A DNA stretch of 64,000 bases, taken from positions 801-64,800 of the forward strand of contig JBBSHJ010000004.1 in assembly GCA_038253135.1 (NCBI GenBank), read 5' to 3'. Below are positions 1 to 64,000 of this stretch, piece after piece. Below the pieces are notes generated by a model. It had not been told where the DNA came from. It made no database searches and saw nothing but the letters and a program-made list of their open reading frames with translations. The translations under genes were made by a program, and so were the position numbers. The DNA is from Mycobacteriales bacterium. GTDB lineage: Bacteria; Actinomycetota; Actinomycetes; Mycobacteriales; QHCD01. Numbering within the stretch: position 1 is the first letter of the stretch; each line of letters starts with the position of its first letter.

Positions 1-178
1 GCGCGCGGCCCGCGATCATCACGACCCCGACCGCGTCCTATCGTTGCTCGAGCGCCTGCGGGCGAGTGCGCAATGGCGCAATGTGGCCGTCACATGGGAC
101 GCAAGGCAGGGCAGCGACCGCGGCGCATCGCGGCCGGGCGTTCTGGACAGATGCGCGGCCAGCAGCGAAGGTAGCGAC

Positions 179-685
179 GTGAAGATCGGTGGTAGGTGGT
201 TGGCGGCGGCACGCGACGCTGTCGCGTCGGTGGTCTTGTTGGCCGGCGTCTACTTGCTGCTGATCGGCACGATCTCCCCGGCGGAGGGCGGCGTCGCGGT
301 CGGCAGCGCAGCGACGGGCCTGCTCGCCCTGCGGACTCGCCGCACCACCGTGCAGCGGCCGCGCGGCTCGCTCCGATGGCTGCGGCCGCTGGCCGTGGCC
401 GTCCTCGCCGACACCACGAATATCGTCATCAGGTTCGCACACCTCGTCGCGGATCGCCTTGCGGCCGGACGGGTTCCGGCCCCCGGCACCGGGCGCCTGC
501 GGCGTCTGAGCGCCGGGCCGGGATCGTCCGGAGCGGGCGGGGAGGCAAGACGTGCGCTCGCTGAGCTAGCTCTCTCAATGACGCCGGGCACCTACATCGT
601 TGACGCCGATGCCGACCGGGGCGTCCTGTTGGTGCACGCACTCGGCGCCGAGCCCAGCCGGCTGGAGCGGTCGGTGGAATCGTGA
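179..685 (+). CDS. mnhE: Mrp/Mnh cation:proton antiporter subunit E
   Basis: Within ORF 44..685. TM stretch VVLLAGVYLLLIG and MnhE-like C-terminus (LSMTPGTYIVDAD..LLVHAL). GTG 179 with GAAGG ~9 nt upstream preferred as start (44 also possible). Stop overlaps next start (GTGA). Confidence 0.7.
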   Translation: MKIGGRWLAAARDAVASVVLLAGVYLLLIGTISPAEGGVAVGSAATGLLALRTRRTTVQRPRGSLRWLRPLAVAVLADTTNIVIRFAHLVADRLAAGRVPAPGTGRLRRLSAGPGSSGAGGEARRALAELALSMTPGTYIVDADADRGVLLVHALGAEPSRLERSVES

Positions 686-936
686 ACGCGTGGTTGATCG
701 GCGCTCTCGTGCTGCTGGTCACGGGCCTCGGCCCCTGCCTGGTTGTCAGCACCCGAGGCAGTGCATTGGATCGCCTGGTCGGGCTTGATCTCGCCGGAGT
801 CGTGTCGTGCCTCGTTTTCCTGCTCCTCGCTCAGGGTCTGCAGCGGTCGTCCTACGTTGATCTCGCGCTGGTGCTGGCCCCACTGTCGTTGGCCGGCTGT
901 CTCGTCTTCACTCGTCTGCTCAGGCGGCCGACATGA
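682..936 (+). CDS. mnhF: Mrp/Mnh antiporter subunit F
   Basis: 84-aa three-helix membrane protein. GTGA and ATGA overlaps with both neighbours. Sits between E and G. Confidence 0.75.
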   Translation: MNAWLIGALVLLVTGLGPCLVVSTRGSALDRLVGLDLAGVVSCLVFLLLAQGLQRSSYVDLALVLAPLSLAGCLVFTRLLRRPT

Positions 937-1235
937 CCGTCGCCGCGCTGGTGTTGTTGGCCGTCGGTTTGGCGGCCGTGACGCTGTCGGCGCTGGGGAT
1001 TCTGCTGTGCCGCGATCCTTACCTGCAGCTGCATTTCCTGGCACCGGCTTCGGTGATCGGTGCGCCTGCCGTGATCGTTGCCCTGATGCTCGTCGGGGCG
1101 CATCCAGGCCGTTCGACCGCGAAGCTCGGGATCATCCTCGCGCTTCTGCTGCTGACGGCACCGGCGATCACGGCCGCCACCGCGCGGGCGCGGGCGCAGG
1201 CCGACGGGTTGGCCGACGAGGACAGTCCGCAGTGA
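933..1235 (+). CDS. mnhG: Mrp/Mnh antiporter subunit G
   Basis: 100-aa membrane protein (LHFLAPASVIGAPAVIVALML..LLLLTAPAITAAT). 4-nt overlaps on both sides. Confidence 0.75.
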   Translation: MTVAALVLLAVGLAAVTLSALGILLCRDPYLQLHFLAPASVIGAPAVIVALMLVGAHPGRSTAKLGIILALLLLTAPAITAATARARAQADGLADEDSPQ

Positions 1236-1474
1236 CGGCACTCTTGGTGGTGGCGCTGCTTCTTGTCGCGGTCGGGGGCGGCGCTGTCGTGCTCGCGCGG
1301 CGTCCGGACCGACAGGCGGTGACGCTCTCGGTCTACGGCCTGCTGCTATCCGTGCTCTTCCTGCTGCTCGGCGCGCCCGATGTCGCATTGTCCCAGCTCG
1401 CCGTCGGCGCGGTCGTCGTACCGCTCATGGTGCTCTTCGCCCACCGTAAGCTGTCGCGCCGGGGCGACGAGTGA
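1232..1474 (+). CDS. DUF4040 / MbhD-like small membrane subunit (MrpA C-terminal-like)
   Basis: Hidden inside track ORF 743..1474. In-frame GTG 1232 overlaps the mnhG stop (GTGA). 80 aa with GAPDVALSQLAVG motif typical of MbhD/MnhB-N domain proteins. Confidence 0.65.
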   Translation: MTALLVVALLLVAVGGGAVVLARRPDRQAVTLSVYGLLLSVLFLLLGAPDVALSQLAVGAVVVPLMVLFAHRKLSRRGDE

Positions 1475-2214
1475 TTCGGCGGGCCCGGCTGCTGCTTTTC
1501 GCCGCCTCCGGCGCGGGGCTCGTCACGCTGATCGTCACCGCCTATCTGGGGCTGCCGGCTTTCGGTCGGATCAGCCACCCGTACGGCGCCCGCGCGATCA
1601 GCGCCGCCGTCGTCGACAAAGGTACGGCGAACGTGGTCGCGTCGGTCACCTTCGACCAGCGTGGTTTCGACACCCTGGGCGAGGAATTCATCCTCTTCAC
1701 CTCCGTCCTGGGGGCGCTCCTCTTACTCCGCCCGAGCGCAGAGGAGACGAAGCGGGCGCGCAATGCCCCGCAGGGACGGGTGCTCGACTCGACCCGCCTG
1801 GTCGCGCATCTCCTGCTACCGCTGACCCTATTGATTGGCGTCTACGTCGTGGCGCACGGCAATGTCACTCCTGGGGGAGGTTTCCAGGGCGGCGTGATCC
1901 TCGCGACCGCGCTACACCTGCTTTACCTCGGCGGCGACTACGCCACCCTCCGTCGCTTTACGCCACGCGCGGTCTTCGACGTCGTCGAATCGGTCGGTGC
2001 GGCCGGCTACCTCGTGCTCGGACTCGCCGGGCTCATCGCCGGAGGCGCCTTCCTCGACAACGTGCTGCCCCGCGGGACGTTCGGCCAGCTCACATCCGCC
2101 GGGACCGTGCCCTTGCTGAATGTCGCGGTGGGCATGGAGGTCTTTGCTGGGATCGTGCTGCTGCTCGCGCGGTTCTTCGAGCAGGATCTTGAGCTACGAG
2201 GCGGCGATCGATGA
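1471..2214 (+). CDS. mnhB: Mrp/Mnh antiporter subunit B
   Basis: 247 aa. NVVASVTFDQRGFDTLGEEFILF matches the MnhB signature (xxDxRGxDTxGE). GTGA overlap upstream, ATGA downstream. Confidence 0.8.
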   Translation: MIRRARLLLFAASGAGLVTLIVTAYLGLPAFGRISHPYGARAISAAVVDKGTANVVASVTFDQRGFDTLGEEFILFTSVLGALLLLRPSAEETKRARNAPQGRVLDSTRLVAHLLLPLTLLIGVYVVAHGNVTPGGGFQGGVILATALHLLYLGGDYATLRRFTPRAVFDVVESVGAAGYLVLGLAGLIAGGAFLDNVLPRGTFGQLTSAGTVPLLNVAVGMEVFAGIVLLLARFFEQDLELRGGDR

Positions 2215-2555
2215 GCAGCTTCGCCTACCTGGTGGCTGGATGGCTGTTTGTGATCGGCCTCTACGGCCTCGTGACCAGTCGCAACCTGGTGCATGCCGTG
2301 ACGTCCCTGGCCGTGACGCAGTCGTCGACCTACGTCCTGCTGCTGACGATCGGCTTTCAGTGGGGCGGCACCGCGCCGGTCTTCGGCGATACGCCGATCA
2401 CGACGACGGTGGTCGATCCGGTGGTGCAGGCATTGGTGCTCACCGATGTCGTGGTCGGCGCCACCGTCACCGCATTGCTGCTCGCGCTCGCCATCCAGGT
2501 CGACAAACGACACGGCACCGTCGACCCCGACGAGCTGCGCTCGCTGGAGAGCTGA
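2211..2555 (+). CDS. mnhC: Mrp/Mnh antiporter subunit C (NuoK-like)
   Basis: 114 aa, three TM helices. N-terminus YLVAGWLFVIGLYGLVTSRNLVH is typical of NuoK/MnhC. Confidence 0.8.
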   Translation: MSSFAYLVAGWLFVIGLYGLVTSRNLVHAVTSLAVTQSSTYVLLLTIGFQWGGTAPVFGDTPITTTVVDPVVQALVLTDVVVGATVTALLLALAIQVDKRHGTVDPDELRSLES

Positions 2556-2556
2556 C

Positions 2557-4374
2557 GTGCCGGCGCAAGTGCTGGTGCCGCTCGTGATCGTCATTCCCTT
2601 GACGGTCAGCGCGCTCCTCGCCGCCATCGGACGATGGCTCCCTCGCCGGGTCACCGATAGCATCGCGACCGCGACCGCCGTCGTTCTCGTCGGCTTGACC
2701 GTGAGCCTGTTGATCGGTGCTCGCGGTCGTCGGCTCGTCGTGTGGTTCGGCGGGTGGCGCCCGTCGGCGCGCACCCACGAGAGCGTCGGGATCGTGTTTG
2801 TGGTGGACCGAATCGGCGCTGGCATTGCGGTTCTCGTCGCCACCCTGGTGCTCGCCGGACTGGTCTATTCCTGGCACTATTTCGAGTCGGTCGAGGCGCT
2901 CTATCACACGCTCGTCCTGCTCTTCGGCGCGGGAATGTGCGGCTTCGTGCTCAGCGGTGACCTCTTCGATATGTTCGTCTTCTTCGAGCTCATGGGCGCA
3001 GCGGCGTACGCGTTGACGGGTCATCAGATCGAAGAACCGCAGACCGTGCAGGGGGCGCTCCATTTCGGAGTGGTGAATTCGCTCGGCGCCTATTTCTCTC
3101 TGACCGGGATCGCTCTGCTCTATGCGCGCACCGGCGAGCTCGGGCTGGCTCAGATCAGGCACCAGCTGACTCCAGGTCATGTCGACGCTCTCGTCGTCGT
3201 CGGCTTCGTGTTCGTCATCACCGGTCTGCTGGTCAAGGCTGCCGTCGTCCCCTTTCATTTCTGGACGGCCGACGCAGAAGCGGTGGCACCGTCGCCGATC
3301 TGCGTCCTCTTCTCCGGCGCGATGGTGGTGCTCGGCGTCTACGGCGTCGCCCGCGTCTACTGGGTCGCGTTCTCGGGCGTACTGCCGTCGAGCGGGGTAC
3401 GCCGGGCCTTGCTCGTGCTCGGTGCCCTCACCGCGGTGCTCGGCGCCGTGATGTGTTTCGCGCAGCATCATCTCAAGCGCATGTTGGCCTACTCCACGAT
3501 CAGCCACGTCGGCCTCTTCATCCTGGGGCTCGCCACGCTGTCGCCGGACGGGCTGGCCGGCACCGCGCTGTACGTGCTCGGGCACGCCGGCGCCAAGGGA
3601 GCGCTCTTCCTCGCCGCCGGCATCGTGCTCAACCATTTCGGCACGGTCGATGAGCGCGCGCTCCACGGCGTCGGTCGGGCGCTGCCCGTCACCGGCTGCC
3701 TCTACGGGCTCGGCGGGCTCGCGCTGGCCGGGCTGCCACCCTTCGGCACCTTCGCCGGGAAGAGCGTCGCGGAGGACGCCCTCAGGACGGCCGGGCAGCC
3801 GTGGGCCATCGCGGTCTTCATGCTGAGCTCGGTGTTGACCGGAGGCGCCGTCCTGCGCGCCGCGCTACGCGTCTTCGCCGGACTCGGCGACCGGCCCGCA
3901 GAAGCCGACCGGTGGTCGGCCGAGCGCGCGGACAAGGAGGAGCCGGAAACCGGGCGGCGGTTGCTTCGCACCCCGCCGGCGATGCTCGTGCCCGCCGTCG
4001 TACTGCTGGCCGCCGCAGCCGCCATCGGGCTGGTGCCGGGTCTGGTCGGCGCGGTGGCCCGCTCGGCATCCGAGTTCGTCGACGGTCAAGGCTACGGCGC
4101 GGCCGCACTGCGGGGCGCGACCGGCGTGTCGATGGGCTCCGAGCACCTGACGGAATGGACGGCGAGCGGCCTCGCGCTGTCGCTGACGTCGGTGGCTCTG
4201 GCGACCGCATTGGCGGTGGTGGCGAGCTATCGCACGCGCGCGACCGTCCGTGCCGCCGCCATGCTGCGCGTCCCGATGCAGACGTTGCGCCGCATCCACG
4301 TCGGTCACATCGGGGACTCCGTCGCCTGGATGGTGGCCGGCGTCGTCGTGCTCGCCGCGCTCGTCGGGCTGTGA
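2557..4374 (+). CDS. mnhD: Mrp/Mnh antiporter subunit D (NuoL/M/N-like proton-conducting subunit)
   Basis: In-frame GTG 2557 one nt after the mnhC stop (track ORF starts 2446 inside mnhC). Motifs FFELMGAAAYAL, VVPFHFWTADA, MLAYSTISHVG. 605 aa polytopic. Confidence 0.8.
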   Translation: MPAQVLVPLVIVIPLTVSALLAAIGRWLPRRVTDSIATATAVVLVGLTVSLLIGARGRRLVVWFGGWRPSARTHESVGIVFVVDRIGAGIAVLVATLVLAGLVYSWHYFESVEALYHTLVLLFGAGMCGFVLSGDLFDMFVFFELMGAAAYALTGHQIEEPQTVQGALHFGVVNSLGAYFSLTGIALLYARTGELGLAQIRHQLTPGHVDALVVVGFVFVITGLLVKAAVVPFHFWTADAEAVAPSPICVLFSGAMVVLGVYGVARVYWVAFSGVLPSSGVRRALLVLGALTAVLGAVMCFAQHHLKRMLAYSTISHVGLFILGLATLSPDGLAGTALYVLGHAGAKGALFLAAGIVLNHFGTVDERALHGVGRALPVTGCLYGLGGLALAGLPPFGTFAGKSVAEDALRTAGQPWAIAVFMLSSVLTGGAVLRAALRVFAGLGDRPAEADRWSAERADKEEPETGRRLLRTPPAMLVPAVVLLAAAAAIGLVPGLVGAVARSASEFVDGQGYGAAALRGATGVSMGSEHLTEWTASGLALSLTSVALATALAVVASYRTRATVRAAAMLRVPMQTLRRIHVGHIGDSVAWMVAGVVVLAALVGL

Positions 4375-4555
4375 GCGCTCAGGCGACGCGCACGGGCTCG
4401 ACTCGGCCAACGTGGAGGCGGCCCCCGCATCGGGGCCGACCTGCACTCGCGCCATCCGAGCTCACCCACGGCTTCCTCGACGCCCGCACCGCCACGGGGG
4501 CCGAGCGCGCCCGAGCGCGAGCGCGACGGCGTACGCCACCCACCTGACACCGCGC

Positions 4556-5107
4556 TCAACCGGCCAGGCGACGACGGGCCAAGGCGGCCGTCTCGATCAT
4601 CGCGGCCGCCGCGTCGGCCCCGAACCGCGCGAGCGCGAACCGCAGGTAGCGGGTGTTCATGGCGACCACAACCAGCGTGTGCTCCCGGGCGAACCGGTCG
4701 TCGTCGGGAGGTCGACCGGCGACCTCCGCCCACGCCGCCGCGTAGCGGACGTACCGGGCGTCGGCGGGCTCGAGCGCGAAGGCGAGGTCGAAGGCCGGCG
4801 GCGCGGCCCACGCCGCGCCCCAGTCCACCAGCTTGGTGACCGGGCCGGCGCGGACGTTGTTGACGTGCACGTCGCCGTGATTCAAGGTGCGCTCCGTCCG
4901 GTCGAGGAGGTCCAGGACCACGGGATCGTCAGCGACACCCTGGAGGTAGGCAATAGTCTTCTCTGCAGAAGGATCGTCGGATTCCCTTAGCCGGCTCGCT
5001 GAATCGATGCATTTTGTCCGCCACCACGTGCCGTCGGCGGCCGGGAAGGAGTCGAGAATGGCATCGCCGCGGTAGCGCGCGTGTAGCCGGGCCAGTCCCT
5101 CGATCAC
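4556..5107 (-). CDS. APH/choline-kinase-fold phosphotransferase, catalytic C-lobe only
   Basis: HGDVHVNNV catalytic loop and LVDWG motif. No in-frame start exists upstream of 5107, so the ATP-binding N-lobe is absent from this frame. Confidence 0.6.
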   Translation of the reverse strand: MIEGLARLHARYRGDAILDSFPAADGTWWRTKCIDSASRLRESDDPSAEKTIAYLQGVADDPVVLDLLDRTERTLNHGDVHVNNVRAGPVTKLVDWGAAWAAPPAFDLAFALEPADARYVRYAAAWAEVAGRPPDDDRFAREHTLVVVAMNTRYLRFALARFGADAAAAMIETAALARRRLAG

Positions 5108-5253
5108 CGCGGGGTGATCGTCCCGTCGGGACCGGCGATGGCGCCGTCGATCCGCTCGACCCGCGCGGTGGAGAATCCGGTGCGGATCGGCCGCCGCCCG
5201 GTCGGCGCGAAACGCGCGCCGGCGCCGTATCGCCGCTCAACCCAACTCGGCAC
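5104..5253 (-). CDS. 49-codon ORF, probable N-terminal piece of the same phosphotransferase
   Basis: My own translation: VPSWVERRYGAGARFAPTGRRPIRTGFSTARVERIDGAIAGPDGTITPR. Its TGA overlaps the GTG of 4556..5107 (GTGA). Too short for the ORF track. Confidence 0.3.
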   Translation of the reverse strand: MPSWVERRYGAGARFAPTGRRPIRTGFSTARVERIDGAIAGPDGTITPR

Positions 5254-5343
5254 ACCGTCACGCTACCGGCCCCGGGTGGCGTGCCTACGATCGAGCACGG
5301 GCCGCCGCAACGTGGCTGCCGCGGAGACGATGAGGAGGTGGCC

Positions 5344-5859
5344 ATGGAGATCCCCCGCCTTTACCTCGACGTGGACGGCGTACTGAACCTCATCACGGAC
5401 CGGATACCGAGCCTTCGCCACCGCTCCTTTCGCACCGGAGCCTTCCGGATCACGTGGTACCCGCCGGCGATCGGCGCCCTCAAGTCCTGGCTGTCGGAGG
5501 ATCGTGTGAGCATCACCTGGCTCACGACCTGGGAGACGATGGCCAACGAGCGGATCGGCGCGCCGATGGGGCTGCCCGAGCTGCCAGTCGCGACCCGCGA
5601 CGACGCCCCGGCCGGGGACGGATACGGCCCGTGGTGGAAGCTGGCCACCGTGCAGCAGGCCTACGACGCGGGCGGGCCGGTGATCTGGGTGGATGACGAC
5701 ATCGCCGACACGCCGTCGGCGGCCCGCTGGATCGGGCGGACTGACCCCGGCCGGTTGCTCGCGATCTCCCCCGCCCCCGACGCGGGGCTGACGAAGAGCG
5801 AGCTCAAGACGATCGAGCGGTGGCTGGCCGAGCGCGAGGGGAGCGATGGGTCCGGCTGA
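5344..5859 (+). CDS. HAD-like domain protein
   Basis: In-frame ATG 5344 with GAGGAGG 5 nt upstream. LYLDVDGVLN (HAD motif I-like) and IWVDDD near the C-terminus. Confidence 0.65.
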   Translation: MEIPRLYLDVDGVLNLITDRIPSLRHRSFRTGAFRITWYPPAIGALKSWLSEDRVSITWLTTWETMANERIGAPMGLPELPVATRDDAPAGDGYGPWWKLATVQQAYDAGGPVIWVDDDIADTPSAARWIGRTDPGRLLAISPAPDAGLTKSELKTIERWLAEREGSDGSG

Positions 5860-6766
5860 GCAGTCCGGCCTCGTTAGCGCCCGGGTCGAGGCTCTGCTCG
5901 GCGCGCGGGTGGCCGCGGTCGGGCGCGTCCCTGGCAGCGTCGAGAACCGCAACTACCGCGCGCGCACGGACATCGGCGACGTGATCGTCAAGACCGGGCC
6001 TGGTGCGGCGATGCGGCTGGAGGATCACGTGTGCGCGCTCCTGCCCGGCCTGCACATTAACGGCCCGCGAGTCCTGGCCCGGGAGTACGACGGCCCGCTC
6101 GGTACGGGCGTGCTGGTTATCGGGTGCCTGCCCGGCGCCGACGCCGGGTCGGAGCCGGCCACGCCGACGGCATTGCGCGACGCGGGACGGCAGGTCCGGC
6201 GGCTGCACGAGGTGACGGCCCCCGGCTTCGGCCAGGCGCGGCTGAGCGCCGCCGGCCACCTCGAGGGCGAGCTCCCCGATTGGTCCGGGGTGATCGAGAC
6301 CGCGATCGCCGACCTGCCTCCCCTCGTCGAGCATGACGTCATCGCGGCGACATTCGCGGCCGAGATCCGGGGCGCCATCGAGGCCAACCGCGCGCTCACG
6401 GTGTACGACGGCCGCGGCCGCCTGCTGCACGATGATCTCAAGGCCGGCCATGTCTTCACGCACAACGGTGAGCTGTCCGGGATAATCGACTGGGGCGATC
6501 CCTTCATCGGGGATCCTCTCTTTGATCTCGCCCCGCTCACCCGCACCGCGGGCGAATTCGACGACTTCTTCGCCGGCTATGGAATGACGCTCGACGATTC
6601 GGTGCGCCGGCGGCTCACGGCGTACCGCGTGATCCGCGACGTCCTGACGCTGCATTTCGAATGGGCGGCCGGCGGCGACTGGTTCGCCGTCTATCGGGAC
6701 CGCATCGGCGTCGATCTCGAGCGACTCGGAGCATCGCCCGGGCCGTCCCGCTTGTCGCGGACTTGA
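5846..6766 (+). CDS. Aminoglycoside-phosphotransferase-family kinase
   Basis: LLHDDLKAGHVF catalytic loop, IIDWGDPFIGDPLFD. 306 aa. 14-nt overlap with the upstream HAD-like gene. Confidence 0.8.
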   Translation: MGPAEQSGLVSARVEALLGARVAAVGRVPGSVENRNYRARTDIGDVIVKTGPGAAMRLEDHVCALLPGLHINGPRVLAREYDGPLGTGVLVIGCLPGADAGSEPATPTALRDAGRQVRRLHEVTAPGFGQARLSAAGHLEGELPDWSGVIETAIADLPPLVEHDVIAATFAAEIRGAIEANRALTVYDGRGRLLHDDLKAGHVFTHNGELSGIIDWGDPFIGDPLFDLAPLTRTAGEFDDFFAGYGMTLDDSVRRRLTAYRVIRDVLTLHFEWAAGGDWFAVYRDRIGVDLERLGASPGPSRLSRT

Positions 6767-6898
6767 GAGCGCGTGGCGGTCCTGGAGCATGTCGAGGTAC
6801 GGCCGCCGCCTATGACGAGCTGCCCCTCATCCGTGACTGGCGGGAGTTCCTCGAGGCGCCGGCCCGATGGACCCGTCATCTCATCGACTGACCGGCCC

Positions 6899-7714
6899 TC
6901 AGGTGGCGAAGGACCGGCGGGGTTTCGGTGGATGACCGAAGCGCCGCACCGACCAGCCGATGGCCAGGCCGAGCACGAAGCCGACGACGTGGACGAGGTA
7001 CGCGACGCCGCCGGATCCGGTGCCCGCGCCCTCGGCATAGACGGCCTGCAACCCGAACCAGACCAGCAGCACCAGCCAGGCCGGCAGCCGGAGCGGCAGG
7101 AAGAGCAGGAACGGCACCAGGCTGGTGATCCGGGCCTTGGGATAGAGCACCAGGTAGGCCCCGAGGACGCCGGCGATCGCGCCGGACGCGCCGATAAGGG
7201 TGGTCGCCGAGTCGGGCCGGGTCAGCGCGAACCCGTACGCCGCCGCCATGCCGGCCGCGAGGTAGAAGATCAGATACCGGATGTGACCGAAGCGATCCTC
7301 CACGTTGTTGCCGAAGACCCACAGGAACAGCATGTTGCCGAGGATGTGCAGCCAACCGCCGTGCACGAACATCGAGGTCAGCGCGGACAGCGCCGGCACC
7401 TTGTCGTAGCTGACGGGGACGCGGACGCACAGCCCCGGGCCGGCCGCCTTGCCAACGGTGTAGGCGATCGTGTCGTTGTGCGTGAGCTCGGTCGGAATCG
7501 CCCCCCAGTGCTGGAAGAAGCGCTGCTCGCGGCACCGCGCAGAGGTGGAGTTGCCCCGGAAGATCCCCCTGGCCGCCGGCGAAAGCAGGAAGACCACCGC
7601 GTTGGCGGCGATCAGCCCGAGCGTGACGTAGGGCGTCGTCCGGGTCGGGTTCCGATCGTGGATGGGGATGACCACGCTGCCACTGTGCCCTATCGACCTG
7701 GCAATATCGGCCAT
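6899..7714 (-). CDS. Rhomboid-family intramembrane serine protease
   Basis: HGGWLHILGNMLFLWVFG and GASGAIAGVLGAY (catalytic Ser). Multi-TM. Confidence 0.85.
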   Translation of the reverse strand: MADIARSIGHSGSVVIPIHDRNPTRTTPYVTLGLIAANAVVFLLSPAARGIFRGNSTSARCREQRFFQHWGAIPTELTHNDTIAYTVGKAAGPGLCVRVPVSYDKVPALSALTSMFVHGGWLHILGNMLFLWVFGNNVEDRFGHIRYLIFYLAAGMAAAYGFALTRPDSATTLIGASGAIAGVLGAYLVLYPKARITSLVPFLLFLPLRLPAWLVLLVWFGLQAVYAEGAGTGSGGVAYLVHVVGFVLGLAIGWSVRRFGHPPKPRRSFAT

Positions 7715-7739
7715 CGGCCGCCGTCGGCGGCGGCCGGTC

Positions 7740-8282
7740 TCACGCCACGACGACCGTGAGGCTCGGGCTGGTGACCCATTTCGGGCACACCGCGCCGGCC
7801 GCGCACTTGGGGCGCACCAACGCGTCGATCGTCGTCGTACCGGCGGACTGCGCGACGTACCGCACCGTCGGCGGGGTGCCGCACACGACCTTGAGCACGG
7901 CGGAACCGCTTCCCGGACGGCAGGTGCGCCCCGATCCCGTACCCAGATCGGCCGTGACCGATTTCGCCACCTCGATCGTCAAGCGCTGACCGACCCGCAA
8001 CCGCACCGACCGCGGCCGAAATGTCGTCGCCAGCTTGACGGTGACCGCGGCGGGACTCGGCGAGCTGCCCGTTCCCGTCGACCCCGTTCCCGTCGACCCG
8101 CTGACCGTCGGTGCGGTGCGGTGCGGGCTGGTGGGTGCCGGTGCGGAGGGGACCCCCGACGCACTCGCGCCGCTCGTCGTACCAGCCGCGTTGCTATCTG
8201 AGTTGCGGCGTGCGCACGCGCTGGCACCGATCAGGACGCCAACCGCGAGCAGCCCTGCCAGCGTGGCGCGCCGCACGCTCAT
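7740..8282 (-). CDS. Secreted lipoprotein, unknown function
   Basis: Signal peptide plus lipobox (LIGASAC). Ser/Thr/Gly/Pro-rich linker. Confidence 0.6.
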   Translation of the reverse strand: MSVRRATLAGLLAVGVLIGASACARRNSDSNAAGTTSGASASGVPSAPAPTSPHRTAPTVSGSTGTGSTGTGSSPSPAAVTVKLATTFRPRSVRLRVGQRLTIEVAKSVTADLGTGSGRTCRPGSGSAVLKVVCGTPPTVRYVAQSAGTTTIDALVRPKCAAGAVCPKWVTSPSLTVVVA

Positions 8283-8389
8283 CGTCCCAGGTCCTCCCGC
8301 TCTCGCCCGACTCGTGGCAAATTAGACGCGCGAGTCGGACGCGTGGATGACGAAACCAGCCGGCAATCAGCATCCGGTAACGTCGGCGC

Positions 8390-9016
8390 GTGCGATCGCG
8401 TGCCCTCACCGTGTCCGGAGCGTGGCACTTCGCGCCTGACGTGCACTCGGACAGCCGAGGATTCTTCACCAATTGGTACGTCGCCGCGCAGGTCGCCGCC
8501 GCCGTCGGCCATCCGCTGTCGCTGGCGCAGACCAATCACAGCGTCTCCCGCCGGGGCGTCGTCCGGGGCGTGCATTTCGCCGCGGTACCACCCGGGCAGG
8601 CGAAATACGTCTACTGCCCGCGGGGTGCGATGCTCGATTTCGTCGTCGACATCCGGGTCGGCTCACCGACCTTCGGGGAGTACGACGTCGTGCGTCTCGA
8701 CGAGCGCGAGTGCCAGAGCGTCTACCTCGCCGAGGGACTCGGGCACGTCGTCTTCGCGCTCGAGGACGACACCGTCGCCTGCTACCTGTGCTCGACGGGA
8801 TACGTCCCGGCCCGCGAGCATGGACTCAACCCGCTCGACCCGGCGCTGCGGCTGCCGTTTCCGAGGGAGATCGAGCCGATCCTGTCCAAACGGGACACGC
8901 GGGCACCGTCGCTGCACGACGCCGCGGCGCAGGGTCTGCTTCCCGACTACTCCGCCTGCCGGCAGCGGTACGCCGAGCTGCGGGCACCGGACCCCGGCGA
9001 GACCGCGCATGGGTGA
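8390..9016 (+). CDS. rmlC: dTDP-4-dehydrorhamnose 3,5-epimerase
   Basis: DSRGFFTNWY, RGVHF, KYVYCPRGAMLDFVVDIR, cupin fold blocks typical of RmlC. Confidence 0.88.
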   Translation: MRSRALTVSGAWHFAPDVHSDSRGFFTNWYVAAQVAAAVGHPLSLAQTNHSVSRRGVVRGVHFAAVPPGQAKYVYCPRGAMLDFVVDIRVGSPTFGEYDVVRLDERECQSVYLAEGLGHVVFALEDDTVACYLCSTGYVPAREHGLNPLDPALRLPFPREIEPILSKRDTRAPSLHDAAAQGLLPDYSACRQRYAELRAPDPGETAHG

Positions 9017-9578
9017 GCTGGTGCTGGTCCGCCACGGCGAGACGCAATGGAGTCGCGCGGGCAAGCACACCAGCTGGACCGACCTGCCGTTGACGGACGT
9101 CGGCCGCGACCGGGCGCCGCGGCTGCGCAAGGCCCTTTCGGCACGGGGTTACGCGCTGGTGCTCGCCAGCCCGCGCCGCCGGGCGCGGGAGACGGCCGAG
9201 CTGGCCGGATTCGCGGCGTACACCGTCGAGGATGACGTCGCGGAGTGGAACTACGGCGACTACGAGGGCCGGACCACGGCCGAGATCCGGGTCGACCATC
9301 CGGGCTGGACGATCTGGACCGGGGACCCGCCCGGCGGCGAGACGGCCGAGCAGGTCGGCGCGCGGGCCGACCGGCTGCTCGGGCGGATCTCTGCCGCGAT
9401 GGGGCGGGGCGACGTGCTCGTCTTCGGCCACGGGCATTTCAGCCGGGTCCTGACGGCGCGCTATCTGCGCCTGCCTCCGACCGACGGCCGATTGGTGGTG
9501 CTCGACCCGGCCACCTTGTGCGTGCTCGGATCCGAGCACGACTACCCCGCGATCCGCACCTGGAACGCATCCGTCTGA
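9009..9578 (+). CDS. Histidine phosphatase (phosphoglycerate-mutase-like) family protein
   Basis: ATG 9009 in frame inside track ORF 8343..9578. LVLVRHGETQWS (RHG motif), VFGHGH. Confidence 0.85.
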   Translation: MGELVLVRHGETQWSRAGKHTSWTDLPLTDVGRDRAPRLRKALSARGYALVLASPRRRARETAELAGFAAYTVEDDVAEWNYGDYEGRTTAEIRVDHPGWTIWTGDPPGGETAEQVGARADRLLGRISAAMGRGDVLVFGHGHFSRVLTARYLRLPPTDGRLVVLDPATLCVLGSEHDYPAIRTWNASV

Positions 9579-9593
9579 CCGGCTGGAGAGCCC

Positions 9594-10094
9594 ATGAGCG
9601 AGCACCCGACGCCGGTGATCCGCCCGATCACCGAAGCCGACCTTCCCGGAGTCGTCGCGATGGTGCACCAGCTGGCGGCCTACGAGCGGGACGCCGACGC
9701 GTGCACGCTCACCGAGGGGCAGCTGCGGGCCGCGATCTTCGTGCCGAACGCGGCGCTCTACGGCCACGTCGGCGAGATCGACGGCGAGCTGGCCGGGATC
9801 TCGCTGTGGTTCCTGAGCTTTTCGACGTGGGAGGGCAAGCACGGCATCTACCTCGAGGACCTGTTCGTCTCCCCGGCCAAGCGCCGTTCAGGGGTCGGCC
9901 TCGCCCTGCTGCGCGAGCTCGCCAGCATCTGCGTCGCCCGGGACTACGGACGGCTGGAATGGTCCGTGCTCGACTGGAACACCCTCGCCCGCGGCTTCTA
10001 CCGCTCGCTCGGCGCGCACCCGATGGACGAATGGCATGTGTGGCGGTTGCACGGTGCGGCACTGGCCCGGCTGGAGGGCAATGCCCCGGACTAG
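9594..10094 (+). CDS. GNAT family N-acetyltransferase
   Basis: 166 aa. RRSGVGLALLREL acetyl-CoA binding-type motif (R/Q-x-x-G-x-G/A). Confidence 0.8.
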   Translation: MSEHPTPVIRPITEADLPGVVAMVHQLAAYERDADACTLTEGQLRAAIFVPNAALYGHVGEIDGELAGISLWFLSFSTWEGKHGIYLEDLFVSPAKRRSGVGLALLRELASICVARDYGRLEWSVLDWNTLARGFYRSLGAHPMDEWHVWRLHGAALARLEGNAPD

Positions 10095-10100
10095 CGCAGC

Positions 10101-10529
10101 TCATCGCGCGTCGCGGAGCAGCGCGGCGCGCGATTCGGGCAGGGCGAGCAGGGCGAGCATCGCAATCGTCAGCACGAGGATCGGTACGCCGTAAGCGGTG
10201 CGGCCGGCCTGCACCCCGATGCTGAACCCGACCGGGATGAACACCAGCTGCAGCACCACGAGCGGTGTGCGCGCCCACAGACGCCGGGAGAGCACGGCGT
10301 ACGCGAGCCACCCGATCAGGCCGGCGCCCAGCAGCGCGAAGGCGGCCGCGCCGAGCGCGGCGGACGCATGTGTGGGGTGGTCCTCGACGGTGCCCTCGAG
10401 CAGGTAGCCGGCCGCCGCGAGCAGGGCGAGCGCCTCGAGCGTCGCGATCGCGAGCACGCCCTGCAAGGTCCAGGGGGCTGCCCTCACCACGCCCCAGCCG
10501 GCTCGGGCCGGGGCCGCGCCGTCCGTCAC
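10101..10529 (-). CDS. Small integral membrane protein
   Basis: Four predicted TM helices. GTG 10529 chosen so as not to overlap the divergent gene at 10594 (track start 10640). Confidence 0.55.
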   Translation of the reverse strand: MTDGAAPARAGWGVVRAAPWTLQGVLAIATLEALALLAAAGYLLEGTVEDHPTHASAALGAAAFALLGAGLIGWLAYAVLSRRLWARTPLVVLQLVFIPVGFSIGVQAGRTAYGVPILVLTIAMLALLALPESRAALLRDAR

Positions 10530-10593
10530 GTGACCGATGGTATCCGCGCCGGGCTCGGGCACTCGCGGCGGCGATCGCCTGCCTCGATAGGCT

Positions 10594-11616
10594 TTGACCG
10601 TGCGCGCGTTGGTGGTGGTCAACCCCCATGCGACCGCCACGTCCCGCCACCTGCGGGAGATCCTGCTCCAGGCGCTCGGCCGTGCGGCCTCCGTCGATGT
10701 CGCAGCGACGCACTACCGTGGGCACGGCATCGCCCTCGGCGCCCAGGCTCGGAACGACGGCGTGGACCTCGTCGTGACGCTCGGAGGGGACGGCACGGTC
10801 AACGAGGTCGTGAACGGCCTGCTCGGCGACGGGTCGCTGGCGGACGGACCCAGCGCGGACACCCGACCGCTGCCGACGTTCGCAGTCGTGCCCGGCGGGT
10901 CCGCCAACGTCTTCGTGCGAACGCTCGGCTTCTCCCGCGATCCGATCGCGGCATCGGCGCAGTTGCTCGAGTCCATCAGGCGAGACCGCACCCGTGCCAT
11001 CGGTCTGGGACGGGTCGGATCGCGCTGGTTCACCTTCAACGCCGGGTTCGGGTTCGACGCCGAGGTCATCGAGCGGGTGGAGCGCTACCGCAGCCAGGGC
11101 CGTGAGGCGTCCCCGGCGCTGTACGTCCAGGCGGCGCTCGCCCAGTTCGCCCGGGCCAGGGACCGCCGCTACCCGTCGGTCACCCTCACCGGCGGGCCCG
11201 GCGGCCCGGTCGGCGGGCTGTTCTTCGGCATCGTCGCCAACGCCGCGCCGTGGACCTACCTGGGCCCGCGGCCGGTCAACCTGCTCCCCCGCGCCTCGTT
11301 CGATACCGGCCTCGACCTGCTCGCGCCGCGCTCGATGCGCACCTCGACGCTGGCCAGGGTGGCCGCGCGCGCCGCGATCGCCGCGCGGCCGAGCGGCCGG
11401 CCGCGGCACTCGATGCTGGAGCTGCACGATCTCGACGAGTTCACGCTGACCTCGACCGTGCCGCTGCCGGTCCAGGTCGACGGTGATTTCCTCGGCCGGC
11501 ACTCGACCGCGACATTCACCGCCCAGTCGCGAGCGATCACGGTTCTGGCGGGACCGCGCGGCGCGGCACCCCTGCGGCTGTCCGCGCCGCGCCGAAGGAT
11601 CCTCAAGGCCAGGTAA
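10594..11616 (+). CDS. Diacylglycerol-kinase-family lipid kinase
   Basis: VVVNPHA..., LVVTLGGDGTVNEVVNGL (GGDGT motif). Confidence 0.85.
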   Translation: MTVRALVVVNPHATATSRHLREILLQALGRAASVDVAATHYRGHGIALGAQARNDGVDLVVTLGGDGTVNEVVNGLLGDGSLADGPSADTRPLPTFAVVPGGSANVFVRTLGFSRDPIAASAQLLESIRRDRTRAIGLGRVGSRWFTFNAGFGFDAEVIERVERYRSQGREASPALYVQAALAQFARARDRRYPSVTLTGGPGGPVGGLFFGIVANAAPWTYLGPRPVNLLPRASFDTGLDLLAPRSMRTSTLARVAARAAIAARPSGRPRHSMLELHDLDEFTLTSTVPLPVQVDGDFLGRHSTATFTAQSRAITVLAGPRGAAPLRLSAPRRRILKAR

Positions 11617-11787
11617 AGCACCAGCAGTACGCCGCCCAACGGGCTGGCACCTTCGGGCAAGGCTCCCGGCACGGCTGGTGGCACGGTCGGTGCGGGGGTC
11701 TTGCAACCGCGCCGGTTCGGATGCAACAGTTTGCCGTCGGAAGCTCACCCGGCCGCGATCCGCGGCCCGGGCGCGACCGGCCGTTAC

Positions 11788-11803
11788 GGTGAGCTATCTC
11801 ACC
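11788..11803. promoter_or_regulatory. CRP/FNR-type palindrome gGTGAgctatcTCACc
   Basis: Perfect GTGA-N6-TCAC inverted repeat in the whiB1 upstream region. Confidence 0.4.
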
Positions 11804-11846
11804 TGAAGGGCCCGAAACCTGCCGGACACCTTGACATCCACCCGGC

Positions 11847-11862
11847 TCGTGAAAGTATTCAC
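11847..11862. promoter_or_regulatory. CRP/FNR-type palindrome cGTGAaagtatTCACa
   Basis: GTGA-N6-TCACA. TTGACA at 11831-11836 lies just upstream, so the site would overlap a -10 region (TATTCA, N18). Confidence 0.4.
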
Positions 11863-11919
11863 AAGCAAAGGCGGGCAACCGCCGGAGAGACATAAGCGGT
11901 TCATTGTTCGTTGGCCGGG

Positions 11920-11949
11920 GCATGTTCTCCACACTCGTGTGGGGAACAT
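11920..11949. promoter_or_regulatory. 30-bp inverted repeat CATGTTCTCCACAC-tc-GTGTGGGGAACATG
   Basis: 14-nt arms with one mismatch, ~190 nt upstream of the whiB1 ATG. Operator or leader hairpin. Confidence 0.35.
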
Positions 11950-12140
11950 GAACGGGCCAGAAACACTGGTGACCTGCATCGAGCTGAGCAGCCCGCTGCG
12001 ATCGGGGCGCCGTACCGCGAAGCACCCGACCGACCGCAGGACCCACACGAGAGCCACAAACCCCAGACCACAGACCGCCGCAGACACGTAACCCACACCA
12101 CATACCCCAAGAAAAATTGACACAGAGGAGATGGCTAGAG

Positions 12141-12392
12141 ATGGATTGGCGCCACCGCGCCCTGTGCCGCGACGAAGATCCCGAGCTCTTCTTCCCGATC
12201 GGCAACACCGGGCCAGCTCTCATGCAGATCGAGCAGGCGAAAGCAGTCTGCCGCCGTTGTCCCGTCACCGAGCAGTGCCTGTCCTGGGCTCTCGAGAGCG
12301 GGCAGGACGCCGGCGTCTGGGGCGCGATGAGCGAAGACGAGCGCCGCGCCCTCAAGCGTCGTCGCGCCCGCGCCCGTGCCCGCGCCTCCTGA
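12141..12392 (+). CDS. whiB1: WhiB-family Fe-S transcription factor, WhiB1-like
   Basis: MDWRHRALCRDEDPELFFP..AKAVCRRCPVTEQCLSWAL..GVWGAMSEDERRALKRR. Four Cys and the GVWGG-like turn. Nearly collinear with my memory of M. tuberculosis WhiB1. GAGGAG 10 nt upstream of ATG 12141. Confidence 0.9.
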   Translation: MDWRHRALCRDEDPELFFPIGNTGPALMQIEQAKAVCRRCPVTEQCLSWALESGQDAGVWGAMSEDERRALKRRRARARARAS

Positions 12393-12507
12393 CCCATCCG
12401 CGTTCTCGCGCCGACCGGATCGGCACCGGCTCACCCGAACGGCCCGGACCTGAAACCGGTTCGGGCCGTTTCGTGTCGTACGCCGAGCGGCGAGCGACCG
12501 CGTCGGC

Positions 12508-13989
12508 TCAGCGGAGCAGCGGCAGCCGCAGGCGTGCCTCGGTGCCCCCGGGCCGATCACCGCCCGGAGCGCTCGCCAGCTCGATCCGCCCGCGCAGCTC
12601 GGACCCGACCAGGGTCCGCACGATCTGCAGCCCGAGCCGATCACTGCTGGCCAGGTCGAAGCCGTCCGGGAGGCCGGTCCCGTCGTCGGCGACCAGGACT
12701 CCGAGCTCGTGGTCGAGACGGTCCGCCCTGACCAGCACGGTTCCGCCTTCCGTCCCGACAAAGGCATGCTCCACCGCGTTCTGCATCAGCTCGGTCAGCA
12801 CCATGGCCAGCGGAGTCGCGATGTCCCCCGGCAGCTCACCGAACGCGCCCTCGCGCCGGAACACGACCGTCGATTCCGGAGCCGCCACCTCGGCGACCAT
12901 GCTCAGCAGCCGGTCCAGGATCGCATCGAAGTCGACCTGGTCGCCGATCGCAAGCGCCAGCGTCTCGTGCACGACGGCGATCGAGCTGACCCGGCGTACC
13001 GACTCCTGCAGCGCCAGCCGCGCGTCGTCGCCCCCGACCCGGCGGGCCTGGAGCCGCAGCAGCGCCGCGACCGTCTGCAGGTTGTTCTTGACCCGATGGT
13101 GGATCTCGCGGATCGTGGCGTCCTTGCCGGAGAGCTCGCGATCGCGCGAGCGCAAGTCGGTCACGTCGCGGATCAGCACCAGCGCACCCTCCCGGCGGCC
13201 GCCCGGCCGCAGCGGCAACGCCCGCACCAGGATCGTCACCCCGTGCGCGTCCATCTCGAGGCGGCCGGGAGATCCTCCCCGCAGGGCCGACCGGATCGCG
13301 GCCGAAACCAGGCCCGCCTCGAACGAATCGGGCGCGAGCGCCTCGGTCAGGCTCGGCAGGCGCTGGCCGAGGACGTCCCCGGCGACTCCGAGCCGGCGGT
13401 ACGCCGACAGCGCGTTCGGGCTGGCGTAGGTCACCGTCCCGCGACCGTCCAGCCGGAGCAGGCCGTCCCCGACCCGGGGCTCGCCCTGCTGCCCGGCGTC
13501 GCCGTCACCCGGCGGAAACCGGCCCTCGGCGATCATCTGACACAACTCCGCGGCTCCCTGCAGGTAGGCGAGCTCGAGCGCCGAGGGTGACCGGGCCGCG
13601 GCGAGGTTGGTGTCGCGGGACAACACGCCGACGACGGACCCGCCGCGGCGGATCGGGATCCCCTCCCGCCGTACCGGTAGATCGCCCTGCCAGTCGGGGT
13701 CGGTCTCGCGGCAGATGCGCCGCTCGCGCAGCGCTACCGCCAGGTGCAGCTCGGCGTCGAACGGCTGCCGTACGCCGACGAGGTCGTCATCGTGCGCGGT
13801 CGGGCCCGTCGTCGGGCGGGTCTGTGCGACGCACAGCAGGTCCCCCTCCGTCGTGACACACCACATCAGCAGGTCGGCGAAGGACAGGTCCGCGAGCAGT
13901 TGCCAGTCGCCGACCAGCAACTGCAGGTGGCCGATCTCGCCGGGCCGCAGCGCGGTATGGGCCTCGAGCAGGTCCGAGAGGGTGGACAC
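12508..13989 (-). CDS. pdtaS: GAF-PAS sensor histidine kinase (HisKA_2 type), PdtaS-like
   Basis: REIHHRVKNNLQTVAALLRLQ (H-box of HisKA_2) and an HATPase C-terminus. GTG 13989 lies 4 nt after the stop of the upstream gene. Adjacent to whiB1 as in mycobacteria. Confidence 0.8.
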   Translation of the reverse strand: MSTLSDLLEAHTALRPGEIGHLQLLVGDWQLLADLSFADLLMWCVTTEGDLLCVAQTRPTTGPTAHDDDLVGVRQPFDAELHLAVALRERRICRETDPDWQGDLPVRREGIPIRRGGSVVGVLSRDTNLAAARSPSALELAYLQGAAELCQMIAEGRFPPGDGDAGQQGEPRVGDGLLRLDGRGTVTYASPNALSAYRRLGVAGDVLGQRLPSLTEALAPDSFEAGLVSAAIRSALRGGSPGRLEMDAHGVTILVRALPLRPGGRREGALVLIRDVTDLRSRDRELSGKDATIREIHHRVKNNLQTVAALLRLQARRVGGDDARLALQESVRRVSSIAVVHETLALAIGDQVDFDAILDRLLSMVAEVAAPESTVVFRREGAFGELPGDIATPLAMVLTELMQNAVEHAFVGTEGGTVLVRADRLDHELGVLVADDGTGLPDGFDLASSDRLGLQIVRTLVGSELRGRIELASAPGGDRPGGTEARLRLPLLR

Positions 13990-13993
13990 CGCG

Positions 13994-14968
13994 TCAGACC
14001 GGCGCGTCCGGCGCGCCCTCCGCCGCGGCGAGCGCCTCGCGGAGGCTCGCGAAGCGGGCGGACACGAGGGCCGCCTGCTCGACCGGGAGCCCGGCAACGA
14101 GGTGGATGACGGCCGCCCGGATGTTGCCGTCGGCGGCGGTGAGGGCCAGGTTGGCCGCCGCGTCGTCCGTGCCGGCGGCCTGGGCGACAATCCGGCGCGC
14201 CCTGACCCGCAGCTTCTCGTTGGTCGGGCGGACGTCGACCATGAGATCGCCGTACGTCTTCCCGGCCTTGATCATCGCGACCGTGGAGATCGTGTTCAGG
14301 ACGAGCTTCTGCGCGGTGCCGGCCTTCAGGCGGGTCGAGCCGGATACGAATTCCGGCCCGACGACCACCTCGACCGCGATGTCGGCCGCGGCGGCGAGCT
14401 GGGACCCGCGGTTGCACACAACCGCTCCCGTGGTGGCTCCACGGGCATGGGCGGCGCGCACGGCCGCGATCGTGTACGGCGTCCGGCCGCTCGCCGCGAT
14501 TCCGATCAGGACGTCCGTGGGGCCGATGTCGAGATCGGAAGCGATCGCGGCGCCGGCGCTGACGTCGTCCTCGACGTCCTCGCGGGCCTCCGACGCCGCG
14601 GCCGCGCCACCCGCGATCACCGCCATCGCGCGGTGCGCGTCGATCCCGAACGTCGGCGGCAGCTCGGCCGCGTCCTGCTGGCCGACGCGCCCCGCCGTAC
14701 CTGCACCGGCGTAGATGAGCCGGCCGGTGCCGGCGAGACCGGCCGCCACCGCGTCGGCGAGCCGCGCGATCTCGGGAGCGGCCCGGCGTACCGCCGCCGC
14801 GACACTCGCGTCCTCATCGTTCATCGCCAGGACCAGCCCGAGCGTGTCCCGGATGTCGAGGTCGGCGCGCGATCCGTCTCGCCCCTCGGTGTCGAGACCG
14901 TCCAGCATCGCGCCGATGGGAGGGCCGCCCGCGCGAGGAGGACTGGTACGCCGGTGCGCCGCGGTCAC
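13994..14968 (-). CDS. murQ: N-acetylmuramic acid 6-phosphate etherase
   Basis: SIS domain. GRLIYAGAGTAGRVG, AASGRTPY, GSTRLKAGTAQK blocks. GTGA overlap with the upstream gene. Confidence 0.85.
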   Translation of the reverse strand: MTAAHRRTSPPRAGGPPIGAMLDGLDTEGRDGSRADLDIRDTLGLVLAMNDEDASVAAAVRRAAPEIARLADAVAAGLAGTGRLIYAGAGTAGRVGQQDAAELPPTFGIDAHRAMAVIAGGAAAASEAREDVEDDVSAGAAIASDLDIGPTDVLIGIAASGRTPYTIAAVRAAHARGATTGAVVCNRGSQLAAAADIAVEVVVGPEFVSGSTRLKAGTAQKLVLNTISTVAMIKAGKTYGDLMVDVRPTNEKLRVRARRIVAQAAGTDDAAANLALTAADGNIRAAVIHLVAGLPVEQAALVSARFASLREALAAAEGAPDAPV

Positions 14969-16059
14969 CAGGTCTCCGTCACCTTGCGCAGGCCGCGCGG
15001 CGCATCCGGATTGCCACCCCGGAGCACGGCCAGATCCCGCGAGAGCAATTGCATCGGCAGGATCTCCAGCAGCGGGGACAGCTCCTCGGCCACGACCGGC
15101 AGCGCGATCCGCGCCGCGCCCCGACCGTCGGCACCCGCGGCCGGACTGCCGCCGACGAACAGCACGTCGCCACCGCCGGCGACCAGCCGTTCGACTACCG
15201 GCGCCATCGCCTCACCGCCCCGACCGGGCGGGATCACCGTGATGACGGGCATCTCCTGGTCGACCACGGCCAGCGGCCCGTGCAGCAGGTCGGCTCCGGA
15301 GAAGGCCTGCGCCGACAGATAGCAGGTCTCCATCAGCTTCAACGCCGTCTCTCGTGCCGTCGGGTAGGAATAGCCGCGGCCGGTCACGATCATGCGCTCG
15401 GCGAACCGGTAGCGCGGTGCGATCGTGGTGACCGTGGACGCGCTGGATACGAGCAGATCGGCAGCCAGCCCGGGAATGTCCTGGGCAGCGCTCATCGCGC
15501 CGGCGGCACTGCCCTCGCGCGTGGCCTCGAGCAAGAGGTAGAGCGCCAGCAGCTCGGCGGTGTAGGTCTTCGTCGCGGCGATCGCGCGCTCGTGCCCGGC
15601 GCGAACATCGACATGGGCGTGCGCGAGCTCGGCCAGCGCGGACGAGGCGTAGTTGGTCACCGCCACGGTGTGCGCCCCGCACTCGCGGGCCGCCTGCAGG
15701 GAGCCGACGAGATCCGGCGAGCCGCCGGACTGGCTGATCGCAATCGCCAGGACGTCCCGCAGGTCCGGACGGGATCCGTAGACGGTCAGCGTGGACGGTG
15801 AGGCGAGCCCGACCGGCAGGCCGAGCCGGATCTCCAGCAGATACTTCGCGTAAAGCGCCGCATGGTCCGACGTACCCCTTGCGATGAGCAGCACGAACCG
15901 CGGCGAGCGCGCCCGGATCTGCCGCGCGACCGCGTCGATCTCGTCCCTGCCGTCGGCGAGCAGACCGGCCAGCACGTCCGGCTGCTCGGCGATGTCCAGC
16001 CCCATCTGGCTTCCCGCCGGCGCTGGGTCGATGCTCGCTCCGTCGTCGGTCAACGACAT
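14965..16059 (-). CDS. Tandem-SIS sugar-phosphate isomerase/deaminase (GlmS C-terminal-like)
   Basis: LIARGTSDHAA, AISQSGGSPD, VTNYASSALA. No glutaminase domain. Confidence 0.75.
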   Translation of the reverse strand: MSLTDDGASIDPAPAGSQMGLDIAEQPDVLAGLLADGRDEIDAVARQIRARSPRFVLLIARGTSDHAALYAKYLLEIRLGLPVGLASPSTLTVYGSRPDLRDVLAIAISQSGGSPDLVGSLQAARECGAHTVAVTNYASSALAELAHAHVDVRAGHERAIAATKTYTAELLALYLLLEATREGSAAGAMSAAQDIPGLAADLLVSSASTVTTIAPRYRFAERMIVTGRGYSYPTARETALKLMETCYLSAQAFSGADLLHGPLAVVDQEMPVITVIPPGRGGEAMAPVVERLVAGGGDVLFVGGSPAAGADGRGAARIALPVVAEELSPLLEILPMQLLSRDLAVLRGGNPDAPRGLRKVTETW

Positions 16060-16168
16060 TCCTGGTCGACCGTTACCGTCGCGGAACCTTCAGTCATGCG
16101 CACATTCTGTCGTACCGGCGGATCGGGCGCTTGATCTGTGGTCAGTACGGTGTCGGATACTTGGGCCC

Positions 16169-16699
16169 ATGTCGACTCCGGCCCGAACCGAACCCGCCAC
16201 CGCCGCTGCTGCCGTGCGGTTGGCCCGGCCCGAGGAGTACGACGCCGTCGGTGCATTGACCGTGTCGGCCTACGTCGCCGGTGGGCACCTGCCGGCCGGC
16301 GCCGACTACACCGCGGAGCTGCGCGAGGTCGAGCAACGAGCCGCCGCCGACCGCACCGAGGTGCTGGTCGCGCTCGACGAGCAGGGCCGCGTTGCCGGTT
16401 CGGTGACACTTGCGTTTCCCGGCAGCCCGTACGCCGAGGTCAGCCGGGACGGAGAGGCGGAGTTCCGGATGCTCGCGGTCGCACCGCCCGTGAGTGGCCG
16501 AGGCGTCGGTACGACGCTGGTGCGCGCGTGCCTGGCCCGGGCCCGGGCCCGCGGCTGCACCGGCATGGCACTGTCCACCCAGGCGAGCATGGGCGCGGCG
16601 CATCGCATCTACGGCCGGCTCGGCTTCCACCGGGCACCCACGCGCGATTGGTCGCCTGTCCCCGGTGTCGACCTGCACGTCTACGAGCTGGCCCTCTGA
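16169..16699 (+). CDS. GNAT family N-acetyltransferase
   Basis: In-frame ATG 16169 within track ORF 15884..16699. RMLAVAPPVSGRGVGTTLV motif. Confidence 0.75.
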   Translation: MSTPARTEPATAAAAVRLARPEEYDAVGALTVSAYVAGGHLPAGADYTAELREVEQRAAADRTEVLVALDEQGRVAGSVTLAFPGSPYAEVSRDGEAEFRMLAVAPPVSGRGVGTTLVRACLARARARGCTGMALSTQASMGAAHRIYGRLGFHRAPTRDWSPVPGVDLHVYELAL

Positions 16700-16769
16700 G
16701 AGCGGCGGCGGCCCTCGCCCGGCTCCGGCATGGCTCCATCTGTCCGTTCATCGCACCGGGTGAGAGCGT

Positions 16770-17420
16770 GTGCCCATGAATACTCTCGAGGGGGATGTCT
16801 CCGGCGAGGACGGCTCGGCGGGCCGAGCCGGCTACCGCCGGTCGACCCGGTCGCCGCGCGGGGAGGCCCGGCGACGGCAACTGCTCGACCGCGTCACCGA
16901 CGACCTTGCCGCCAACGGCCTGGTGGATTTCTCCCTCCGGCGGGCGGCGCGGGCGGCCGGCACCACGCACAAGGTGTTGCTGTATCACTTCGCCGGGGTC
17001 GACGACCTGCTCGGGCAGGCGATCCTCGAACTGCGCGAGCGGCGCATCGACCGGGCTCTGGCCGCCGCCACCGGCGGCCCGGCGCGACGGCCGCTGGCGG
17101 ACCGGATCCGCGCCCTGTGGCCCATCCTCGTGAGCGAGGAGGCGCGGGTGCTCGATCAGGCGATCGGCCTGACGATCTATGACCCCGACCGCTACGCGAA
17201 TCTGGGGCGGGAGGCGTCGAAGCAGTACCTGCCTGCACTCCTTTCGATGTGCCCCGGGCACTGGGCCGACCAGCGCAAGCTCGAGGTCGCCGAGATGATC
17301 CTGGCGGTCCTCCGGGGGTTCCTCGTGGACGCGCGAACCAGCGGCGACATGGCGGGGGTGGCCGCTGGATTCGAGGCGCTGGCCCGCGCGCTGGACCGGG
17401 AGGAGTCGGCGGACGGATAG
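16770..17420 (+). CDS. TetR-family transcriptional regulator
   Basis: N-terminal HTH: FSLRRAARAAGTTHKVLLYHF. Confidence 0.8.
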   Translation: MPMNTLEGDVSGEDGSAGRAGYRRSTRSPRGEARRRQLLDRVTDDLAANGLVDFSLRRAARAAGTTHKVLLYHFAGVDDLLGQAILELRERRIDRALAAATGGPARRPLADRIRALWPILVSEEARVLDQAIGLTIYDPDRYANLGREASKQYLPALLSMCPGHWADQRKLEVAEMILAVLRGFLVDARTSGDMAGVAAGFEALARALDREESADG

Positions 17421-17535
17421 GCCGGCGCCGGTGTCGCGAGAACGCGACGGAGCTCACCTGGACACGATGCGAACCGCATGGTTCACTTTAGTCAGCATCA
17501 TTTCTTCGCTGGATCTGAGCCACCCGGAGGTCGGC

Positions 17536-18489
17536 ATGGATAGGTCGGTAGAGCGCGAGCAGGTGCGCTTCGTCAGCGGCGGCACCGAGTGTGCCGCCTG
17601 GCACTATCCGGGAGTCAACGGTGGCTGCGTGATCATGGCCGGCGGGTTCGCGGTGCCCAAGGAACCGGGCACCGACCGCTTCGCGGCACGTTTCAACGCT
17701 GCCGGGTACGCCGTACTCGCCTTCGACTTTCGTCGCCTCGGGGACAGCGGCGGCCAACCGCGCCACGTCGTACGGCTGCGCGAACAATTGGCCGACTGGC
17801 GGGCCGCGATCACGTTCGCCGCCACGCTGCCCGACGTCGACCCCGCCAGGCTCGCGATCTGGAGCTTCTCGTTCACCGGCGGGCAGGTCCTTGATGTCGC
17901 GGCCCGCAATCCCGCACTGGCGGCGGCAATCGCGCAGACGCCGAATGCGGATGGCCCGGCCGCCGCTCGTCACGCGGCCCGCCACACCACGCCGCTCGCG
18001 CTGCTGCGGCTCACCGGCCGCGGCATCCTGGACGGGCTCGGCAGCCTCGTCGGCCGCCGGCCGCTGCTGGTGCCGACCACCGGTGAGCGCGGCACCGTCG
18101 CCCTCCTGAGCACCCCCGATGCCCTGGCCGGCTTTCACGCCCACGCGCTCGATCCCGACGGCCGGTATCCCGACTGGCAGCAGGCGGTAGCTGCCCGCTC
18201 CGCGCTGCGCGCCGGCTTGTACCGGCCCGGCCGCTACGCGTCTCGTATCCAGTGCCCGCTGCTCGTGCTCGCGTGCGAGCAGGATCAGTCCGCGCTGGCC
18301 GGGCCCGGCATCCGCGCCGCGCACCGAGCCCCCCGCGGAGAGTTGGTTGTGCTGCCCGGCGGGCATTACGCGCCGTTCATGGACGCGCACGAGCCGGCCG
18401 TCGAGGCCGAGCTGTCCTTCCTGCGCCGGCACCTGCCGGAACCGGCGGATCATTCCGCCCGCGCCGCCGCCGGCTCCACGGCCTACTGA
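17536..18489 (+). CDS. Alpha/beta-fold hydrolase
   Basis: ATG 17536 with GGAGG 5 nt upstream. WSFSFTGG nucleophile-elbow-like motif, C-terminal PGGHY. Confidence 0.7.
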   Translation: MDRSVEREQVRFVSGGTECAAWHYPGVNGGCVIMAGGFAVPKEPGTDRFAARFNAAGYAVLAFDFRRLGDSGGQPRHVVRLREQLADWRAAITFAATLPDVDPARLAIWSFSFTGGQVLDVAARNPALAAAIAQTPNADGPAAARHAARHTTPLALLRLTGRGILDGLGSLVGRRPLLVPTTGERGTVALLSTPDALAGFHAHALDPDGRYPDWQQAVAARSALRAGLYRPGRYASRIQCPLLVLACEQDQSALAGPGIRAAHRAPRGELVVLPGGHYAPFMDAHEPAVEAELSFLRRHLPEPADHSARAAAGSTAY

Positions 18490-18500
18490 GGCGGGCGGAC

Positions 18501-19355
18501 ATGAGAGAGATCGAGCTGTCGGCGGGGACGATCGAGTACGAGGACACCGGCGGCGACGGGCCGATTATCGTGCTGTTGCACGGGCTGATGATGGACGCCT
18601 CGCTGTGGGACGCACCGATCGCCGATCTGGCCACTCAGCACCGGTGCGTGGCCCCGACCCTCCCGCTGGGCGCGCACCGCCGGGCGATGCATGCCGATGC
18701 CGACCTATCGCTTCCTGGCATCGCGCGGCTGGTCGCAGAGTTCCTCGACCGGCTCGATCTGCGTGAGGTCACCCTCGTCGGCAACGACACCGGCGGCGCG
18801 CTCGTCCAACTGCTCATCGGCCTCATCGCCGGTGGCGCCGCACGGGTGGGACGGGTCGTGCTCGTCTCCTGCGAGGCGTTCGACAACTTCCCGCCGGGGC
18901 TGACCGGCCGGACACTCGTCCTGACCGGCAAGCTCTCGCCGAGGATGTTCGGGCTCTTCATGCAACAGATGCGGCTCCGACCGCTGCGCCGGCTCCCGAT
19001 CGCGTTCGGGTGGCTGACCTTGCGCGGGGACGCCGCGACGTCCCGGTGGATCAAGCCGGTCCTGATGCAGCCGGAGATCCGCCGCGACGCCGTGCGGGCC
19101 CTGCGGGCGGTCGGAGCCGACCCGCGCCTCATGCTCGAGGCGGCTCGATGCCTGCCGAGCTTCAACCGCCCGGCCCTCGTGGTCTGGGCCGGTGCGGACC
19201 GCGTGATGCCGCCCGAGCACGGCCGGCGACTCGCCGAGATCCTGCACGGACGGCTGATCGAGGTGGCGGACACCTACACCCTCATCCCGCTCGACCAGCC
19301 GGCGAGGCTCGCCCGGATCATCCGGGAATTCACCCGCGCGCCCGCAGGCGTCTAG
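18501..19355 (+). CDS. Alpha/beta-fold hydrolase
   Basis: ATG 18501. IVLLHGLMMD (HG oxyanion motif), LVGNDTGG nucleophile elbow with Asp (haloalkane-dehalogenase/epoxide-hydrolase style). Confidence 0.75.
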   Translation: MREIELSAGTIEYEDTGGDGPIIVLLHGLMMDASLWDAPIADLATQHRCVAPTLPLGAHRRAMHADADLSLPGIARLVAEFLDRLDLREVTLVGNDTGGALVQLLIGLIAGGAARVGRVVLVSCEAFDNFPPGLTGRTLVLTGKLSPRMFGLFMQQMRLRPLRRLPIAFGWLTLRGDAATSRWIKPVLMQPEIRRDAVRALRAVGADPRLMLEAARCLPSFNRPALVVWAGADRVMPPEHGRRLAEILHGRLIEVADTYTLIPLDQPARLARIIREFTRAPAGV

Positions 19356-19374
19356 GCGGGCGGCTAGCGATGGG

Positions 19375-19911
19375 ATGGTGCGCCGTGGCGGCGGGCCGGT
19401 GACCATGAGGACGGCATCGACCGGTACGACGGTGTCGTCTCTGGATCTGTGCCGCATGGCCGTGCTGATCGTGGGTGATCGCGATGGAGCCGTGGATGTC
19501 GTGCATGATGCGCTCGCCCGTGTGCAGCCGGGCTGGAATGGGCGCAGCCGTGATGACAGGGTGGCCTTGTCCTATGTGCGGCGGGTGATGTTGTCGATCG
19601 CGATAGATGCGGCGCGACGGCGACAGCGCATGCGCGCCCGGGCACCTCTCTTGTTTGAGCGTGACAGCGGGTCCGACCCGGACATCGCGCAGCGGGTCGC
19701 GGTATGGCGCGAGGTCGTGGCGCTGCCGCCGCAGCAGCGGGCCGTTGTCGCGCTGCACTACTACAACGATCTGACGGTCGCCGTCGGCGCTGAGTTGCTC
19801 GGTTGCTCTGAGTCAACCTTCCTGACGCATCTGCGCCGCGCCCGTAAGACGTTGGCCGAGCGGCTGGGCCAGGGCGAGGCGGCGACTTCGGAACGAGGAC
19901 GGGACCGATGA
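19375..19911 (+). CDS. ECF (sigma-70 family) RNA polymerase sigma factor
   Basis: Region 2 (VHDALARV..YVRRVMLSIAIDAARRR) and region 4 (LPPQQRAVVALHYYNDLTVAVGAELLGCSESTFLTHLRRARKTL). ATGA overlap with the next ORF. Confidence 0.8.
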   Translation: MVRRGGGPVTMRTASTGTTVSSLDLCRMAVLIVGDRDGAVDVVHDALARVQPGWNGRSRDDRVALSYVRRVMLSIAIDAARRRQRMRARAPLLFERDSGSDPDIAQRVAVWREVVALPPQQRAVVALHYYNDLTVAVGAELLGCSESTFLTHLRRARKTLAERLGQGEAATSERGRDR

Positions 19912-20490
19912 GCAAGCTTGACGAGGACATTCGCGCCGCGCTGCGGTTGGCCGCGGCGGAATTCGACGACGCGCTCGATCCACCATCGATACCGTCAGCC
20001 CGCCGGCGCACGGTTGGTCGCCGGCTCCTGCGGACGGCAACCCGGCCTGCCGTCCTGGCTGCGGCGGCGGTCGTGTTGGTCGTCGCGGGTGGCGCGGCGG
20101 CGGCGTTCTATGCCCACCACGGGAGTAGGCCGGCGCCCGGCTGCGGCCGGACACCGGCTCAGACTCGATACCCAACACGCGGTTCCCGCCAACCACAGTG
20201 GTGCAGCCTTTAAGGGCCGCCTGCAGGGCCGGATCGTGGGGGGAACGGCGTGCATGTGGCTCGGGGATGGCACCTATCGCATCATCTGGCCGCACGGATA
20301 CACGGCCACCAAGTCGGGTGGGACCATCATTATCCGCGATGATGGTGGCACGGTGGTCGCTCGTTCCGGGGACATGATTCAAGCTGGCGGAGGCTCCATA
20401 CCACCATCCGACTGGAAGCATCCGACCTCGTGCCGCCGAGGAGCCGCAGGCTTTTCGATATTTGATGAGGTGGCCGCATCCACGCCATAA
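19908..20490 (+). pseudogene. Membrane-anchored anti-sigma-like gene, apparently frameshifted near 20140-20160
   Basis: Frame of 19908 gives a cytoplasmic segment plus TM (AVLAAAAVVLVVAGGAAAAF), then decays to a stop at 20213. Frame of 19918 becomes clearly coding from ~20150 (GTACMWLGDGTYRIIWPHGYTATKSGGTIIIRDDGG...) to 20490. Confidence 0.45.
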
Positions 20491-20584
20491 GCGGGACAGC
20501 GGGCATGGTCAGCGCTGGGCAGTGTCCGGCCTTCTCGCTTCTTCGAGGCACAGCAGCCTTTGACGGGCCTGTGTCACCGTTTTT

Positions 20585-20902
20585 CTAGTCGTGTAGAATG
20601 CTTAGATTGAAGCCGTCCAGTTCGTACCAGATGTCGGTATAATGGAACGACGAACAGTTACCGCAAAAACCTAAGATAGTGCCGAGCGCTCCGACGGTAG
20701 TGTCGCTGGCGTACTGATAGGTCGGTCCGCCGCTGTCCCCGTAGTAAGCAACTTGCACATCGACCTTTGGCGCACGACTTAGGTGACACTTCTTCTTATT
20801 ATTGTCGGTAACGCCGTTGTCTGTCCAGCCCTTCACACAGATGTCTGCATTGGTGACGATAGCGGCGACTAAGGCAGTCGAATAGCCAGACGCGCGGACG
20901 CG
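20585..20902 (-). pseudogene. C-terminal stump of a trypsin/chymotrypsin-like (S1) serine protease
   Basis: YYGDSGGP catalytic-Ser motif and ILGFCGNC..FHYTDIWYEL tail. Stop-to-stop frame is only ~105 codons, so the His and Asp of the triad are absent. Local GC clearly below the flanks. Confidence 0.6.
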
Positions 20903-20946
20903 TTAGCCGTTGTGGCCTACCGGGACTGCCGCGAGCGAGCGACCGC

Positions 20947-22015
20947 TCAGGACCGCTCGTGAAGCGTCCGCAACACGAATTCGGCGAACAGGCTGTTGGC
21001 CCACCCGAACCACTGCCGGCTGAATCGCTCCGGCTCGTCCACGTCGAAGCTCTCATGCATCAGCCCGGTGCCCGCCGTCGTCGCGAGCAGCACGTCGATC
21101 AGCGCCGCCCGCTCGCCGCTGGACGTCGAGGTGCTGCCTTGCATCGACAGCGCGATCGGCCAGACCCAGCCGCGCTCGGTGTGCGGACTGCCGATCCGCT
21201 GCGCCCGAACTGGTCGATGCCGACGCGGATCTCATCGGCCAAGGCCGCCGCCTCGGTCGCCAGCGCATCGTCGCGGAAGACCTGGCGGGCGATGCGGCCG
21301 AGTTGGTGGAGGCTGACGGCGGCGAACATGTTGGCCGGGACCAGGTAACCGTACGTGCAGGCGTCATCGCTCGGCCGGAATCCCGACCACACCATGCCGG
21401 TCTCGGCGCACTGCGCGCCGCGGCCGTCGCGGACCAGCGTTTCGGTGGGCGGCAGGTGGTCGCCGGAGCGCTCGAAGCGGGTACGGCGAGGACGCCTCGT
21501 GCCGTTGCTCGGTGCGCATCACCGACACGATCGAGGCAAGCATCCGGTGTACGGCGTCGTCGAGATGCTCGACCGAAGCGGTCAGCTCCCACAGCCGGTG
21601 CGCGAGCCGGATCGGGTAGCACAGCGAATCGAGCTCGTACTTGCGCTCCCACACCCAGGGGCCCTGCACCGGCCGGTCCTCGTGCACCCGGGCGCCGGAG
21701 GCCGACTCGTTGAACGCGTTGGCGTAGGGGTCGATCGCGATCTGTGCGGCGTGTCGTCTGACCACCCCGGCGAGCATCCGGTGGATCTGTGGATCGTCGA
21801 CCGCGAAGCGCAGGTAGGGCTCGACCTGCGCTGCGGAGTCACGCAGCCACATGGCCGGGATGTCCCCCGACCACGAAGATGGAACCGTCGGTCGCCGGCC
21901 GGACGGTCGTCTCGAGCGAGCTGCGCAGCGCCGCCTCGAAGGTGGCGAGCAGATCGTCCCGGTCCGGCCAGGCCTCGATGACGCGGTCGACCACCGCCGC
22001 CACAGGGTCGCTCAC
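20947..22015 (-). pseudogene. GH125 (DUF1237) exo-alpha-1,6-mannosidase pseudogene
   Basis: GH125 blocks spread over three frames: DGSIFVV / GDIPAMWLRDSAAQV..DPYANAF..WERKYELDSLCYP / YRFERSGD..GMVWSGFRPSDDACTYGY / IGSPHT..WPIAL..GLMHESF..FSRQWFGWANSLF. Frame breaks at ~21864-21868 and ~21479-21481, plus an internal deletion at ~21195-21205. Confidence 0.7.
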
Positions 22016-22103
22016 CACCGTGCCTCCGCCCGCGCGCGTGCGTCCGAGGTCACTCGCTCACCGCAATCAGGTCGCCGATGCGGCGGGCCGGCCGGCTCGC
22101 GCG

Positions 22104-23237
22104 TCAGTGGCCGTGGCGATCGCCCGATCCGCGCGCCTCCGACTCCAACCACGCGGCGGAGCGCAGCCGCGCGGCGACGGCCGCCGCGTCGTACGCCGGG
22201 CCGTCGATCTCGAAGTCCTCGAGCGCCTCGAGCAGGCGCCGCCGCGCCGTACGCCGGTCGGGGCCCCAGGCGGCCACCTCGGCCAGCAGCGGCTCGTAAT
22301 ACGGCGCGAGGCGGTCGCCCTTGCGATAGCTGGCATGCACCCGGATGCCGTCGCCGTCCGGGGCGTGCCACCGAGCGATCCGCACCGGCTCGATGGTCCC
22401 GACGGCCGAGACCCGCGCCGACACGGCGTAGCCGCCGTCGGTCGGGTCGTCGCCGGGCCGGAACGCGTCCGGATCCAGTGCAGGATCGTCGTCGGCGGCG
22501 ATCGAGAGCTGCTGCTCGACGAGGTCGAGGCCGGTGACGAGTTCGGTGACGGAGTGCCCGATCTGCAAGCGGTCACGGGACGTCACGAAGGCGGGCACGT
22601 CCCGCTGCGGCCCCGTCAGTGCGAGATCGACGGTGGCCAGCCCCACCAACCCGACGGCCTCACCGAAGCGGGCCGCAGCGTGCTCGGCGACCGCCCGCAC
22701 AGGGTCGGGGATCGCGGCCGGCGCCTCGACCACCGTCGGACGGTCGGCCGCCTGCAGCGTGACCGTGCGGGTGCCGAGGACGAGGACCTGGCCGTCGCCG
22801 AGACCCAGCAGCTGCACCTCGAGATCCGCTGGTACGCCGTCCGGCGCGGCGGGCAGCTCGGCCCCGGCAAGCGCCGCCGCCTGGCGGGCGGCATCGGTGC
22901 GCACCGAGAGGGTCGCCGGCCCCGGGCCGATCCAGGTGAGTCCGGCTGCCGTCACCGCTGCCGCGGCGGCGGGCTCCTCGGCCACGAACGCCCGCCCGGG
23001 GTGCAGCGCCTCGGCGCCAGCGACCTCGGCGGCCTCGATCAGCCGCTCGACGTCGTTGTAGGACTCGTCGGCGTCGGTCCCGCCGAGCAGGATCGCCTCG
23101 TCGGCCAGCCGGGTATGCATCGCATGGCGATCGGCGTCCGAGTGGACGGTGACCGCCTTGACCCCGAGCCGGTGGCAGGTGCGCATGACCCGGCAGGCGA
23201 TCAGCCCGCGGTCGGCGACCAGCACGCTCTCGAACAC
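22104..23237 (-). CDS. Biotin-carboxylase-like protein lacking the ATP-grasp lid (probable pseudo-enzyme)
   Basis: GTG 23237 gives VFESVLVADRGLIACRVMRTCHRLG (BC N-domain) and a BC C-domain at the end. Gly-rich loop absent; RDCSLQRRNQK is replaced by RTVTLQAADRP. Confidence 0.7.
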   Translation of the reverse strand: MFESVLVADRGLIACRVMRTCHRLGVKAVTVHSDADRHAMHTRLADEAILLGGTDADESYNDVERLIEAAEVAGAEALHPGRAFVAEEPAAAAAVTAAGLTWIGPGPATLSVRTDAARQAAALAGAELPAAPDGVPADLEVQLLGLGDGQVLVLGTRTVTLQAADRPTVVEAPAAIPDPVRAVAEHAAARFGEAVGLVGLATVDLALTGPQRDVPAFVTSRDRLQIGHSVTELVTGLDLVEQQLSIAADDDPALDPDAFRPGDDPTDGGYAVSARVSAVGTIEPVRIARWHAPDGDGIRVHASYRKGDRLAPYYEPLLAEVAAWGPDRRTARRRLLEALEDFEIDGPAYDAAAVAARLRSAAWLESEARGSGDRHGH

Positions 23238-23363
23238 CCTGGCCGCCTCTCTCGGTCTCGCCCGTGCCTGCGGCTGTCCCCGTCCATGCCAGAATCTATC
23301 CACCCGCACGGACAGCCACCGGCCGCCCCACGACGGGCGGCGTACAGAGAGGGAGAGCACCCG

Positions 23364-23438
23364 ATGGCGAAGAGCGCCCGCAAGCGCAAGGCCCGCCGCA
23401 AGAACCGCGCCAACCACGGCAAGCGGCCCAACAGCTGA
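23364..23438 (+). CDS. 24-aa ribosomal protein bL37-like
   Basis: MAKSARKRKARRKNRANHGKRPNS, seen at the tail of shadow ORF 21789..23438. GGGAGAG upstream. Matches my memory of actinobacterial bL37 (...ANHGKRPN[AS]). Confidence 0.65.
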   Translation: MAKSARKRKARRKNRANHGKRPNS

Positions 23439-23467
23439 CTCCGAGCGCGCCGGCGCCCGGTCAGGTT

Positions 23468-23851
23468 TCAGTCGTCGGTCGGCGCCGGGCCGGAGCCGAA
23501 TTGACCCGTCTCGAGGCGGCCCGACTCGGATTGGACGGTCTCGAACCGGGCGGACTCGACCGTTCCCGACTCGAGGTGCACCGACGCGAGACGGGTGCGG
23601 ACCGACTTGCGCAGCGTGTCCGGCGCCTTCTCGCCCCCGCACTTGCGACGTACCAGCTCCTTGACCTCGTGCAGCACCCCGACGTATTCCAGGCATGGCG
23701 AGCAGGCGTCGAGGTGATCGGCGATCGCCGAGCGCCGCGTGTCGTCGCACTCGTCATCCAGGAAGCGGTAAACGTCGGTCAGGATCGCCGCACACTCGGT
23801 GGGTACGACGGTCGTGCCGTCATCGGTGCCCTGATCGAAACCCGCGGTCAT
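23468..23851 (-). CDS. rshA: Zinc-associated anti-sigma factor (ZAS), RshA/RsrA-like
   Basis: HLDACSPC (HxxxCxxC) plus an upstream Cys. ATGA overlap with the sigma-factor stop. Confidence 0.85.
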
Positions 23852-24525
23852 GACCGGCTCCCCTCGACCGAACCGCTGACACCACTGGATTCGGCATCGG
23901 GAGGATCAGTGGGCACGGGACGAGTGAATCCCCGATCTCGGGCGTAGTCGGCCAGCCGCTCCTGCAGGGCGCGGCGGCCACGGTGCAGCCGGGACATCAC
24001 GGTGCCGATCGGCGTCCCCATGATCTCGGCGATCTCCTTGTAGGCAAAGCCTTCGACGTCGGCAAGGTAGACGGCCAGCCGGAAGTCCTCGGGGAGTTCC
24101 TGCAGCGCGTCCTTGACGTCTGAGTCAGGCAGGTGATCGAGCGCCTCGACCTCGGCGGACTTCAGCCCGCTCGACGTGTGCGACTCGGCCGCGGCGATCT
24201 GCCAGTCCTCGATCTGCTCGGTCATGGACTGCTGCGGCTGGCGCTGGCGCTTGCGGTATCCGTTGATGAAGGTGTTGGTCAGGATCCGGTAGAGCCAGGC
24301 CTTGAGGTTGGTGCCCTCCCGGAACTGGTGGAAGGCGGCGTAGGCCTTGACGAACGTCTCCTGCACCAGATCCTCGGCGTCCGCCGGGTTGCGGGTCATT
24401 CGCATCGCGGCCGCGTAGAGCTGGTCGAGGAAGGGCAGCGCGTCGCGCTCGAACCGCGCACGTCGCTGCTCGGCCGTCTCCTCCGGAGCTCGTTCCGTCT
24501 CCTCGCTGACCGACTGGTCCGACAC
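23848..24525 (-). CDS. sigH: ECF sigma factor SigH/SigR-like
   Basis: GTG 24525 with GGAGG 4 nt upstream. [70 protein letters not shown]. Confidence 0.85.
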
Positions 24526-24899
24526 CCCGCCTCCTGTCCGCAGCGGCCCGGTCGCTGAGCGGTCGCGCTCCTCGATCGGGGCGGGCCCTGCAGGAGGCGA
24601 GCTTACGCGGGTTGGCGCTACGTTCCCGCGACCTGTCCCGTCGCTCCCGGCGTCCCAGCCACGGCACCTGCGCGCGTCGTACGTCGCTCGCGCGCAGTCA
24701 CGGCTCGCGTTCGCGTGATCCAAGACCTGTGCGGCAGAGACCTGCGCGGCAGACTCGACGACCATGAAATCTCCGTAGCGACCTGTGGTGCGCCGGAGGA
24801 AACAAATGCGGGCCGCGATCAGCACGACCGCGGCGCACCAGCGCTGTGTAGTTCCGGTAACCGCTCCGGCCGCCGGCTGATTCCCCGGCCGGCGCGAGA

Positions 24900-25247
24900 T
24901 CAGGGTTCGGCCGAGCCCTCGCGGTAGATCCTCGCCTCGAGGATCTTGCCGCCGCCCAGCGAGAAGAAGCCGGCGATCGCGGCGAGGCGTTGCGTTCCGT
25001 CCTCGCCGGTCCAGGTCTCCGTCAGCTCGGCCGCGACGACGGTGCCCGAGGCGAGGACGCGGCGGACCGCCAGCCTGGGCTGGAGGGCATCGAAGGCACC
25101 GGTGAAGAGGGCACGGATCTCCTCGGTCCCGCGGTAGGTGTCGGTGCCGGTGCTCCACACGGCATCGAGTGTGAAGCCCGACATCACCCGCTCGATGTTG
25201 CCCGAATTGACGGCGGCGACGTGATCGCGGATCAGGCCCTCACTCAT
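24900..25247 (-). CDS. NTF2/SnoaL-like fold protein
   Basis: 115 aa, N-terminal [26 protein letters not shown] pattern typical of SnoaL-like proteins. Confidence 0.6.
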
Positions 25248-25281
25248 TCCCCGACCGTACGCACTTGCGCACCGTGCGCAC

Positions 25282-26022
25282 TCAGAACAGCGTCGCCGGG
25301 GTGTCGGCGGCGGGTTTGTCCGGCCGCTGCAGGTCCGGCCCGTTGTTGGCGACGTTGCCGACGGCGGAGCCGACCGGGCGGATCTCCAAGGACCGCAACA
25401 GCTCGGCGGACGGATCGAGCATCGGCGTGGGATCGGGCATCCCGGGATCGAGCCACGTGGTCCAGCGCTCGTCCGGGAGCGCGAGCGGCATCCGGTCGTG
25501 GATCTCGGCGAGCTCGCCGGCCGACGCGACCGTGATGATCGAGCACGAGACGACCCATGCGTCGGTCTTCGGTGCCTTCCAGAATTCGTAGACCCCGGCC
25601 AGGGCGACGCCGGCCGGGCGGGTCAGGTAATAGGCCTGCTTCTTGGGCGAGTCGGGCCGCTTGGCCCACTCGTACCAGCCGTCGGCGGGCACCAGGCAGC
25701 GACGTACGGCGGCGGCCTTCTTGAACGCTCCCGACGTCGTGAGGGTCTCGGCCCGCGCGTTGAACATCCGGGAGCCGACCGTGACATCGTCGGCCCAGGA
25801 AGGGATCAGGCCCCACCGCATCGGCTCGAGCACCCGGGCGGCGCTGGAATGCCGGACGCGGACCGTGTAGACCGTGTCGGTGGGCGCGACGTTGTAGCTC
25901 GGATTCGGGGCGTCGACGTCGGCGGCGTGGTCCGGACCGGCGTCGGCCGACGCCTCCCACTCGGCCTCGAACTCCGCCGCGAGGTCGCCGGGGCCGCGCG
26001 TCGAGGAGTACCTGCCGCACAT
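25282..26022 (-). CDS. SOS-response-associated peptidase (SRAP/YedK, DUF159)
   Basis: Starts MCGRY (catalytic Cys2). [28 protein letters not shown] blocks. The track ORF 25282..27132 is an artefactual extension. Confidence 0.85.
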
Positions 26023-26121
26023 GCGTCCAACGTACCGGCAACCGGCACGACCCCCCGTTCTGCGGCGGATGCCGCCTGCTGCGGCTCCGCCCGAGGGGCG
26101 CCGGTCGGGCAAACTGGGGAC

Positions 26122-27396
26122 ATGACGTTCCCTTGGGCCGCGCCCCGCGCGCGAGACGCGCTCGACGCGACGGTCGTCGTACCCGGATCGAAGTCCGTGA
26201 CCAATCGCGCGCTCGTGCTCGCGGCGCTCGCCGACGGGCCCAGCCGGCTCGCGCGCCCGCTGCGCGCCCGCGACACCGACCTGATGGTGCGCGCGCTGCA
26301 CGCGATGGGTACGACGATCGAGGATCGCGGCGAGGACTGGGCCATCACCCCGCGACCGCTCGCGGGACCGGCCGACGTCGACACCGGGCTTGCCGGCACC
26401 GTTATGCGGTTCGTCCTGCCGGTGGCGGCGCTGGCCTCGGGACCGGTCCGGTTCGACGGCGACGAGCGGGCCCGCGAGCGCCCGCTCGGACCCCTGATCG
26501 GCGCCCTGCGGGGGCTCGGTGTCCACATCGACGACGGCGGGCGCGGAGCCCTGCCGCTGGCGGTCCAAGGCACCGGCGCGGTCGACGGCGGCGCCACCAG
26601 CCTGGACGCGTCCGGATCGTCGCAGTTCATCAGCGCGCTGCTGCTGGCCGGGGCGCGGTTCGACAAGGGTGTCGAGATCCGTCATACCGGCGCGAGCGTC
26701 CCCTCGCTGCCGCACATCGAGATGACGCTCGCGATGCTGCGCGCCGCGGGCATCGACGCCGAGGCGGGCGGCACGACGGTGTGGCGGGTGCGTCCCGGCC
26801 GGATCCGGGCCCGAGACCTGGTGATCGAGCCGGACCTGTCCAACGCCGCGCCCTTCCTCGCCGCGGCGCTGGTCGCCGGCGGCAGCGTGACCGTGCCGGA
26901 CTGGCCGGGCGAGAGCACCCAGCCCGGCGACGGGCTGCGCGACCTGCTCAGCCGGCTCGGCGGCGTCGTACGGCGTACCGCCGGCGGGCTGTCCGTCACC
27001 GGGGGTGGCCGGATCCAGGGCATCGACGTCGACCTGCACGGGGAATCCGAGCTCACCCCCGTCATCGCCGCGGTGTGCGCGCTCGCCGACGGACCGTCGC
27101 GATTGCGCGGCGTCGCGCACATCCGCGGCCACGAGACCGACCGGCTGGCCGCCCTCGCGACCGAGCTAACCGAGCTCGGCGGCTCCGTCGACGAGACCGA
27201 TGACGGCCTGAGGATCACACCGAAACCCTTGCACGGCGGGGTCTTCCGCAGCTACGCCGACCATCGCATGGCGCAGGCGGGCGCGCTGATCGGGCTGGCC
27301 GTCGACGGCGTCTCGGTCGACGACATCGGGTGTACGAGCAAGACCCTGCCCGATTTCCCCGGCCTGTGGGCGGGTGTGCTGCGAGGCCGGCGCTGA
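26122..27396 (+). CDS. aroA: 3-phosphoshikimate 1-carboxyvinyltransferase (EPSP synthase)
   Basis: [42 protein letters not shown]. Confidence 0.92.
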
Positions 27397-28400
27397 CCGG
27401 GCCGGCCGGGCGGCACCTCACCGAGGACGACGTCCGCGTGCGCCCCGGTCGCCGGAGCAGCCGACCGCGCAGCAAGCAGCGGCCCGCGCACCAAGACGCC
27501 TCGCCCGGCTTCGTCGTTGCCGTCGATCGTGGCCGCTACACCTGCTCGGTCGCCGGTCAAACCGTCGTCGCGATCACGGCCCGCGAGCTCGGCCGGGCTG
27601 CGGTCGTGGTCGGCGACGACGTGGCCCTTGTCGGGGACCGGTCCGGCTCCGGCGGCAGCCTCGCCCGCATCGTCCGCGTCGAGAAACGGCGTACCGTGCT
27701 GCGGCGCACCGCCGATGACGACGACCCGATCGAGCGGATCATCGTCGCCAACGCCGACCAGATGCTCATCGTCACCGCGCTCGCTGACCCGCCGCCGCGC
27801 TACGGGCTCGTCGACCGTTGCCTCGTCGCGGCGTACGCCGGCGGCCTGGCACCGATCCTGTGCCTCACCAAGTCCGACCTGGCCGACCCGGCGCCGGTGA
27901 TCGAGGCCTACCGCGACCTCGACCTCCCCGTCATCACCAACCGGTACGACGAGCCACTCGACGACGTGATCGCGCGCCTTTTCGGGCACGAGACCGTCTT
28001 CGTCGGGCACTCCGGGGTGGGCAAGTCGACGATGGTCAACGCGCTGGTCCCCGACGCCGACCGCGCGGTCGGCCGGGTCAGCGCCATCGGCAGGGGCCGG
28101 CACACGTCGTCCTCCGCGGTCGCGCTGGCGTTGCCCGAGCACGCCGGCTGGGTCATCGACACACCCGGATTGCGATCCTTCGGCCTCGCCCACGTGGCCC
28201 CCGGTGACCTGCTGGCCGCGTTCGGCGACCTCGCGCCCGGCGCCGAGCGCTGCCCGCGGGGGTGCGAGCACCGCGGTTCGCGCGACGAGTGCGCGCTGGA
28301 CGCCTGGGTCGCCCACGCTCACGCCAGCCTCGCCCGGCTCGAGTCCTACCGGCGGTTGCTCGCGGCTCGCACCGCCGCGACCGGACCCGGCGAGCGATAA
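27366..28400 (+). CDS. rsgA: Ribosome small-subunit-dependent GTPase A
   Basis: [18 protein letters not shown]-terminus, OB domain, [15 protein letters not shown]-terminal Zn-knuckle Cys/His (CPRGCEH..C). Start uncertain (GTG 27330, GTG 27366 or CTG 27393). Confidence 0.85.
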
Positions 28401-28421
28401 GCGGCCAGTAGCCTCTTGGGC

Positions 28422-29213
28422 ATGCCCGCCGCCAGTAGCTACGCAGATGATCTGTCCCTCGCCCATCTGCTGGCCGACGACGCTGACTCCATCACCATGT
28501 CGCGCTTCCGGGCCGGCGACCTGCGGGTCGACACGAAGCCTGACATGACCCCCGTGACCGATGCCGACACGACGGTGGAGCGGGTGCTGCGCGGCAAGTT
28601 GGAGCAGGTACGCCGCCGCGACGCGGTGCTCGGCGAGGAGATGGGGCGCAGCGGCAGCGCGGCGCGCTGCTGGGTGATCGACCCGATCGACGGCACCAAG
28701 AACTTCGTGCGGGGCGTGCCAGTCTGGGCCACGCTGATCGCACTGATGGACGATGACGAGGTGGTGGCCGGCGTGGTCAGCGCGCCGGCGCTGAACCGGC
28801 GGTGGTGGGCCGCCCGCGGCACCGGTGCCTACACCGGCAAGAGCATGTCGTCATCGACGCCGTGCCATGTCTCCCGCGTGACGGCGATCAACGACGCGAG
28901 CCTGTCCTATTCGAGCATCGGCGGATGGCGCGACGCGGACCGGCTGCAGTCCTTCCTCGACCTGGAGGACAGGGTGTGGCGGGCCCGCGCCTACAGCGAC
29001 TTCTGGTCCTACATGCTCGTGGCCGAGGGCGCCGTCGACGTCGCCTGTGAGCCCGAGGTTTCCCTGTGGGACCTCGCCGCGCTGGCCGTGATCGTCGAGG
29101 AGTCCGGCGGCCGGTTCACAGCACTTGACGGGACCCGCGGGCCGTCCGGCGGCAGCGCCGTCGCGACGAACGGCCTGCTGCACGACGAGGTCCTCGGGCT
29201 CATCGGCGGCTGA
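28422..29213 (+). CDS. hisN: Inositol-monophosphatase-family histidinol-phosphatase
   Basis: [41 protein letters not shown]. Actinobacterial HisN type. Confidence 0.75.
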
Positions 29214-29227
29214 TACGGCGCACGGGC

Positions 29228-29707
29228 TCAACCACCCAGCGCGGCGCGGGCGGACGCGTGGGCGGTCCGGTCGATCCCGTCGCCGTACCCGAACGTGCCG
29301 CCCAGGGCGATGTGCGGGTGGCTTCGGCAGGTGGTCTCGACGGTGAGGTCGTCGGTCAGGTCGCTCGACGCGCCCACCGGACTGTCGCCGTCGGCGTTGG
29401 CCTCGGCCACATACGCCGTCACCGCCCGCGCGACCGCGTCAACCGGCAGGAAGTCCGTGCCGGTCCGGGACCTCGACCCGGCGAGATCCGCGAAGTCGAT
29501 GGCCTGAGCGCCGGCCAGCGCGGCGCCGTCGCACACCGACTGCAGGTCGCGCTGGGCCAGGAACGCGCTGCCCGCCGCGGTCGTGACCATGACCAGCGTC
29601 GCTGCGACCACCAAGGCCATCAGGATCATCGGCAGCATCGATCCATCGTCCCGCCAGCCCCGATCGCCGGCGGTGCCTCGCCGGCGCAGCCATCGTCGTA
29701 CCCGCAT
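29228..29707 (-). CDS. Membrane-anchored protein, TadE/TadG-like N-terminus
   Basis: ATG 29707 with GGGAGG upstream. Single TM, then AQRDLQSVCDGAALAGAQ, reminiscent of Tad-like pilin-assembly proteins. No other tad genes nearby. Confidence 0.45.
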   Translation of the reverse strand: MRVRRWLRRRGTAGDRGWRDDGSMLPMILMALVVAATLVMVTTAAGSAFLAQRDLQSVCDGAALAGAQAIDFADLAGSRSRTGTDFLPVDAVARAVTAYVAEANADGDSPVGASSDLTDDLTVETTCRSHPHIALGGTFGYGDGIDRTAHASARAALGG

Positions 29708-29794
29708 GCTGCCTCCCGATCCGGGCAGGCTACCGGGTACGCCGTCCGCCGGCGCGATCCGCTCGAGGGACCCTGTGGACCGTAGGGTTCCGGC

Positions 29795-30556
29795 ATGGGG
29801 ACCATCGACCTCAACGCCGATCTCGGTGAGGGCTTCGGCAACTACCGCATGGGCGACGACGAGGCGCTGCTCGGCATCGTCACCAGTGCCAGCGTGGCCT
29901 GCGGCTTCCACGCCGGCGACCCGCTGATCATGCGGCGGGTCTGCGCGACCGCCGCGACCAACGGGGTCGCCGTCGGTGCGCACGTGAGCTACCGGGACCT
30001 CGCCGGATTCGGCCGCCGGCCCATGCACATCGCGCCCGAGGAGCTGGCCGGTGACGTGCTCTACCAGCTCGGCGCATTGCAGGCCTGCGCGAAAGCCGCC
30101 GGCACGACGGTGGCCTACGTCAAGGCGCACGGCGCGCTCTACAACACGATCGCCGTCGACCCGGACCAGGCCGGCGCCGTCGTCTCGGCCGTGTGTGCGT
30201 TCGCGCCCGGTCTGCCGGTGCTCGGGTTGCCGGGATCCGCGTTCCTGACCCTCGCCGCCACGGCCGGGCTGCGGCCGGTCACCGAGGCCTTCGCCGACCG
30301 GGCGTACGACGCCGGCGGGCACCTGGTCCCGCGCGCCCGGCCCGGCAGCGTCCTGCACGACGCCGACGAGATCGCGGCCCGCTGCGTACTGCTGGCCACC
30401 GAGCGGCGGGTCACCGCCGCCGACGGCACCGACGTCGTCGTCGACGCGGGCTCGATCTGCGTCCACGGGGACACCCCCGGCGCCGTCGCTATCGCCACAC
30501 GGGTCCGGGCCGCGCTGGGCGCTGCCGGCGTGCGGCTGGCACCCTTCACGCCGTGA
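29795..30556 (+). CDS. pxpA: 5-oxoprolinase subunit A (LamB/YcsF family)
   Basis: IDLNADLGEGFG, ACGFHAGDP, KAHGALYN. Confidence 0.9.
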   Translation: MGTIDLNADLGEGFGNYRMGDDEALLGIVTSASVACGFHAGDPLIMRRVCATAATNGVAVGAHVSYRDLAGFGRRPMHIAPEELAGDVLYQLGALQACAKAAGTTVAYVKAHGALYNTIAVDPDQAGAVVSAVCAFAPGLPVLGLPGSAFLTLAATAGLRPVTEAFADRAYDAGGHLVPRARPGSVLHDADEIAARCVLLATERRVTAADGTDVVVDAGSICVHGDTPGAVAIATRVRAALGAAGVRLAPFTP

Positions 30557-31176
30557 CCGGACCCACCGCGCACCCGTACGGCGAGCGGGCCGTGCTCTTC
30601 GACTTCGCCGAGAGTGCCGCCGTGCTCACGGCGTACGACGTGCTCCGCCGCGCCGGGCGCGCCGACGTGGTCGATCTCGTGCCGGCCGAGCGCTCGCTGC
30701 TGGTCCTCACCCCCGGGCGGCCGCGCGTCGAGGAGCTGCGGGCCGTCCTCGCCGCCGCGGGCGCCGCGGGCGATGAGGACCGGCCGTCCCCGCTCGTCGA
30801 GATCCCGGTGCGCTATGACGGGCCCGACCTGGACGAGGTCGCGGCCACGCTCGGGCGGTCGCGCGAGGACGTGATTGCCACGCATGCGGGCGGTGCATAC
30901 GTCAGCGCGTTCTGCGGATTCGCGCCCGGGTTTGCCTACCTCACAGGGATCTCAGCCGATCTGCAGCTGCCGCGTCGGGCCTCGCCCCGGGTCCGCGTCG
31001 AGTCCGGCTCGGTAGCCGTCGCCGGGCACTACACCGCGGTCTACCCGACCGCGTCGCCCGGCGGGTGGCACCTCCTCGGCCGGACCGACGCGAGCGTGTG
31101 GGATCTGGACCGCGACCCACCCGCGGTGCTGACACCAGGCACCCGGGTGCGGTTCGTTCCGGTGGAGCCGCGATGA
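30553..31176 (+). CDS. pxpB: 5-oxoprolinase subunit B (KipI / allophanate hydrolase subunit 1 family)
   Basis: GTG 30553 overlaps the pxpA stop (GTGA). FCGFAPGFAYL, YPTASPGGWHLLGRT. Confidence 0.85.
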   Translation: MTGPTAHPYGERAVLFDFAESAAVLTAYDVLRRAGRADVVDLVPAERSLLVLTPGRPRVEELRAVLAAAGAAGDEDRPSPLVEIPVRYDGPDLDEVAATLGRSREDVIATHAGGAYVSAFCGFAPGFAYLTGISADLQLPRRASPRVRVESGSVAVAGHYTAVYPTASPGGWHLLGRTDASVWDLDRDPPAVLTPGTRVRFVPVEPR

Positions 31177-32057
31177 CGCGGGCGGTCGGGGTGATCGCCC
31201 CGGGTCCGCTCACCACGATCCAGGACCTCGGCCGGCCCGGATACGCCGCGCTCGGTGTCGGCCGCTCTGGCGCCGCCGACCCGGTGGCGTGCCGGCTCGC
31301 CAACCGGCTGCTCGGCAATCGCGATCCGGCCGCGGCCCTGGAAGCGACGCTGGGCGGGCTCACGATCAGGGCTCACGGCCCCGTGACCGTGGCCGTCACG
31401 GGCGCGCCGTGCCCGCTGCGCCGGGACGGGCGCCCGGTGCGGGCCGCCGAGCCGGTGCGCCTCGATACGGGCACGACGCTCGAGCTCGGTACGCCGCCGA
31501 CGGGATTGCGCAGCTATGTCGCCGTCCGCGGCGGATTCGACGTCCCGCCGGTGCTCGGCTCCCGCTCCTGTGACGTCCTTGCCGGGCTCGGACCGCCGCC
31601 GCTGCGGGCGGGTGACGTCCTCGCTGTCGGCACGGACCCGGCGACGCCGATGCCCGCCACCGACGTTGCCGTGACGGCCGTGCCGTTCGGATCGGCGGCG
31701 CTGGAGGTGTCGCCGGGACCGCGGTGCGTCGTGGCCGACCTTCGGCCACTGCTGCACGGCCGATACGTCGTGACGGCGGACTGCGATCGCGTCGGCGTAC
31801 GGCTCGACGGCCCACCGCTGCCGACGGACGCCGGGGCCACTGCGCCCTCCGAGGGCGCCGTGACCGGAGCAGTGCAGCTGCCGCCGGACGGACGGCCCAT
31901 CGTCTTCCTCACCGACCACCCCACGACCGGCGGCTATCCGGTGGTCGCGGTGCTGACCCAGCGGGCGATCGGGACCGCGGCTCAGCTCCGGCCCGGTCAA
32001 GGGGTGCGCTTCGTGCCGGCTGTCCCCGACCGGGTCACGGCGGAGCCACAGGGGTGA
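31173..32057 (+). CDS. pxpC: 5-oxoprolinase subunit C (KipA / allophanate hydrolase subunit 2 family)
   Basis: ATG 31173 overlaps the pxpB stop (ATGA). TTIQDLGRPGY, GAVQLPPDGRPIVFLTDHPTTGGYP. Confidence 0.85.
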   Translation: MTRAVGVIAPGPLTTIQDLGRPGYAALGVGRSGAADPVACRLANRLLGNRDPAAALEATLGGLTIRAHGPVTVAVTGAPCPLRRDGRPVRAAEPVRLDTGTTLELGTPPTGLRSYVAVRGGFDVPPVLGSRSCDVLAGLGPPPLRAGDVLAVGTDPATPMPATDVAVTAVPFGSAALEVSPGPRCVVADLRPLLHGRYVVTADCDRVGVRLDGPPLPTDAGATAPSEGAVTGAVQLPPDGRPIVFLTDHPTTGGYPVVAVLTQRAIGTAAQLRPGQGVRFVPAVPDRVTAEPQG

Positions 32058-32154
32058 CTGACGTCCAGCGCGCGGGTGAGCGCGCCTGATGGGATCGCCT
32101 TTCGGTAGGCAAACGGCCTATGGTGGACTCAACCGATCGGAGAGGCGGCGGGCC

Positions 32155-32331
32155 GTGCAGCGTCAGTACTGCTCCGTCCCACAGTGCCGCAAGCGCGTCA
32201 CGCATGTGCTGGCGCTCCGCGACGAGCCCGACCTCTATCTGTGCGATGAGCACGCGGAGAGCGCGTCCGCCGGTCTGCGGGACCTCGACCGGGTCACCGT
32301 CCACGAGGTCGGGCTCCCCGAGGGCCCGTAA
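32155..32331 (+). CDS. Small Cys-rich hypothetical protein (possible zinc ribbon)
   Basis: GTG 32155 with GGAGAGG upstream. CSVPQC...CDEH spacing. High GC3. Confidence 0.3.
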   Translation: MQRQYCSVPQCRKRVTHVLALRDEPDLYLCDEHAESASAGLRDLDRVTVHEVGLPEGP

Positions 32332-32343
32332 CCGCACGGTCCG

Positions 32344-32985
32344 CTACCTCTTGCCGCGCGTGCGCGTCTGGACACTCACGCCGCCGATGATCGAGAGATA
32401 GCGGAGCCGGATCGTCGGCGCATCCGCCCGGTCGGCATCCACGTGCACGCTCTGCCCGCCGAGCACGGAGAAGCCGGACAGGACGACGCGGACACCGGGC
32501 GGGACGACGATCGTCACGCCCCCGATCAGGGCCACGTGCGTCACCTCGACCTCCGGTGCCGACAGCGAGGCCTCGCGGGCATCGATGTCGAGCCCGCCGA
32601 CGAGCGCGACCGCGACCGTTCGGCGCGCCAACGTCCAGCGCCCGCGACGGGTCATCCCCCCGATCGGGGTGACATGCCATTCCTTGTCGCGACCGCCCTC
32701 GCTCGTTCTTCCCGTCGGCGCGCCGGCGGCTGCGGGCAGGTCCCGGACCGTGGCCCGCGCCTCCTCGATCGTGCTGGCACCGTAGACGACGTCGGCCCGC
32801 TCGCTGAACTCCTCGAGCGTGAGCCGGCCCTCGCCGCACGCGGCGGTCAGCCGGGCGACCAGCGCGTCGCGCTCGTCGTCGCTGATCCTGATGCCGGTGG
32901 CTCCCGCCCGGGCGCTGTCCGCCGGCTCGCTGCCGTCGGGACGGCCGTCATCGGGAACGCGGCCGTTCGAGCCGTCGGTCATCAT
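32344..32985 (-). CDS. DUF1707 protein with LiaF-like C-terminal domain
   Basis: ATG 32985 with GGAGG 4 nt upstream. RISDDERDALVARLTAACGEGRLTLEEFSER (DUF1707), beta-rich C-terminus. Confidence 0.7.
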   Translation of the reverse strand: MMTDGSNGRVPDDGRPDGSEPADSARAGATGIRISDDERDALVARLTAACGEGRLTLEEFSERADVVYGASTIEEARATVRDLPAAAGAPTGRTSEGGRDKEWHVTPIGGMTRRGRWTLARRTVAVALVGGLDIDAREASLSAPEVEVTHVALIGGVTIVVPPGVRVVLSGFSVLGGQSVHVDADRADAPTIRLRYLSIIGGVSVQTRTRGKR

Positions 32986-33064
32986 CGGTCCTCCACGCGG
33001 GCAGGCGCCAGTGCCGCCGTGGCTACGGCACCACCGGATTTCGGCGGCCCCGCTGCCAAGCGTC

Positions 33065-33547
33065 ATGACGACCGAGACCGGCCTGACCGCTGCGGGCGCC
33101 AACCTGGCACCCGTGCCGGACGATCTGCGGCCCGACTACCCCACCCGGCTGCCGGGCCGCCTGGCCCGCATCATCGCCACACCACGGCCGATCACCGACG
33201 GCGAGCGGCGTACGGCGCGCGACTCGATCGTCGACGTCGTGTGCATGCTGATCGCCGCCGGCATCGGCGCGGTGCTCTGGAACGGCCTCCTGCCGCACTT
33301 CGGGTCCGGTCCGCTGCAATGGATCGATCTCGGGACGGGCGTGCTCTGCGTGGCCGTAACCTGGTTCCGGCGCCGCTGGCCGATCCCCATCGCCATCATC
33401 ACCACACTGGCCACGACCTTCTCCAGCGCGGCCGTGGGCGCGGGAATCGTGGCCATGTTCACCGTCGGCGTGCACCGGCGGTTCGGCCCGCTCGCCGCGG
33501 TGGCGGTGCTGGGCATCCTGTGCGGCGTCCCCTACGACACGATCGTC
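33065..33547 (+). pseudogene. Membrane sensor segment of a NarL-type histidine-kinase-like gene, 3' part missing
   Basis: ATG 33065. TM-rich WFRRRWPIPIAIITTLATTF..AMFTVGVHRR resembles HK N-termini. No H-box or ATPase follows. The frame runs stop-less through a repeat into the antisense of the sulfatase. Confidence 0.4.
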
Positions 33548-34905
33548 GCTGATCGGCTCGGCGCTGATCGGCTCGGCGCTGATCGGCTCGGCGACAGGGC
33601 GTCCGGCGGCCGGATCGGGGCGCCGTCGGGCTGGGGTATCGGCCCGCGCAGCAGTGGGTCAGCGGTGCGCCGCATCCAGGTCGTCAACCGGGCGTCGAGA
33701 TCGTGCCGGACGTCGGCGTACGCCGGATCGTCGGCCACGTCGTGCCGCTCCTGCGGGTCGAAGAGCAGGTCGTACAACTGCACCGCGGCGACCGGACGAT
33801 CGGCCCAGCCGGCCTCGACCCAGTGCTGCTTGCTCGCCGTGTCGTCGACGTTGGCCAGCGGCTTGTGCGACGGACCGCCCCAGTCCACGTCTGCCCCGTT
33901 CGACCGGATCAGCTTCCACCGTCCGGTGCGGATGGCGCGGTGCGGTTCGTACGCCGCGTGATAGTTGATCTCGGCGAAGATCTCCCGATCCGGATCGTCC
34001 GGCAGCGGCACCAGCGAGCGCCCCTGCAGCCAGGACGGGTGCGGTACGCCGGCCAGATCGCAGATCGTCGGGTAGAGATCGAGGTGCGACACCGGCGCAT
34101 CGACCACGCGGGCGCCGGTGAAGGGCTCTGGTCCGGCCAGGATCAGCAGCACGCCGATGCCGTGGTCGGTCAGCGTGCACTTCATGCCGGGCAATGCGAC
34201 GCCGTGATCGGTCGTGGCGATGACCAGCGTGCTCGGCGCCAGTCCCGTCTCGTCGAGGGTGCGAAGGACGCGTCCCACGGCGTCGTCCATGGCCGCGGCC
34301 GAGGCGATGAACGAGGCCATGTCCGCCCGCGTCGGGGGCGAGTCCGGCAGCGGCGGCGGCGGCGCGACGTACCGGCTTTCGACCGGCGGGTAGCCGAAGA
34401 CGCCAACGCCGGCGGGCGGATTGGCGACCGTGTGCGTCTCGGTGAACCCGACGGACAGGAAGAACGGTGCGTCATGCCCGCGGTGCAGGAAGTCCACCGC
34501 CGCCGCGCTGACCCCGGCAGCCCTCCCGTCACCGGTGTCCAGTTGCTCGTCGTACCCGATCGTCCGCGCCGCGGCCGGGCCTGCAGCGATGTGCTGCACA
34601 CCGGCGAGCACCGCGCGGTAGCCGCCCGCGCGCAGCGGATGGATGACGTGCTGCCCGAAATCGTTGAGGCGGAAGCCGAAATGCGCCAGGCCGAGCATCC
34701 CCGACTGGTGCGGCCACTGCCCGGTGAGCAGCGCGGCGCGGCTCGGCGAGCAGGTCGGCGCCGCCGAGAACGCCTGCCGGAACAGGACACCGCGCTCGGC
34801 CAGGCCCTGCAGCGCCGGGGTCGGCACGGCGTGGCCATAGGGCTGGACGTAACGGCCGCTGTCGTGCGTGTGGATATAGATGATGTTGGGTGGCTGCCCG
34901 GTCAT
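33532..34905 (-). CDS. Cys-type sulfatase
   Basis: ATG 34905 with GGGAGG 9 nt upstream. IIYIHTHDSG, PTCSPSRAALLTGQ (CxPxR formylglycine motif). Confidence 0.85.
   Translation of the reverse strand: MTGQPPNIIYIHTHDSGRYVQPYGHAVPTPALQGLAERGVLFRQAFSAAPTCSPSRAALLTGQWPHQSGMLGLAHFGFRLNDFGQHVIHPLRAGGYRAVLAGVQHIAAGPAAARTIGYDEQLDTGDGRAAGVSAAAVDFLHRGHDAPFFLSVGFTETHTVANPPAGVGVFGYPPVESRYVAPPPPLPDSPPTRADMASFIASAAAMDDAVGRVLRTLDETGLAPSTLVIATTDHGVALPGMKCTLTDHGIGVLLILAGPEPFTGARVVDAPVSHLDLYPTICDLAGVPHPSWLQGRSLVPLPDDPDREIFAEINYHAAYEPHRAIRTGRWKLIRSNGADVDWGGPSHKPLANVDDTASKQHWVEAGWADRPVAAVQLYDLLFDPQERHDVADDPAYADVRHDLDARLTTWMRRTADPLLRGPIPQPDGAPIRPPDALSPSRSAPSRSAPSRSATIVS
33548..33592. repeat. Perfect 3 x 15-bp tandem repeat GCTGATCGGCTCGGC
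   Basis: Counted directly. Encodes ADRLG x3 on plus and SAPSR x3 in the C-terminal tail of the minus-strand sulfatase. Confidence 0.95.
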
Positions 34906-34939
34906 CGCGTCTCGCCTCCCCACTCACCGACTTCGGCCC

Positions 34940-34957
34940 GCGGCACGGCCGTGCCGC
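34940..34957. promoter_or_regulatory. Perfect 18-bp palindrome GCGGCACGGCCGTGCCGC
   Basis: Lies in the 142-bp divergent gap between the sulfatase (34905) and the L,D-transpeptidase (35048). Confidence 0.3.
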
Positions 34958-35047
34958 ATTGGGCACAGTCTGGCGGGTTACGCTTCTGCAGCGAACGTGA
35001 GGGTCGGACCGATGGTCCGGGCACACACCCCAACCGGGAGGACGCTG

Positions 35048-36448
<1,401 letters not shown>

Positions 36449-36493
36449 CCCATGGGTCAGGCCCGCTGAGCGGGCCTGCGGACGAGCGAGGAG

Positions 36494-37438
36494 TTGGTTC
36501 CGATTCACGTGCTGGTAACCGGTGGCGCCGGTTTCGTCGGGGCAAATCTGGTCCGGCGTCTACTGGCCGCCGGCGACGCGGTCACGGTGTTCGACAACCT
36601 GTCGAACGGGCGCCCGTCGTACCTCGAGGGCACCGACGCCACGCTGATCGAAGGCGATCTTCGGGACGCCGACGCTATTGCCGGCGCCGTCTCGGGGGCT
36701 GATGCGGTCGTCCATCTCGCCGCGGCCGGCTCGGTGCCCGACTCCGTCTCCGATCCCCGCGCCAACCTCGACAACAATGTGATCGGCACGTTCAACACGC
36801 TCGATGCGACCCGCCGCGCGGGCATCGAGCGGATCGTCCTCGCCTCGACGGGAGGTGCGATCATCGGCAATGCCCGGCCGCCGGTCAACGAAAGCACGCT
36901 GCCCAAGCCGATCTCGCCGTACGGGGCGAGCAAGCTGGCCTGCGAGGGTTACGCCCACGCGTTCTCGCACAGCTATGACATGCGGGCCATCTGCGTGCGG
37001 TTCGCCAATGTCTACGGCCCTTACAGCGGGCACAAGAAGGGCGCCATCACGGTGTTCTTCAAGGCGATCCACGACGGCACCCCGCTGACCATCTTCGCCA
37101 ACGGCGAGCAGACCCGCGACTACCTTTACGTCGAGGACATCTGCTCCGGAATCGTGCTCGCGCTCGGCTCCGACGAGCCGGGCGGCAGCGTCTTCCATCT
37201 GGCCTCCGGGGTGGAGACCAATGTCAGCACCCTGGCCGCGGCGTGCATCAGGGCCGCCGGCCGCGACGACCATCCGCTGGACATCGACCCGAATCCGCGC
37301 AGCACCGCCGAGGTGGAACGCAACTTCGCGACTTACGACCTCGCGCACGAACGTCTCGGGTTCACCCCCCAGGTGGACCTGGCCGACGGGCTCGCCGAGA
37401 CCTGGAATTGGTATTCCGAGCACGTCTTCAGCCAGTAG
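36494..37438 (+). CDS. NAD-dependent sugar epimerase/dehydratase (SDR)
   Basis: VLVTGGAGFVGANL Rossmann motif, YGASKLACE (YxxxK). Start 36494 (TTG) or 36509 (GTG). Confidence 0.85.
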   Translation: MVPIHVLVTGGAGFVGANLVRRLLAAGDAVTVFDNLSNGRPSYLEGTDATLIEGDLRDADAIAGAVSGADAVVHLAAAGSVPDSVSDPRANLDNNVIGTFNTLDATRRAGIERIVLASTGGAIIGNARPPVNESTLPKPISPYGASKLACEGYAHAFSHSYDMRAICVRFANVYGPYSGHKKGAITVFFKAIHDGTPLTIFANGEQTRDYLYVEDICSGIVLALGSDEPGGSVFHLASGVETNVSTLAAACIRAAGRDDHPLDIDPNPRSTAEVERNFATYDLAHERLGFTPQVDLADGLAETWNWYSEHVFSQ

Positions 37439-37447
37439 GAGCGGACC

Positions 37448-38497
37448 ATGCGGGTCACCGACGTCCGCGTGTCCTTCCGTCAACGGCCGCACGCGGACGA
37501 TCCGATACGCGACGCATTGCAGACACTGACCGGCGGCGGCTCGGTTTCGGTGGAAATCGACTCCGACGACGGCCTGACCGGCCGGTCCGAGACGTCGTTC
37601 GGTCGCCTCGACGGCGCGCCGCGAACGCTGGCCACCCTGATCTCGGCGGAATTGGCGCCGATCGTGCGCGGCAGCGACGCGGAGCTCGTCGGCGCCGTCG
37701 TCGAGGCCATGCGGGCGGAGACCGAATATCACGGCAGCAGCGGCGTGACGACGTTCGGGATCAGCGCGATCGACGTTGCCCTGTGGGATCTGCTCGGCCG
37801 GGCGCACGGCGTGCCGGCCTATCGGCTGTGGGGCGCCTGCCGTGACCGGCTGCCGGCCTACGCGATGGTCGGCTGGTCGAATTACGACCTCGACAAGCTG
37901 CGGGCGGTCTGCGCCGCCGCCGCCGAGCAGGGATTTCGCGGGGTCAAGATCAAGGTGGCCGCCGGCGACCTCGCCGATGACGTTGCCCGGATCGAGGCCG
38001 TCCGCGCCGAGGTCGGTGCCGGCGTCGCCGTCATGGTGGACGCGAACCAGGCGCTCGGCGTTGATGAGGCGATCCGGCGCGGGCTGGTCTTTGCCGATCT
38101 CGGTGTCGCGTGGTTCGAGGAGCCGTTGCCGGCGTACGACGTGCGCGGTTACGCCGAGCTGCGGCGACGCGTACCTGTCCCGATCGCGACCGGCGAGAAT
38201 CTCTACACGGCGCGGGAGTTCCGTGACTTCCTCGAGGCCGGCGCAGTCGGGGTGATCCAGCCGGACCTGCGCCGCGCCGGTGGGCCGACGGCCATTCGCG
38301 AGATCGCGTCGCTGGCGGCGGCGTACGACGTCCCGTATGCCTCGCACGGGGGTGGCCCGGCAGCGCTGAGCCTGCTGATGGCCGGACCGACCGCGTGTTG
38401 GCTGGAGACGGGGCTGCGCTCCTCCCCCGAGGCCTTTCCCCGGCTCGAGGACGGCTGCGCCCTCGCGCCCGCGGGCCCGGGATTCGCGTGGCAGTGA
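37448..38497 (+). CDS. Enolase-superfamily enzyme (mandelate racemase / muconate lactonizing family)
   Basis: AIDVALWDLLG, VMVDANQA, WFEEP, ATGEN metal-ligand blocks. Confidence 0.85.
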   Translation: MRVTDVRVSFRQRPHADDPIRDALQTLTGGGSVSVEIDSDDGLTGRSETSFGRLDGAPRTLATLISAELAPIVRGSDAELVGAVVEAMRAETEYHGSSGVTTFGISAIDVALWDLLGRAHGVPAYRLWGACRDRLPAYAMVGWSNYDLDKLRAVCAAAAEQGFRGVKIKVAAGDLADDVARIEAVRAEVGAGVAVMVDANQALGVDEAIRRGLVFADLGVAWFEEPLPAYDVRGYAELRRRVPVPIATGENLYTAREFRDFLEAGAVGVIQPDLRRAGGPTAIREIASLAAAYDVPYASHGGGPAALSLLMAGPTACWLETGLRSSPEAFPRLEDGCALAPAGPGFAWQ

Positions 38498-38602
38498 CGC
38501 TCCCCCACGTCGTCCTCACCGAGACCGGGACGAGGCTCACCCGCGCCTGGTGCTCGACTTCCCCGGCAATGGCGAGCTCGGCATAATTTCAGACGGCGAC
38601 GA

Positions 38603-39430
38603 CTAGCGCTCGAAATGCTGGTAATCGGTGGGGCTGGTCCAGGAGCCGCCCCACGACCAGCCTCGCGCCGCGAAGGCATTAACCACCGCGTCTGCGGCGT
38701 GGATCATGCCGCGCACCCGCTGGTCGCGATCGGCGTATTTCCGCGCGCTCTCCGGGTCGACCAGATTTCCTTTGATATACGGGTTTTCGAACGGATTGAC
38801 GTCGATCGCTTTGCCGTAAGCGTGCTTGGACCAGCCGCCACCACCGGTGATGGGACGGCAGTTGAAGGCCGAGGTGTTGTCCGCGAGCATGGATTTCTCG
38901 TCGCTGCCGCCGTACGCCGCGCTCGGTTGCATCCGGCGAATCGGATAGCCGGATTCTCGGAGGCTTCCGAAGACGCGCACCACGCTCTCGGCAACGGACG
39001 CGGCGACGACGAGGGTGCCCCGATGCGTGCGGCCGTCGAAACCGAGGTAGCTGATCGACACCGCGCGAAGGTCCTCGGAACTGACCGGGCAGCCCGCGTG
39101 CCAGCTCGCGCCGAGCTCGGCGCGGGTGACCGGCCGGATCGGCACTGCCGAGGCTCGTGCCGACGAGGTCACCGGCGTCGCCGAGGTGGGCGTGGGCGGT
39201 GCCGGAGACCGAGCCGACCTGCCGGGGCGCGACCGGCTGAGGGTCGGCGCGGTGCTCTGCGACGCCGACCGAGACGGCACGGAACCCACCGAGGAGGACG
39301 GCGGCCCCGCTGACGACTCTCGGGCCGACGACCTCTGCTCGGCCGACTTCACCGAGCCGTGCGATCCGCAGCCCGCGACGAGGAGTGCGCCCGCGAAGAC
39401 GGCGGCGCATCGCCGTACCGCCCGCTGCAT
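38603..39430 (-). CDS. M15-family D-Ala-D-Ala carboxypeptidase-like lipoprotein
   Basis: ATG 39430 with GGAGG 6 nt upstream. Lipobox LLVAGC. SKHAYGKAIDVNP and DYQHFE (H-x6-D...H zinc site). Confidence 0.75.
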   Translation of the reverse strand: MQRAVRRCAAVFAGALLVAGCGSHGSVKSAEQRSSARESSAGPPSSSVGSVPSRSASQSTAPTLSRSRPGRSARSPAPPTPTSATPVTSSARASAVPIRPVTRAELGASWHAGCPVSSEDLRAVSISYLGFDGRTHRGTLVVAASVAESVVRVFGSLRESGYPIRRMQPSAAYGGSDEKSMLADNTSAFNCRPITGGGGWSKHAYGKAIDVNPFENPYIKGNLVDPESARKYADRDQRVRGMIHAADAVVNAFAARGWSWGGSWTSPTDYQHFER

Positions 39431-39615
39431 CACCACCTCCGGATACGCTGCGCTCACCCAGCTACCCGAGGATCACACACCCGCCGCGCCTGGCCGAGCA
39501 ACCGAGCCACCGCGGCCGGTGCACGACTCGTCGCCCGCATCGCGGTCGGCTCGCGACACGCAGCCGGCGGGGATCGATTGCGGAGCACCGGAGATCGCAT
39601 GACAGGCTCGTCACC

Positions 39616-42600
39616 ATGACGCCGAGAGCCATTTCCCGCATCGCGATCGTCAACCGCGGCGAAGCGGCCATCCGGCTGATCCACGCCGTACGCGATCTCA
39701 ATGCTCGAACCTGCGCCGGCGAGCGGCCGATGACGACCATCGCCCTCTTCACCGACGCCGAGCGGCATGCGATGTTCGTCCGGGAGGCCGACGAGGCGCA
39801 TGGCCTTGGTCCCGCGGCAAACCGGCCGTATCTCGACCTCGCCGTGCTCGAGCGCGCGCTGGCCGAGACCGCCGCGGACGCCGTATGGGTGGGCTGGGGC
39901 TTCGTCGCCGAGGATCCGGCGTTCGCGGAGCTGTGCCGGCGGGTCGGCGTGAGTTTTATCGGGCCGAGCCCCGCGGCAATGCGCAAGCTCGGGGACAAGA
40001 TCGGCGCCAAGCTGATCGCCGAGCGGGCCGGCCTGCCAGTGGCGCCGTGGAGCCACGGGTCGGTCGACACGCTCGAGGACGCCCTCGATCAGGCTCGGGG
40101 AGTCGGCTACCCGCTCATGCTCAAGGCCAGCGCCGGCGGCGGCGGTCGAGGCATCCGGCTGATCCGGTCCGCCGACGAGCTCCGCGAGGCGTATGTGCGG
40201 ACCAGGGAGGAGGCGCAGCGCGCGTTCGGCAGCGGGGTGCTCTTCCTCGAGCAGCTTCTCACGGGAGCCCGTCACGTCGAGGTGCAGATCCTCGCCGACG
40301 GACAGGGCACCGCATGGGCGGTCGGGGTGCGTGACTGTTCGCTGCAGCGGCGCAACCAGAAGGTCATCGAGGAGTCGGCCTCACCGGTCCTCGCCGGCGG
40401 GCAGGTCCGCGAGCTGAAGGAGGCCGCCGAGCGGCTCGCCCTCGCCGTCGACTACGAGGGGGCCGGCACGGTGGAGTTCCTCTACCAGCCCGGGCAGCAC
40501 AGGTTCGCCTTCCTGGAGGTCAACACCCGGCTGCAGGTCGAGCACCCCGTCACCGAGGTCACGACGGGGATCGACCTCGTCCAGGCCCAGATTCACATCG
40601 CCGGCGGGGGCCGGCTCGACGGGCCACGCCCGGCGGAGGTCGGTCACGCGATCGAGGCGAGGCTCAACGCCGAGGATCCCGACCGCGACTTCGCGCCCGC
40701 ACCGGGCCGGATCTCGCTGCTGCGCCTGCCGGCCGGGCCGGGCACGCGCGTCGACACGGGCATGGGCGAGGGTGATGAGATCCCCGCCGACTTCGACTCG
40801 ATGATCGCCAAGATCATCGCCTACGGCCGCGACCGCAACGAGGCCATCGCCCGACTGCGCCGAGCGGTCGGAGAGACGGCGGTCGTCATCGACGGCGGTA
40901 CGACGAACAAGACCTTCCTGCTCGACCTGCTCGCGCAGCCGGAGTTCCTCGACGGCACGGCCGACACCGGGTGGATCGATCGAGCCCGCGCAGAGGGGCG
41001 GCTGGTCTCCCACGAGCACAGTGGCGTCGCGCTCGTCGCCGCCGGCATCGAGGCCTACGAAGCCGAGGAGCTGCTCGAGCGGACCCGCCTCTTCGAGACC
41101 TCCCGCGGCGGCCGGCCGCAGGCCCAGCACGAGGCCGGCCGGCCGCTCGAGCTCGAGCTGCGAGGTACGACGTACAAGGTCACGGTGCTGCAGACGGGAC
41201 CCCGGCGCTTCCGCGTCGGCGTGCTCGCACCGGACGGCCGTACGGCACGGGTCGACGCCGAGCTCGAGCGCCTCGACGCCCACACCGCCCGCATCAGCGT
41301 CGGTGCCCGCACGCATCGGCTGCTCACCGCCGGTCACGGCCCGCTGCGCCTCGTCGAGATCGACGGGGTCGCCCACCGGGTGAGCCGGGACGAGGGCGGT
41401 GTGCTGCGGGCCCCCTCGCCCGCCTTCGTCGTCGCGGTCCCGGCGCCGCCCGGATCCGAGGTCGCTGCCGGCGAGCCCGTCGTCGTGCTCGAGAGCATGA
41501 AGATGGAAGCCGTCATCACGGCTCCGCTCGCCGCGACGGTGAAACAGGTCTTCGTCTCGGCCGGCAGCCAGGTGGAGACCGGCGCGCCGCTCGTGCGCCT
41601 GGAGCCGACCGGCGCGGGCAGCGAGCCGACCACGGCAGTCCCGGCGTGCGCCGGCGCCGACCTCGATCTTCCCGACGCCTCGGTCACCCCGACGGCCGAT
41701 CCGCGCGACCGAGCGGCGCGATGTCGTGCCGAGCTGACCGCGTTGCTCCTCGGCTACGACGTCGATCCCGATGACGACGGCCATCTCCTGCAGAGTTACC
41801 TGCAGGTGCGTGATGAGCTCGCCGCAGCCGGCACGCCGTGCGTCGCCGACGAGGTGGACATGCTCGCGGTCTTCGCCGACATCGCCGAGCTGGGCCGCAA
41901 CCGCCCGGTCGACGAACAGGAGCACACCGAGCACACCGTGCACAGCCCGCGGGAGCACTTCCACAGCTACCTGCAGAGCCTGGACGCCGATCGCGGCGAG
42001 CTCCCCGACTCGTTCCGGGACCGGCTCTCCCGGGTGCTGCGGCACTACGGCATTGCTGGGGGCATTTCTGGGGACGTCAATGGGCACGCCAATGGGGGCG
42101 CCAATGGGGGCGTCACCGGGAGCACCACCGGGCTCGACCGCACGCCTGAGCTCGAGGACGCCGTCTTCCGGGTCTTCCTCGCCCAGCAGCGGTCCACCCT
42201 AGACGTCGCCCTGGCCACGTCGATCCTGCAGCGGTGGGTGGCCGAGCCATGTCCTCCGGACGGGACGGCTCGGCTGGCCCGCGAGGTGCTCGACCGGCTC
42301 GTGCTCGCCACCCAGCGACGCATCCCGGTCGTCGGAGATCTCGCTCGCAGCGCCCGGTTCCGGTGGTTCGACCAACCGCTCGTCGATGCCGAGCGGGCCA
42401 GCGTGCTGGCCGACGCCCGGCGGCAGGTCCAGCACCTGGCGGCCGATCCCGAGGGGGCGGACCGCGCGGCCCGGATCGATGCGCTCGCCGCCATTCCCGA
42501 GCCGATCGTCGGATTTCTCTTCGATCGGCTCCGGGACGGCGTACCCGACTACGAGCCGATGCTCGAAGTGCTCATCAGGCGGCACTATCGCGAGCATGCG

Positions 42601-45225
42601 CTCGACGCGCGGCCGAGATCGGTTGACGGCCGGCCGTTCGCCGTCGCGGATTACGTGCTCGACGGGCAGGCAGTCCGTCTCGTGTCGACCGTCGGCCTCG
42701 TCTCCGAGCTCACGCCGAACGGCGGGCTGATCGGCGCAGTCCAGGCGCAGGTGGCCGATCGGGGAGTGGGCCAGCAGGCGGTGGTCGACCTCTACCTCGG
42801 CTGGCCGGATGCCCCCGACGATGCTGATGGGACGGCTGCGCAGCTGGTCGAGATGCTCGCGCCGCTCGCCGCCGATCCCGGGCTGCGGCGCGTCGCGGTC
42901 GCTGTCGGCCCGCGCGGGGACCGGCCGGTCCGCTACTACACCTTCCATCGTGACGACGGCTCCATCGACGCTCGCATCGTCGAGGATCGGCTCGTTCGCG
43001 ACATGCACCCCATGGTCGGCCGGCGGCTGAATCTGTGGCGCCTCCGCGAATTCGACGTCGTCCGCCTGCAGGCACCGGCCGACGTGCTCCTCTACCGCTG
43101 CACGGCGCGGGGTAACCCGGCCGATCGACGGCTGGTCGCCATGGCGCAGGTGCGGCAACTGGTCGTCGTACGCGGCGACGACGGGACCGTGACGTCGCTG
43201 CCGCACGTCGAGCGGGCGGTCGCGAACTGTATCGAGGCCATCCGGCGCGAGCGAGCCGCCGAAGGCGGGCATCTCGACGGCAATCTTGTGTGGGTGCAGC
43301 TCTGGCCGGTGGTCGAGGCACCGCTCGAGCAGCTCACGGCGCTGCAATCGAAGATCGTGCCGCTCAGCGTCGACGCCGGAATCGACGAGGTGGTCGTCCA
43401 GGGTCGGGTGGCGACCGGAGACGGTGCGGCCGCCCCCGTCGTGGCGCGGTTCCACTCCCAGCCCGGATCGGGCGTCGGAGCGAGCATCGAGCCGCCGCCG
43501 ACCGAGCCGCTGCACCCGCTCGACGACTACGCGGAGAAGGTGCAACGCGCTCGGCGGCGAGGCCTGCTCTACCCCTACGAGCTGCAGGCGCTCATCGCCG
43601 GGCGCGGTGGTACGTCGACGGAGTACGACCTCGAAGACGGCGACCGGCTGGCGCCGGTCGACCGGCCCTACGGCCTCAACACGGCCGGGATCATCGTCGG
43701 CGTGGTCTCCACGCCGACCGCTGTCTGTCCCGAGGGCGTGACCCGCCTGATCATGTGTGGTGATCCGACCCGTGCCCTCGGGGCGGTCTCCGAGGCGGAG
43801 TGCCGGCGGATCGTGGCCGCCCTCGATCTCGCCGAGCAGATGAAGGTGCCCATCGAGTGGTTCGCCGTCTCGGCGGGCGCGCGGATCGCCATGGACTCCG
43901 GCACCGAGAACATGGATTGGGTGGCCCGCGCGCTCAAGCGCATCGTCCAATTCACCCAGTCCGGAGGCGAGATCAATATCGTCGTCGCCGGCATCAATGT
44001 CGGGGCCCAGCCCTACTGGAACGCCGAGGCCACGATGCTCATGCACACCAAGGGCATCCTTGTCATGACGCCGGACAGCGCGATGGTGTTGACCGGAAAG
44101 CAGACGCTCGACTTCGCCGGTGGCGTCTCCGCCGAGGACAACTTCGGAATCGGCGGATACGACCGGGTCATGGGACCGAACGGGCAGGCGCAGTATTGGG
44201 CACCAGATCTGACCGGTGCACGCGACATTCTCATGGCTCACTATGCGCACAGTTACGTCGTGCCCGGCGAGCAGCGACCGCGCCGCGCGGCCACGACCGA
44301 CCCCGTCGACCGGGACATCACGCCCTATCCGCACTCCGCCCCTGGGACCGAATTCACAACGGTCGGTGACATCTTCTCGGCCCGCACAAATCGCGACCGG
44401 AAGAAGCCATTCGACATTCGCACCCTCATGCGGTCGGTGTCGGACCAGGACCACCAGCCGCTGGAGCGCTGGGCCGGCATGGCCGACGCCGAGACCGCCG
44501 TCGTGCAGGACGTGCATCTCGGTGGCCTGCCGGCGACGTTGATCGGCATCGAGTCGAAATCGGTGCCAAGGCGCGGATATCCGCCCAGCGACGGGCCCGA
44601 CACCTACACGGCGGGCACGCTCTTTCCCCGGTCGTCGAAGAAGGTTGCCCGCGCCATCAATGCGGCGAGCGGAAACCGTCCGGTCGTGGTGCTCGCAAAC
44701 TTGTCCGGCTTCGACGGCTCGCCCGACTCGATGCGGCACCTCCAGCTCGAATACGGTGCTGAAATCGGCCGTGCGGTCGTCAACTTCGACGGGCCGATCG
44801 TCTTTGTCGTGGTCTCCCGTTACCACGGCGGCGCGTTCGTCGTCTTCTCGAAGGCGCTCAACCCGCAGATGACCGTGCTCGCCGTCGAAGGATCCTTCGC
44901 GTCCGTCATCGGCGGCGCACCGGCAGCCGCGGTCGTCTTCGCGCGCGACGTGGACGCCCGCACGGCCGATGACCGCCGGGTCAGGCAACTCGACGGCGAG
45001 GTCAACCGGGCGCAGGGCGCCAAGCGGGCCCAGCTCGCCACCGAGCTCGCCGAGCTGCGCACCACCGTCCGCGCCGAGAAGATCGGCGAGGTCGCGACGG
45101 AATTCGACGCCGTGCACAGCATCCAGCGAGCGGTGGGTGTCGGCTCCGTCGACGAAATCATCGCGGCCGCCGATCTGCGGCCACGCATCGTCGCCGCACT
45201 CGAGGCCGATCACTGCGTCGACTGA
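39616..45225 (+). CDS. Single-chain multidomain biotin-dependent carboxylase (BC - BCCP - ~600-aa central region - CT)
   Basis: ATG 39616 gives ISRIAIVNRGEAAIR. KASAGGGGRGIR, EVNTRLQVEHPVTE (BC). VVLESMKMEAV (biotinyl-Lys codon 41500-41502). C-terminal carboxyltransferase blocks (FAVSAGARI, INVGAQPYW, SRYHGGAFVV). 1,869 aa. Confidence 0.85.
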   Translation: MTPRAISRIAIVNRGEAAIRLIHAVRDLNARTCAGERPMTTIALFTDAERHAMFVREADEAHGLGPAANRPYLDLAVLERALAETAADAVWVGWGFVAEDPAFAELCRRVGVSFIGPSPAAMRKLGDKIGAKLIAERAGLPVAPWSHGSVDTLEDALDQARGVGYPLMLKASAGGGGRGIRLIRSADELREAYVRTREEAQRAFGSGVLFLEQLLTGARHVEVQILADGQGTAWAVGVRDCSLQRRNQKVIEESASPVLAGGQVRELKEAAERLALAVDYEGAGTVEFLYQPGQHRFAFLEVNTRLQVEHPVTEVTTGIDLVQAQIHIAGGGRLDGPRPAEVGHAIEARLNAEDPDRDFAPAPGRISLLRLPAGPGTRVDTGMGEGDEIPADFDSMIAKIIAYGRDRNEAIARLRRAVGETAVVIDGGTTNKTFLLDLLAQPEFLDGTADTGWIDRARAEGRLVSHEHSGVALVAAGIEAYEAEELLERTRLFETSRGGRPQAQHEAGRPLELELRGTTYKVTVLQTGPRRFRVGVLAPDGRTARVDAELERLDAHTARISVGARTHRLLTAGHGPLRLVEIDGVAHRVSRDEGGVLRAPSPAFVVAVPAPPGSEVAAGEPVVVLESMKMEAVITAPLAATVKQVFVSAGSQVETGAPLVRLEPTGAGSEPTTAVPACAGADLDLPDASVTPTADPRDRAARCRAELTALLLGYDVDPDDDGHLLQSYLQVRDELAAAGTPCVADEVDMLAVFADIAELGRNRPVDEQEHTEHTVHSPREHFHSYLQSLDADRGELPDSFRDRLSRVLRHYGIAGGISGDVNGHANGGANGGVTGSTTGLDRTPELEDAVFRVFLAQQRSTLDVALATSILQRWVAEPCPPDGTARLAREVLDRLVLATQRRIPVVGDLARSARFRWFDQPLVDAERASVLADARRQVQHLAADPEGADRAARIDALAAIPEPIVGFLFDRLRDGVPDYEPMLEVLIRRHYREHALDARPRSVDGRPFAVADYVLDGQAVRLVSTVGLVSELTPNGGLIGAVQAQVADRGVGQQAVVDLYLGWPDAPDDADGTAAQLVEMLAPLAADPGLRRVAVAVGPRGDRPVRYYTFHRDDGSIDARIVEDRLVRDMHPMVGRRLNLWRLREFDVVRLQAPADVLLYRCTARGNPADRRLVAMAQVRQLVVVRGDDGTVTSLPHVERAVANCIEAIRRERAAEGGHLDGNLVWVQLWPVVEAPLEQLTALQSKIVPLSVDAGIDEVVVQGRVATGDGAAAPVVARFHSQPGSGVGASIEPPPTEPLHPLDDYAEKVQRARRRGLLYPYELQALIAGRGGTSTEYDLEDGDRLAPVDRPYGLNTAGIIVGVVSTPTAVCPEGVTRLIMCGDPTRALGAVSEAECRRIVAALDLAEQMKVPIEWFAVSAGARIAMDSGTENMDWVARALKRIVQFTQSGGEINIVVAGINVGAQPYWNAEATMLMHTKGILVMTPDSAMVLTGKQTLDFAGGVSAEDNFGIGGYDRVMGPNGQAQYWAPDLTGARDILMAHYAHSYVVPGEQRPRRAATTDPVDRDITPYPHSAPGTEFTTVGDIFSARTNRDRKKPFDIRTLMRSVSDQDHQPLERWAGMADAETAVVQDVHLGGLPATLIGIESKSVPRRGYPPSDGPDTYTAGTLFPRSSKKVARAINAASGNRPVVVLANLSGFDGSPDSMRHLQLEYGAEIGRAVVNFDGPIVFVVVSRYHGGAFVVFSKALNPQMTVLAVEGSFASVIGGAPAAAVVFARDVDARTADDRRVRQLDGEVNRAQGAKRAQLATELAELRTTVRAEKIGEVATEFDAVHSIQRAVGVGSVDEIIAAADLRPRIVAALEADHCVD

Positions 45226-45283
45226 CGGAAGGCGCCAGCACCGGCGAGCTGACCGCGATGAGAGGTGCGGAGAGGTACTGACC

Positions 45284-45349
45284 GTGGTTCACCATCTGGA
45301 TACCTCAGCGCTCGTCAAGCTCGTCGTGGCCGAGTCCGCGCGTGACGTC
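45284..45349 (+). pseudogene. 22-codon N-terminal stump of a PIN-domain (VapC-like) gene
   Basis: VVHHLDTSALVKLVVAESARDV is the canonical PIN N-terminus (first acidic residue in LDTSAL). It runs straight into the tRNA 3' end. Confidence 0.45.
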
Positions 45350-45352
45350 CGG

Positions 45353-45426
45353 TGGGGCGGGTGGGTCTCGAACCCACGACCGACGGATTATGAGTCCGCT
45401 GCTCTGACCGACTGAGCTACCGCCCC
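45353..45426 (-). tRNA. tRNA with CAU anticodon (elongator Met, or Ile2 if lysidinylated)
   Basis: Hand-folded cloverleaf: acceptor GGGGCGG/CCGCCCC, D-stem GCTC/GAGC, anticodon stem GCGGA/TCCGT, loop CTCATAA, T-arm GTGGG-TTCGAGA-CCCAC. G1-C72 pair argues against an initiator. CCA not encoded. Confidence 0.9.
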
Positions 45427-45565
45427 GGCGCTGGGCCAGCCTACGAGATCAGGGACGGCGTACCGAAATGGGCTTGCCACGATGCGTCCGATCGGCCACG
45501 CTCTGGGCAGACCCCACGCGACCGGTTGACTTGTCGGCGCGTCCCGAGAGCGAAGGAGGACCACG

Positions 45566-45640
45566 ATGTTCGCCAGCGTGCTGGGCACTCACGTGCCCGC
45601 AACATCCCTCCCCGCCTCCACGGTCTCGCCGCGCAGCTGA
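45566..45640 (+). CDS. 24-codon sORF with strong Shine-Dalgarno
   Basis: GAAGGAGGA 6 nt upstream of the ATG. MFASVLGTHVPATSLPASTVSPRS. 45 nt upstream of the RIO kinase gene. Confidence 0.2.
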   Translation: MFASVLGTHVPATSLPASTVSPRS

Positions 45641-45685
45641 GCGCGGTACGCCGACCTGGGGCGGCTCATCCCCTGGAGTTCACCA

Positions 45686-46642
45686 GTGCCACGCAAGTTC
45701 GACCTGTACGACGACGATGCCCCTGACGGCCGGCCGCGCCACCGCGACGATCACGAGCGGGCGGCCGCGCGCGTCATGCGCACCCGCACCCGCGCCAAGG
45801 TTTTCGACGACCGGACACCGCTCGAGCTGGTCGACAGCACGGACACCGAAGCGAGCGCCGAGCGCCCGGCCGGCGACCGGTGGTCCACCTACAACGTTCC
45901 CGGGATCACGGCTGGTCCCGAACCGGTTCCGGCTTGGGTCGTCACCGAGGACGCCGCGGTCGACATCGAGCTCGGCGTCCTCAAGACCGGCAAGGAGGCC
46001 GACGTCTTCCTTGTCGAGCGCGGAATTCCCGACACCGACCGGCGCGTTCTGATGGCCGCCAAGCGCTATCGCGATCTCGACCATCGGGCCTTCCGGAGAG
46101 ACGTGGCGTACCTCGAGGGTCGCAACGTGCGAAAATCCCGCGAACGCCGGGCGCTGGCGAATCGCACCAGGTTTGGTCGCCAGGTTGCGGCGACGGAATG
46201 GGCGATCACCGAATTCGGCGTGCTAACAACGCTGTGGGAGCTAGGCGCGCCCGTCCCCTATCCGGTGCAGCTCGACCGCACGGAGATCCTCCTCGAATTC
46301 ATCGGCGATGACGACGGCGGGGCGGCCCCCCGGCTCGCCGAAATCCGGCCCTCCGAGGAAGAGGCCCGTTCCCTTTGGCAGCAATGCCTTGCGGCCATGT
46401 CGACGCTCGCCAGGGCCGGTTATACGCACGGCGACCTGTCGGCGTACAACCTGCTCGTCCATGACGGACGGCTCGTGATGATCGATGTCCCGCAAGCGGT
46501 CGACGTCATCACCAATCCGCAGGGCCCTGATTTCCTGGTCCGCGACGTGCGCAATATCGCGGGCTGGTTCACCACCCATGGTAGGCCCGACATCGATCCC
46601 GAGCAGATTGCCGCGGAACTGATTTCCGAGACCGGGATGTAG
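45686..46642 (+). CDS. RIO-type serine protein kinase
   Basis: LKTGKEADVF (ATP-loop), MAAKRY (Lys), YTHGDLSAYNLLV (catalytic loop), MIDVPQAV (metal loop). Confidence 0.8.
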   Translation: MPRKFDLYDDDAPDGRPRHRDDHERAAARVMRTRTRAKVFDDRTPLELVDSTDTEASAERPAGDRWSTYNVPGITAGPEPVPAWVVTEDAAVDIELGVLKTGKEADVFLVERGIPDTDRRVLMAAKRYRDLDHRAFRRDVAYLEGRNVRKSRERRALANRTRFGRQVAATEWAITEFGVLTTLWELGAPVPYPVQLDRTEILLEFIGDDDGGAAPRLAEIRPSEEEARSLWQQCLAAMSTLARAGYTHGDLSAYNLLVHDGRLVMIDVPQAVDVITNPQGPDFLVRDVRNIAGWFTTHGRPDIDPEQIAAELISETGM

Positions 46643-46663
46643 CCGCCGACCCGTCCCGCGGTT

Positions 46664-48628
46664 CTACGACGTCCACGCCCGCCACAGGGCGGCGTACTCC
46701 CCGTCGAGCGTGAGCAGCTCGTCGTGGCTGCCGAGCTCGGCGATCCGGCCGTCGATCACGACCGCGATCCGATCCGCGTCGTGCGCGGTGTGCAGCCGGT
46801 GCGCGATCGCGACGACCGTGCGCCCGGTGAGCAACGCGTTCATCGAGCCCTCGAGGTGCCGGGCCGTGCGCGGGTCGATCAGCGACGTCGCCTCGTCCAG
46901 CACGAGGGTGTGCGGATCGGCGATGATCAGCCGGGCCAGGGCGATCTGCTGGGCCTGCGCGGGAGTCAGCGCGGTGTTGCCGGCGCCCAGCTTCGTGCCG
47001 AGCCCGTCGGGCAGCCGGGAGACCCAGTCCCAGGCGTCGACCGCGGCCAGCGCCGACTGCACGACGCTGTCATCGGAGTCCTCCCGGGCCAGGATGATGT
47101 TGTCGCGCACCGAGCCGACGAAGACGTGCTGCTCCTGCGTGACCAGCGCGACCTCGGTCCGCAGCACCGGCAGCGGCAGCGCGACCAGGTCGATGCTGCC
47201 GACGGTGACCGAGCCGGTCCTCGGTCCGTTGATCCCCGCCAGCAGCCGACCCAGCGTCGACTTGCCGGAGCCGGACGGCCCGACGATGGCCAGCCGCTCG
47301 CCGACCCTGAGATCCATGTCGATCCCATGCAGGACATCGTGCCCCTCCCGGTAGGCGAATCGCAGGTCCGATCCGACGAGGTGCACGCCCTGCGGATCCT
47401 CGTCCTGCGGCTCGCGGTCCGGCGGGATCGTCGCGATCCCGAGCAGCCGCGACGTCGATGCGGCGCCCACCTGCAACCGGTCGACGGTCGACACGAAGAG
47501 ATCGAGCGGGCCGAAGAGGCCCTCGATGTAGAGCACGGCGGCGGTGATCTGTCCGAGGCTGACCCAGCCCTTGCCGTAGGCGTAAGCGCCGAGCAGGACC
47601 GTCACACCGCGGGGCGCGTTGAAGGCCACGTCCATGACGATGAACAGCAGATTGCGCAGCGACATCGTGTAACGCTCGGCCTGCGCGGACACTGCGATGT
47701 CGTCGTCGTTACGGCCGATCCGCCGGTCCTGCAGGCCGAGCGCCTCGACCGTGCGAGCGCCCTCGACGGTCTCGGTCATCGTCGTGTTGATGCGCGAGTA
47801 GGTGCCGCCCTCGGTGATGTAGCCCTTCGGGGCGCGGGCGAGGTAGCGCCTGATCTGCAGCGCCGCGAGCGCGACGAGGACGAGCGAGGGTACGGCGAGG
47901 ATCGGCGAGTTGATGACGAGCGCGACAAACGTGAGGACAACGGTCAGCCCGGAGATGATCGCCTGCGGCATCGCCCACTGCACCGAGGCGCTCATCGTCC
48001 CAACGTCACGGGTGATACGGGTGACGAGGTCGCCCGTGCTGGCCCGCTCGACCGTGCCGAGCGGGAGCCGCAGGACCGCGCGCACGACGTACTCCCTGGC
48101 GGCGGCAAGCAGGTCCTGGCCGAACATCGTCGAGCTCGCGTTGGCCGCGAAGGTCAGGGCGCTCTGCACGATCACGATGCCGCTGACCGCCAGCGCGAGC
48201 GCGTTGACGTGGCTCATGACCGTGCCGCCGCCGGCGGTCGAATTCACCAACGAGCCGAGCAGGCGCGGCACGAAGAGACCGGACACGGCGGCCAGCACGT
48301 TGAGCACGATGAGCAGGGCCAGGCCGCGCCTGCGGTCCCCTATCAGCCCGCGCATGAAGGACACGACCGCGGTGTTGTCGGCGACCGGCAGGCCGTTCTC
48401 CGGATCGCGCGAGGCCGCGAAATAGCGGTTGGCGCGCTCGGCCCGGAGCAGGTGGCGGCGATGCCAGGCGCCGATGCGTTCGCGCACCGACCCCGACGTC
48501 GGTGGGATCAGCTCCGGTGGCACGGCCGGCTCGACGGCCGGCCCGTCGTCGCGCCACGTGGCCGCCGACCCCTCGAAGAGCTCGTCCGCCATGGCCGCGC
48601 CGCGCGCGTGGTCGACGTCGGTGCTCAT
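46664..48628 (-). CDS. ABC exporter fused permease/ATPase, canonical Walker A/B, degenerate signature
   Basis: ATG 48628 with GGAGG 4 nt upstream. GPSGSGKST, LVLDEATS. The signature position reads LTPAQAQ instead of LSGGQ. Confidence 0.85.
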   Translation of the reverse strand: MSTDVDHARGAAMADELFEGSAATWRDDGPAVEPAVPPELIPPTSGSVRERIGAWHRRHLLRAERANRYFAASRDPENGLPVADNTAVVSFMRGLIGDRRRGLALLIVLNVLAAVSGLFVPRLLGSLVNSTAGGGTVMSHVNALALAVSGIVIVQSALTFAANASSTMFGQDLLAAAREYVVRAVLRLPLGTVERASTGDLVTRITRDVGTMSASVQWAMPQAIISGLTVVLTFVALVINSPILAVPSLVLVALAALQIRRYLARAPKGYITEGGTYSRINTTMTETVEGARTVEALGLQDRRIGRNDDDIAVSAQAERYTMSLRNLLFIVMDVAFNAPRGVTVLLGAYAYGKGWVSLGQITAAVLYIEGLFGPLDLFVSTVDRLQVGAASTSRLLGIATIPPDREPQDEDPQGVHLVGSDLRFAYREGHDVLHGIDMDLRVGERLAIVGPSGSGKSTLGRLLAGINGPRTGSVTVGSIDLVALPLPVLRTEVALVTQEQHVFVGSVRDNIILAREDSDDSVVQSALAAVDAWDWVSRLPDGLGTKLGAGNTALTPAQAQQIALARLIIADPHTLVLDEATSLIDPRTARHLEGSMNALLTGRTVVAIAHRLHTAHDADRIAVVIDGRIAELGSHDELLTLDGEYAALWRAWTS

Positions 48629-48629
48629 A

Positions 48630-48785
48630 CCGCCTCCGCGGAAAAGCGTGCGTCGGCGGTGCCCATAGCCGCCTCCGCGGAAAAGCATGCGTCGGCGGTG
48701 CCCATAGCCGCCTCCGCGGAAAAGCGTGCGTCGGCGGTGCCCATAGCCGCCTCCGCGGAAAAGCATGCGTCGGCGGTGCTCACGC
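48630..48785. repeat. 4 x 39-bp tandem repeat (CCGCCTCCGCGGAAAAGC[G/A]TGCGTCGGCGGTGCCCATAG)
   Basis: Counted directly. Units at 48630, 48669, 48708 and 48747 (last unit diverges at its end). G/A alternates at unit position 19. Fills the whole gap between the two ABC genes. Confidence 0.95.
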
Positions 48786-50654
48786 GGGGGACCCCTCATC
48801 GGGAGCGTCGAGGTTGCGCACCACGACGGAGCGGTACGCCGGGTCGTCGCGCAGCAGTTCGTCGTGCGTGCCGTCGGCAGCCGCCCGGCCACCGTCGAGC
48901 AGGACGATCCGGTCGGCGTGATGCAGCAGCAGCGGCGAAACCGACATCACGATCGTCGTACGACCGCGCCGGTACCCCGCCAGCCGCGCCGCGATCATGG
49001 CCTCGGTGTGCGCGTCGACGGCCGACGTCGGCTCGACCAACACCAGCACCTCGGGGTCCCGCGCCAGCGCCCGGGCCAGCACCAGCCGTTGCCGCTGACC
49101 GCCGGACAGGCCGCGGCCCCGCTCGTCGATGCGGCCCTGCCAGCCACCGGGCATCGCCTCGAAGACGTCCTCGGCCGCGGCCGTGTGCAGCGCCGCCTCG
49201 GCCTGCCGGCGGGTGAGGATGCCGTGCGGGTCGACGAGGTCCTGCAACGTGCCGGAGAAGACCATCGCACCGGTGTCGGAGACCACGATCTGCTCGCGTA
49301 CGTCGCGCAGCGCGGCATCGGCGAGGTCGACACCGCCGACCCGCACCCCCCACGGACCGGCCGCGAGCGCCTCGTCCGCTCGGGCGATTTCCGCTTGCGC
49401 GGCAAGGCGCTTCTCGTGTTCACGCTTGGCGGCCGCGCCGGCGACCTTGTCGTCGACTGCGGGCGCGGAGTGCGCGGCCGGGGGGAGGTAGCGCCCGACC
49501 CGGTCGGCGAGCGCGGCCGTCTCGTCTGGCGCGGCGCTCACCACCATCGTCAGCTCACCCGGCTGCGCGACGAAGCCGGTGGCCTCGTCCGTGATGACCG
49601 CCCCGGTAGGCAGCGGGCGTGGCTGCTGCGGGTCGTGCCACGGCGGTGTGAGCCCGAGCGCGGCGATCGCCTTGCGGGCCGAGACCATGCCGCGGGTCCA
49701 TTTCTGGAAGAACTGGAAGAAGTTGGTCACCGGGCCGGTCAGGAACATGGCGTAGCCCAGCAACGCCACCAGCTGGCCGGTGGAGATCCGGCCGTGGAGC
49801 ACGTCCCGGGCGCCGAGCCACATCAGCAGGACCAGAAAGATCCCCGGCAGCAGGACCGCGACGCCGTCGGTGATGGACTGCCAGATGCCGGCGGCCACGC
49901 CGGCCGAGCGCACCCGTTGCGACTGGCCGGCGTAGTTGCGGCCGAACGTCGACTCGCCGCCGATGCCGCGCAGGATCCGCAGGCCCGCGACGATGTCCGT
50001 GGCCATTCCGGTCAGCTCGGAGTTGCGGCTGCGCTCGACCGCCTGGCGGCGCTCCATCGGCTTGAGCAGCGGAAAGGCCATCGCCACCAGCAGCGGCGGG
50101 CCGACCAGCACGAGCAGGCCGAGCTTGACCGACGTACCGAGCACGATCGCGCTCACGGTCAGGAAGGCGACCAGGGACGCCAGCCCGCGGCCGGTCACCT
50201 CGATCAGCGACCCGAAGGTGTCCGAGTCCGACGACGAGACGCTCAGGACCTCACCGGTCGGCAGCCGCCGCCCCTGGATGTGGCCGAGCTGCGCGGTCTT
50301 GCGGTTGACCAGCTTCGTCGTGCCGTAGAGGGCGATCAGCCAGCCGCGCACGGCCATGGTGTGGAAGAGCATGCCGCACATCGCGCCGGCCATCGTCACG
50401 ATGAGCAGCGCCAGACCCCAGAAGAGCGTGCCCGACGTGGAGCCGGGCAGGATCCCCTTGTCGATCGCCTTGCCGAGCAGGAAGGGACCCACCGTCGGCG
50501 GGATATACCAAAGGACACCGGCAACCGCGTTGCCGGTGAGCACGTCGGCCTGATCGCGCAGCAACCAACGGAGAAACGCACCCGGCGTACGGGTATCAGG
50601 CTCTGCGGTGGCGGATGCGCTGTAGGCGTCGACTACAGGAGGGAAGTCGCGCAT
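48780..50654 (-). CDS. ABC exporter fused permease/ATPase, degenerate Walker A, canonical signature
   Basis: ATG 50654 (MRDFPPVVD...). LSGGQRQR present. The Walker A position reads [10 protein letters not shown], and Walker B reads LVLVEPTS. ~45-aa insertion after the degenerate P-loop. Confidence 0.85.
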
Positions 50655-50876
50655 AGCTGTACCAATGTACGAAGCGCGGCGGCCCGCTGCGACCGAATTC
50701 CGGGCGCTGTGTGCGATCCCACCCTGTGCCGACGAGCACTCCGATGCATCGTGTCCATCAGGATGAGGCCCCTGGCATTGACCGAGCGCGGCCCGGCCGA
50801 GCCGACGGTCAGCTTGGCCCGCCCGCTGACCGCGACCGCGGGTGCCCTCTTCCGTGGGCAACGCGCCGGCCCGACG

Positions 50877-50904
50877 CCATGCGCGCGCGCACGCGCGCGC
50901 ACGC
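50877..50904. repeat. 28-nt perfect alternating pyrimidine-purine tract with CGCGCGCGCA x2
   Basis: Read directly: CATGCGCGCGCGCACGCGCGCGCACGCG. Confidence 0.9.
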
Positions 50905-51344
50905 GAGGACGGTGCGCGAGGGTGACCTGATCGTCGAGCGTCCCGACCAGCGGGCAGGTGGTGCTCGACCAGCCCGGACAGCGCGGCCGCGGTCCGCCAG
51001 CAGCCGAAGCCGAGCAGGCCGAGCCCGACGGCGCACAGCACGATGTCCCAGCCGTACGGCGAGTCGCTGAGGACGAGGTTCACCGACGCCGTGGTCAGGA
51101 TCACCAGCGCCAACCCGGCGCAGACCAGGCCGATGCACGGGCCGTCCCTGCTGCGTCTCGCCCCGTCCCTGGCCACGAGCACCTCTGCGACCGGAACCAT
51201 GTAGCCACCGTCGGCGCGCACCGCTTGCATGGCGGACGCTCCCACCCCGGGCACTGCCGAGACCGACCTCATCGGCTCAGTCCGGCCGGGAAGCTACCAG
51301 TACGCCACTCGGATCCGGCGCGAACCGACGGCCGGACGGAGGTG

Positions 51345-51417
51345 CTCCCCCGGTTGGACTCGAACCAACAACCCTTCGATTAACAGTCGAACGCTCTGCC
51401 AATTGAGCTACAGGGGA
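51345..51417 (-). tRNA. tRNA-Asn (GUU)
   Basis: Hand-folded: acceptor TCCCCTG/CGGGGGA, D-stem GCTC/GAGC, anticodon stem TTCGA/TCGAA, loop CTGTTAA, T-arm GTTGG-TTCGAGT-CCAAC, discriminator G. Confidence 0.95.
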
Positions 51418-51668
51418 TCGCGCGCAGCGATCTGTGATGCTACCTCATGCGCACGCTCCCCCACGCTGGCGCAGTTCCCCCGCGACGGGCGTGCAAGCGC
51501 GGGCCGGCGGAGGCGCGAGCCGATGGCAACGGGGTCGATCCGGGTAGGCAGGACCACCCCGACACTCCCCGCTGGCCGCGGTGGAGGCGACACGCCGGCG
51601 GCCAAGAAGAAGATGCGGGTCGGGCCGGGGTGGGCAAGCCCAGCTTGTCGTGCTCCGCTCCGTGCTCC

Positions 51669-52631
51669 TCAGCCCAGCACGCGGCGTACGAACGCCAGCT
51701 TGGCCACCTCGTGGCGGGCCGCGCCGCCCTCGTGACCGTTGTAGGGGTAGACCTCGATCGCCTTGTCCGTGCTCGCATGGTGGTTGTACGCCGCGTAGAC
51801 GGTGGATGGCGGGCAGACCATGTCCATCAGGCCGACCGAGTAGAGGGTCGGGGCCCCGGCGTGGGCGGCGAAGTTGACCCCGTCGAAGTAGGACAGTGTG
51901 GTGAAGACCCGCTCGATGTCCTCGGGCCGGGTGCGGCAGTAGGCCTGGATCTCGGAGTACGGCGCCGTGTCGACGATCTCGGTGGCCCGGCGGTAGTGGC
52001 ACAGGAACGGTACGTCGGGCATCGAGCCGGCCAGCCCGTCGACGAGACCGGCCGCGGCCAGGGTGAGCCCGCCGCCCTGGCTGCCGCCGGCGACCACGAT
52101 CCTGTCCGGATCGACGTCCGGGTGCGCGCGGGCCGTCTCCACCGCGCGGACGGCGTCGCTCATCAGCCGGCGGTAGTAGTAGACGTCCTTGTCCAGGATC
52201 CCGTCGGTCATGTAGCCGGCGACGTGCGGGCCGGAAGCGTCGGCGTGCGCGTCCCCGGTGTCGCCGCCGCCCTGCCCGCGGGTGTCCATCAGCAGGTGCG
52301 CGTAACCGGCCGCGGCGTACATCAGGTACTGGTGCACCAGGCCCCGCCCGCCGTTGTACCCGTGATACTGCACGACGCAGCCGAGCGTCCCGGCGCGGTG
52401 CGCGGGCAGCAAGAGCCAGCCCTTGACCGGCTCGCCGTTCCAGCCGGCGAAGCTCACGTCAAAGGTCTCGATCTCGGTCAGCCCGGCGTCGTACGGCGTG
52501 AACGTCGCGCCGAGGTCGTGCTCGCGTACCGAGGCCAGCGTTGCGGCCCAGAAAGCGTCATAGTCGGGCTGCTCGTCTCGTGTGGGCTGGTAGGTCTCCA
52601 GCTCGGCCCGAGCGAAGTCGAAAAGTGCCAT
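51669..52631 (-). CDS. CE7 acetyl esterase (acetylxylan esterase / cephalosporin-C deacetylase family)
   Basis: VQYHGYNGGRG, TRGQGG, VAGGSQGGGL (nucleophile elbow), C-terminal YNGHEGG. Confidence 0.85.
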   Translation of the reverse strand: MALFDFARAELETYQPTRDEQPDYDAFWAATLASVREHDLGATFTPYDAGLTEIETFDVSFAGWNGEPVKGWLLLPAHRAGTLGCVVQYHGYNGGRGLVHQYLMYAAAGYAHLLMDTRGQGGGDTGDAHADASGPHVAGYMTDGILDKDVYYYRRLMSDAVRAVETARAHPDVDPDRIVVAGGSQGGGLTLAAAGLVDGLAGSMPDVPFLCHYRRATEIVDTAPYSEIQAYCRTRPEDIERVFTTLSYFDGVNFAAHAGAPTLYSVGLMDMVCPPSTVYAAYNHHASTDKAIEVYPYNGHEGGAARHEVAKLAFVRRVLG

Positions 52632-52653
52632 TCCCGCGGTCTCCTTCGTGCGG

Positions 52654-54123
52654 TCAGCGGCTCGTCGCCGCTGCGGTCCGTGAACCAGGGATCAATGCTC
52701 CGGCCCGGCGGCCGGGCACCAACGCGTCACCGTCGACATACCCCTCCGGCCGGGCGCGGAGCTCGTCGACGAGCTTGCCCCGCCACTGCCCGAGTCGATC
52801 GGCGGAGCTGGGCTGGCGGGCGAGGTCGTGCAATTCCTGCGGATCCGCGCGCAGGTCGAAGAGCTGCTCGATCCCGGTGCCGCTGCACCAGATGTATTTC
52901 TCCTTGCCGTCGGTGAGGAAATGCACCGACTGGTCCCCGAGGTGCAGGTGCTCGCCGTGGAGGTGCTCCCGCCATGCCGTCGCCTCGCCGCGGGCCAGCG
53001 GCAAAATGCTCCTCCCGTCGACGGTCTCCGGGATACCGATGCCGGCGGCGTCGAGCAGGGTCGGCATCACATCGCGCAACTCGACGACCGAGTCGTCGAC
53101 GACGCCGGCCGGTATTCCTGGGCCGGATATCGCGACCGGAATCCGCGCGGAACCTTCGTACGGCGCGCATTTGCGGTAGAGGTGGTGATCGCCCATCAGC
53201 TCGCCGTGATCGGCGACGAACATGATCACGGTGTTTCCTCGGGTCGCACCCTGGGCCGCGAGCTCCTCGAAGAGCCGCTCGAGCTGCTGGTCGATGTGCG
53301 ACATGTGGCCGTAGTAGCCGGCCCGGGCTCGCTGCAGCAGTCGCGGATCGTACGTCGCCACGGGTGACTCGGGTGAGCGCGGATTGTCGTAATCCGCCCA
53401 GACGTCGAGCCAATCACCGACGGGAGGTTCGGGCATCTCCTGGTCGATGTACTGCTCAAATGCCCACAGCGGCGGGTCGTACGGCGGGTGCGGGCGGTGG
53501 AACGACGCGAACAGGAAGAACGGCATCGAGCGGTCGCGCTCGCGCAGGAACTGGATCGACCGGGTGACCACCCAGGTCGTCGGATGCACGTATTCGGGTT
53601 TGTCCCAGGGCCGGGCGACGACCGAATTGCAGTTGAGGCCGTGCTCGGCGTAGTCGGCGTCGTACCCGACCTGCACGCGCAGCCAAGCCAGGTAGTCATC
53701 GACCTCCGTCAGATCGTCGTACGTCGATCGCGTGAAATGGGTGTAGCCGTCGTGCAGCGCGACATCGTCGAAGCCCATCGGGTTGCGCTCAGGGAAGACG
53801 TGCATCTTCCCCACCGCCTGCGTCTGATAGCCGGCGGCACCGAACTCCCCGGCGAGCGGGTGCGGGTAATCCCACGGAACGCCGTCCTGATAGCCGACCC
53901 GGCCGGTGCGCTCCTGGCTCTGCCCGGTCAGCAAGGATGCGCGGGCCGGCACACACGACGGCGTCGCGGAATACGCGCGATCGAACCGCGTGCCCCGCTC
54001 GAGCCAGCCGTCCAGATAGGGCGTCATGACCACCGGGTGCCCGGCCGCGGAAAAGCAGTCCCCGCGCCATTGATCGACGCAGATCAGGACCACGTTCGGC
54101 GCGGCGGCCGGCTCGGGGGGCAT
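52654..54123 (-). CDS. Cys-type sulfatase
   Basis: NVVLICVDQWRGD, TPSCVPARASLLTGQ (CxPxR), FVADHGE. Confidence 0.85.
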   Translation of the reverse strand: MPPEPAAAPNVVLICVDQWRGDCFSAAGHPVVMTPYLDGWLERGTRFDRAYSATPSCVPARASLLTGQSQERTGRVGYQDGVPWDYPHPLAGEFGAAGYQTQAVGKMHVFPERNPMGFDDVALHDGYTHFTRSTYDDLTEVDDYLAWLRVQVGYDADYAEHGLNCNSVVARPWDKPEYVHPTTWVVTRSIQFLRERDRSMPFFLFASFHRPHPPYDPPLWAFEQYIDQEMPEPPVGDWLDVWADYDNPRSPESPVATYDPRLLQRARAGYYGHMSHIDQQLERLFEELAAQGATRGNTVIMFVADHGELMGDHHLYRKCAPYEGSARIPVAISGPGIPAGVVDDSVVELRDVMPTLLDAAGIGIPETVDGRSILPLARGEATAWREHLHGEHLHLGDQSVHFLTDGKEKYIWCSGTGIEQLFDLRADPQELHDLARQPSSADRLGQWRGKLVDELRARPEGYVDGDALVPGRRAGALIPGSRTAAATSR

Positions 54124-54126
54124 GGA

Positions 54127-55236
54127 CTAGATGACCTCGAGGCCGTCGCGGTCCGGGAGGGCCGGGAATTCGGCGTGTGGCTCGAGCTGGTACCAGTACG
54201 CCGTCGAGGCAATGTCGTCCTGCAGCGGCAGGTAGCGCCCGCCGGAGCGCCAGCCGATCGCCTGGATCGTGACCTTGGCGTCCGCGGCGAACCGCACCGG
54301 ATCCTTGATATGCCAACGATACATGCCGAAGCGGGCCTGCGACGCGATCACAGCCCCCTTGTTCGGGAGGATCGCCTGCGGGAAGCCGAGGTACTGCGTG
54401 GAGTAGGGCGCGTAGACGAGCTCCCCGGCGTCGTCCTTCTCGTAGAAGCACCAGGCCCCTCCGAAGTAGTCCTCGGTGCCGGTGCCGCAGATGGTCGGGA
54501 ACTCCTCGCCGCCCTGGCCGGCATCGCCGTCGAGGAAGAACTTGATCTCGCCCTCGCCCCACCAGCCGTTGTTGTTCGAGCCCCAGGCGAGGTAGGTGCC
54601 GACGTAATGGCCGCGGCCGCGGACGCCGTCGAGGATGGTGTGGTCGGTCTTGTATTCCAGCGGGTTGTCGCGGCGCCACTGGGCGTGCAGGTAGGCCGCG
54701 TCGTCGGGAATGGCGCGGAGCTCGTAGTCGACGGAATAATACAGCGACACGCTGTCCTCGTCCCAGAGGTTTTCCACGGTGATCCGGGCCGACCGGCGGA
54801 ACGGCATCGGCCAGTAGGAATTGAAGCCGCCGAGCGGGTTGACGGCGATCGGCTCGGAGGAGACGCGGCACGGCACGGTCCAGCCGTTGCAGAAGAAGTC
54901 GCCGAGCGGAGTCTCGATCGACGGCGTGTCCTCACCGTCCCAGTAGACCCTCAGCACCAGCCGGCGCCACCACTCGTAGTGAATGGTCAGCCAGACGTGC
55001 GTGATCTGCCCCGGGCCGTCGATCTCGGCGAGCGTGAGGGTCTCGCCGGCCGGGACGTGGGTGTAGGGCGAGACCTTCCAGCCCCGGCCCAGCTCGCGCG
55101 CGGCATGCGACGCGGTGCCCTCGCTCGCCAGGCCACCGCCTCCCTTGGCGCCGGTGGGATTCTCCGCGCTGATCGACCGGCTCTGCGCGTCGACCAGGCG
55201 GGTCAGGTCGGACAGGCCCGGGCCTTCAACCGTCAT
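54127..55236 (-). CDS. DUF2961 / GH172 family protein (paralogue B)
   Basis: ISAENPTG, GPGQITHVWLT, WWRRLVLRVYWDG, PLGDFFCNGW, ICGTGTEDYFGGAW. Confidence 0.8.
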   Translation of the reverse strand: MTVEGPGLSDLTRLVDAQSRSISAENPTGAKGGGGLASEGTASHAARELGRGWKVSPYTHVPAGETLTLAEIDGPGQITHVWLTIHYEWWRRLVLRVYWDGEDTPSIETPLGDFFCNGWTVPCRVSSEPIAVNPLGGFNSYWPMPFRRSARITVENLWDEDSVSLYYSVDYELRAIPDDAAYLHAQWRRDNPLEYKTDHTILDGVRGRGHYVGTYLAWGSNNNGWWGEGEIKFFLDGDAGQGGEEFPTICGTGTEDYFGGAWCFYEKDDAGELVYAPYSTQYLGFPQAILPNKGAVIASQARFGMYRWHIKDPVRFAADAKVTIQAIGWRSGGRYLPLQDDIASTAYWYQLEPHAEFPALPDRDGLEVI

Positions 55237-55278
55237 GCTCTTCCTCCGTGCTCAGAAACTTCGTGCTCGGAAAACGAT

Positions 55279-55292
55279 TCAGCGCCGCCACG
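55279..55292. promoter_or_regulatory. Operator-like motif gGAAAACGATTCAg
   Basis: Exact 12-mer shared with 59911-59922. 44 nt upstream of the GH172-B start. Confidence 0.4.
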
Positions 55293-55308
55293 CTACCGGC
55301 CGACCGCG

Positions 55309-56382
55309 TCAGATCACTTCCAGCCCGTCGCGGTCGGGAAGTTCGGGGTACGGCGCGGGCTCGCCCCTCTGGTACCACCACGCGGTCGAGGCGAGGTCGT
55401 CCCGCAACGGGAGATATCGCCCGCCCGAGCGCCAGCCCAGCGCCTGCACGGTGACCTTGAGATCCTCGGCAAAGCGCACCGGGTCCTGCAGGTGCCACCG
55501 GTACATCCCGAGTCGGCGCTGCGATGCGTGGATCGACTCGCCGCCGAGGGCCTGCACGAAGCCCAGGTACGCCGTGGTGAACGTACTGTAGACGCCGCCG
55601 GCCTCCTCGAATCCCCAGGCGCCGCCGAAGTAGTCCTCGGTGCCGGTGCCGCAGATCGTCGGGAAATCCTTATCACCGTCGAGGAAGAACTTCAGCTCAC
55701 CCTCCCCCCACCACCCGCTGCTGTTGGATCCCCAGGCCAGGTAGGTGCCGACGAAATGCCCACGACCGCGCACCCCGTCGAGGATCACGTGGTCGGTCCT
55801 GTCCGGCAGCGGGTTGGAGCGTCGCCACTGGGCGTGCAGGTAGGCCGCGTCGTCCGCGACCTCGTCGAGCTCGTAGTCGACCTGGTAGAAGAATCCCTCG
55901 ACATCTTCCTCCCAGAGATTCTCCACCGTGATGCGCGCCGACCTGCGAAAGGGCATCGGCCAGTAGGAATTGAAGCCGCCCTTGGGATTGACGGCCACCG
56001 GGACCGAGACCACGTTGGCCGGCTGGCACCAGCCGTTGCAGAAGAAATCACCCAAGGGGACTTCGATGGCCGGCCGGTCAGCCCCGTCCCAGTAGAACCG
56101 GAGCACGAGCCGACGCCACCAGGCCGGATCCACGGTGATCCAGATGTGGGTGATGGTGCCGGGTCCCTCGATCTCGGCCATCGAATAGGTCGACCCGGCC
56201 TCGACCGTCGCGCACGGCGCGACCTTCCAGGTTTGTCCAAGCTGGCGGGCGGCGCGGGCACCGACGCCTTCGATGGCGCGGCCGCCGCCGCCCTTGTCCC
56301 CCGTCGGATTCTCGGCGTTGACGGCACGAGAGCGCCCCGCCGTGACCCTCGTCAGGTCGGAGAGCGGGGAGAGGATCGACAC
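55309..56382 (-). CDS. DUF2961 / GH172 family protein (paralogue A)
   Basis: Same blocks as paralogue B (VNAENPTG, GPGTITHIWIT, PLGDFFCNGW, ICGTGTEDYFGGAW). Confidence 0.8.
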   Translation of the reverse strand: MSILSPLSDLTRVTAGRSRAVNAENPTGDKGGGGRAIEGVGARAARQLGQTWKVAPCATVEAGSTYSMAEIEGPGTITHIWITVDPAWWRRLVLRFYWDGADRPAIEVPLGDFFCNGWCQPANVVSVPVAVNPKGGFNSYWPMPFRRSARITVENLWEEDVEGFFYQVDYELDEVADDAAYLHAQWRRSNPLPDRTDHVILDGVRGRGHFVGTYLAWGSNSSGWWGEGELKFFLDGDKDFPTICGTGTEDYFGGAWGFEEAGGVYSTFTTAYLGFVQALGGESIHASQRRLGMYRWHLQDPVRFAEDLKVTVQALGWRSGGRYLPLRDDLASTAWWYQRGEPAPYPELPDRDGLEVI

Positions 56383-56389
56383 GCGGGGC

Positions 56390-57394
56390 TCAACGATCCC
56401 GGGAGAAGGCGGCGTCGAAGGCGGTGGTCGGCTTGTCGAAGACCAGCTTCTTCAGGAACTCCAGCGACTCCGGCGCCCCGCGCAGCCGGTCCATGCCGGC
56501 GTCCTCCCACTCGATCGACAGCGGGCCGTCGTACCCGATCTCGTTGAGCATCCGGAAGATCCCCTCCCACGGCACGTCGCCGTGCCCGACGGAGACGAAA
56601 TCCCAGCCCCGCCGCGGGTCGGACCACGGCAGGTGCGATCCGAGCCGCCCGTTGCGGCCGTTGAGCTGGCGCACCGATTCCTTGCAGTGCACGTTGTAGA
56701 TGCGGTCCTGGAAATCCATCAGGTAGCCGACCGGGTCGAGGTCCTGCCACACGAAATGGCTCGGGTCGAAATTGAGCCCGAAGCCGGGACGGTTGCCGAT
56801 CGCGTCGAGCGTGCGGCGCGCGGTCCAGTAGTCGTAGGCGATCTCCGACGGGTGCACCTCGAGCGCGAATCTCACCCCGACCTCGTCGAAGACGTCGATA
56901 ATGGGATTCCACCGGTCGGCGAAGTCCTGGTAGCCGGCCGCGACCATTTCGCCGGGGGTGGGCGGGAACATCGCGACGGTGTACCAGATCGACGACCCGG
57001 TGAAGCCGGTCACGGTCTTGACGCCCATCTTGGCGGCGGCCCGGGCGGTGTCCTTCATCCGCTCGGCGGCCCGTCGCCGGACCCCCTCGGGATCGCCGTC
57101 TCCCCAGACCTCGGGCGGCACGATGTCCTTGTGCCGCGCGTCGATCGGGTTGTCGCACACGGCCTGGCCGACGAGGTGGTTGGAGATCGCCCAGCACTTG
57201 AGGTTGTATTTCTCCAGCATGGACTTCTTGTCGGCGACGTAATTGTCGTCGGCGAGCGCCTTGTCGACCTCGAAATGGTCGCCCCAGGCGGCGATTTCCA
57301 GGCCGTCGAAACCCCAGGACGACACCAGCTTGCAGACCTCCTCGAACGGAAGGTCGGCCCACTGGCCGGTGAAGAGGGTAAAGGGTCGAGCCAT
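56390..57394 (-). CDS. Xylose-isomerase-like TIM-barrel protein (sugar phosphate isomerase/epimerase family)
   Basis: 334 aa. [36 protein letters not shown] family that commonly pairs with Gfo/Idh/MocA oxidoreductases. Confidence 0.8.
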
Positions 57395-57412
57395 GGCGAT
57401 TTCTCCTTCTCC

Positions 57413-58576
57413 TCAGCGCACGCCGAGGATGTGGTCGATGGCCAGCTGGTCGAGGCGTTCGTAGTGCATCGCGCGCTCGCCGCGCTTGTCGATGTCGTAC
57501 GACGTGTCGTCGCGCAGCGCGGCCAGCGGCTCATCGGGATCGAGTGTGGGCCTGGCCAACTCGGGCACCCGCGCCGCGGCCAGCGCCTCCTGCACCTCGG
57601 GGTCGGCGCGATATTTCGTCGCCTTTTCCTTGAGGATGAGATAGGTCCGCATGCAGCCGGCGGCCGATTCCCACACACCGCTGAAATCCTCGGTGCGCAT
57701 CGGCTTGTAATCGAAATGCCGCGGGCCGTCGTACCCCGCCGACTCGAGCAGGTCCACGAGGAAGAACGAGCTCTTGAGGTCGGCCGCCCCGAAGCGCAGA
57801 TCCTGGTCGTATTTCAGCCCGTGCTGACCGTTGAGGTCGATGTGGAAGAGCTTGCCGGCCCAGAGGGTCTGGGCGATGCCGTGTACGACATTGAGTCCCG
57901 CCATGGTCTCGTGCCCGACCTCCGGATTGAGACCGACCATGTCCGGGCGTTCGAGGGAGTGGATGAAGGCCAGCGCGTGCCCCACCGTCGGCAGGAAGAT
58001 ATCGCCGCGGGGCTCGTTCGGCTTCGGCTCCAGCGCCAGCCGGATGTCGTAGCCCTGCTCGGTGATGTAGCCGCAAAGTGCGTCGATCGCCTCCTTGTAG
58101 CGGTCAAGAGCGGCGCGAACATCCGTCGCGGCATCGCTCTCGGCCCCTTCGCGGCCGCCCCAGCAGACGTAGGTCGTGGCGCCCAGCTCGGCGGCGAGGT
58201 CGATGTTGCGCAGCGTCTTGCCGATCGCATAGCGGCGTACGTCGCGGTCGTTGGCGGTGAAGGCGCCGTCCTTGAAGACCGGGTGGAAAAAGAGGTTGGT
58301 CGTCATCATCGGGACCGTCATTCCGGTCTCGGTGAGCGCGGCGCGGAACCGGTCGAGGATCTTCTGCCGCTCGGCGGCGTCGGCGTCGATCGGGATCAGG
58401 TCGTTGTCGTGGAAGCTCACGCCCGCGGCGCCGAGCTCGGACAAGCGGTGCACGGCCTCGACCGGGTCGAGGGGCGGCCGGATCGCCGTGCCGAAGGGGT
58501 CGACGCCCTGCCAGCCGACGGTCCACAGGCCGAAGGTGAAATTGTCCGACCGCGTCGGGTTCCACGTGTCGGTCAT
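57413..58576 (-). CDS. xylA: Xylose isomerase (class I, actinobacterial type)
   Basis: [53 protein letters not shown]. 387 aa. ATGA overlap with the upstream gene. Confidence 0.95.
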
Positions 58577-59748
58577 ACCTTCGCCACCTCGGTCCAGGTC
58601 GAGTCGGCACCGGCGCTGCGCTCGACGGCGGAAAGGACGAGCTGCACCTGCAGCCCGTCGGCGAAGCTCGGAGCGGGATCCGCGGACGTGCCGATCGCCT
58701 CGAGCAGGTCGCGCACCTCGTGGGTGAAGGTGTGCTCGTAGCCGATGATGTGTCCGGCCGGCCACCAGGCGGCCATGTACGGGTGCTCGGGCTCGGTCAC
58801 GAGAATGCGACGGAAACCCGCTTCCGGTGCGGGCAGTGCGGCGTCGAAGAACTCGAGCTCGTCGAGCCGCTCCAGGTCGAAGACGGCCGAGCCGCCGTCG
58901 CCGTTGATCTCCACGCGCAGCCCGTTCTTGCGGCCCTGGGCGAACCGGGTCGCCTCGAATGTCCCGATCGCGCCGCCGTCGAAGCGGGCGGTGAAGAGCG
59001 CCGCGTCGTCGACGGTCACCGCGCCTCTGGCGGTCGCCGAGCCGGTCTCGTTCAGGCCGCCGGTCGACTCCGACCCGGGCAGCGGCCGTTCCTTGATGAA
59101 GGTCTCGGTGATCGCGGAGACGCCGGCGATGCACTGGCCGGTGACGAACTGCGTGAGGTCGACGATGTGCGCGCCGAGGTCGCCGAGCGCGCCGGAGCCG
59201 GCCTTGTCCTTCTGCAGCCGCCAGGCGAGCGGGAATTCCGGGTCGATGATCCAGTCCTGCAGGTACTGCGCCCGCACGTGCCGGATGGTGCCGAGCCGGC
59301 CGTCGGCGATGAGCTGGCGCAGGTAGGCGACGGCCGGGACGCGCCGGTAGTTGAAGGCGACCATGCTGCGTACGCCGTCGGCCCGGGCCTTGTCCGCGGC
59401 GGCGACCATCGCCCGCGCCTCGTCGACGGTGTTGGCGAGCGGCTTCTCGCACAGCACGTGCTTGCCGGCTTGCAACGCGGCGATGGAGATCTCGGCGTGG
59501 CTGTCACCGGGCGTGCAGACGTCGACGAGGTCGACGTCGTCGCGGGCGATCAGCGCGTGCCAGTCGGTCTCGGTGGCGGCATAGCCGAACTTCTTCGCCG
59601 CGGTCGCGACGGCCTCGGCGTTGCGGCCGCAAACCGCCGCCAGCTCGGCCTGCGCCGGCAGGTCGAAGAAGTGATTGGCCGTCCGCCAGGCATGCGAGTG
59701 CACCGCCCCCATGAAGGCGTATCCGACGAGTCCGACTCCGACGCGCAT
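58573..59748 (-). CDS. Gfo/Idh/MocA family NAD(P)-dependent oxidoreductase
   Basis: [14 protein letters not shown] Rossmann N-terminus, VLCEKPLA (EKP motif). Confidence 0.85.
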
Positions 59749-59907
59749 ACGGTGATCCCCTCTGGGCGGTTCGCAGGTTGAGGTCCGCTCGATTCGATCA
59801 CGGAGCGGCCGCCGGCCGCCAGCGTCCCGGCCCGACTTCGATCGCCGCTTCCGGACGTTGCAATGCCCTGGCCGGGCTGCCTCGCGACCTGCCGCCTTCT
59901 TCCGTCG

Positions 59908-59923
59908 TGAGAAAACGATTCAC
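59908..59923. promoter_or_regulatory. Operator-like motif TGAGAAAACGATTCAC
   Basis: Contains the same 12-mer GAAAACGATTCA as 55280-55291. Imperfect palindrome cGTGA-N9-TCACg. ~163 nt upstream of the oxidoreductase start. Confidence 0.4.
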
Positions 59924-59955
59924 GGGTACGGCGGAAGGCGGCAGGTCGGGGTGAG

Positions 59956-59985
59956 GTTCACGGGGCGGGGGTTCACGGGGCGGGG
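59956..59985. repeat. 2 x 15-bp tandem GTTCACGGGGCGGGG (four G4-5 runs)
   Basis: Read directly. Lies immediately 3' of the sulfatase stop (59989-59991). Confidence 0.85.
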
Positions 59986-59988
59986 GTG

Positions 59989-61418
59989 TCACCAGAAGGC
60001 TTCCCGGCCCGCCGAGCGGTCTTCGGCGGCGACCAGCACGTCGAGCAGCCGGGCGAGCAGGTCGGCCTTGACCGCCGCGCAGGCGGGGTCGTCCCACCGG
60101 TTGACCAGCTCGTCCGGATCGTCGGCGAGGTCATAGAGCTCGCCGGTCGCCGGCCGTGCCGAGGCCGGCGGGCCGTGGTGCGCGACGAGCTTGTGGGTCT
60201 CGGTCGCCAGCATCGTGACGTGCGCGGCCGGATCGAGCGGGTGCCCGCTGTCGCGGTATTCGCAGACGGCGTACCCGGCTCCCGGTCCGGCGATGACGTC
60301 GCGACCGGTCATCCGGTCCGGCGCGCCCAACCCGGCTGCGGCCAGCAGCGTCGTCGGCAGGTCGAGCAGGGACGCGATCTCGGGGCGTCGTACGCCGGCC
60401 GGCACGTGGCCCGGCCAGCGCAGGATCAGCGGCACCCGGGTCGCGCCCTCGTAGCAGAGCGGGCCCTTCAGCAGCTGGCCGTGATCGCCGAGCATCTCGC
60501 CGTGATCGCTGGTGAAGACGACGAGGGTGTCCTCGGCCAGGTCGAGTCGATCGAGGCTCTGCAGGATCCGCCCGACCTGGTCGTCGATGAGGTCGACCAT
60601 GGCGTAGTAGCGGGCGGTGAATGCGCGGACCTGCTCGGCGGTGTAGTCGAGGAAACCCGGGAGCGCCCCGCCGTAGGTCTCCCGCGACGTCTCGTCCTGG
60701 ATCGCCGGCTTGTGATCGGCGGGGGCGTTCGGCCGGATCGGGGCGGGGAGGTCGGCGTCGCGGTAGCGCTCGACGTACTCGCGCGGAGCGACGAACGGGT
60801 GGTGCGGGTCGAAGATGTTGGCCCAGCAGAAGAACGGCCGGCCCGCCGGCCGGTTCTCGAGGATGTCGATGACCTCGTCCGCGACCCAGGTGGTGAAGTG
60901 CGCCTGGGTGGGCATGTCGTCGTAGGGCCGGGCGTCGAAACCGCCCGGGGCCGGCGGCGGGTCGGCCCACAGCTCGGGATGTTCGCGCTGCAGCCAGCCG
61001 TGGTAGGCGTTCTCCGGCGATCGGTGCGCCGGGTCGTGCGCCCAGGCATAGTGCTCGATGCCGTCGTCGTACCGTGTCTCGGTCCGCCCGCCGTACGCCG
61101 CCGCGAGGTGCATCTTGCCGGCGAGGGCGGTGAAGTAGCCGGCGTCGGCGAGCTGTTTGCTGAAGACCGGCTGGCCCGGCGGCAAAGCGACCCCGTTGGC
61201 CCACAGGCCGTGCCCATGCGGCAGGACTCCGGTCATCATGCTGGCCCGGGCCGGCGCACAGACGGGGCTGGCGGTGTAGCAGCGCTCGAAGAGCGTGCCG
61301 GCGCGGCCAGCCGGTCGATCGCCGGTGTGTGCACGGACGGGTTTCCGTAGGCCCCGAGGGTGTCGTAGCGCTGTTGGTCGGTGCAGACGAGCAGGATGTT
61401 CGGTCGACCGTCGGGCAT
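59989..61418 (-). pseudogene. Cys-type sulfatase interrupted by a single-nt frameshift near 61297-61307
   Basis: N-terminus MPDGRPNILLVCTDQQRYDTLGAYGNPSVHTPAIDRLA is in the frame of track ORF 61236..61562. The rest (GTLFERCYTASPVCAPARASMMTG...) is in the frame of 59989..61452. Span is 1430 nt, not a multiple of 3. Its ATG shares a base with the xylB stop (TGATG). Confidence 0.75.
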
Positions 61419-62851
61419 CAGAAATCCTTGCGTAGCAAGGGAAGCGCGGCATCGCGGACCTGCGCGTACGCCGTCCTGGTGACGCTGTTCAATGACGCTG
61501 TCGGCAGCACGGCCGAGGCCACCGGCCACTCGGGTGGCTCGGCCCCGCCACGTAGGGCCCACGCTGCCTGCCGGGCCGCGCCGCGGGCGACGTACTCCCC
61601 CGGCTCAGGGACGGCGAGCGGCACCCCGAAGAGGGCCGGGGCGAGAGCCTGCACCGCTGCCGATCGGGCCGCCCCGCCGATCAGCACCGCGCGGCGGGTC
61701 ACGACTCCCTGCGCCCGCAGCGCGTCGAGCCCGTCGGCCAGACCGCACAGCATTCCCTCCGTCGCGGCGCGGGCGTAGTGCGCCGGCGTGGACGTCGCGC
61801 GGGTGAGCCCGTAGGCGAGGCCGGTCGCCGCCGGGAGGTCGGGGGTGCGCTCGCCGTCGAGGTACGGGAGGACGACGAGCCCGTCACCATGGGGTGCCTC
61901 GGCGGCCAGCCGGTCGAACGCGGCGATGTCGAGGCCGAGCAGCGCGGCAGCCGCGTCGAGCACCCGGGCGGCGTTGAGCGTGCAGACGAGCGGCAGGAAA
62001 CGGCCGGTGGCGTCGGCGAATCCGGCGACCAGCCCGCTGGGGTCTGCGGTCGGGGCGTCGGCGACCGCGAAGACGGTGCCGCTGGTGCCGAGCGAGATCG
62101 CGACGTCGCCGGGCGCGAGCCCGAGCCCCAGCGCGGCGGCCATGTTGTCGCCCGTGCCGGCGGCGAGGGCGATCCCGGCGGGCACCGCGCCGTCGGGCGT
62201 CGTACCGACCGCCTCCGCCGGGTCGGCGACTCTCGGCACGGCGAGCTCGCGGCGGGCGGCCGCGGCGAGCAGGTCGGCGCGGTAGCTGCCGTCGGCGGGC
62301 GACCAGTATCCGGTGCCCGAGGCATCACCGCGGTCCGTGGTGAGGGCCGAGATGTCGACCGGGCCGCCGCCGGCGCGCAGCCGGGCGGTGAGCCAGTCGT
62401 GCGGCAATGCGACGGCGGCGGTACGGCGTACCGTTTCCGGCTCGTGGTCGGCGACCCACCGCAACTTGGTGACGGTGAAGCTGGCGAGCGGGACCGAACC
62501 GGTCGCGGCCGCCCACGCATCGGGCCCGCCTCGCTCGTCGACCAGGGCCGTCGCGGCGGCGGCGGAGCGGGTGTCGTTCCACAGCAGCGCGTCGCGCACG
62601 ACGGCACCGTGCGCTTCGAGCAGGACCATGCCGTGCTGCTGGCCGCCGACCGCGATGGCCTCGACGCCGTCCAGGATGCCGTCCGAAGCGGCCAGAAAGG
62701 CCCGCCACCAGATCTCCGGATCGATCTCGGAGGTGTCGGGGTGGGACGCCTTGCCCTCCCGCAAGATCGCGCCGGTGTCGGCATCGCAGACGACGACCTT
62801 CGTGGACTGGGTCGAGCAGTCGACCCCGGCGACGAGCGGCATGCGGCCCAT
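61418..62851 (-). CDS. xylB: Xylulokinase (FGGY family)
   Basis: VAGVDCSTQSTKVVV, GGQQHGMV, LLWNDTR, GTGDNMAAALG. Start at ATG 62851 or 62842. Confidence 0.88.
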   Translation of the reverse strand: MGRMPLVAGVDCSTQSTKVVVCDADTGAILREGKASHPDTSEIDPEIWWRAFLAASDGILDGVEAIAVGGQQHGMVLLEAHGAVVRDALLWNDTRSAAAATALVDERGGPDAWAAATGSVPLASFTVTKLRWVADHEPETVRRTAAVALPHDWLTARLRAGGGPVDISALTTDRGDASGTGYWSPADGSYRADLLAAAARRELAVPRVADPAEAVGTTPDGAVPAGIALAAGTGDNMAAALGLGLAPGDVAISLGTSGTVFAVADAPTADPSGLVAGFADATGRFLPLVCTLNAARVLDAAAALLGLDIAAFDRLAAEAPHGDGLVVLPYLDGERTPDLPAATGLAYGLTRATSTPAHYARAATEGMLCGLADGLDALRAQGVVTRRAVLIGGAARSAAVQALAPALFGVPLAVPEPGEYVARGAARQAAWALRGGAEPPEWPVASAVLPTASLNSVTRTAYAQVRDAALPLLRKDF

Positions 62852-63062
62852 CGTGGCAGAGCGTCGTACGGCCGTCTCGATGACCCGTAATGCAGCGGCG
62901 CTGATCCCGGTGCGGGGCGACCGCCGCGTCAGGCGCTGGCCGGCCGAGGGCGAGAGATTTGCCGTGCCGACGGACGCTTGCATAACCATGCGACCTGGCA
63001 TTGGGTGAACCGACTCGAACGGGTGCTCGAGGCAGCGACCGCGCGCCGAGAGTCAGGATGCC

Positions 63063-63089
63063 CCGCAAGGGGATCCGCTGCTGCGACAC
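63063..63089. repeat. Left copy of 27/28-bp direct repeat CCGCAAGGGGATCCGCTGCTGCGACAC
   Basis: Compared by eye with 63756-63783: one mismatch and one 1-nt indel. Confidence 0.8.
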
Positions 63090-63127
63090 ATTAGTGAGTA
63101 TCGTGAGTGGTGTGACTCGGTTGAAAC

Positions 63128-63346
63128 GTGTACCTTCCGGACGAGCTCGCGGCGGAGGCCAAGAAGGCGGGCTTGAACCTGTCGGCGGTGACGCAGGAAG
63201 CCGTCAGACGAAGCCTTGCCTCGCGCTCCACCGATAACTGGCTGGCCGCACTTGCGACGACGACACCTTCTGAGCGAGTGCCTCATGATCGTGCCCTGGA
63301 GGCACTTGACGCCGCGCGGGACGAGCCTCCAACGCATCATGGCTGA
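63128..63346 (+). CDS. Ribbon-helix-helix antitoxin (VapB-like)
   Basis: VYLPDELAAEAKKAGLNLSAVTQEAVRRSL is a typical RHH antitoxin N-terminus. 72 aa. Confidence 0.65.
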   Translation: MYLPDELAAEAKKAGLNLSAVTQEAVRRSLASRSTDNWLAALATTTPSERVPHDRALEALDAARDEPPTHHG

Positions 63347-63726
63347 AGCTGTCGGTCGATGCGTCCGCCCTTGTCGATCTTCTGCTGGGCAACGAACTAG
63401 GTGGCGCTGTTCGCCGGCGGATTGCCGGCCACACCCTGCATGCACCCGCTCACATCGATGCCGAAGTTCTCTCAGCGTTGGGGCGGTTACACCGGGCCGG
63501 CCACCTTGAGGCCGACAGTGTCGAGTCTAAGCTTCACGAACTCGCCGCAGCTCCCATCCAGCGCCACCCGGTAGCCGATCTTCTCCTCGGGACCTGGGCC
63601 CGACGCCACCAGCTACGGCTGGTCGACGCGCTGTACGTGCAGCTGGCCGTATCCCGGAACGCGCCGCTGGTCACCACCGACCGTCGACTGCACGTCGCGC
63701 CCTCCGCAGACATCGTGGACACCTGA
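63343..63726 (+). CDS. PIN-domain toxin (VapC-like), non-canonical start
   Basis: My translation upstream of track ORF 63478..63726 in the same frame: LKLSVDASALVDLLLG..HAPAHIDAEV..LVDALYVQLA..LVTTDRRL (PIN acidic positions). The only initiator candidate at full length is CTG 63343, overlapping the antitoxin stop (CTGA). Confidence 0.6.
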   Translation: MKLSVDASALVDLLLGNELGGAVRRRIAGHTLHAPAHIDAEVLSALGRLHRAGHLEADSVESKLHELAAAPIQRHPVADLLLGTWARRHQLRLVDALYVQLAVSRNAPLVTTDRRLHVAPSADIVDT

Positions 63727-63755
63727 GCCTGCTGGTCATGCCTGCGATGTGATCG

Positions 63756-63783
63756 CCGCAAGAGGATCCGCTGGCTGCGACAC
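63756..63783. repeat. Right copy of direct repeat CCGCAAGAGGATCCGCTGGCTGCGACAC
   Basis: See left copy. Begins 30 nt after the toxin stop. Confidence 0.8.
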
Positions 63784-64000
63784 TGCTCGCCACGCTCGAT
63801 GATGTGTGTGCTGGTGCGGTTGGGGCCTTTCGCCGAGAGGGTCTACATACCCCGTGGGTTCCGGCGCATGTTTTCGGTTCGGTCGAGCGGATTGACGCCG
63901 GTCCGTCTTCGGATCGGGAACACTCCGTTCACTTGTTGATGGTGATCCAGCTCGGATTCCAGAATTCCTTCACCCCTGGTCAGGCTGGATAGCCATCGCT

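What the first reader, a model, noticed from the sequence alone, without database searches (positions are those of the whole stretch)
39616..45225. 1,869-aa single-chain biotin-dependent carboxylase with an unassigned ~600-aa central region
One ORF encodes four parts:
- a complete biotin carboxylase (Gly-rich loop KASAGGGGRGIR at ~40123-40158)
- a BCCP domain with an SMKM biotinylation motif (Lys codon 41500-41502)
- a long middle segment (~41650-43450) in which I recognise no motif; it contains a small Gly/Asn-rich repeat (GHANGGANGG, ~42070-42110)
- a C-terminal carboxyltransferase domain

The BC-BCCP-central-CT order and the size resemble eukaryotic acetyl-CoA carboxylase more than the multi-subunit bacterial enzymes or the ~120-kDa bacterial single-chain long-chain acyl-CoA carboxylase. 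The substrate and the role of the central region are open. The gene stands alone between a peptidase gene and a tRNA.
Basis: partly seen in the sequence, partly recalled or inferred. Interest (0 to 1): 0.55.

Follow-up and report, generated by a model that had tools for sequence, protein, structure and literature searches.

The report
Actinobacterial eukaryote-type single-chain acetyl-CoA carboxylase
This gene encodes a 200-kDa single-chain acetyl/propionyl-CoA carboxylase built like the eukaryotic enzyme, central domain included; it is real and intact, but it belongs to a widespread actinobacterial family whose first member was characterised in 2019, so it is an ordinary housekeeping gene.

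Summary
An intact 1,869-aa ORF lies at 39616-45225 (+). It has a complete biotin carboxylase, an SMKM biotinylation site (Lys629, codon 41500-41502), a roughly 600-aa middle region and a C-terminal carboxyltransferase. It stands alone between a divergent M15 peptidase gene and a tRNA-Met gene.

The middle region is not unassigned:
- Pfam ACC_central (PF08326) hits it above the curated threshold.
- An AlphaFold model (pLDDT 83.7) has 31 top PDB matches, all eukaryotic ACC central domains (E down to 3e-26).
- A profile of this region alone hits only eukaryotic ACCs in the PDB.

A BT domain sits between BC and BCCP, so the order is BC-BT-BCCP-CD-CT, as in yeast and human ACC. The CT profile matches eukaryotic ACC CTs at E of about 1e-24, and bacterial beta subunits at 4e-9 or weaker.

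The family is large: hundreds of actinobacterial genomes and 2,980 clusters at 50% identity. One member, SACE_4237 of Saccharopolyspora erythraea, is a homodimeric, essential acetyl/propionyl-CoA carboxylase (Livieri 2019). The GHANGGANGG stretch is a 24-residue insertion derived from a tandem repeat. It is disordered in the model and absent from 118 of 119 homologues.

Verdict: new member of a known kind, low interest.

The parts
39616..45225 (+). Complete gene for the 1,869-aa single-chain carboxylase (stop TGA at 45223-45225)
   Evidence: ORF list and translation. Full-length homologues at 67-71% identity. A 99%-identical protein from a sister MAG is named 'Mycobacteriales bacterium'.
39616..40980 (+). 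Biotin carboxylase (BC) domain, residues 1-455. Gly-rich ATP loop KASAGGGGRGIR at 40123-40158. Motifs NQKVIEE, TVEFL, EVNTRLQVEHP and EARLNAEDP are present.
   Evidence: Pfam PF00289, PF02786 and PF02785. NCBIfam accC-type models at 430-495 bits. PDB phmmer hits to MCC/PCC alpha and BC chains at E=1e-113 to 1e-98. Motif positions. Equivalence to the E. coli BC catalytic residues is from my own knowledge of that enzyme.
40981..41400 (+). BT (BC-CT interaction) domain, residues about 456-595: one long helix followed by eight beta strands
   Evidence: AlphaFold model m73e211662e00, pLDDT 83.6. Foldseek best hits are the BT of yeast ACC (5csa, 5csl) and human ACC1 (TMq 0.61-0.65, rmsd about 3 A), then the BT of MCC/PCC alpha subunits.
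41407..41601 (+). BCCP (biotinyl) domain, residues 598-662. Biotin attachment Lys629 lies in the ESMKME motif, codon 41500-41502.
   Evidence: Pfam PF00364, 47.7 bits. PDB hits to the BCCPs of MCC, PCC and PC. Coordinates.
41602..41700 (+). Flexible BCCP-CD linker, residues 663-695
   Evidence: pLDDT is 38-64 over fragment residues 1-30 of model m1b3fca4d0b30. Conservation is low in the family alignment.
41701..42585 (+). Central domain, N-terminal all-helical half (residues about 696-990), corresponding to the helical part (AC1-AC3 / CDN-CDL) of eukaryotic ACC
   Evidence: Model helices at fragment residues 34-328. Foldseek alignments of 700-850 columns to yeast, human and Chaetomium ACC central domains, E=3e-26 to 1e-14. 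This half gives no significant sequence-only hit.
42055..42126 (+). Lineage-specific 24-residue Gly/Asn-rich insertion (AGGISGDVNGHANGGANGGVTGST, residues 814-837) in a loop of the helical half.
   Evidence: Absent in 118 of 119 homologues. pLDDT <50. Overlaps 12-nt tandem repeats at 42049-42073 and 42069-42109. The sequence differs here between two 99%-identical MAG proteins.
42610..43491 (+). Central domain, two alpha/beta subdomains (residues about 999-1143 and 1146-1292), corresponding to AC4-AC5 / CDC1-CDC2 of eukaryotic ACC. The Pfam ACC_central hit covers residues 1087-1242 (42874-43341).
   Evidence: Pfam PF08326 at 27.0 bits, above the gathering score of 23.2. A central-domain-only profile hits only eukaryotic ACC chains, E=1.8e-12 to 4.6e-5, with the next hit at 0.17. 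Foldseek hits to the yeast AC3-AC5 crystal structures 5cs4 and 5trc, E about 1e-15, TMt 0.58.
43516..45222 (+). Carboxyltransferase (CT) domain, residues about 1301-1869. Family-invariant motifs SAGARI (43870-43887), GINVGAQPYW (43990-44019) and LSGFDGSPDSM (44701-44733).
   Evidence: Pfam PF01039, 112 bits. A CT-only profile against the PDB ranks 20 eukaryotic ACC CT sequences at E=1.2e-24 to 2.3e-19, and the best bacterial beta subunit at 4.1e-9. Motif invariance.

Best explanation
The gene encodes a member of the actinobacterial 'eukaryote-type' homomeric acyl-CoA carboxylases, the family of SACE_4237 from Saccharopolyspora erythraea. The domain order is BC-BT-BCCP-CD-CT.

**Mechanism** (inferred from the family and from the general chemistry of biotin carboxylases):
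1. A biotin ligase attaches biotin to Lys629.
2. The BC domain uses MgATP and bicarbonate to carboxylate the biotin.
3. The BCCP swings the carboxybiotin to the CT active site, which forms at the interface of a CT dimer.
4. The carboxyl group is transferred to acetyl-CoA, giving malonyl-CoA for fatty-acid synthesis. Propionyl-CoA is probably also used, giving methylmalonyl-CoA.

The roughly 600-residue central domain is a non-catalytic scaffold or hinge, homologous to that of fungal and human ACC. It holds BC and CT at the right distance.

**Shown here:** the domain anatomy, intact catalytic and biotinylation motifs, homology of the CD, BT and CT to eukaryotic ACC, and membership of a large actinobacterial family.

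**Inferred:** substrate, dimeric state and physiological role.
For: - **Domains:** Pfam and NCBIfam assignments, including ACC_central above threshold.
- **Motifs:** All BC motifs and the MKM biotinylation motif are present.
- **Central domain fold:** The model (pLDDT 83.7, pTM 0.75) has 31 top PDB matches, all eukaryotic ACC central domains. The first non-ACC hit is at E=9e-4.
- **Central domain sequence:** A profile of the region alone hits only eukaryotic ACC in the PDB.
- **BT domain:** The fold is confirmed, and its best matches are the yeast and human ACC BT.
- **CT domain:** The profile sits far closer to eukaryotic ACC CT than to any bacterial beta subunit.
- **Size:** 200.7 kDa matches the 'approximately 200 kDa' given for the family.
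- **Family breadth:** 67-71% identity over 99% of the length to proteins of Pedococcus, Kribbella, Nocardioides and others. At least 469 relatives were confirmed in reference genomes, including 12 Kribbella species. Kribbella flavida Kfla_3307 is listed as a family member in the supplement of PMC6491548.
- **Biochemistry of the family:** SACE_4237 carboxylates acetyl- and propionyl-CoA but not palmitoyl-CoA, is active only as a dimer, is essential, and its CT groups with eukaryotic CTs at 100% bootstrap.
Against: - I could not retrieve the SACE_4237 sequence, so identity to the characterised enzyme was not measured. Two searches aimed at it returned no Saccharopolyspora protein.
- The family is deep: more than 150 clusters at 50% identity score above 500 bits. 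Paralogues occur within one genome. Substrate preference may therefore differ between branches.
- I built no CT tree. Only similarity rankings support the placement next to eukaryotic ACC.
- By raw sequence score the BC-BT-BCCP half is closer to bacterial MCC/PCC alpha subunits than to eukaryotic ACC.
- Only 64 kb of the genome is visible, so I cannot say whether this is the organism's only or essential ACC.
Confidence: 0.85

Rival explanations
1. The architecture and chemistry are the same, but in this lineage the physiological substrate is not acetyl-CoA. The enzyme would be a dedicated propionyl-, butyryl- or other short acyl-CoA carboxylase, for example for propionate assimilation or polyketide extender units. 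A separate enzyme would supply malonyl-CoA.
For: - SACE_4237 is promiscuous, and its Km for propionyl-CoA is lower than for acetyl-CoA.
- The family is deep and has within-genome paralogues at 75% identity in Nocardioides immobilis, which allows subfunctionalisation.
- The rest of the genome is unseen.
Against: - The CT is closest to enzymes whose established substrate is acetyl-CoA (eukaryotic ACC).
- The CT core is nearly invariant across the family, with 91-96% identity to the query in residues 1451-1500 and 1651-1750.
- The gene is stand-alone, with no conserved catabolic or biosynthetic neighbours in 80 loci. That fits a housekeeping role.
Confidence: 0.12
2. [quoted passage not shown]
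For: It is a single chain and it is bacterial. Its BCCP gives a weak hit to LCC 4rcn_A (E=9e-6).
Against: - LCC is 1,093 aa with its BCCP at residues 491-553 and no central domain.
- The LCC chain is absent from the CT-profile hits at E<=1e-3.
- The characterised family member has no activity on palmitoyl-CoA and falls in a different CT group from LCC in the published tree.
Confidence: 0.01
3. It is an assembly artefact, a chimeric fusion or a decaying pseudogene in a metagenome-assembled genome, or a recent transfer from a eukaryote.
For: The source is a MAG. The window does contain apparently frameshifted genes elsewhere, at 20.9-21.9 kb.
Against: - The 5.6-kb frame is uninterrupted and has native codon bias, GC3 0.88 like its neighbours.
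- The same end-to-end architecture occurs in isolate genomes of many actinobacterial families.
- All catalytic motifs are intact.
- Identity to eukaryotic ACC is only 13-18% in the structural alignments, so the relationship is ancient.
Confidence: 0.01

Closest known systems
SACE_4237 of Saccharopolyspora erythraea and its actinobacterial orthologues ('actinobacterial homodimeric multidomain ACC'; Livieri et al. 2019, Sci Rep 9:6725, PMC6491548)
   Same: - About 200 kDa, single chain.
- BC-BT-BCCP-central-CT order.
- The central region is homologous to the eukaryotic ACC central domain, and the CT is nearest to eukaryotic CTs.
- It occurs in Nocardioidaceae, Pseudonocardiaceae and other actinobacterial families. 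The window protein is 67% identical to a Kribbella protein and 64% to an Actinomycetospora (Pseudonocardiaceae) protein.
   Different: - Identity to SACE_4237 itself was not measured, because I could not retrieve that sequence.
- The window protein carries a unique 24-residue Gly/Asn-rich loop insertion.
- Its host is an uncultured Mycobacteriales-like MAG.
- Activity, oligomeric state and essentiality are untested for this protein.
Eukaryotic homomeric acetyl-CoA carboxylase (yeast Acc1p, 5CSL/5CSK; human ACC1, 6G2D/8XL0; Chaetomium thermophilum ACC, 5I6E-5I6I)
   Same: - Identical domain order, including BT and the non-catalytic central domain.
- The predicted central-domain and BT folds match.
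- The CT is the closest CT in the PDB by sequence.
- The Pfam ACC_central family is shared.
   Different: - The protein has 1,869 aa, against 2,200-2,400.
- Identity is only 13-18% in the structural alignments.
- Only the C-terminal half of the central domain is detectable by sequence.
- The BC half scores higher against bacterial alpha subunits.
- For SACE_4237, citrate is not needed for oligomerisation or activity.
- I did not examine the eukaryotic phospho-regulatory loop here.
Two-subunit actinobacterial acyl-CoA carboxylases (alpha = BC-BT-BCCP, such as AccA3 or PccA; beta = CT, such as AccD5, AccD6 or PccB) and MCC/PCC holoenzymes
   Same: The N-terminal 664 residues align in one stretch with P. 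aeruginosa MCC alpha (3u9s_A, E=1.7e-113). The chemistry and the biotin swinging arm are the same.
   Different: Here the CT is fused in cis after a central domain. The CT is only remotely similar to beta subunits (E=4e-9 or weaker). The expected assembly is a homodimer rather than an alpha6beta6 complex.
[quoted passage not shown]
   Same: It is a bacterial single polypeptide carrying BC, BCCP and CT.
   Different: LCC has 1,093 aa, no central domain and a BCCP at residues 491-553. Its CT is not detected by the CT profile. It is a hexamer with a long-chain preference, according to PMC6491548.
Fused AccADCB multifunctional ACC (PDB 9KKM, 1,517 aa)
   Same: It is another bacterial single-chain ACC. 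Its BC domain matches the window protein (E=5e-86).
   Different: In 9KKM the BC lies at residues 939-1394, towards the C-terminus, after the CT subunits implied by the name. It is not N-terminal as here. I saw no evidence of an ACC-type central domain in that chain, which does not appear among the central-domain hits.

Membership tests
Actinobacterial eukaryote-type homomeric ACC (SACE_4237 family) | Single polypeptide of about 200 kDa with the order BC-(BT)-BCCP-central-CT | tested here: met
   Pfam layout. BT and central-domain models. Mass of 200.7 kDa. Family description.
Actinobacterial eukaryote-type homomeric ACC (SACE_4237 family) | Central region homologous to the eukaryotic ACC central domain | tested here: met
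   PF08326 above its gathering score. Profile search hits only eukaryotic ACC. Foldseek top 31 hits are all eukaryotic ACC central domains.
Actinobacterial eukaryote-type homomeric ACC (SACE_4237 family) | CT domain groups with eukaryotic ACC CT rather than with bacterial beta subunits or LCC | tested here: met
   This was tested by similarity ranking only. Eukaryotic CTs score E=1e-24 to 2e-19 and the best bacterial beta subunit 4e-9. I built no tree. The published tree gives 100% bootstrap for the family with eukaryotes.
Actinobacterial eukaryote-type homomeric ACC (SACE_4237 family) | Direct orthology to the characterised enzyme SACE_4237 | tested here: inconclusive
   The SACE_4237 sequence was not obtainable. 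The link is indirect: 67% identity to a Kribbella protein, Kribbella flavida Kfla_3307 listed as a family member in the paper's supplement, and 64% identity to a Pseudonocardiaceae protein (Actinomycetospora).
Actinobacterial eukaryote-type homomeric ACC (SACE_4237 family) | [quoted passage not shown] | not testable with these tools
   This needs enzyme assays. It is known only for SACE_4237.
Actinobacterial eukaryote-type homomeric ACC (SACE_4237 family) | Active form is a homodimer | not testable with these tools
   No multimer prediction was available. It is inferred from SACE_4237 and from the general rule, from my own knowledge of CT structures, that CT active sites form at a dimer interface.
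Actinobacterial eukaryote-type homomeric ACC (SACE_4237 family) | Essential; sole supplier of malonyl-CoA in genomes that lack AccB/AccD6-type or E. coli-type ACC | not testable with these tools
   Only 64 kb of the genome is available. The window holds no other CT gene. The only other BC-like gene is a degenerate one at 22107-23249.
Biotin-dependent carboxylases (general) | Intact BC ATP-grasp catalytic motifs and a (A/V/S)MKM biotinylation motif | tested here: met
   KASAGGGGRG, NQKVIEE, TVEFL, EVNTRLQVEH, EARLNAED and ESMKME are all present and nearly invariant in the family. The roles of these residues are from my own knowledge of E. coli BC.
Eukaryotic homomeric ACC | BC-BT-BCCP-CD-CT architecture with the CD fold (helical part plus two alpha/beta subdomains) | tested here: met
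Eukaryotic homomeric ACC | Size of about 2,200-2,400 aa, eukaryotic host, and citrate or phospho-loop regulation | tested here: not met
   The protein has 1,869 aa and a bacterial host. SACE_4237 is citrate-independent. The protein works like a eukaryotic ACC but is not filed as one.
[quoted passage not shown] | About 1,100 aa, no central domain, LCC-type CT | tested here: not met
   4rcn_A has 1,093 aa with its BCCP at residues 491-553. It gives no hit to the CT profile at E<=1e-3.

The most novel reading that the evidence does not exclude
The bacterial central domain is not just a passive scaffold. It would be a regulated hinge, as in fungal and human ACC, for example switched by Ser/Thr phosphorylation. 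SACE_4237 is reported to be phosphorylated during the metabolic switch. The hinge-based control of ACC would then predate eukaryotes. This compact, stand-alone 1,869-aa enzyme, or a relative, would be a tractable model for how the eukaryotic enzyme and its regulation arose. A weaker variant of this reading is that the tandem-repeat-derived Gly/Asn loop tunes that hinge in this lineage.
Probability: 0.1. Interest if true: 0.45.

Novelty: new member of a known kind. Interest (0 to 1): 0.2.

Why it matters
For genome annotation, the finding turns the generic label 'carboxyl transferase domain-containing protein' into a specific call: a eukaryote-type homomeric acetyl/propionyl-CoA carboxylase.

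More broadly, the family is the closest prokaryotic relative of eukaryotic ACC, which is a drug and herbicide target. No bacterial member appears among the solved structures I searched: every PDB match to the central domain is eukaryotic. A bacterial structure and a study of its regulation would therefore bear on how the eukaryotic enzyme originated. That question has been stated in the literature since 2019 and does not depend on this particular gene.

Tried and rejected
- **Retrieving SACE_4237 for a direct comparison failed.**
  - The paper's supplement holds the alignment figure only as an image.
  - The genome scan kept the best 80 loci, none from Saccharopolyspora.
  - A protein search seeded with the Pseudonocardiaceae (Actinomycetospora) orthologue returned no Saccharopolyspora protein in its top 120.
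- **Exact look-up of the protein's contig:** not on record. The cluster look-up gave only 'Mycobacteriales bacterium' for a 99%-identical sister protein.
- **Representative-library search with CD-CT (residues 670-1869).** I hoped eukaryotic ACCs would follow the bacterial family in the list and supply sequences for a tree. The family alone filled all 150 rows, so I built no tree.
- **Conserved gene neighbourhood:** none. Among the window's neighbours, only epimerase-like genes (5 loci) and the M15 peptidase (1 locus) had matches anywhere in the 80 related loci. No flanking gene family occurs in more than 9 of the 80 loci.
- **A functional link to the adjacent RIO1-type kinase:** rejected for lack of synteny.
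- **RNA elements, promoters and terminators around the gene:** only the two tRNAs, no promoter-like site, and two terminator-like hits inside the ORF at chance level.
- **LCC, assembly-artefact and recent eukaryotic-transfer readings:** rejected (see the rival explanations).
Full report
**1. Checking the observation**

The window is about 70% GC throughout. On the + strand a stop-free frame runs from 39241 to the TGA at 45223-45225; its first candidate start is GTG 39385. The ATG at 39616 gives a protein that begins MTPRAISRIAIVNRGEAA. This lines up with the N-termini of homologues (MFSRIAIVNRGEAA). The gene is therefore 39616-45225 and encodes 1,869 aa of 200.7 kDa. GC at the third codon position is 0.88, like the neighbouring genes.

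- KASAGGGGRGIR is at 40123-40158.
- SMKM has its lysine codon AAG at 41500-41502.
- GHANGGANGG is at 42082-42111.

Pfam finds Biotin_carb_N (6-122), the ATP-grasp domain (127-335), Biotin_carb_C (347-455), Biotin_lipoyl (598-662) and Carboxyl_trans (1374-1865). Upstream, a Peptidase_M15_4 gene is transcribed divergently (38606-39457, -). Downstream lies tRNA-Met (45351-45426, -), then a RIO1-type kinase gene.

**2. What the central region is**

The same Pfam scan already assigns part of the 'unassigned' region. ACC_central (PF08326) hits residues 1087-1242 at 27.0 bits, against a gathering score of 23.2. The region is conserved within the family, at about 50-70% identity to the query in each 50-residue block except at one insertion.

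I modelled residues 663-1400 with an alignment of 76 sequences. The model has mean pLDDT 83.7 and pTM 0.75. It shows an all-helical N-terminal half followed by two alpha/beta subdomains. Foldseek against the PDB returns 31 matches at E = 3e-26 to 3e-10, and every one is a eukaryotic acetyl-CoA carboxylase:
- the yeast holoenzyme (5csl, 5csk);
- 'central domain of yeast ACC' (5i6e);
- BT-BCCP-AC1-AC5 (5csa) and AC3-AC5 (5cs4, 5trc);
- Chaetomium CD-CT (5i6h);
- human ACC1 filaments.

The first non-ACC match is at E = 9e-4. Global TM-scores are modest (0.4-0.48) and rmsd values large. That is expected for a multi-subdomain hinge region. The AC3-AC5 crystal fragments give TMt 0.58.

A sequence profile built from the central region alone (28 sequences) hits only eukaryotic ACC chains in the PDB (E = 1.8e-12 to 4.6e-5, next hit 0.17). 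These hits all fall in the alpha/beta half. The helical half is recognisable only by fold.

**3. The rest of the anatomy**

Residues 455-600, between BC and BCCP, model as one long helix followed by eight strands (pLDDT 83.6). The best structural matches are the BT domains of yeast and human ACC (TMq 0.61-0.65, rmsd about 3 A). The BT domains of MCC and PCC alpha subunits come next. The full order is therefore BC-BT-BCCP-CD-CT, as in eukaryotic ACC.

A CT-only profile (30 sequences) ranks 20 distinct eukaryotic ACC CT sequences at E = 1.2e-24 to 2.3e-19. The best bacterial or archaeal beta subunit follows at 4.1e-9 (the single-sequence search gives the same order). The long-chain acyl-CoA carboxylase chain 4rcn is not hit by the CT profile. 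It has only 1,093 aa and its BCCP is at residues 491-553, so the LCC reading is excluded.

The N-terminal 664 residues score highest against bacterial MCC/PCC alpha subunits. They align in one stretch with 3u9s_A at E = 1.7e-113. By raw similarity the protein thus looks like an actinobacterial alpha subunit joined to a eukaryote-like CD-CT.

The BC motifs (Gly-rich loop, NQKVIEE, TVEFL, EVNTRLQVEH, EARLNAED) are present. So are the CT motifs SAGARI, GINVGAQPYW and LSGFDGSPDSM. These motifs are invariant or nearly so in the family. Their mapping to catalytic residues of E. coli BC and to the oxyanion-hole motifs of CTs is from my own knowledge of those enzymes.

**4. The Gly/Asn-rich repeat**

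The GHANGGANGG stretch belongs to a 24-residue insertion (residues 814-837). The insertion is missing from 118 of 119 aligned homologues. It falls in a loop with pLDDT below 50. It overlaps two short 12-nt tandem-repeat arrays, at 42049-42073 and 42069-42109. It is also one of the few places where a 99%-identical protein from a sister MAG differs. I read it as a slippage-derived, disordered loop with no evident function.

**5. Relatives and literature**

The protein search returned about 8,000 hits. The best 120 are all full-length (1,813-1,869 aa) and 67-71% identical. They come from Pedococcus, Phycicoccus, Terrabacter, Nostocoides, Kribbella, Nocardioides, Microlunatus, Jatrophihabitans and many MAGs, and nearly all carry PF08326. 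A scan of one genome per species confirmed at least 469 relatives. The best 80 are all Actinomycetota. The representative library holds 2,980 clusters at 50% identity with E <= 1e-3 to the CD-CT part, 894 of them at E <= 1e-30.

The gene has no conserved neighbours in the 80 related loci, as expected for a stand-alone housekeeping gene.

Livieri et al. 2019 (PMC6491548) characterised SACE_4237 of Saccharopolyspora erythraea:
- It is a multidomain protein of about 200 kDa with end-to-end homology to eukaryotic ACC, 'including the conserved central region'.
- It complements an E. coli accB(ts) mutant.
- It carboxylates acetyl-CoA and propionyl-CoA but not palmitoyl-CoA.
- It is active only as a roughly 400-kDa homodimer.
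- It does not require citrate.
- It is essential.
- Its CT groups with eukaryotic CTs at 100% bootstrap.

The paper lists orthologues in Nocardioidaceae, Pseudonocardiaceae and other families. It names Kribbella flavida Kfla_3307 in its central-region alignment. The window protein is 67% identical over its full length to a Kribbella protein and 64% to an Actinomycetospora (Pseudonocardiaceae) protein. I could not obtain the SACE_4237 sequence itself, so the link to the characterised enzyme is indirect.

**6. How it most likely works**

What is shown here:
- an intact BC domain;
- a BT domain;
- a biotinylatable BCCP;
- an ACC-type central domain;
- a eukaryote-like CT.

What is inferred:
- Biotin on Lys629 is carboxylated by BC with MgATP and bicarbonate.
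- BCCP carries the carboxybiotin to the CT site, which forms at a CT dimer interface.
- Acetyl-CoA, and probably propionyl-CoA, is carboxylated.
- The central domain serves as a non-catalytic scaffold or hinge.

My confidence is about 0.85 that this is a member of the SACE_4237-type family working in this way. It is somewhat lower (about 0.75) that acetyl-CoA is the main physiological substrate. The family is deep, and paralogues exist within a single genome.

**7. Novelty and verdict**

The 'open' parts were already answered by Pfam and by a 2019 paper. The gene is a new, uncharacterised member of a known and widespread family.

Some questions remain open for the family as a whole:
- There is no solved bacterial structure among the PDB chains I searched.
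- The role and regulation of the bacterial central domain are unknown.
- The evolutionary relationship to eukaryotic ACC is unresolved.

These questions are already in the literature and are not specific to this locus. Interest: 0.2.

Noticed in passing
window 22107-23249 (-), with 23471-23851 (-) and 23851-25158 (-): A 381-aa degenerate biotin-carboxylase-like ORF with strong coding bias (GC3 0.92). It lies directly downstream of a SigH-type ECF sigma factor (TIGR02947, 359 bits) and its RsrA-type mycothiol anti-sigma factor (TIGR03988, 89 bits). It lacks BC residues of about 145-220 (the lid subdomain with the Gly-rich ATP loop). It reads TSRDRLQIGH where active BCs have EVNTRLQVEH, and no BCCP follows. 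It may be a pseudoenzyme or a gene remnant.
   Followed up: partly
window 42049-42126; protein P0121: The 24-residue Gly/Asn-rich insertion in the ACC central domain overlaps 12-nt tandem repeats and differs between two 99%-identical MAG proteins. This suggests ongoing slippage. In the sister protein the BC active-site motif also reads EVHTR instead of EVNTR, which could be a sequencing error or a real substitution.
   Followed up: partly
L006 4289-5980 and L036 9849-11540 (both Nocardioides immobilis): One genome carries two full-length copies of this eukaryote-type carboxylase, 75% identical to each other. Paralogy, and possibly subfunctionalisation, therefore occurs inside the family.
   Followed up: partly
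window 45686-46639 (+): A RIO1-domain kinase gene (Pfam PF01163, 118.6 bits) lies just downstream of the ACC gene and the tRNA-Met gene. It has no counterpart in the 80 related loci, so I infer no functional link.
   Followed up: partly
window 51672-63052 (-), plus 33535-34923 (-): A same-strand run of carbohydrate-processing genes: AXE1 acetyl-xylan esterase, sulfatase, two DUF2961 genes, a xylose-isomerase-like TIM barrel, a GFO/IDH/MocA oxidoreductase, a second sulfatase and an FGGY kinase. A third sulfatase lies at 33.5 kb. This may be a locus for using a sulfated glycan.
   Followed up: no
window 20585-21852 (-): GC dips to 0.665 at 20-22 kb. Three consecutive ORF fragments lie in different frames (20947-21144, 21099-21395, 21364-21852). 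A short ORF with a GDSGGP serine-protease motif lies at 20585-20836. This looks like frameshifted or decaying genes, or MAG assembly errors.
   Followed up: no
window 46667-51272 (-): Two adjacent large ABC exporter genes (742 and 830 aa), each with a transmembrane and an ATPase domain and a long N-terminal extension. The two ORFs overlap by about 110 nt as listed, so the start of the downstream gene (46667-48892) needs checking.
   Followed up: no

Follow-up and report, generated by a model that had tools for sequence, protein, structure and literature searches.

Two ABCB-type half-transporter genes were located on the minus strand of the window, as the whole 64-kb stretch of DNA analysed is called here. 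The upstream gene (50654 to 48780) encodes 624 aa and ends with the stop codon TGA at 48782-48780; its product displayed a Pfam ABC_membrane match and a partial ABC_tran match, and in the PDB it matched ABCB1 and the heterodimeric exporters TM287/288, TmrAB and BmrCD. According to the gene call in a conspecific MAG (L114), its true start is the ATG at 50654 and not that of the 830-aa maximal ORF. The downstream gene (48628 to 46664; 654 aa, Pfam ABC_membrane and ABC_tran) begins with the ATG at 48628, a start also used by an identical database protein (P0001) and the position from which the N-termini of orthologues align. Both the upstream stop and the downstream start were as given in the original prediction.

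The space between the two genes is filled by four head-to-tail units of 39, 39, 39 and 38 nt (48783 to 48629, minus strand). TRF reported a single array at 48619-48779 with a period of 39, 4.2 copies, 95% matches and a score of 294, by far the strongest repeat of the window, and the 39-mer GGAGGCGGCTATGGGCACCGCCGACGCAYGCTTTTCCGC was present in 3 exact copies, compared with 0 in 100 dinucleotide shuffles. The array had been described as four 39-bp units making up a 151-nt gap; the number of units and the gap length were confirmed, but the last unit is 38 nt long. Unit 1 (48783 to 48745, 39 nt, GTGAGCACCGCCGACGCATGCTTTTCCGCGGAGGCGGCT) is a T variant, unit 2 (48744 to 48706, 39 nt, ATGGGCACCGCCGACGCACGCTTTTCCGCGGAGGCGGCT) a C variant, unit 3 (48705 to 48667, 39 nt, from the sequence and repeat finding) again a T variant, and unit 4 (48666 to 48629) a C variant of the 38-nt length that is canonical for the family described below; the predicted alternation of C and T (G and A on the plus strand) is thereby present in the sequence. 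Unit 4 reads GGCGG-TATGA where GGCGGCTATGG stands in the 39-nt units, and its 3' end, GGAGGCGGT, abuts the transporter ATG; it is because of this 38-nt form that the array ends in an ATGA overlap. The degenerate fifth copy predicted as the start region corresponds to a partial fifth copy at the array end (ATGAGCACCGAC), which is the real gene start. Unit 1 begins with GTGAGCACCG, resembling the start of the orthologous gene in L004. A second copy of the element was not found within the 64-kb window, which has one locus only.

A 52-codon sORF (48783 to 48625, minus strand) spans the array and encodes V or M, 12 further residues, two copies of MGTADA(R/C)FSAEAA and MGTADARFSAEAV before its stop. 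Its GTG at 48783 lies on the upstream stop TGA, forming GTGA at 48783-48780, which is presumed to be the site of insertion; at the other end, the sORF stop TGA and the downstream ATG form an ATGA overlap (48628-48625). The original prediction had the latter overlap right, but gave the sORF 39 codons instead of 52 and missed the GTG start at 48783. Its view of each unit as a Shine-Dalgarno (SD) sequence plus start codon agrees with the internal copies, in which GGAGG (48750-48754, 48711-48715 and 48672-48676) stands 5 nt 5' of an in-frame sORF ATG (GGAGG-N5-ATG); the GGAGG of the last unit (48637 to 48633) is 4 nt 5' of the ATG at 48628. All three translations of the repeat were as first described, and the sORF frame is the one used by family members at other loci. 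An exact look-up of the 52-aa sORF product and of P0001 in the contig index gave no match.

In 7 related species (proteins 78-82% identical), the two ABC genes overlap by 4 or 11 nt or are 5 nt apart, and the element is absent. The empty orthologous junctions read RTGA or consist of the 11-nt overlap, and the filled site in the window is flanked by RTGAGCACCG. L114, with flanks 99.6% identical and a protein identical at 653 of 654 positions, carries 3 units against the 4 of the window; both sequences are from MAG assemblies, in which short tandem repeats can be miscounted. The L114 array retains both the GTGA and ATGA ends, and its middle unit bears a private substitution, GGAGG to GGCGG. The array in the window is variable in copy number between these assemblies, in line with the polymorphism that had been thought likely.

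Related elements were sought in other genomes. Scanning GTDB genomes with an 18-mer gave 65 matches, 62 of them by chance. Among 43 matched metagenome contigs, about 34 bear the element, representing about 30 distinct loci, and about 8-9 were chance matches (L082, L084, L088, L096, L100, L104, L108, L110 and probably L089) of lower GC content and with no TGAC context. Two Amycolatopsis genomes carry 39-nt arrays at unrelated genes. Named hosts were Amycolatopsis sp. NPDC051371, Amycolatopsis CA-126428, an uncultured Actinomycetota MAG and two 'Mycobacteriales bacterium' MAGs, the ABC proteins of the last two being nearest to Mycobacteriales and Nocardioides MAG proteins. A common core of 29-33 nt was found at about 30 unrelated junctions of other organisms. 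L083, L085 and L112 each have two separate copies on one contig, those of L083 being 2.4 kb apart; L039, recovered by nhmmer profile despite a 1-nt indel, also has two copies, which belong to a paralogous duplication. Arrays of 2-4 units are present in many other assemblies, and those in L045 and L103 start with an identical TGAGCACCGCCGACGCA. The 39-mer is, as had been suspected, a member of a dispersed family, whose roughly 30 distinct loci are spread over soil metagenomes, the two Amycolatopsis genomes and the Actinomycetota MAG.

The canonical family unit is 38 nt long and comprises an ATG, a 13-codon sORF (peptide M-T/S-A-D-A/V-L-F-S-A-E-A-A-x), GGAGG and, about 4-8 nt further, a regenerated ATGA. 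Thirty of 33 measurable units are 3n-1 nt in length (38 nt in 25, 41 nt in 4 and 35 nt in 1), so that one length variant is separated from another by whole codons. A single 38-nt master from which copies were made could explain part of this bias, but the 35- and 41-nt variants argue for selection of the frame. At about 26 of the approximately 30 loci, two long ORFs abut the element, the upstream one ending on the 5' RTGA and the downstream one beginning at the regenerated RTGA. The downstream genes identified by Pfam are unrelated, including nuoH, nuoJ, nuoM/N and genes for a sugar-ABC permease, ABC ATPases, PfkB, Ddl, MoaE, PIN, allophanate hydrolase and PAPS reductase. Exceptions to the co-oriented intercistronic placement are L068/L105 (reverse orientation), L076 and L086, and N-terminal in-frame fusions to the downstream protein were seen in L045 (MSTADARFSAEAASNTADALFSAEAA...), L072, L074 and L097. 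Since some members are in-frame fusions (L045, L072, L074 and L097) or reversed (L068/L105), a ribosome relay would not be universal in the family. The sequence GGAGGCGG is invariant, although the search pattern demanded it; with most core positions fixed by the search patterns, the conservation of GGAGG and of the stem is partly ascertainment. The direct repeats on either side measure 3-16 nt, with TGA present in every case, and the inverted repeat is imperfect (9/12: CCGCCGACG / CGCGGAGGCGG).

No match to the element was obtained in a scan of viral contigs or in blastn against plasmids. Five array-frame translations used as a chimeric query against 5.8 billion proteins gave one weak irrelevant match, a result uninformative on the family, as the low-complexity frames probably swamped the word filter. 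A described structured RNA family was rejected, since, for four loci bearing the element, an Rfam 15 scan (E-value mode) yielded tRNAs and spurious covariance-model matches only. The literature searched by sequence, peptide and keywords contained no description of the element, which is apparently undescribed and sits at many gene starts in soil actinomycetes.

The original prediction compared the repeat to mycobacterial interspersed repetitive units (MIRUs), a name reportedly due to Supply et al. in 1997. MIRUs insert at start codons with their ORF coupled at -4 nt, and they possess short direct repeats and imperfect terminal inverted repeats (PMC12548453, PMC3184786); M. tuberculosis has about 40-50 copies per genome (PMC3184786). 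The authentic senX3-regX3 MIRU of M. tuberculosis measures 77 nt (3n-1) from ATGACC to the next ATGACC and has a GGAG-rich tail. With respect to architecture the comparison is supported, as shown by the overlaps on both sides of the sORF, the empty sites and the 3n-1 layout (77 nt in the senX3-regX3 MIRU and 38 nt in the family). Like MIRUs, the array and most family loci are intercistronic in operons and oriented with the genes; an internal sORF starts on the upstream stop and stops on the downstream start (-4 spacing); an SD-like GGAG tail precedes the regenerated ATGACC; tandem copy number varies (4 versus 3 units); and empty and filled sites occur among relatives, with short flanking direct repeats and imperfect terminal inverted repeats. 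Differences were also evident: the family unit is half the size or less (38 nt versus 53-77 nt or more), the hosts are Amycolatopsis and uncultured soil Mycobacteriales/Actinomycetota instead of Mycobacterium, and the three 39-nt units of the window are an in-frame derivative forming one fused sORF. Alignment to the 77/78-nt senX3-regX3 units (global, with a cheap internal gap) gave z of 1.5-3.1 and p of 0.005-0.08 against shuffles, and the similarity of the family unit to the 77-nt MIRU, confined to the blocks ATGAC, CGCCGACG, CTT and GCGGAGG, was only marginally above chance. The term MIRU-like applies to the architecture, and homology to MIRUs in sequence is only suggestive.

Other known element types fit less well. 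REPs are extragenic, lie typically past the 3' ends of genes or between convergent genes and often form inverted pairs; they are not known to have a start codon, SD or sORF or to follow a frame rule. The family resembles REP/BIME elements in size (approximately 35 nt), in its imperfect palindrome and in its interspersed, sometimes clustered copies, but REP/BIME was ruled out because members of the family are placed at start codons and oriented with the genes, contain both SD and ATG, and follow the 3n-1 rule in length. MITEs and IS200/IS605-derived PATEs are likewise non-autonomous and short with imperfect terminal inverted repeats, and the constant position of the element after RTGA[C], regenerated at its 3' end, recalls target-specific insertion that leaves no duplication of fixed size. 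However, the family unit is much shorter than typical MITEs and no transposase was identified; the inverted repeat is only an imperfect 9/12, and direct repeats varying from 3 to 16 nt do not fit a classical target-site duplication of fixed length. A MITE was ruled out, and a link to MITEs or PATEs is speculative. With a length of about 100-150 nt, Rickettsia palindromic elements (RPEs) insert within ORFs; the in-frame fusions of the present family recall these short interspersed repeats, tolerated in coding regions when in frame, although RPEs are not known to rebuild stop/start overlaps or to carry SD plus ATG.

On these grounds, the array is likely to consist of a small interspersed element of MIRU type, repeated in tandem in variable number, and its design looks suited to handing ribosomes on from gene to gene, as the MIRUs of M. 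tuberculosis would. Two origins apart from such an element can be weighed. Local slipped-strand duplication of the gene's own translation-initiation region, unrelated to any element family, would agree with the partial fifth copy ATGAGCACCGAC being the real gene start, with the resemblance of the start of unit 1 (GTGAGCACCG) to that of L004 and with the single locus in the window, but is hardly credible given the 29-33-nt core at about 30 unrelated junctions elsewhere, which Pfam shows not all to be the same ABC junction, and the identical TGAGCACCGCCGACGCA that begins the arrays of L045 and L103. Mis-expansion of a short tandem repeat by the metagenome assembler is extremely improbable as well: two independent assemblies have ordered alternating variants with intact GTGA and ATGA ends, L114 has a private substitution of its own, and 2-4-unit arrays recur in many other assemblies, even if the source is a MAG contig, the 156-nt array is near short-read length and the conspecific MAG differs in unit number.

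What the repeat does could also be read differently. As the original prediction correctly noted, the reading frame of the transporter stays open across the array, and the T-variant units supply in-frame ATGs. An N-terminal extension of the transporter, either the predicted (M/T)LFRGGGYGHRRR modules or a fused TADA-FSAEAA repeat, could thus be translated; family loci fused in frame to the downstream protein, such as L045 (MSTADARFSAEAASNTADALFSAEAA...), lend this some appeal. Nevertheless, these ATGs (gcATGctt) are about 25 nt from the nearest GGAGG, outside initiation distance, 48628 is the start given by the gene caller and by every orthologue N-terminus, with no extension, and the frame used by the family, TADA-FSAEAA, here differs from that of the transporter and stops on the transporter ATG. 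The extension is very unlikely, and the (M/T)LFRGGGYGHRRR modules were not supported. It is also unlikely that the repeat works mainly as RNA structure, with a hairpin in each unit sequestering the Shine-Dalgarno sequence and throttling or conditioning downstream translation whether the sORF is translated or not. In the last unit, a hairpin (48659 to 48630, minus strand; CCGCC-GA-CG / loop / CG-GA-GGCGG) was weakly predicted that might bury the GGAGG; the same hairpin was predicted in every unit and variant, at -14 to -17 kcal/mol, and the middle-unit substitution of L114 turns a G.A mismatch into a G-C pair. Against this, z values versus shuffles were weak (-0.3 to -2.7), the fold of the whole array was no more stable than its shuffles (z -0.47), Rfam gave no match, and a pure RNA element would have no need of the strong 3n-1 rule or of the ATGA overlaps, both of which concern the coding frame. 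Such a structure is compatible with the MIRU-type element as a sub-mechanism.

For the MIRU-type element, the geometry of stops and starts points to translation of the sORF and to a relay. On insertion, the first codon of the element (ATG or GTG) would come to lie on the upstream TGA stop (RTGA) and the TGA of the sORF on the regenerated start (ATGA); with the stop/start overlap rebuilt in this manner, the operon would stay translationally coupled. In the window, the element would have entered the GTGA junction of two half-transporter genes that overlap in related species and expanded to four units. One extra base in three of these (39 nt) would have fused them into one long sORF, which the canonical 38-nt last unit would end on the transporter ATG. 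Ribosomes finishing the upstream gene would re-initiate at the GTG, or alternatively load at any internal GGAGG-N5-ATG, all in one frame; translation of the sORF would melt the hairpin otherwise occluding the last GGAGG, and termination on ATGA would be followed by re-initiation at the downstream gene. Units may be gained or lost by slippage, unequal recombination or re-insertion into the target that each unit regenerates. We infer that the element is mobile. This may, tentatively, be the first sighting of an undescribed, minimal (38-nt), start-codon-targeting mobile family in non-mycobacterial soil actinomycetes, possibly distant deletion derivatives of MIRUs, whose units are self-contained relays regenerating their own target.

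MIRUs are used worldwide for tuberculosis genotyping and are regarded as a mycobacterial peculiarity; their origin, mode of spreading and effect on expression are still unclear. The presence in Amycolatopsis and uncultured soil actinomycetes of a much smaller family with the same stop/start-overlap logic suggests a general actinobacterial strategy of relay insertion or an old element lineage. If correct, regeneration of the insertion target at the 3' end would explain both harmlessness and tandem arrays, and the small size together with a culturable Amycolatopsis host could make MIRU mobilisation and termination-reinitiation coupling experimentally tractable. The unit may serve as a minimal natural module for such coupling, with variants as 38-nt serial sORFs, 39-nt fused sORFs and in-frame fusions, and the arrays as VNTR markers for environmental actinomycetes. 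In the window, the element separates the genes for the two subunits of a heterodimeric ABC exporter. Both subunits are presumably required in the same quantity, so that copy number could alter their balance. Gene callers reading through such arrays would also explain N-terminal mis-annotations.

A single outstanding array was detected in the window (70.6% G+C) by Tandem Repeats Finder, at 48619-48779, with a period of 39, 4.2 copies, 95% matches and a score of 294. The 39-mer originally proposed had 3 exact matches in the window and 0 in 100 dinucleotide shuffles. Read on the minus strand, in the register starting at 48783, the array consists of unit 1 (39 nt, GTGAGCACCGCCGACGCATGCTTTTCCGCGGAGGCGGCT), unit 2 (39 nt, ATGGGC...C...GGCGGCT), unit 3 (39 nt, ATGGGC...T...GGCGGCT) and unit 4 (38 nt, ATGGGC...C...GGCGGT), followed on the same strand by the real start of the downstream gene (ATGAGCACCGACGTC...), itself resembling a fifth, truncated unit. 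The upstream stop (TGA, 48782-48780), the downstream ATG (48628) and the alternation of C and T were all as described in the original prediction. All three minus-strand frames were open throughout the array; an ORF of 52 codons (48783-48625, minus strand) begins with a GTG on the upstream stop (GTGA) and ends with a TGA on the downstream ATG (ATGA). The small ORF (sORF) had been predicted to have 39 codons, which are only the last part of this ORF, and its TGA-on-ATG end was found. The repeat observation was thus confirmed with small corrections. Two further short tandem repeats were present in the window, at 33543-33608 (15-nt period, 3.4 copies, 97% identity) and 35259-35311 (21-nt period, 2.5 copies, 96%); since both periods are multiples of 3, these are probably in-frame coding repeats.

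Pfam searches showed that both neighbours of the array encode half-transporters with ABC_membrane and ABC_tran domains, similar to ABCB1 and, on the bacterial side, to the heterodimeric exporters TM287/288, TmrAB and BmrCD. The upstream gene (48780-50654, minus strand) starts at ATG 50654 and encodes 624 aa, as taken from the conspecific gene call. Its ABC_tran match was partial (profile positions 51-137, 33 bits), which suggests a degenerate nucleotide-binding site, a property common to many heterodimeric ABC exporters. For the downstream transporter, an identical 654-aa protein with the same start was present in a public collection (P0001), and a cluster mate of this protein is annotated as 'MAG: Mycobacteriales bacterium'.

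In seven related species (L001-L005, L116 and L117; L-numbers denote comparison contigs or loci), with proteins 78-82% identical, the ABC pair either overlaps (by 4 or 11 nt) or has a 5-nt gap, and none of the seven junctions contains any insert. The empty junction of L004 reads ...ggaaggaggcatcgGTGAGCACTGATCTG, and the window junction predicted without the array, ...cccccgcGTGAGCACCGACGTCGAC (V-S-T-D-V-D), is of the same kind. Because related species have empty junctions and removal of the array yields the same junction type, the array is read as a lineage-specific insertion into the stop/start overlap, with the direct repeat RTGAGCACCG (RTGA being ATGA or GTGA) at both flanks. In a second MAG, GCA_051003115.1, which is of essentially the same species (653/654 protein identity, 99.6% flank identity), the array had three units (T, C, T), the last again of 38 nt, with both GTGA and ATGA kept. 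The predicted variation in copy number was therefore borne out, with 4 units in the window versus 3 in the conspecific MAG, subject to the reservation that both are metagenome assemblies. The middle unit of the latter (L114, 3924-3962) had a private GGAGG to GGCGG change, by which the Shine-Dalgarno (SD) sequence of that unit is lost and a G.A mismatch in the predicted hairpin would become a G-C pair.

No second copy was found in the 64-kb window, even with 8 mismatches allowed in 29 nt or with an nhmmer profile. With the 18-mer GCTTTTCCGCGGAGGCGG as probe, 65 single hits were obtained across 185,579 species-representative genomes; 3 were real and 62 were chance matches. Amycolatopsis sp. NPDC051371 carried a 39-nt array of 3.2 copies (97% identity) that starts, with cggATGAGCACCGCCGACGCACGCTTTTCC, at the stop codon of a urea-carboxylase-like gene and runs in frame into allophanate hydrolase (MSTADARFSAEAASNTADALFSAEAA...). 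In Amycolatopsis sp. CA-126428, two diverged units lay in reverse orientation within the start of a P-loop gene. These units (L068, 824-903; L105 is the same locus in a related genome) fall in the N-terminal coding region of the CobU-like gene (MTVPNAASAEKPTSAGPHAASAKKRPSAG...), and the element is evidently tolerated as opposite-strand coding sequence. An Actinomycetota MAG (L039) had two element copies, within near-identical segments of approximately 170 nt (2290-2460 and 5660-5830) with which two different ORFs terminate (…ARS*). The shared stretch extends approximately 60 nt past the element, and the copies appear to be part of a larger module that was duplicated, not the products of independent insertions.

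A metagenome scan with the pattern CGCCGA-N7-TTYTYCGCGGAGGCGG returned 43 contigs, and the element was present in approximately 34 of them, those at 67-75% G+C. They represent approximately 30 distinct loci and, together with the genome loci, provided 44 distinct units. L083 (with 2.4 kb between the copies), L085 and L112 each carried separate copies on one contig. Mutually unrelated genes followed the element, including nuoH, nuoJ, two nuoM/N-type genes, a sugar-ABC permease, four ABC ATPases, a PfkB kinase, D-Ala-D-Ala ligase, MoaE, a PIN toxin, allophanate hydrolase, a pyridine-nucleotide disulphide oxidoreductase and a PAPS-reductase-family protein. The approximately 30 metagenome loci and 3 genome hits support the dispersed family that had been raised as a possibility. 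The element was absent from the Rfam families, PLSDB plasmids and IMG/VR contigs searched, and no description of it was found in the searchable literature. The four contigs with the element at starts of NADH dehydrogenase (nuo) subunit genes were L074, L078/L102, L095 and L097; either this operon is hit repeatedly, or it may just contain many RTGA overlaps.

The family consensus was tgATGACCGCCGACGTACTCTTCTCCGCGGAGGCGGCATC followed by ATGACC. A second subtype of equal total length, to which the units of the window belong, was ATGAGCACCGCC...GGCGGC followed by ATGAGC. One copy per locus was usual; arrays of 2, 3 and 4 tandem units, with a period of 38, were found in L073, L092/L107, L109, L079 and L103. 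At approximately 26 loci, the element is bounded by two long ORFs, the upstream one ending on RTGA at the element's 5′ edge and the downstream one starting at the regenerated RTGA at its 3′ edge. Among 33 units bounded by RTGA on both sides, 30 were 3n-1 nt long (38 nt, n = 25; 41 nt, n = 4; 35 nt, n = 1), so that length variants are whole numbers of codons apart. The 38-nt unit has an ATG on the preceding stop, 13 sense codons (M-T-A-D-A/V-L-F-S-A-E-A-A-x), a TGA on the next ATG, and GGAGG 4-8 nt ahead of the regenerated ATG, so that tandem units form, by sequence geometry, a chain of coupled mini-ORFs. In the 39-nt variants (the window, L045 from strain NPDC051371, L094 and L068/L105), the units merge into one ORF, which in the window is returned to the transporter ATG by the terminal 38-nt unit. 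The 13 units lacking a regenerated start read as in-frame N-terminal tags (e.g., L072, L074 and L097). In L085 (240-390), two copies 113 nt apart surround a short open frame, which runs from the ATG of the first element to the TGA-on-ATG of the second as a longer composite relay ORF.

A hairpin, CCGCC-GA-CG / loop / CG-GA-GGCGG, was predicted in every variant, its stem being fixed by the search patterns; it would bury GGAGG. Per unit, the hairpin was modestly more stable than in shuffles (z from -0.3 to -2.7), and the whole array had no extra fold stability over shuffles (z = -0.47). Alongside the observed geometry, dispersal, frame rule, empty sites and polymorphism, a route of translation can be proposed. 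Ribosomes ending the upstream half-transporter gene would re-initiate at GTG 48783, or might enter at three internal GGAGG-N5-ATG sites, all in the sORF frame; they would then cross the array, open the last hairpin, terminate on ATGA and restart at 48628. Because of this stop and restart, insertion would be expected to be close to neutral for two genes that are normally coupled through their overlap.

Across the family loci, the flanking direct repeats always included TGA and were 3 to 16 nt long, and some 3′ tails copied host sequence from upstream of the original start (14 nt in L106 and 12 nt in L078); both speak against target-site duplication of a fixed length. RTGA(C) is restored by every unit at the 3′ end, so arrays might, speculatively, be built by re-insertion into this site as well as by slippage. 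At L078 (approximately 3258-3315 on the minus strand; L102 is the same locus), a canonical unit is preceded by a degenerate one with an internal duplication of approximately 10 nt (CCGCGGCCGCGGCTCCGCGG), and the palindrome CCGCGG is a possible hotspot of slippage.

Mycobacterial interspersed repetitive units (MIRUs) are described as repeats of 40-100 nt with start codons as insertion sites; their internal ORF is coupled at -4 nt to the targeted gene, transcription is polycistronic, the direct repeats are tetranucleotides, the TIRs are imperfect, and M. leprae has empty sites (reviews PMC12548453 and PMC3184786, both citing Supply et al. 1997). An authentic MIRU sequence was obtained from the M. 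tuberculosis senX3-regX3 locus, retrieved via a RegX3 query; it had 3.1 units of 77 nt (3n-1), ATGACCTGCGCCGACGACG...CGCTTGCGGGGGAGAGTGGCGCTG followed by ATGACC, in the same layout as the 38-nt element. With a long internal gap allowed, the two shared the blocks ATGAC, CGCCGACG, CTT and GCGGAGG (z = 1.5-3.1 and p = 0.005-0.08 against shuffles). The alignment is suggestive of a deletion derivative related to MIRU and is no proof of relationship, since functional constraint acts on both SD and Met-Thr start contexts. The preferred reading of the original prediction, a MIRU-like intercistronic repeat with a coupled sORF, is supported by the GTGA and ATGA ends, the empty sites and the 3 versus 4 units. 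The results support the window repeat as one polymorphic locus of an apparently undescribed family of 38-nt elements in soil actinomycetes, MIRU-type in architecture, which agrees feature for feature, with strict-sense MIRU membership (sequence homology, Mycobacterium host) not established. Among protein matches, public M. tuberculosis gene calls for RegX3 were 245-347 aa, versus the true 227 aa (L115, CP012506.2, 1855-2093), apparently because gene callers read through the senX3-regX3 MIRUs, and the 38-nt family carries the same hazard of mis-annotation.

Follow-up and report, generated by a model that had tools for sequence, protein, structure and literature searches.

A composite actinobacterial gene array joining xylose isomerase and xylulokinase genes with GH172 glycosidase, sulfatase and CE7 esterase genes

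D-arabinan utilization loci, such as the PUL of Microbacterium arabinogalactanolyticum that encodes ExoMA1 (PDB 8IC8) and PUL42 of Dysgonomonas gadei, are among the closest known systems to the locus described here. They combine an exo-furanosidase with an aldose-ketose isomerase and an FGGY kinase, leading to pentose phosphate, and the exo-alpha-D-arabinofuranosidase specificity of ExoMA1 was shown experimentally (PMC10509167). In one Microbacterium locus (L078), GH172 is accompanied by an isomerase resembling FucI and by an FGGY kinase. Classical actinobacterial xylose genes comprise xylA, xylB and a ROK-type xylR, while levoglucosan and other 3-keto-glycoside pathways (LgdA, LgdB1, LgdB2, LgdC) pair a Gfo/Idh/MocA dehydrogenase with a PF01261 TIM-barrel protein. 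We found no characterised cluster that matched our locus and no literature description of its gene combination, in agreement with an earlier sequence-only reading, which had called it a composite and knew of no such described system.

The locus spans positions 51669-62851 of a 64,000-nucleotide stretch of DNA that was analysed as a whole (the window), and consists of nine tightly packed minus-strand genes of an uncultured soil actinobacterium (Table 1). All evidence on it comes from MAG and metagenome sequence. Families were assigned to the nine ORFs with Pfam and NCBIfam profile searches, which bore out every family call of the sequence-only reading. Recomputing the junctions also reproduced the spacing it gave, with overlaps of 1-4 nt, gaps of at most 72 bp and a single 240-bp exception. 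This last gap (59749-59988) separates sulf1 from Gfo. The sulf1 start codon and the xylB stop codon have one base in common (1-nt overlap, TGATG), and xylA starts on the Gfo stop codon (4-nt ATGA overlap); the remaining spacers measure 18 nt (xylA/TIM), 7 nt (TIM/GH172a), 72 nt (GH172a/GH172b), 3 nt (GH172b/sulf2) and 22 nt (sulf2/CE7). By inspection, none of the nine products carries an N-terminal signal sequence, and all look cytoplasmic, the same location as that of ExoMA1 and of CE7 enzymes.

Table 1. Genes and intergenic elements of the locus (window coordinates)
Feature	Position	Strand	Description
xylB	61418..62851	-	FGGY-family xylulokinase; FGGY_N and FGGY_C domains
sulf1	59989..61418	-	Cys-type S1 sulfatase, CAPAR motif, frameshifted
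Hairpin	59885..59948	-	GC-rich; candidate terminator or processing site
Gfo proximal upstream region	59749..59840	-	Holds GCTCCGTGATCGAATC block; aligns with L139 xylB-Gfo spacer
Gfo/Idh/MocA oxidoreductase (Gfo)	58573..59748	-	NAD-dependent sugar oxidoreductase, 4H3V type (Pfam)
xylA	57413..58576	-	Class-I xylose isomerase; TIGR02631
TIM-barrel protein (TIM)	56390..57394	-	Xylose-isomerase-like; AP_endonuc_2; SCO6571 (PDB 2ZDS) orthologue
GH172a	55309..56382	-	Predicted ExoMA1-like retaining exo-alpha-D-furanosidase; DUF2961
GH172b	54127..55236	-	GH172a paralogue; DUF2961
sulf2	52654..54123	-	Intact Cys-type S1 sulfatase, CVPAR motif
CE7 acetyl esterase	51669..52631	-	Acetyl xylan esterase / cephalosporin-C deacetylase type; AXE1
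12-mer TGAATCGTTTTC	55270..55281	-	GH172a-GH172b spacer

The locus matches that of a MAG labelled 'Mycobacteriales bacterium' (L001) at 98-100% amino acid identity, and its gene order is kept in three other contigs at 64-92%. Two of these, from related MAGs (L085 and L088), read xylB-ROK-Gfo-xylA-TIM-GH172-CE7 and have no sulfatase; the third, from a closer relative (L139), reads xylB-Gfo-xylA-TIM-GH172-GH172-sulfatase-CE7. In all three, an xylB orthologue (69-72% identity) heads the cluster and CE7 is the last gene. Such conservation suggests an arrangement beyond chance. In comparison with classical xylose genes, the ROK regulator that L085 and L088 hold between xylB and Gfo is gone from the window, where tblastn detected no remnant of it, and the window lineage carries the additional sulfatase gene sulf1 at this former ROK position. 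Judging from these arrangements, the cluster is one assembled in steps: ROK-Gfo-TIM would have come first, with xylB, CE7, a single GH172 and xylA, the last placed inside the Gfo-TIM pair, added next; the cluster would then have shed ROK and acquired sulf2 along with another GH172, and sulf1 would have been gained last.

We favour, at somewhat under even confidence, a cytoplasmic operon of this uncultured actinobacterial lineage that finishes the breakdown of glycosides and funnels the pentoses, on a substrate that we infer from the gene content. Short oligosaccharides or small glycosides would be imported by a transporter encoded elsewhere. CE7 would take off O-acetyl groups, and sulf2, matured by a formylglycine-generating enzyme (FGE), would remove sulfate esters together with sulf1 where the latter is intact. 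The two retaining GH172 exo-enzymes, with their differing -1-subsite residues, would cleave off terminal alpha-D-furanosyl residues, of D-arabinofuranose type; Gfo, TIM and XylA together would turn the pentose into D-xylulose, and XylB would phosphorylate this to xylulose-5-phosphate. The sequence-only reading had proposed a module for a sulfated, acetylated furanosyl or pentosyl glycan feeding xylulose-5-phosphate, which is supported in part, as nothing indicates a polysaccharide. Pfam scans of most of the other window ORFs revealed no endo-acting enzyme, with neither GH183 (DUF4185) nor GH116 found, and no sugar importer, ROK or LacI regulator, or FGE, a lack that also counts against the operon that we favour. 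Because signal peptides, an endo-enzyme and an importer are all missing, imported oligosaccharides or small glycosides are likelier than a polysaccharide. The earlier statement that no transporter, regulator or FGE is present thus stands for importers, for these regulators and for FGE, but not for transporters at large, since two exporter-type ABC half-transporters lie immediately downstream of the cluster (46664-51293).

With classical xylose genes, the locus shares a true class-I xylA (TIGR02631 score 652, cut-off 447; about 620 bits to Streptomyces xylose isomerase structures) and an xylB that barely passes its model (TIGR01312 score 392, cut-off 380) and has a second possible start at 62842. 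It departs from them in the position of xylA, flanked by Gfo and TIM, and in the presence of GH172, CE7 and sulfatase genes that run in the same direction within the array. Gfo is nearest to Kribbella 4H3V (573 bits) and TIM to 2ZDS (584 bits; AP_endonuc_2 at 153 bits). TIM proteins are 75-93% identical among Actinobacteria, the closest named relatives being those of Motilibacter, Amycolatopsis and Streptomyces, and the Gfo-TIM pair is widespread in this phylum without xylA, often with a ROK regulator. The pair appears to be an ancient and strongly conserved actinobacterial module into which xylA was inserted later.

The sequence-only reading had taken this pair as the mark of oxidative (3-keto) glycoside cleavage. 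In such a route, Gfo would oxidise C3 of a glycoside, for example a xyloside, and TIM would carry out elimination or hydration to give xylose for XylA and XylB, with GH172, CE7 and the sulfatases merely stripping decorations that block the way. Both proteins are detectably homologous to the corresponding enzymes, Gfo to levoglucosan dehydrogenase (LGDH; 315 bits to 6A3F, and its top NCBIfam model) and TIM to 2-hydroxy-3-keto-glucal hydratase (147 bits to 8RO4), and the 334-aa length of TIM fits the LgdB2 class of about 325 residues (PMC10066097). The wedging of xylA between the two genes, with the same 4-nt overlap and 18-nt gap in four contigs, and the lack of a beta-xylosidase gene in the cluster also point this way. 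However, Gfo falls far below the LGDH equivalog cut-off (NF052479 score 373 against 650), the locus has no LgdB1-type eliminase (about 275 aa), no LgdC partner and no second reductase, and the 4H3V and 2ZDS proteins have no assigned function. As the pair is common without xylA, it may natively act on something other than a xyloside, and we consider this route unlikely. The oxidoreductase and the TIM-barrel protein would nevertheless matter for the operon that we favour: to our knowledge, D-arabinose is not a substrate of xylose isomerase, so that the GH172 product would have to enter the XylA and XylB steps through the chemistry that we infer for Gfo and TIM.

Like the D-arabinan loci, the window encodes a cytoplasmic GH172 enzyme of the exo-alpha-D-furanosidase type, about 60% similar to ExoMA1 (GH172a against 8IC8, E=8e-138), and it likewise leads to a pentose phosphate by way of an aldose-ketose isomerase and an FGGY kinase, but it has two paralogues (66-68% mutual identity; DUF2961 at 319 bits in GH172a and 312 bits in GH172b). 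The window differs further in its class-I xylose isomerase, which is not FucI-like, in having sulfatases, CE7 and the Gfo-TIM pair, and in lacking a GH183 endo-arabinanase, a GH116 beta-D-arabinofuranosidase, an ABC importer and a LacI regulator. Both paralogues keep the Glu residues identified as catalytic in alphaFFase1 (PMC8605356), and GH172a shows the WWGEGE, GTGTEDYF and AWGF motifs. The residue that sets arabinofuranoside versus fructofuranoside specificity, however, differs: Asn253 of ExoMA1 is replaced by Gly in GH172a and by Cys in GH172b (AWCFYE), and alpha-D-arabinofuranosidase specificity is not to be assumed for either. Such partners are rare elsewhere, which counts against the operon that we favour: in 80 GH172 loci of other species, xylA occurred in one, a sulfatase within 10 kb in seven and CE7 in none.

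These enzymes might instead trim turnover fragments of the cell's own D-arabinan, in an arabinogalactan-bearing member of the Mycobacteriales that salvages D-arabinose to xylulose-5-phosphate via D-arabinitol and D-xylulose. A D-arabinose to D-arabinitol to D-xylulose route has reportedly been found in Mycobacterium smegmatis, and the xylB that it needs is present. In favour of wall recycling are also the MAG label, the likeness of both GH172s to ExoMA1 and the occurrence of GH172 homologues in acid-fast bacteria, among them NocGH172 of Nocardia, an active D-arabinofuranosidase (PMC10115798). The label may, however, denote a GTDB-style order broad enough to include lineages that lack arabinan, and the relatives of TIM, the lack of GH183 and GH116 among the window ORFs scanned, and the replaced Asn253 all argue against this reading. 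Moreover, we know of no description of sulfate or acetyl as D-arabinan decorations, and we regard wall recycling as very improbable. The CE7 protein has a full-length AXE1 domain (352 bits; 351 bits to TM0077, PDB 1VLQ) with all three signature motifs (RGQ, GGSQGG, HE), like TM0077 and Bacillus CAH, but its linkage is with GH172 and sulfatase genes, not with genes for beta-xylosidase or xylanase.

The two sulfatases are only 30-32% identical. The frameshift that the sequence-only reading had noticed in sulf1 is real: the true N-terminus (MPDGRPNILLVCTDQQRYD...), starting at 61418, lies in a different frame, and one base added at about 61303/61304 yields an intact protein of 476 aa. The sibling MAG L001 has this base and an intact gene, whereas an independent Logan assembly (contig L134) carries the same 1-nt deletion as the window; the frameshift is therefore polymorphic among strains. 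sulf1 is thus a polymorphic pseudogene, and dispensable; its best PDB matches are 7OZ8 (181 bits) and an S1_30 enzyme (158 bits). By contrast, sulf2 is intact and, from profile and motif matches, of the PRK13759 arylsulfatase or S1_46-like type (NF010322 score 636, cut-off 481). Its closest described enzymes are the Mn-arylsulfatase EfAS (9KOQ, 373 bits) and the S1_46 GlcNAc-3-O-sulfatase BT1918 (315 bits to 7OZ8, presumably this protein according to the deposit list). It shares with them the CxPxR, DQ..D, GKMH and DHG motifs, and its GRVGY motif resembles that described for S1_46, but these scores are modest and sulf2 is predicted to be cytoplasmic, inside a pentose/furanosidase operon.

Does sulf2 belong functionally to its neighbours? 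It could be a passenger, as sulf1 could: a xylose-type operon (xylB, Gfo, xylA, TIM, GH172, CE7) would have accreted sulfatases that serve sulfur scavenging or aryl-sulfate use in a sulfatase-rich genome and are simply transcribed along. Three cytoplasmic Cys-type sulfatases are encoded in the 64-kb window, the third (33532-34923) with unrelated surroundings, sulf1 is absent from L085, L088 and L139, where its slot holds ROK or nothing, and the sulf1-like gene of a relative sits elsewhere in that genome. Furthermore, sulf2 exceeds the arylsulfatase cut-off, its nearest solved relative is promiscuous, and none of 45 metagenomic loci of sulf2 relatives contained any other gene of the cluster; the closest (72% identity) lies beside an MFS transporter, an AraC regulator and a FAD aromatic monooxygenase, a neighbourhood that looks arylsulfatase-like. 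For these last two reasons, a sulfated glycan is not established. Against mere accretion, a passenger would be expected to decay or sit at the operon end, yet sulf2 is intact in the same slot between GH172b and CE7, at 3-6 nt spacing, in two lineages about 20% apart in protein sequence. Its L139 orthologue is 80% identical (6-nt gap), comparable to the neighbours xylA (83%) and CE7 (73%), and adjoins a GH172b orthologue of 83% identity; sulf2 would have arrived alongside the second, C-type GH172. We hold uncoupled accretion to be somewhat unlikely. The linkage of sulfatase, GH172 and xylAB recurs for sulf2 but not for sulf1, which is confined to the window lineage, and the retention of sulf2 at one position in a related genome makes the cluster a real lead to a putative decorated-sugar substrate.

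The array is probably transcribed as two units, xylB-sulf1 and Gfo-xylA-TIM-GH172a-GH172b-sulf2-CE7, because a hairpin follows sulf1 and a conserved block then precedes Gfo. This strong hairpin lies about 40 nt past the sulf1 stop codon, has a perfect 15-bp outer stem (MFE z-score -4.8; 0 of 200 shuffles fold equally well), and occupies the part of the gap that is missing in L139. The remaining proximal region is, from its alignment, likely the native promoter/operator of the Gfo-to-CE7 unit. The 12-mer TGAATCGTTTTC occurs without mismatch just twice in the window, each time between genes and in coding-strand orientation; the second copy, at 59911-59922, falls within the hairpin loop, and a version with two mismatches occurs in the GH172a-GH172b spacer of L139.

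The locus consists of nine co-oriented ORFs on the minus strand (51669-62851) in a window with a GC content of about 70%, and Pfam together with NCBIfam bore out the family that the sequence-only reading had named for each gene. When we recomputed the junctions, the spacing was as claimed there: xylB and sulf1 overlap by 1 nt and Gfo and xylA by 4 nt, and the remaining gaps are 3 to 72 nt long, except for a single one of 240 bp (59749-59988). The xylA product scores above the TIGR02631 equivalog cut-off and thus qualifies as a class-I xylose isomerase, and the xylB product lies above its own cut-off too, but marginally, so that it might be a related pentulose kinase instead of a xylulokinase. 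All signature motifs of the CE7 family were found in the esterase (RGQ at residue 118, GGSQGG at 182, HE at 300). No N-terminus resembles a signal peptide on inspection by eye, and all nine products appear to be cytoplasmic.

Genes of the locus, with the family evidence for each
Gene	Position	Strand	Family evidence
xylB	61418-62851	-	TIGR01312 392.2 vs equivalog cut-off 380.25, marginal
sulf1	59989-61418	-	Sulfatase domain, CAPAR motif
Gfo/Idh/MocA (Gfo)	58573-59748	-	oxidoreductase domains (Pfam)
xylA, class I	57413-58576	-	TIGR02631 652 vs cut-off 447; about 620 bits to Streptomyces xylose isomerases
TIM barrel (TIM)	56390-57394	-	AP_endonuc_2
GH172a	55309-56382	-	DUF2961 (PF11175), 319 bits
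GH172b	54127-55236	-	DUF2961 (PF11175), 312 bits
sulf2	52654-54123	-	CVPAR motif; NF010322 arylsulfatase 636 vs 481
CE7	51669-52631	-	AXE1 (PF05448) 352 bits; 351 bits to TM0077 (1VLQ)

No characterised cluster matches this combination and a literature search found no paper that combines these families, in agreement with the earlier view that it is not a described system; what comes nearest is a planctomycete fucoidan PUL that includes a GH172 gene. Each component family is a known one, and the logic of the operon is conventional. The best-supported model, which we hold tentatively and place just short of probable, is removal of decorations, exo-furanosidase action and funnelling of the pentose to xylulose-5-phosphate. 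CE7 and sulf2 (and sulf1 where intact) would strip the decorations, the two GH172s would act as exo-furanosidases, Gfo, TIM and the xylose isomerase would turn the released pentose into xylulose, and XylB would phosphorylate it. With nine products that look cytoplasmic and without an endo-acting enzyme among them, an oligosaccharide or small glycoside taken up by the cell is a likelier substrate than a polymer, judging from the gene content. The locus is of value mainly as a lead to the substrate of an actinobacterial sulfatase, to GH172 specificity variants and to the function of the Gfo-TIM pair, which is of the 4H3V/2ZDS type.

The D-arabinan locus of Microbacterium shares this furanosidase-isomerase-kinase logic, but its isomerase is FucI-like. 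A D-arabinan PUL of the Microbacterium/Dysgonomonas type was rejected: Pfam scans of the remaining ORFs of the window found no GH183 (DUF4185) endo-arabinanase, GH116 beta-D-Araf-ase or ABC importer to accompany GH172, no other sugar importer, and no FGE (FGE-sulfatase domain) that could mature the sulfatases. The comparison locus from Microbacterium jejuense (L078) does carry DUF4185 and ABC permeases, and GH116 was not found among the ten ORFs scanned there.

Four architectures of the neighbourhood could be distinguished. The first, seen in several lineages, is an adjacent Gfo-TIM pair alone with a GntR or ROK regulator (L136-L138). The second, found in two MAG contigs (L085, L088) whose proteins are 64-82% identical to those of the window, has the order dnaG-x-xylB-ROK-Gfo-xylA-TIM-GH172-CE7, with no sulfatase and with Asp at the specificity position of its single GH172. 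The third belongs to a closer relative (contig L139), which reads dnaG-x-ADH-xylB-Gfo-xylA-TIM-GH172-GH172-sulfatase-CE7 and lacks both ROK and sulf1; its identities to the window are 88% (Gfo), 83% (xylA), 92% (TIM), 83% (GH172b), 80% (sulf2) and 73% (CE7). In the fourth, that of the window and a sibling MAG, there are two sulfatases, with sulf1 between xylB and Gfo. From these architectures we propose an order of build-up in which an older Gfo-TIM pair would have received xylA by insertion, GH172 and CE7 would be early additions, sulf2 would have arrived with the second GH172, and sulf1 would have come last. The series is a clear example of operon growth by insertion, and also of a regulator gene's slot becoming occupied by an enzyme gene. 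The linkage of sulfatase, GH172 and xylAB therefore recurs in relatives for sulf2 (L139), but not for sulf1. In L139 the GH172a orthologue (8832-9898) is interrupted close to the WWGEGE motif, giving two ORFs, which means either that a second accessory gene of this locus has been pseudogenised or that the assembly is wrong here.

Sulf1 is indeed frameshifted, as the sequence-only reading had it. Its true N-terminus (MPDGRPNILLVCTDQQRYD...) lies in another frame than the long ORF and starts at 61418, where it overlaps the xylB stop by a single base; when one base is inserted at about 61303/61304, a complete sulfatase of 476 aa with the motifs CAPAR, DQQRYD, GKMH and DHG is recovered. With this repair, the active-site motifs of both sulfatases are present. 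The 1-nt deletion, found in the window and in a Logan contig (L134), cuts residues 1-39, the N-terminal metal-binding segment, off the rest of the protein. The proteins of the locus are 98-100% identical to those of contig JBPCLQ010000125.1 from the sibling MAG GCA_051003115.1 ('Mycobacteriales bacterium'; L001), in which the extra base is present and sulf1 is intact, and the independent Logan assembly of run SRR24807095 carries a deletion identical to that of the window. An intact gene in the sibling MAG and the same deletion in an independent assembly point to a strain-level polymorphism, and thus to sulf1 being dispensable in at least one population.

Both GH172 paralogues have full-length domains (precomputed GH172_1st, GH172_dom and GH172_2nd), GH172a starting with GTG. 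Both carry WWGEGE and GTGTEDYF, and the catalytic residues are conserved relative to alphaFFase1, in which mutagenesis identified the nucleophile E291 (in GTEDYF), the acid/base E270 (in WWGEG) and the adjacent D292 (PMC8605356). GH172a matches ExoMA1 (PDB 8IC8; E=8e-138), an intracellular exo-alpha-D-arabinofuranosidase in which Asn253 blocks the C1 hydroxymethyl of fructofuranose and so prevents binding of alpha-D-fructofuranosides; alphaFFase1 has Gly (PMC10509167). This Asn is absent from both copies, being replaced by Gly257 in GH172a (AWGF) and Cys263 in GH172b (AWCF). Across the best 120 homologues and the two copies of the window, N is the commonest residue here (72), followed by D (20), G (19) and C (8). 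The locus holds two natural variants at the residue reported to separate arabinofuranosidase from fructofuranosidase specificity. GH172a and GH172b share only 66-68% identity, and GH172b is 83-86% identical to its orthologues elsewhere; on these identities they are distinct subtypes and no recent duplication. The kinship with ExoMA1 would also suit recycling of the cell's own arabinan, which we consider highly doubtful: it hinges on a taxonomic label that possibly spans lineages without arabinan. A D-arabinose route reportedly exists in M. smegmatis, for which our literature search turned up a review alone.

ExoMA1-like GH172s were surveyed in 80 species-level genome loci (L005-L084) from Chloroflexota, Armatimonadota, Bacillota, Actinomycetota, Bacteroidota, Verrucomicrobiota and Acidobacteriota. 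With a length of about 360 aa, the proteins share 52-68% identity and are mostly encoded by lone genes, with GH183 not nearby; such conservation across phyla is very high, given that actinobacterial D-arabinan is the sole known substrate. Partners of the present locus are scarce among them: xylA at one locus, xylB-like genes at three, Gfo at four, TIM at two and CE7 at none. A sulfatase lies within 10 kb at 7 of the 80 loci, in three Chloroflexota directly upstream of GH172. Tracking of the Gly/Cys subtype with a neighbouring sulfatase was ruled out across these 80 genomes, since the sulfatase-adjacent GH172s (L016, L027, L049) are Asn-type and subtype and adjacency are therefore uncorrelated.

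Sulf2 has the motifs CVPAR, DQWRGD, GKMH and DHG of an S1 formylglycine sulfatase. Its best solved relatives are EfAS, a promiscuous Mn-arylsulfatase (9KOQ), and 7OZ8, which comes from the set of Bacteroides sulfatase structures released alongside the study of the S1_46 enzyme BT1918 and which we infer to be BT1918; sulf2 has a GRVGY motif, like the S1_46 subfamily. We collected 45 metagenomic loci with sulf2 relatives, mostly of 41-72% identity, and at no locus did a member of the other eight gene families occur in the vicinity; the closest relative (72%) has as neighbours an MFS transporter, an AraC/DJ-1 regulator and an FAD aromatic monooxygenase. Relatives of sulf1 are 54-61% identical and come mainly from Thermomicrobiales and Chloroflexota MAGs, and a sulf1-like gene in the metagenome of a relative stands in an unrelated context. 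The window itself holds a third sulfatase, bringing the count to three in 64 kb: a cytoplasmic Cys-type enzyme without signal peptide (33532-34923, minus strand; CSPSR motif), flanked by a DUF1707 protein and an L,D-transpeptidase, in surroundings unrelated to the locus. Together with the few sulfatases near GH172 genes, these findings keep alive the alternative that the sulfatases are passengers, which we regard as possible if rather unlikely; the recurrence of sulf2 in L139 speaks for a genuine link. Returning to decoration removal, the fixed slot of a sulfatase between furanosidase and acetyl esterase, in an operon ended by a xylulokinase, is a testable clue to a substrate. To our knowledge, actinobacterial type-I sulfatases are mostly without known substrates. 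Sulfatases related to sulf1/sulf2 adjoin FAD-dependent aromatic monooxygenases in L016 (Caldilineaceae; 8242-13515, in the order sulfatase-GH172-FAD monooxygenase-glucokinase) and in locus L089 (6927-11108), and these neighbours hint at sulfated aryl glycosides as a possible substrate class.

The TIM protein and SCO6571 (PDB 2ZDS, 584 bits) are orthologues, and TIM is 75-93% identical across many Actinobacteria; its second-best match is a 2-hydroxy-3-keto-glucal hydratase (147 bits). Literature searches on SCO6571 and the hydratase name yielded nothing useful. In two distant actinobacterial genera, Motilibacter (L086) and Streptomyces (L087), at 2.8-11 kb, the TIM gene directly follows an ebo-like cluster (inositol-1-P-synthase-like, UbiA, EboA, TatD, TIM and phosphodiesterase), with sugar ABC transporter genes in the neighbourhood, joined by Gfo and ROK in the former and ThuA in the latter. 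Gfo scores 573 bits to Kribbella 4H3V and 315 bits to levoglucosan dehydrogenase. Matches of this kind would be expected if the core performed oxidative 3-keto cleavage, which we find distinctly unlikely; the only PF01261 protein of the locus besides the xylose isomerase has 334 aa, and there is no second Gfo gene. The levoglucosan pathway was rejected, as Gfo reaches 373 with NF052479 (equivalog cut-off 650) and an LgdB1-type eliminase (about 275 aa) is absent. Pairs of the 4H3V/2ZDS type are widespread and have solved structures, and the xylose isomerase beside this one narrows the search for their function. As a more specific and very improbable proposal, sulf2 and the Cys-type GH172b would be a dedicated pair for a sulfated alpha-D-pentofuranoside, with Gfo-xylA-TIM as a new route to D-xylulose. 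The units would be sulfated D-arabinofuranosyl, or keto-furanosyl such as D-xylulofuranosyl, on an as yet undescribed oligosaccharide or small glycoside. If true, a cytoplasmic sulfatase from an actinobacterium would gain a physiological substrate, and family GH172 a new specificity.

In the 240-bp gap, a tandem direct repeat directly after the sulf1 stop (CCCCGCCCCGTGAAC x2, about 59955-59985, minus strand) precedes a strong hairpin in the distal part (59885-59948; outer stem 15 bp, z=-4.8), and the proximal 90 bp or so of the gap are conserved with the xylB-Gfo spacer of L139. This layout fits a candidate terminator or processing site downstream of sulf1 and, beyond it, a putative native promoter of the Gfo-to-CE7 unit. 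A sigma-70 consensus scan returned no promoter in the locus, a result that is uninformative for a 70% GC actinobacterium. The 12-mer TGAATCGTTTTC has exactly two copies in the window, both intergenic: one in the hairpin loop upstream of Gfo (59911-59922) and one in the GH172a-GH172b spacer (55270-55281, minus strand), with a 2-mismatch version in the matching spacer of L139. Because it is missing from L085 and L088, we rejected it as a conserved operator. A classical xyl operon with an adjacent ROK XylR was likewise rejected, ROK being found in L085 and L088 but not in the window; tblastn with the L088 ROK detected no remnant in the gap or the rest of the window (best E=0.65).

Wider synteny is broken in the window, the relatives having dnaG upstream. 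Divergent from xylB lies a toxin-antitoxin pair, a CcdA-like antitoxin and a PIN toxin (about 63128-63726, plus strand; coordinates derived from L001 3036-3254 and 2656-3039), and L139 has a PhdYeFM/PIN pair directly after CE7, so that both lineages have toxin-antitoxin genes bordering the cluster. CE7 is followed on the same strand by two tandem exporter-type ABC half-transporters (ABC_membrane + ABC_tran; 46664-51293), separated from it by a 113-aa ORF without family match (L001 annotation). Farther on, an ORF of about 1,990 aa (39241-45225, plus strand) fuses biotin carboxylase, biotinyl carrier, ACC_central and carboxyltransferase domains; its product is a single-chain acyl-CoA carboxylase, a form unusual in bacteria.
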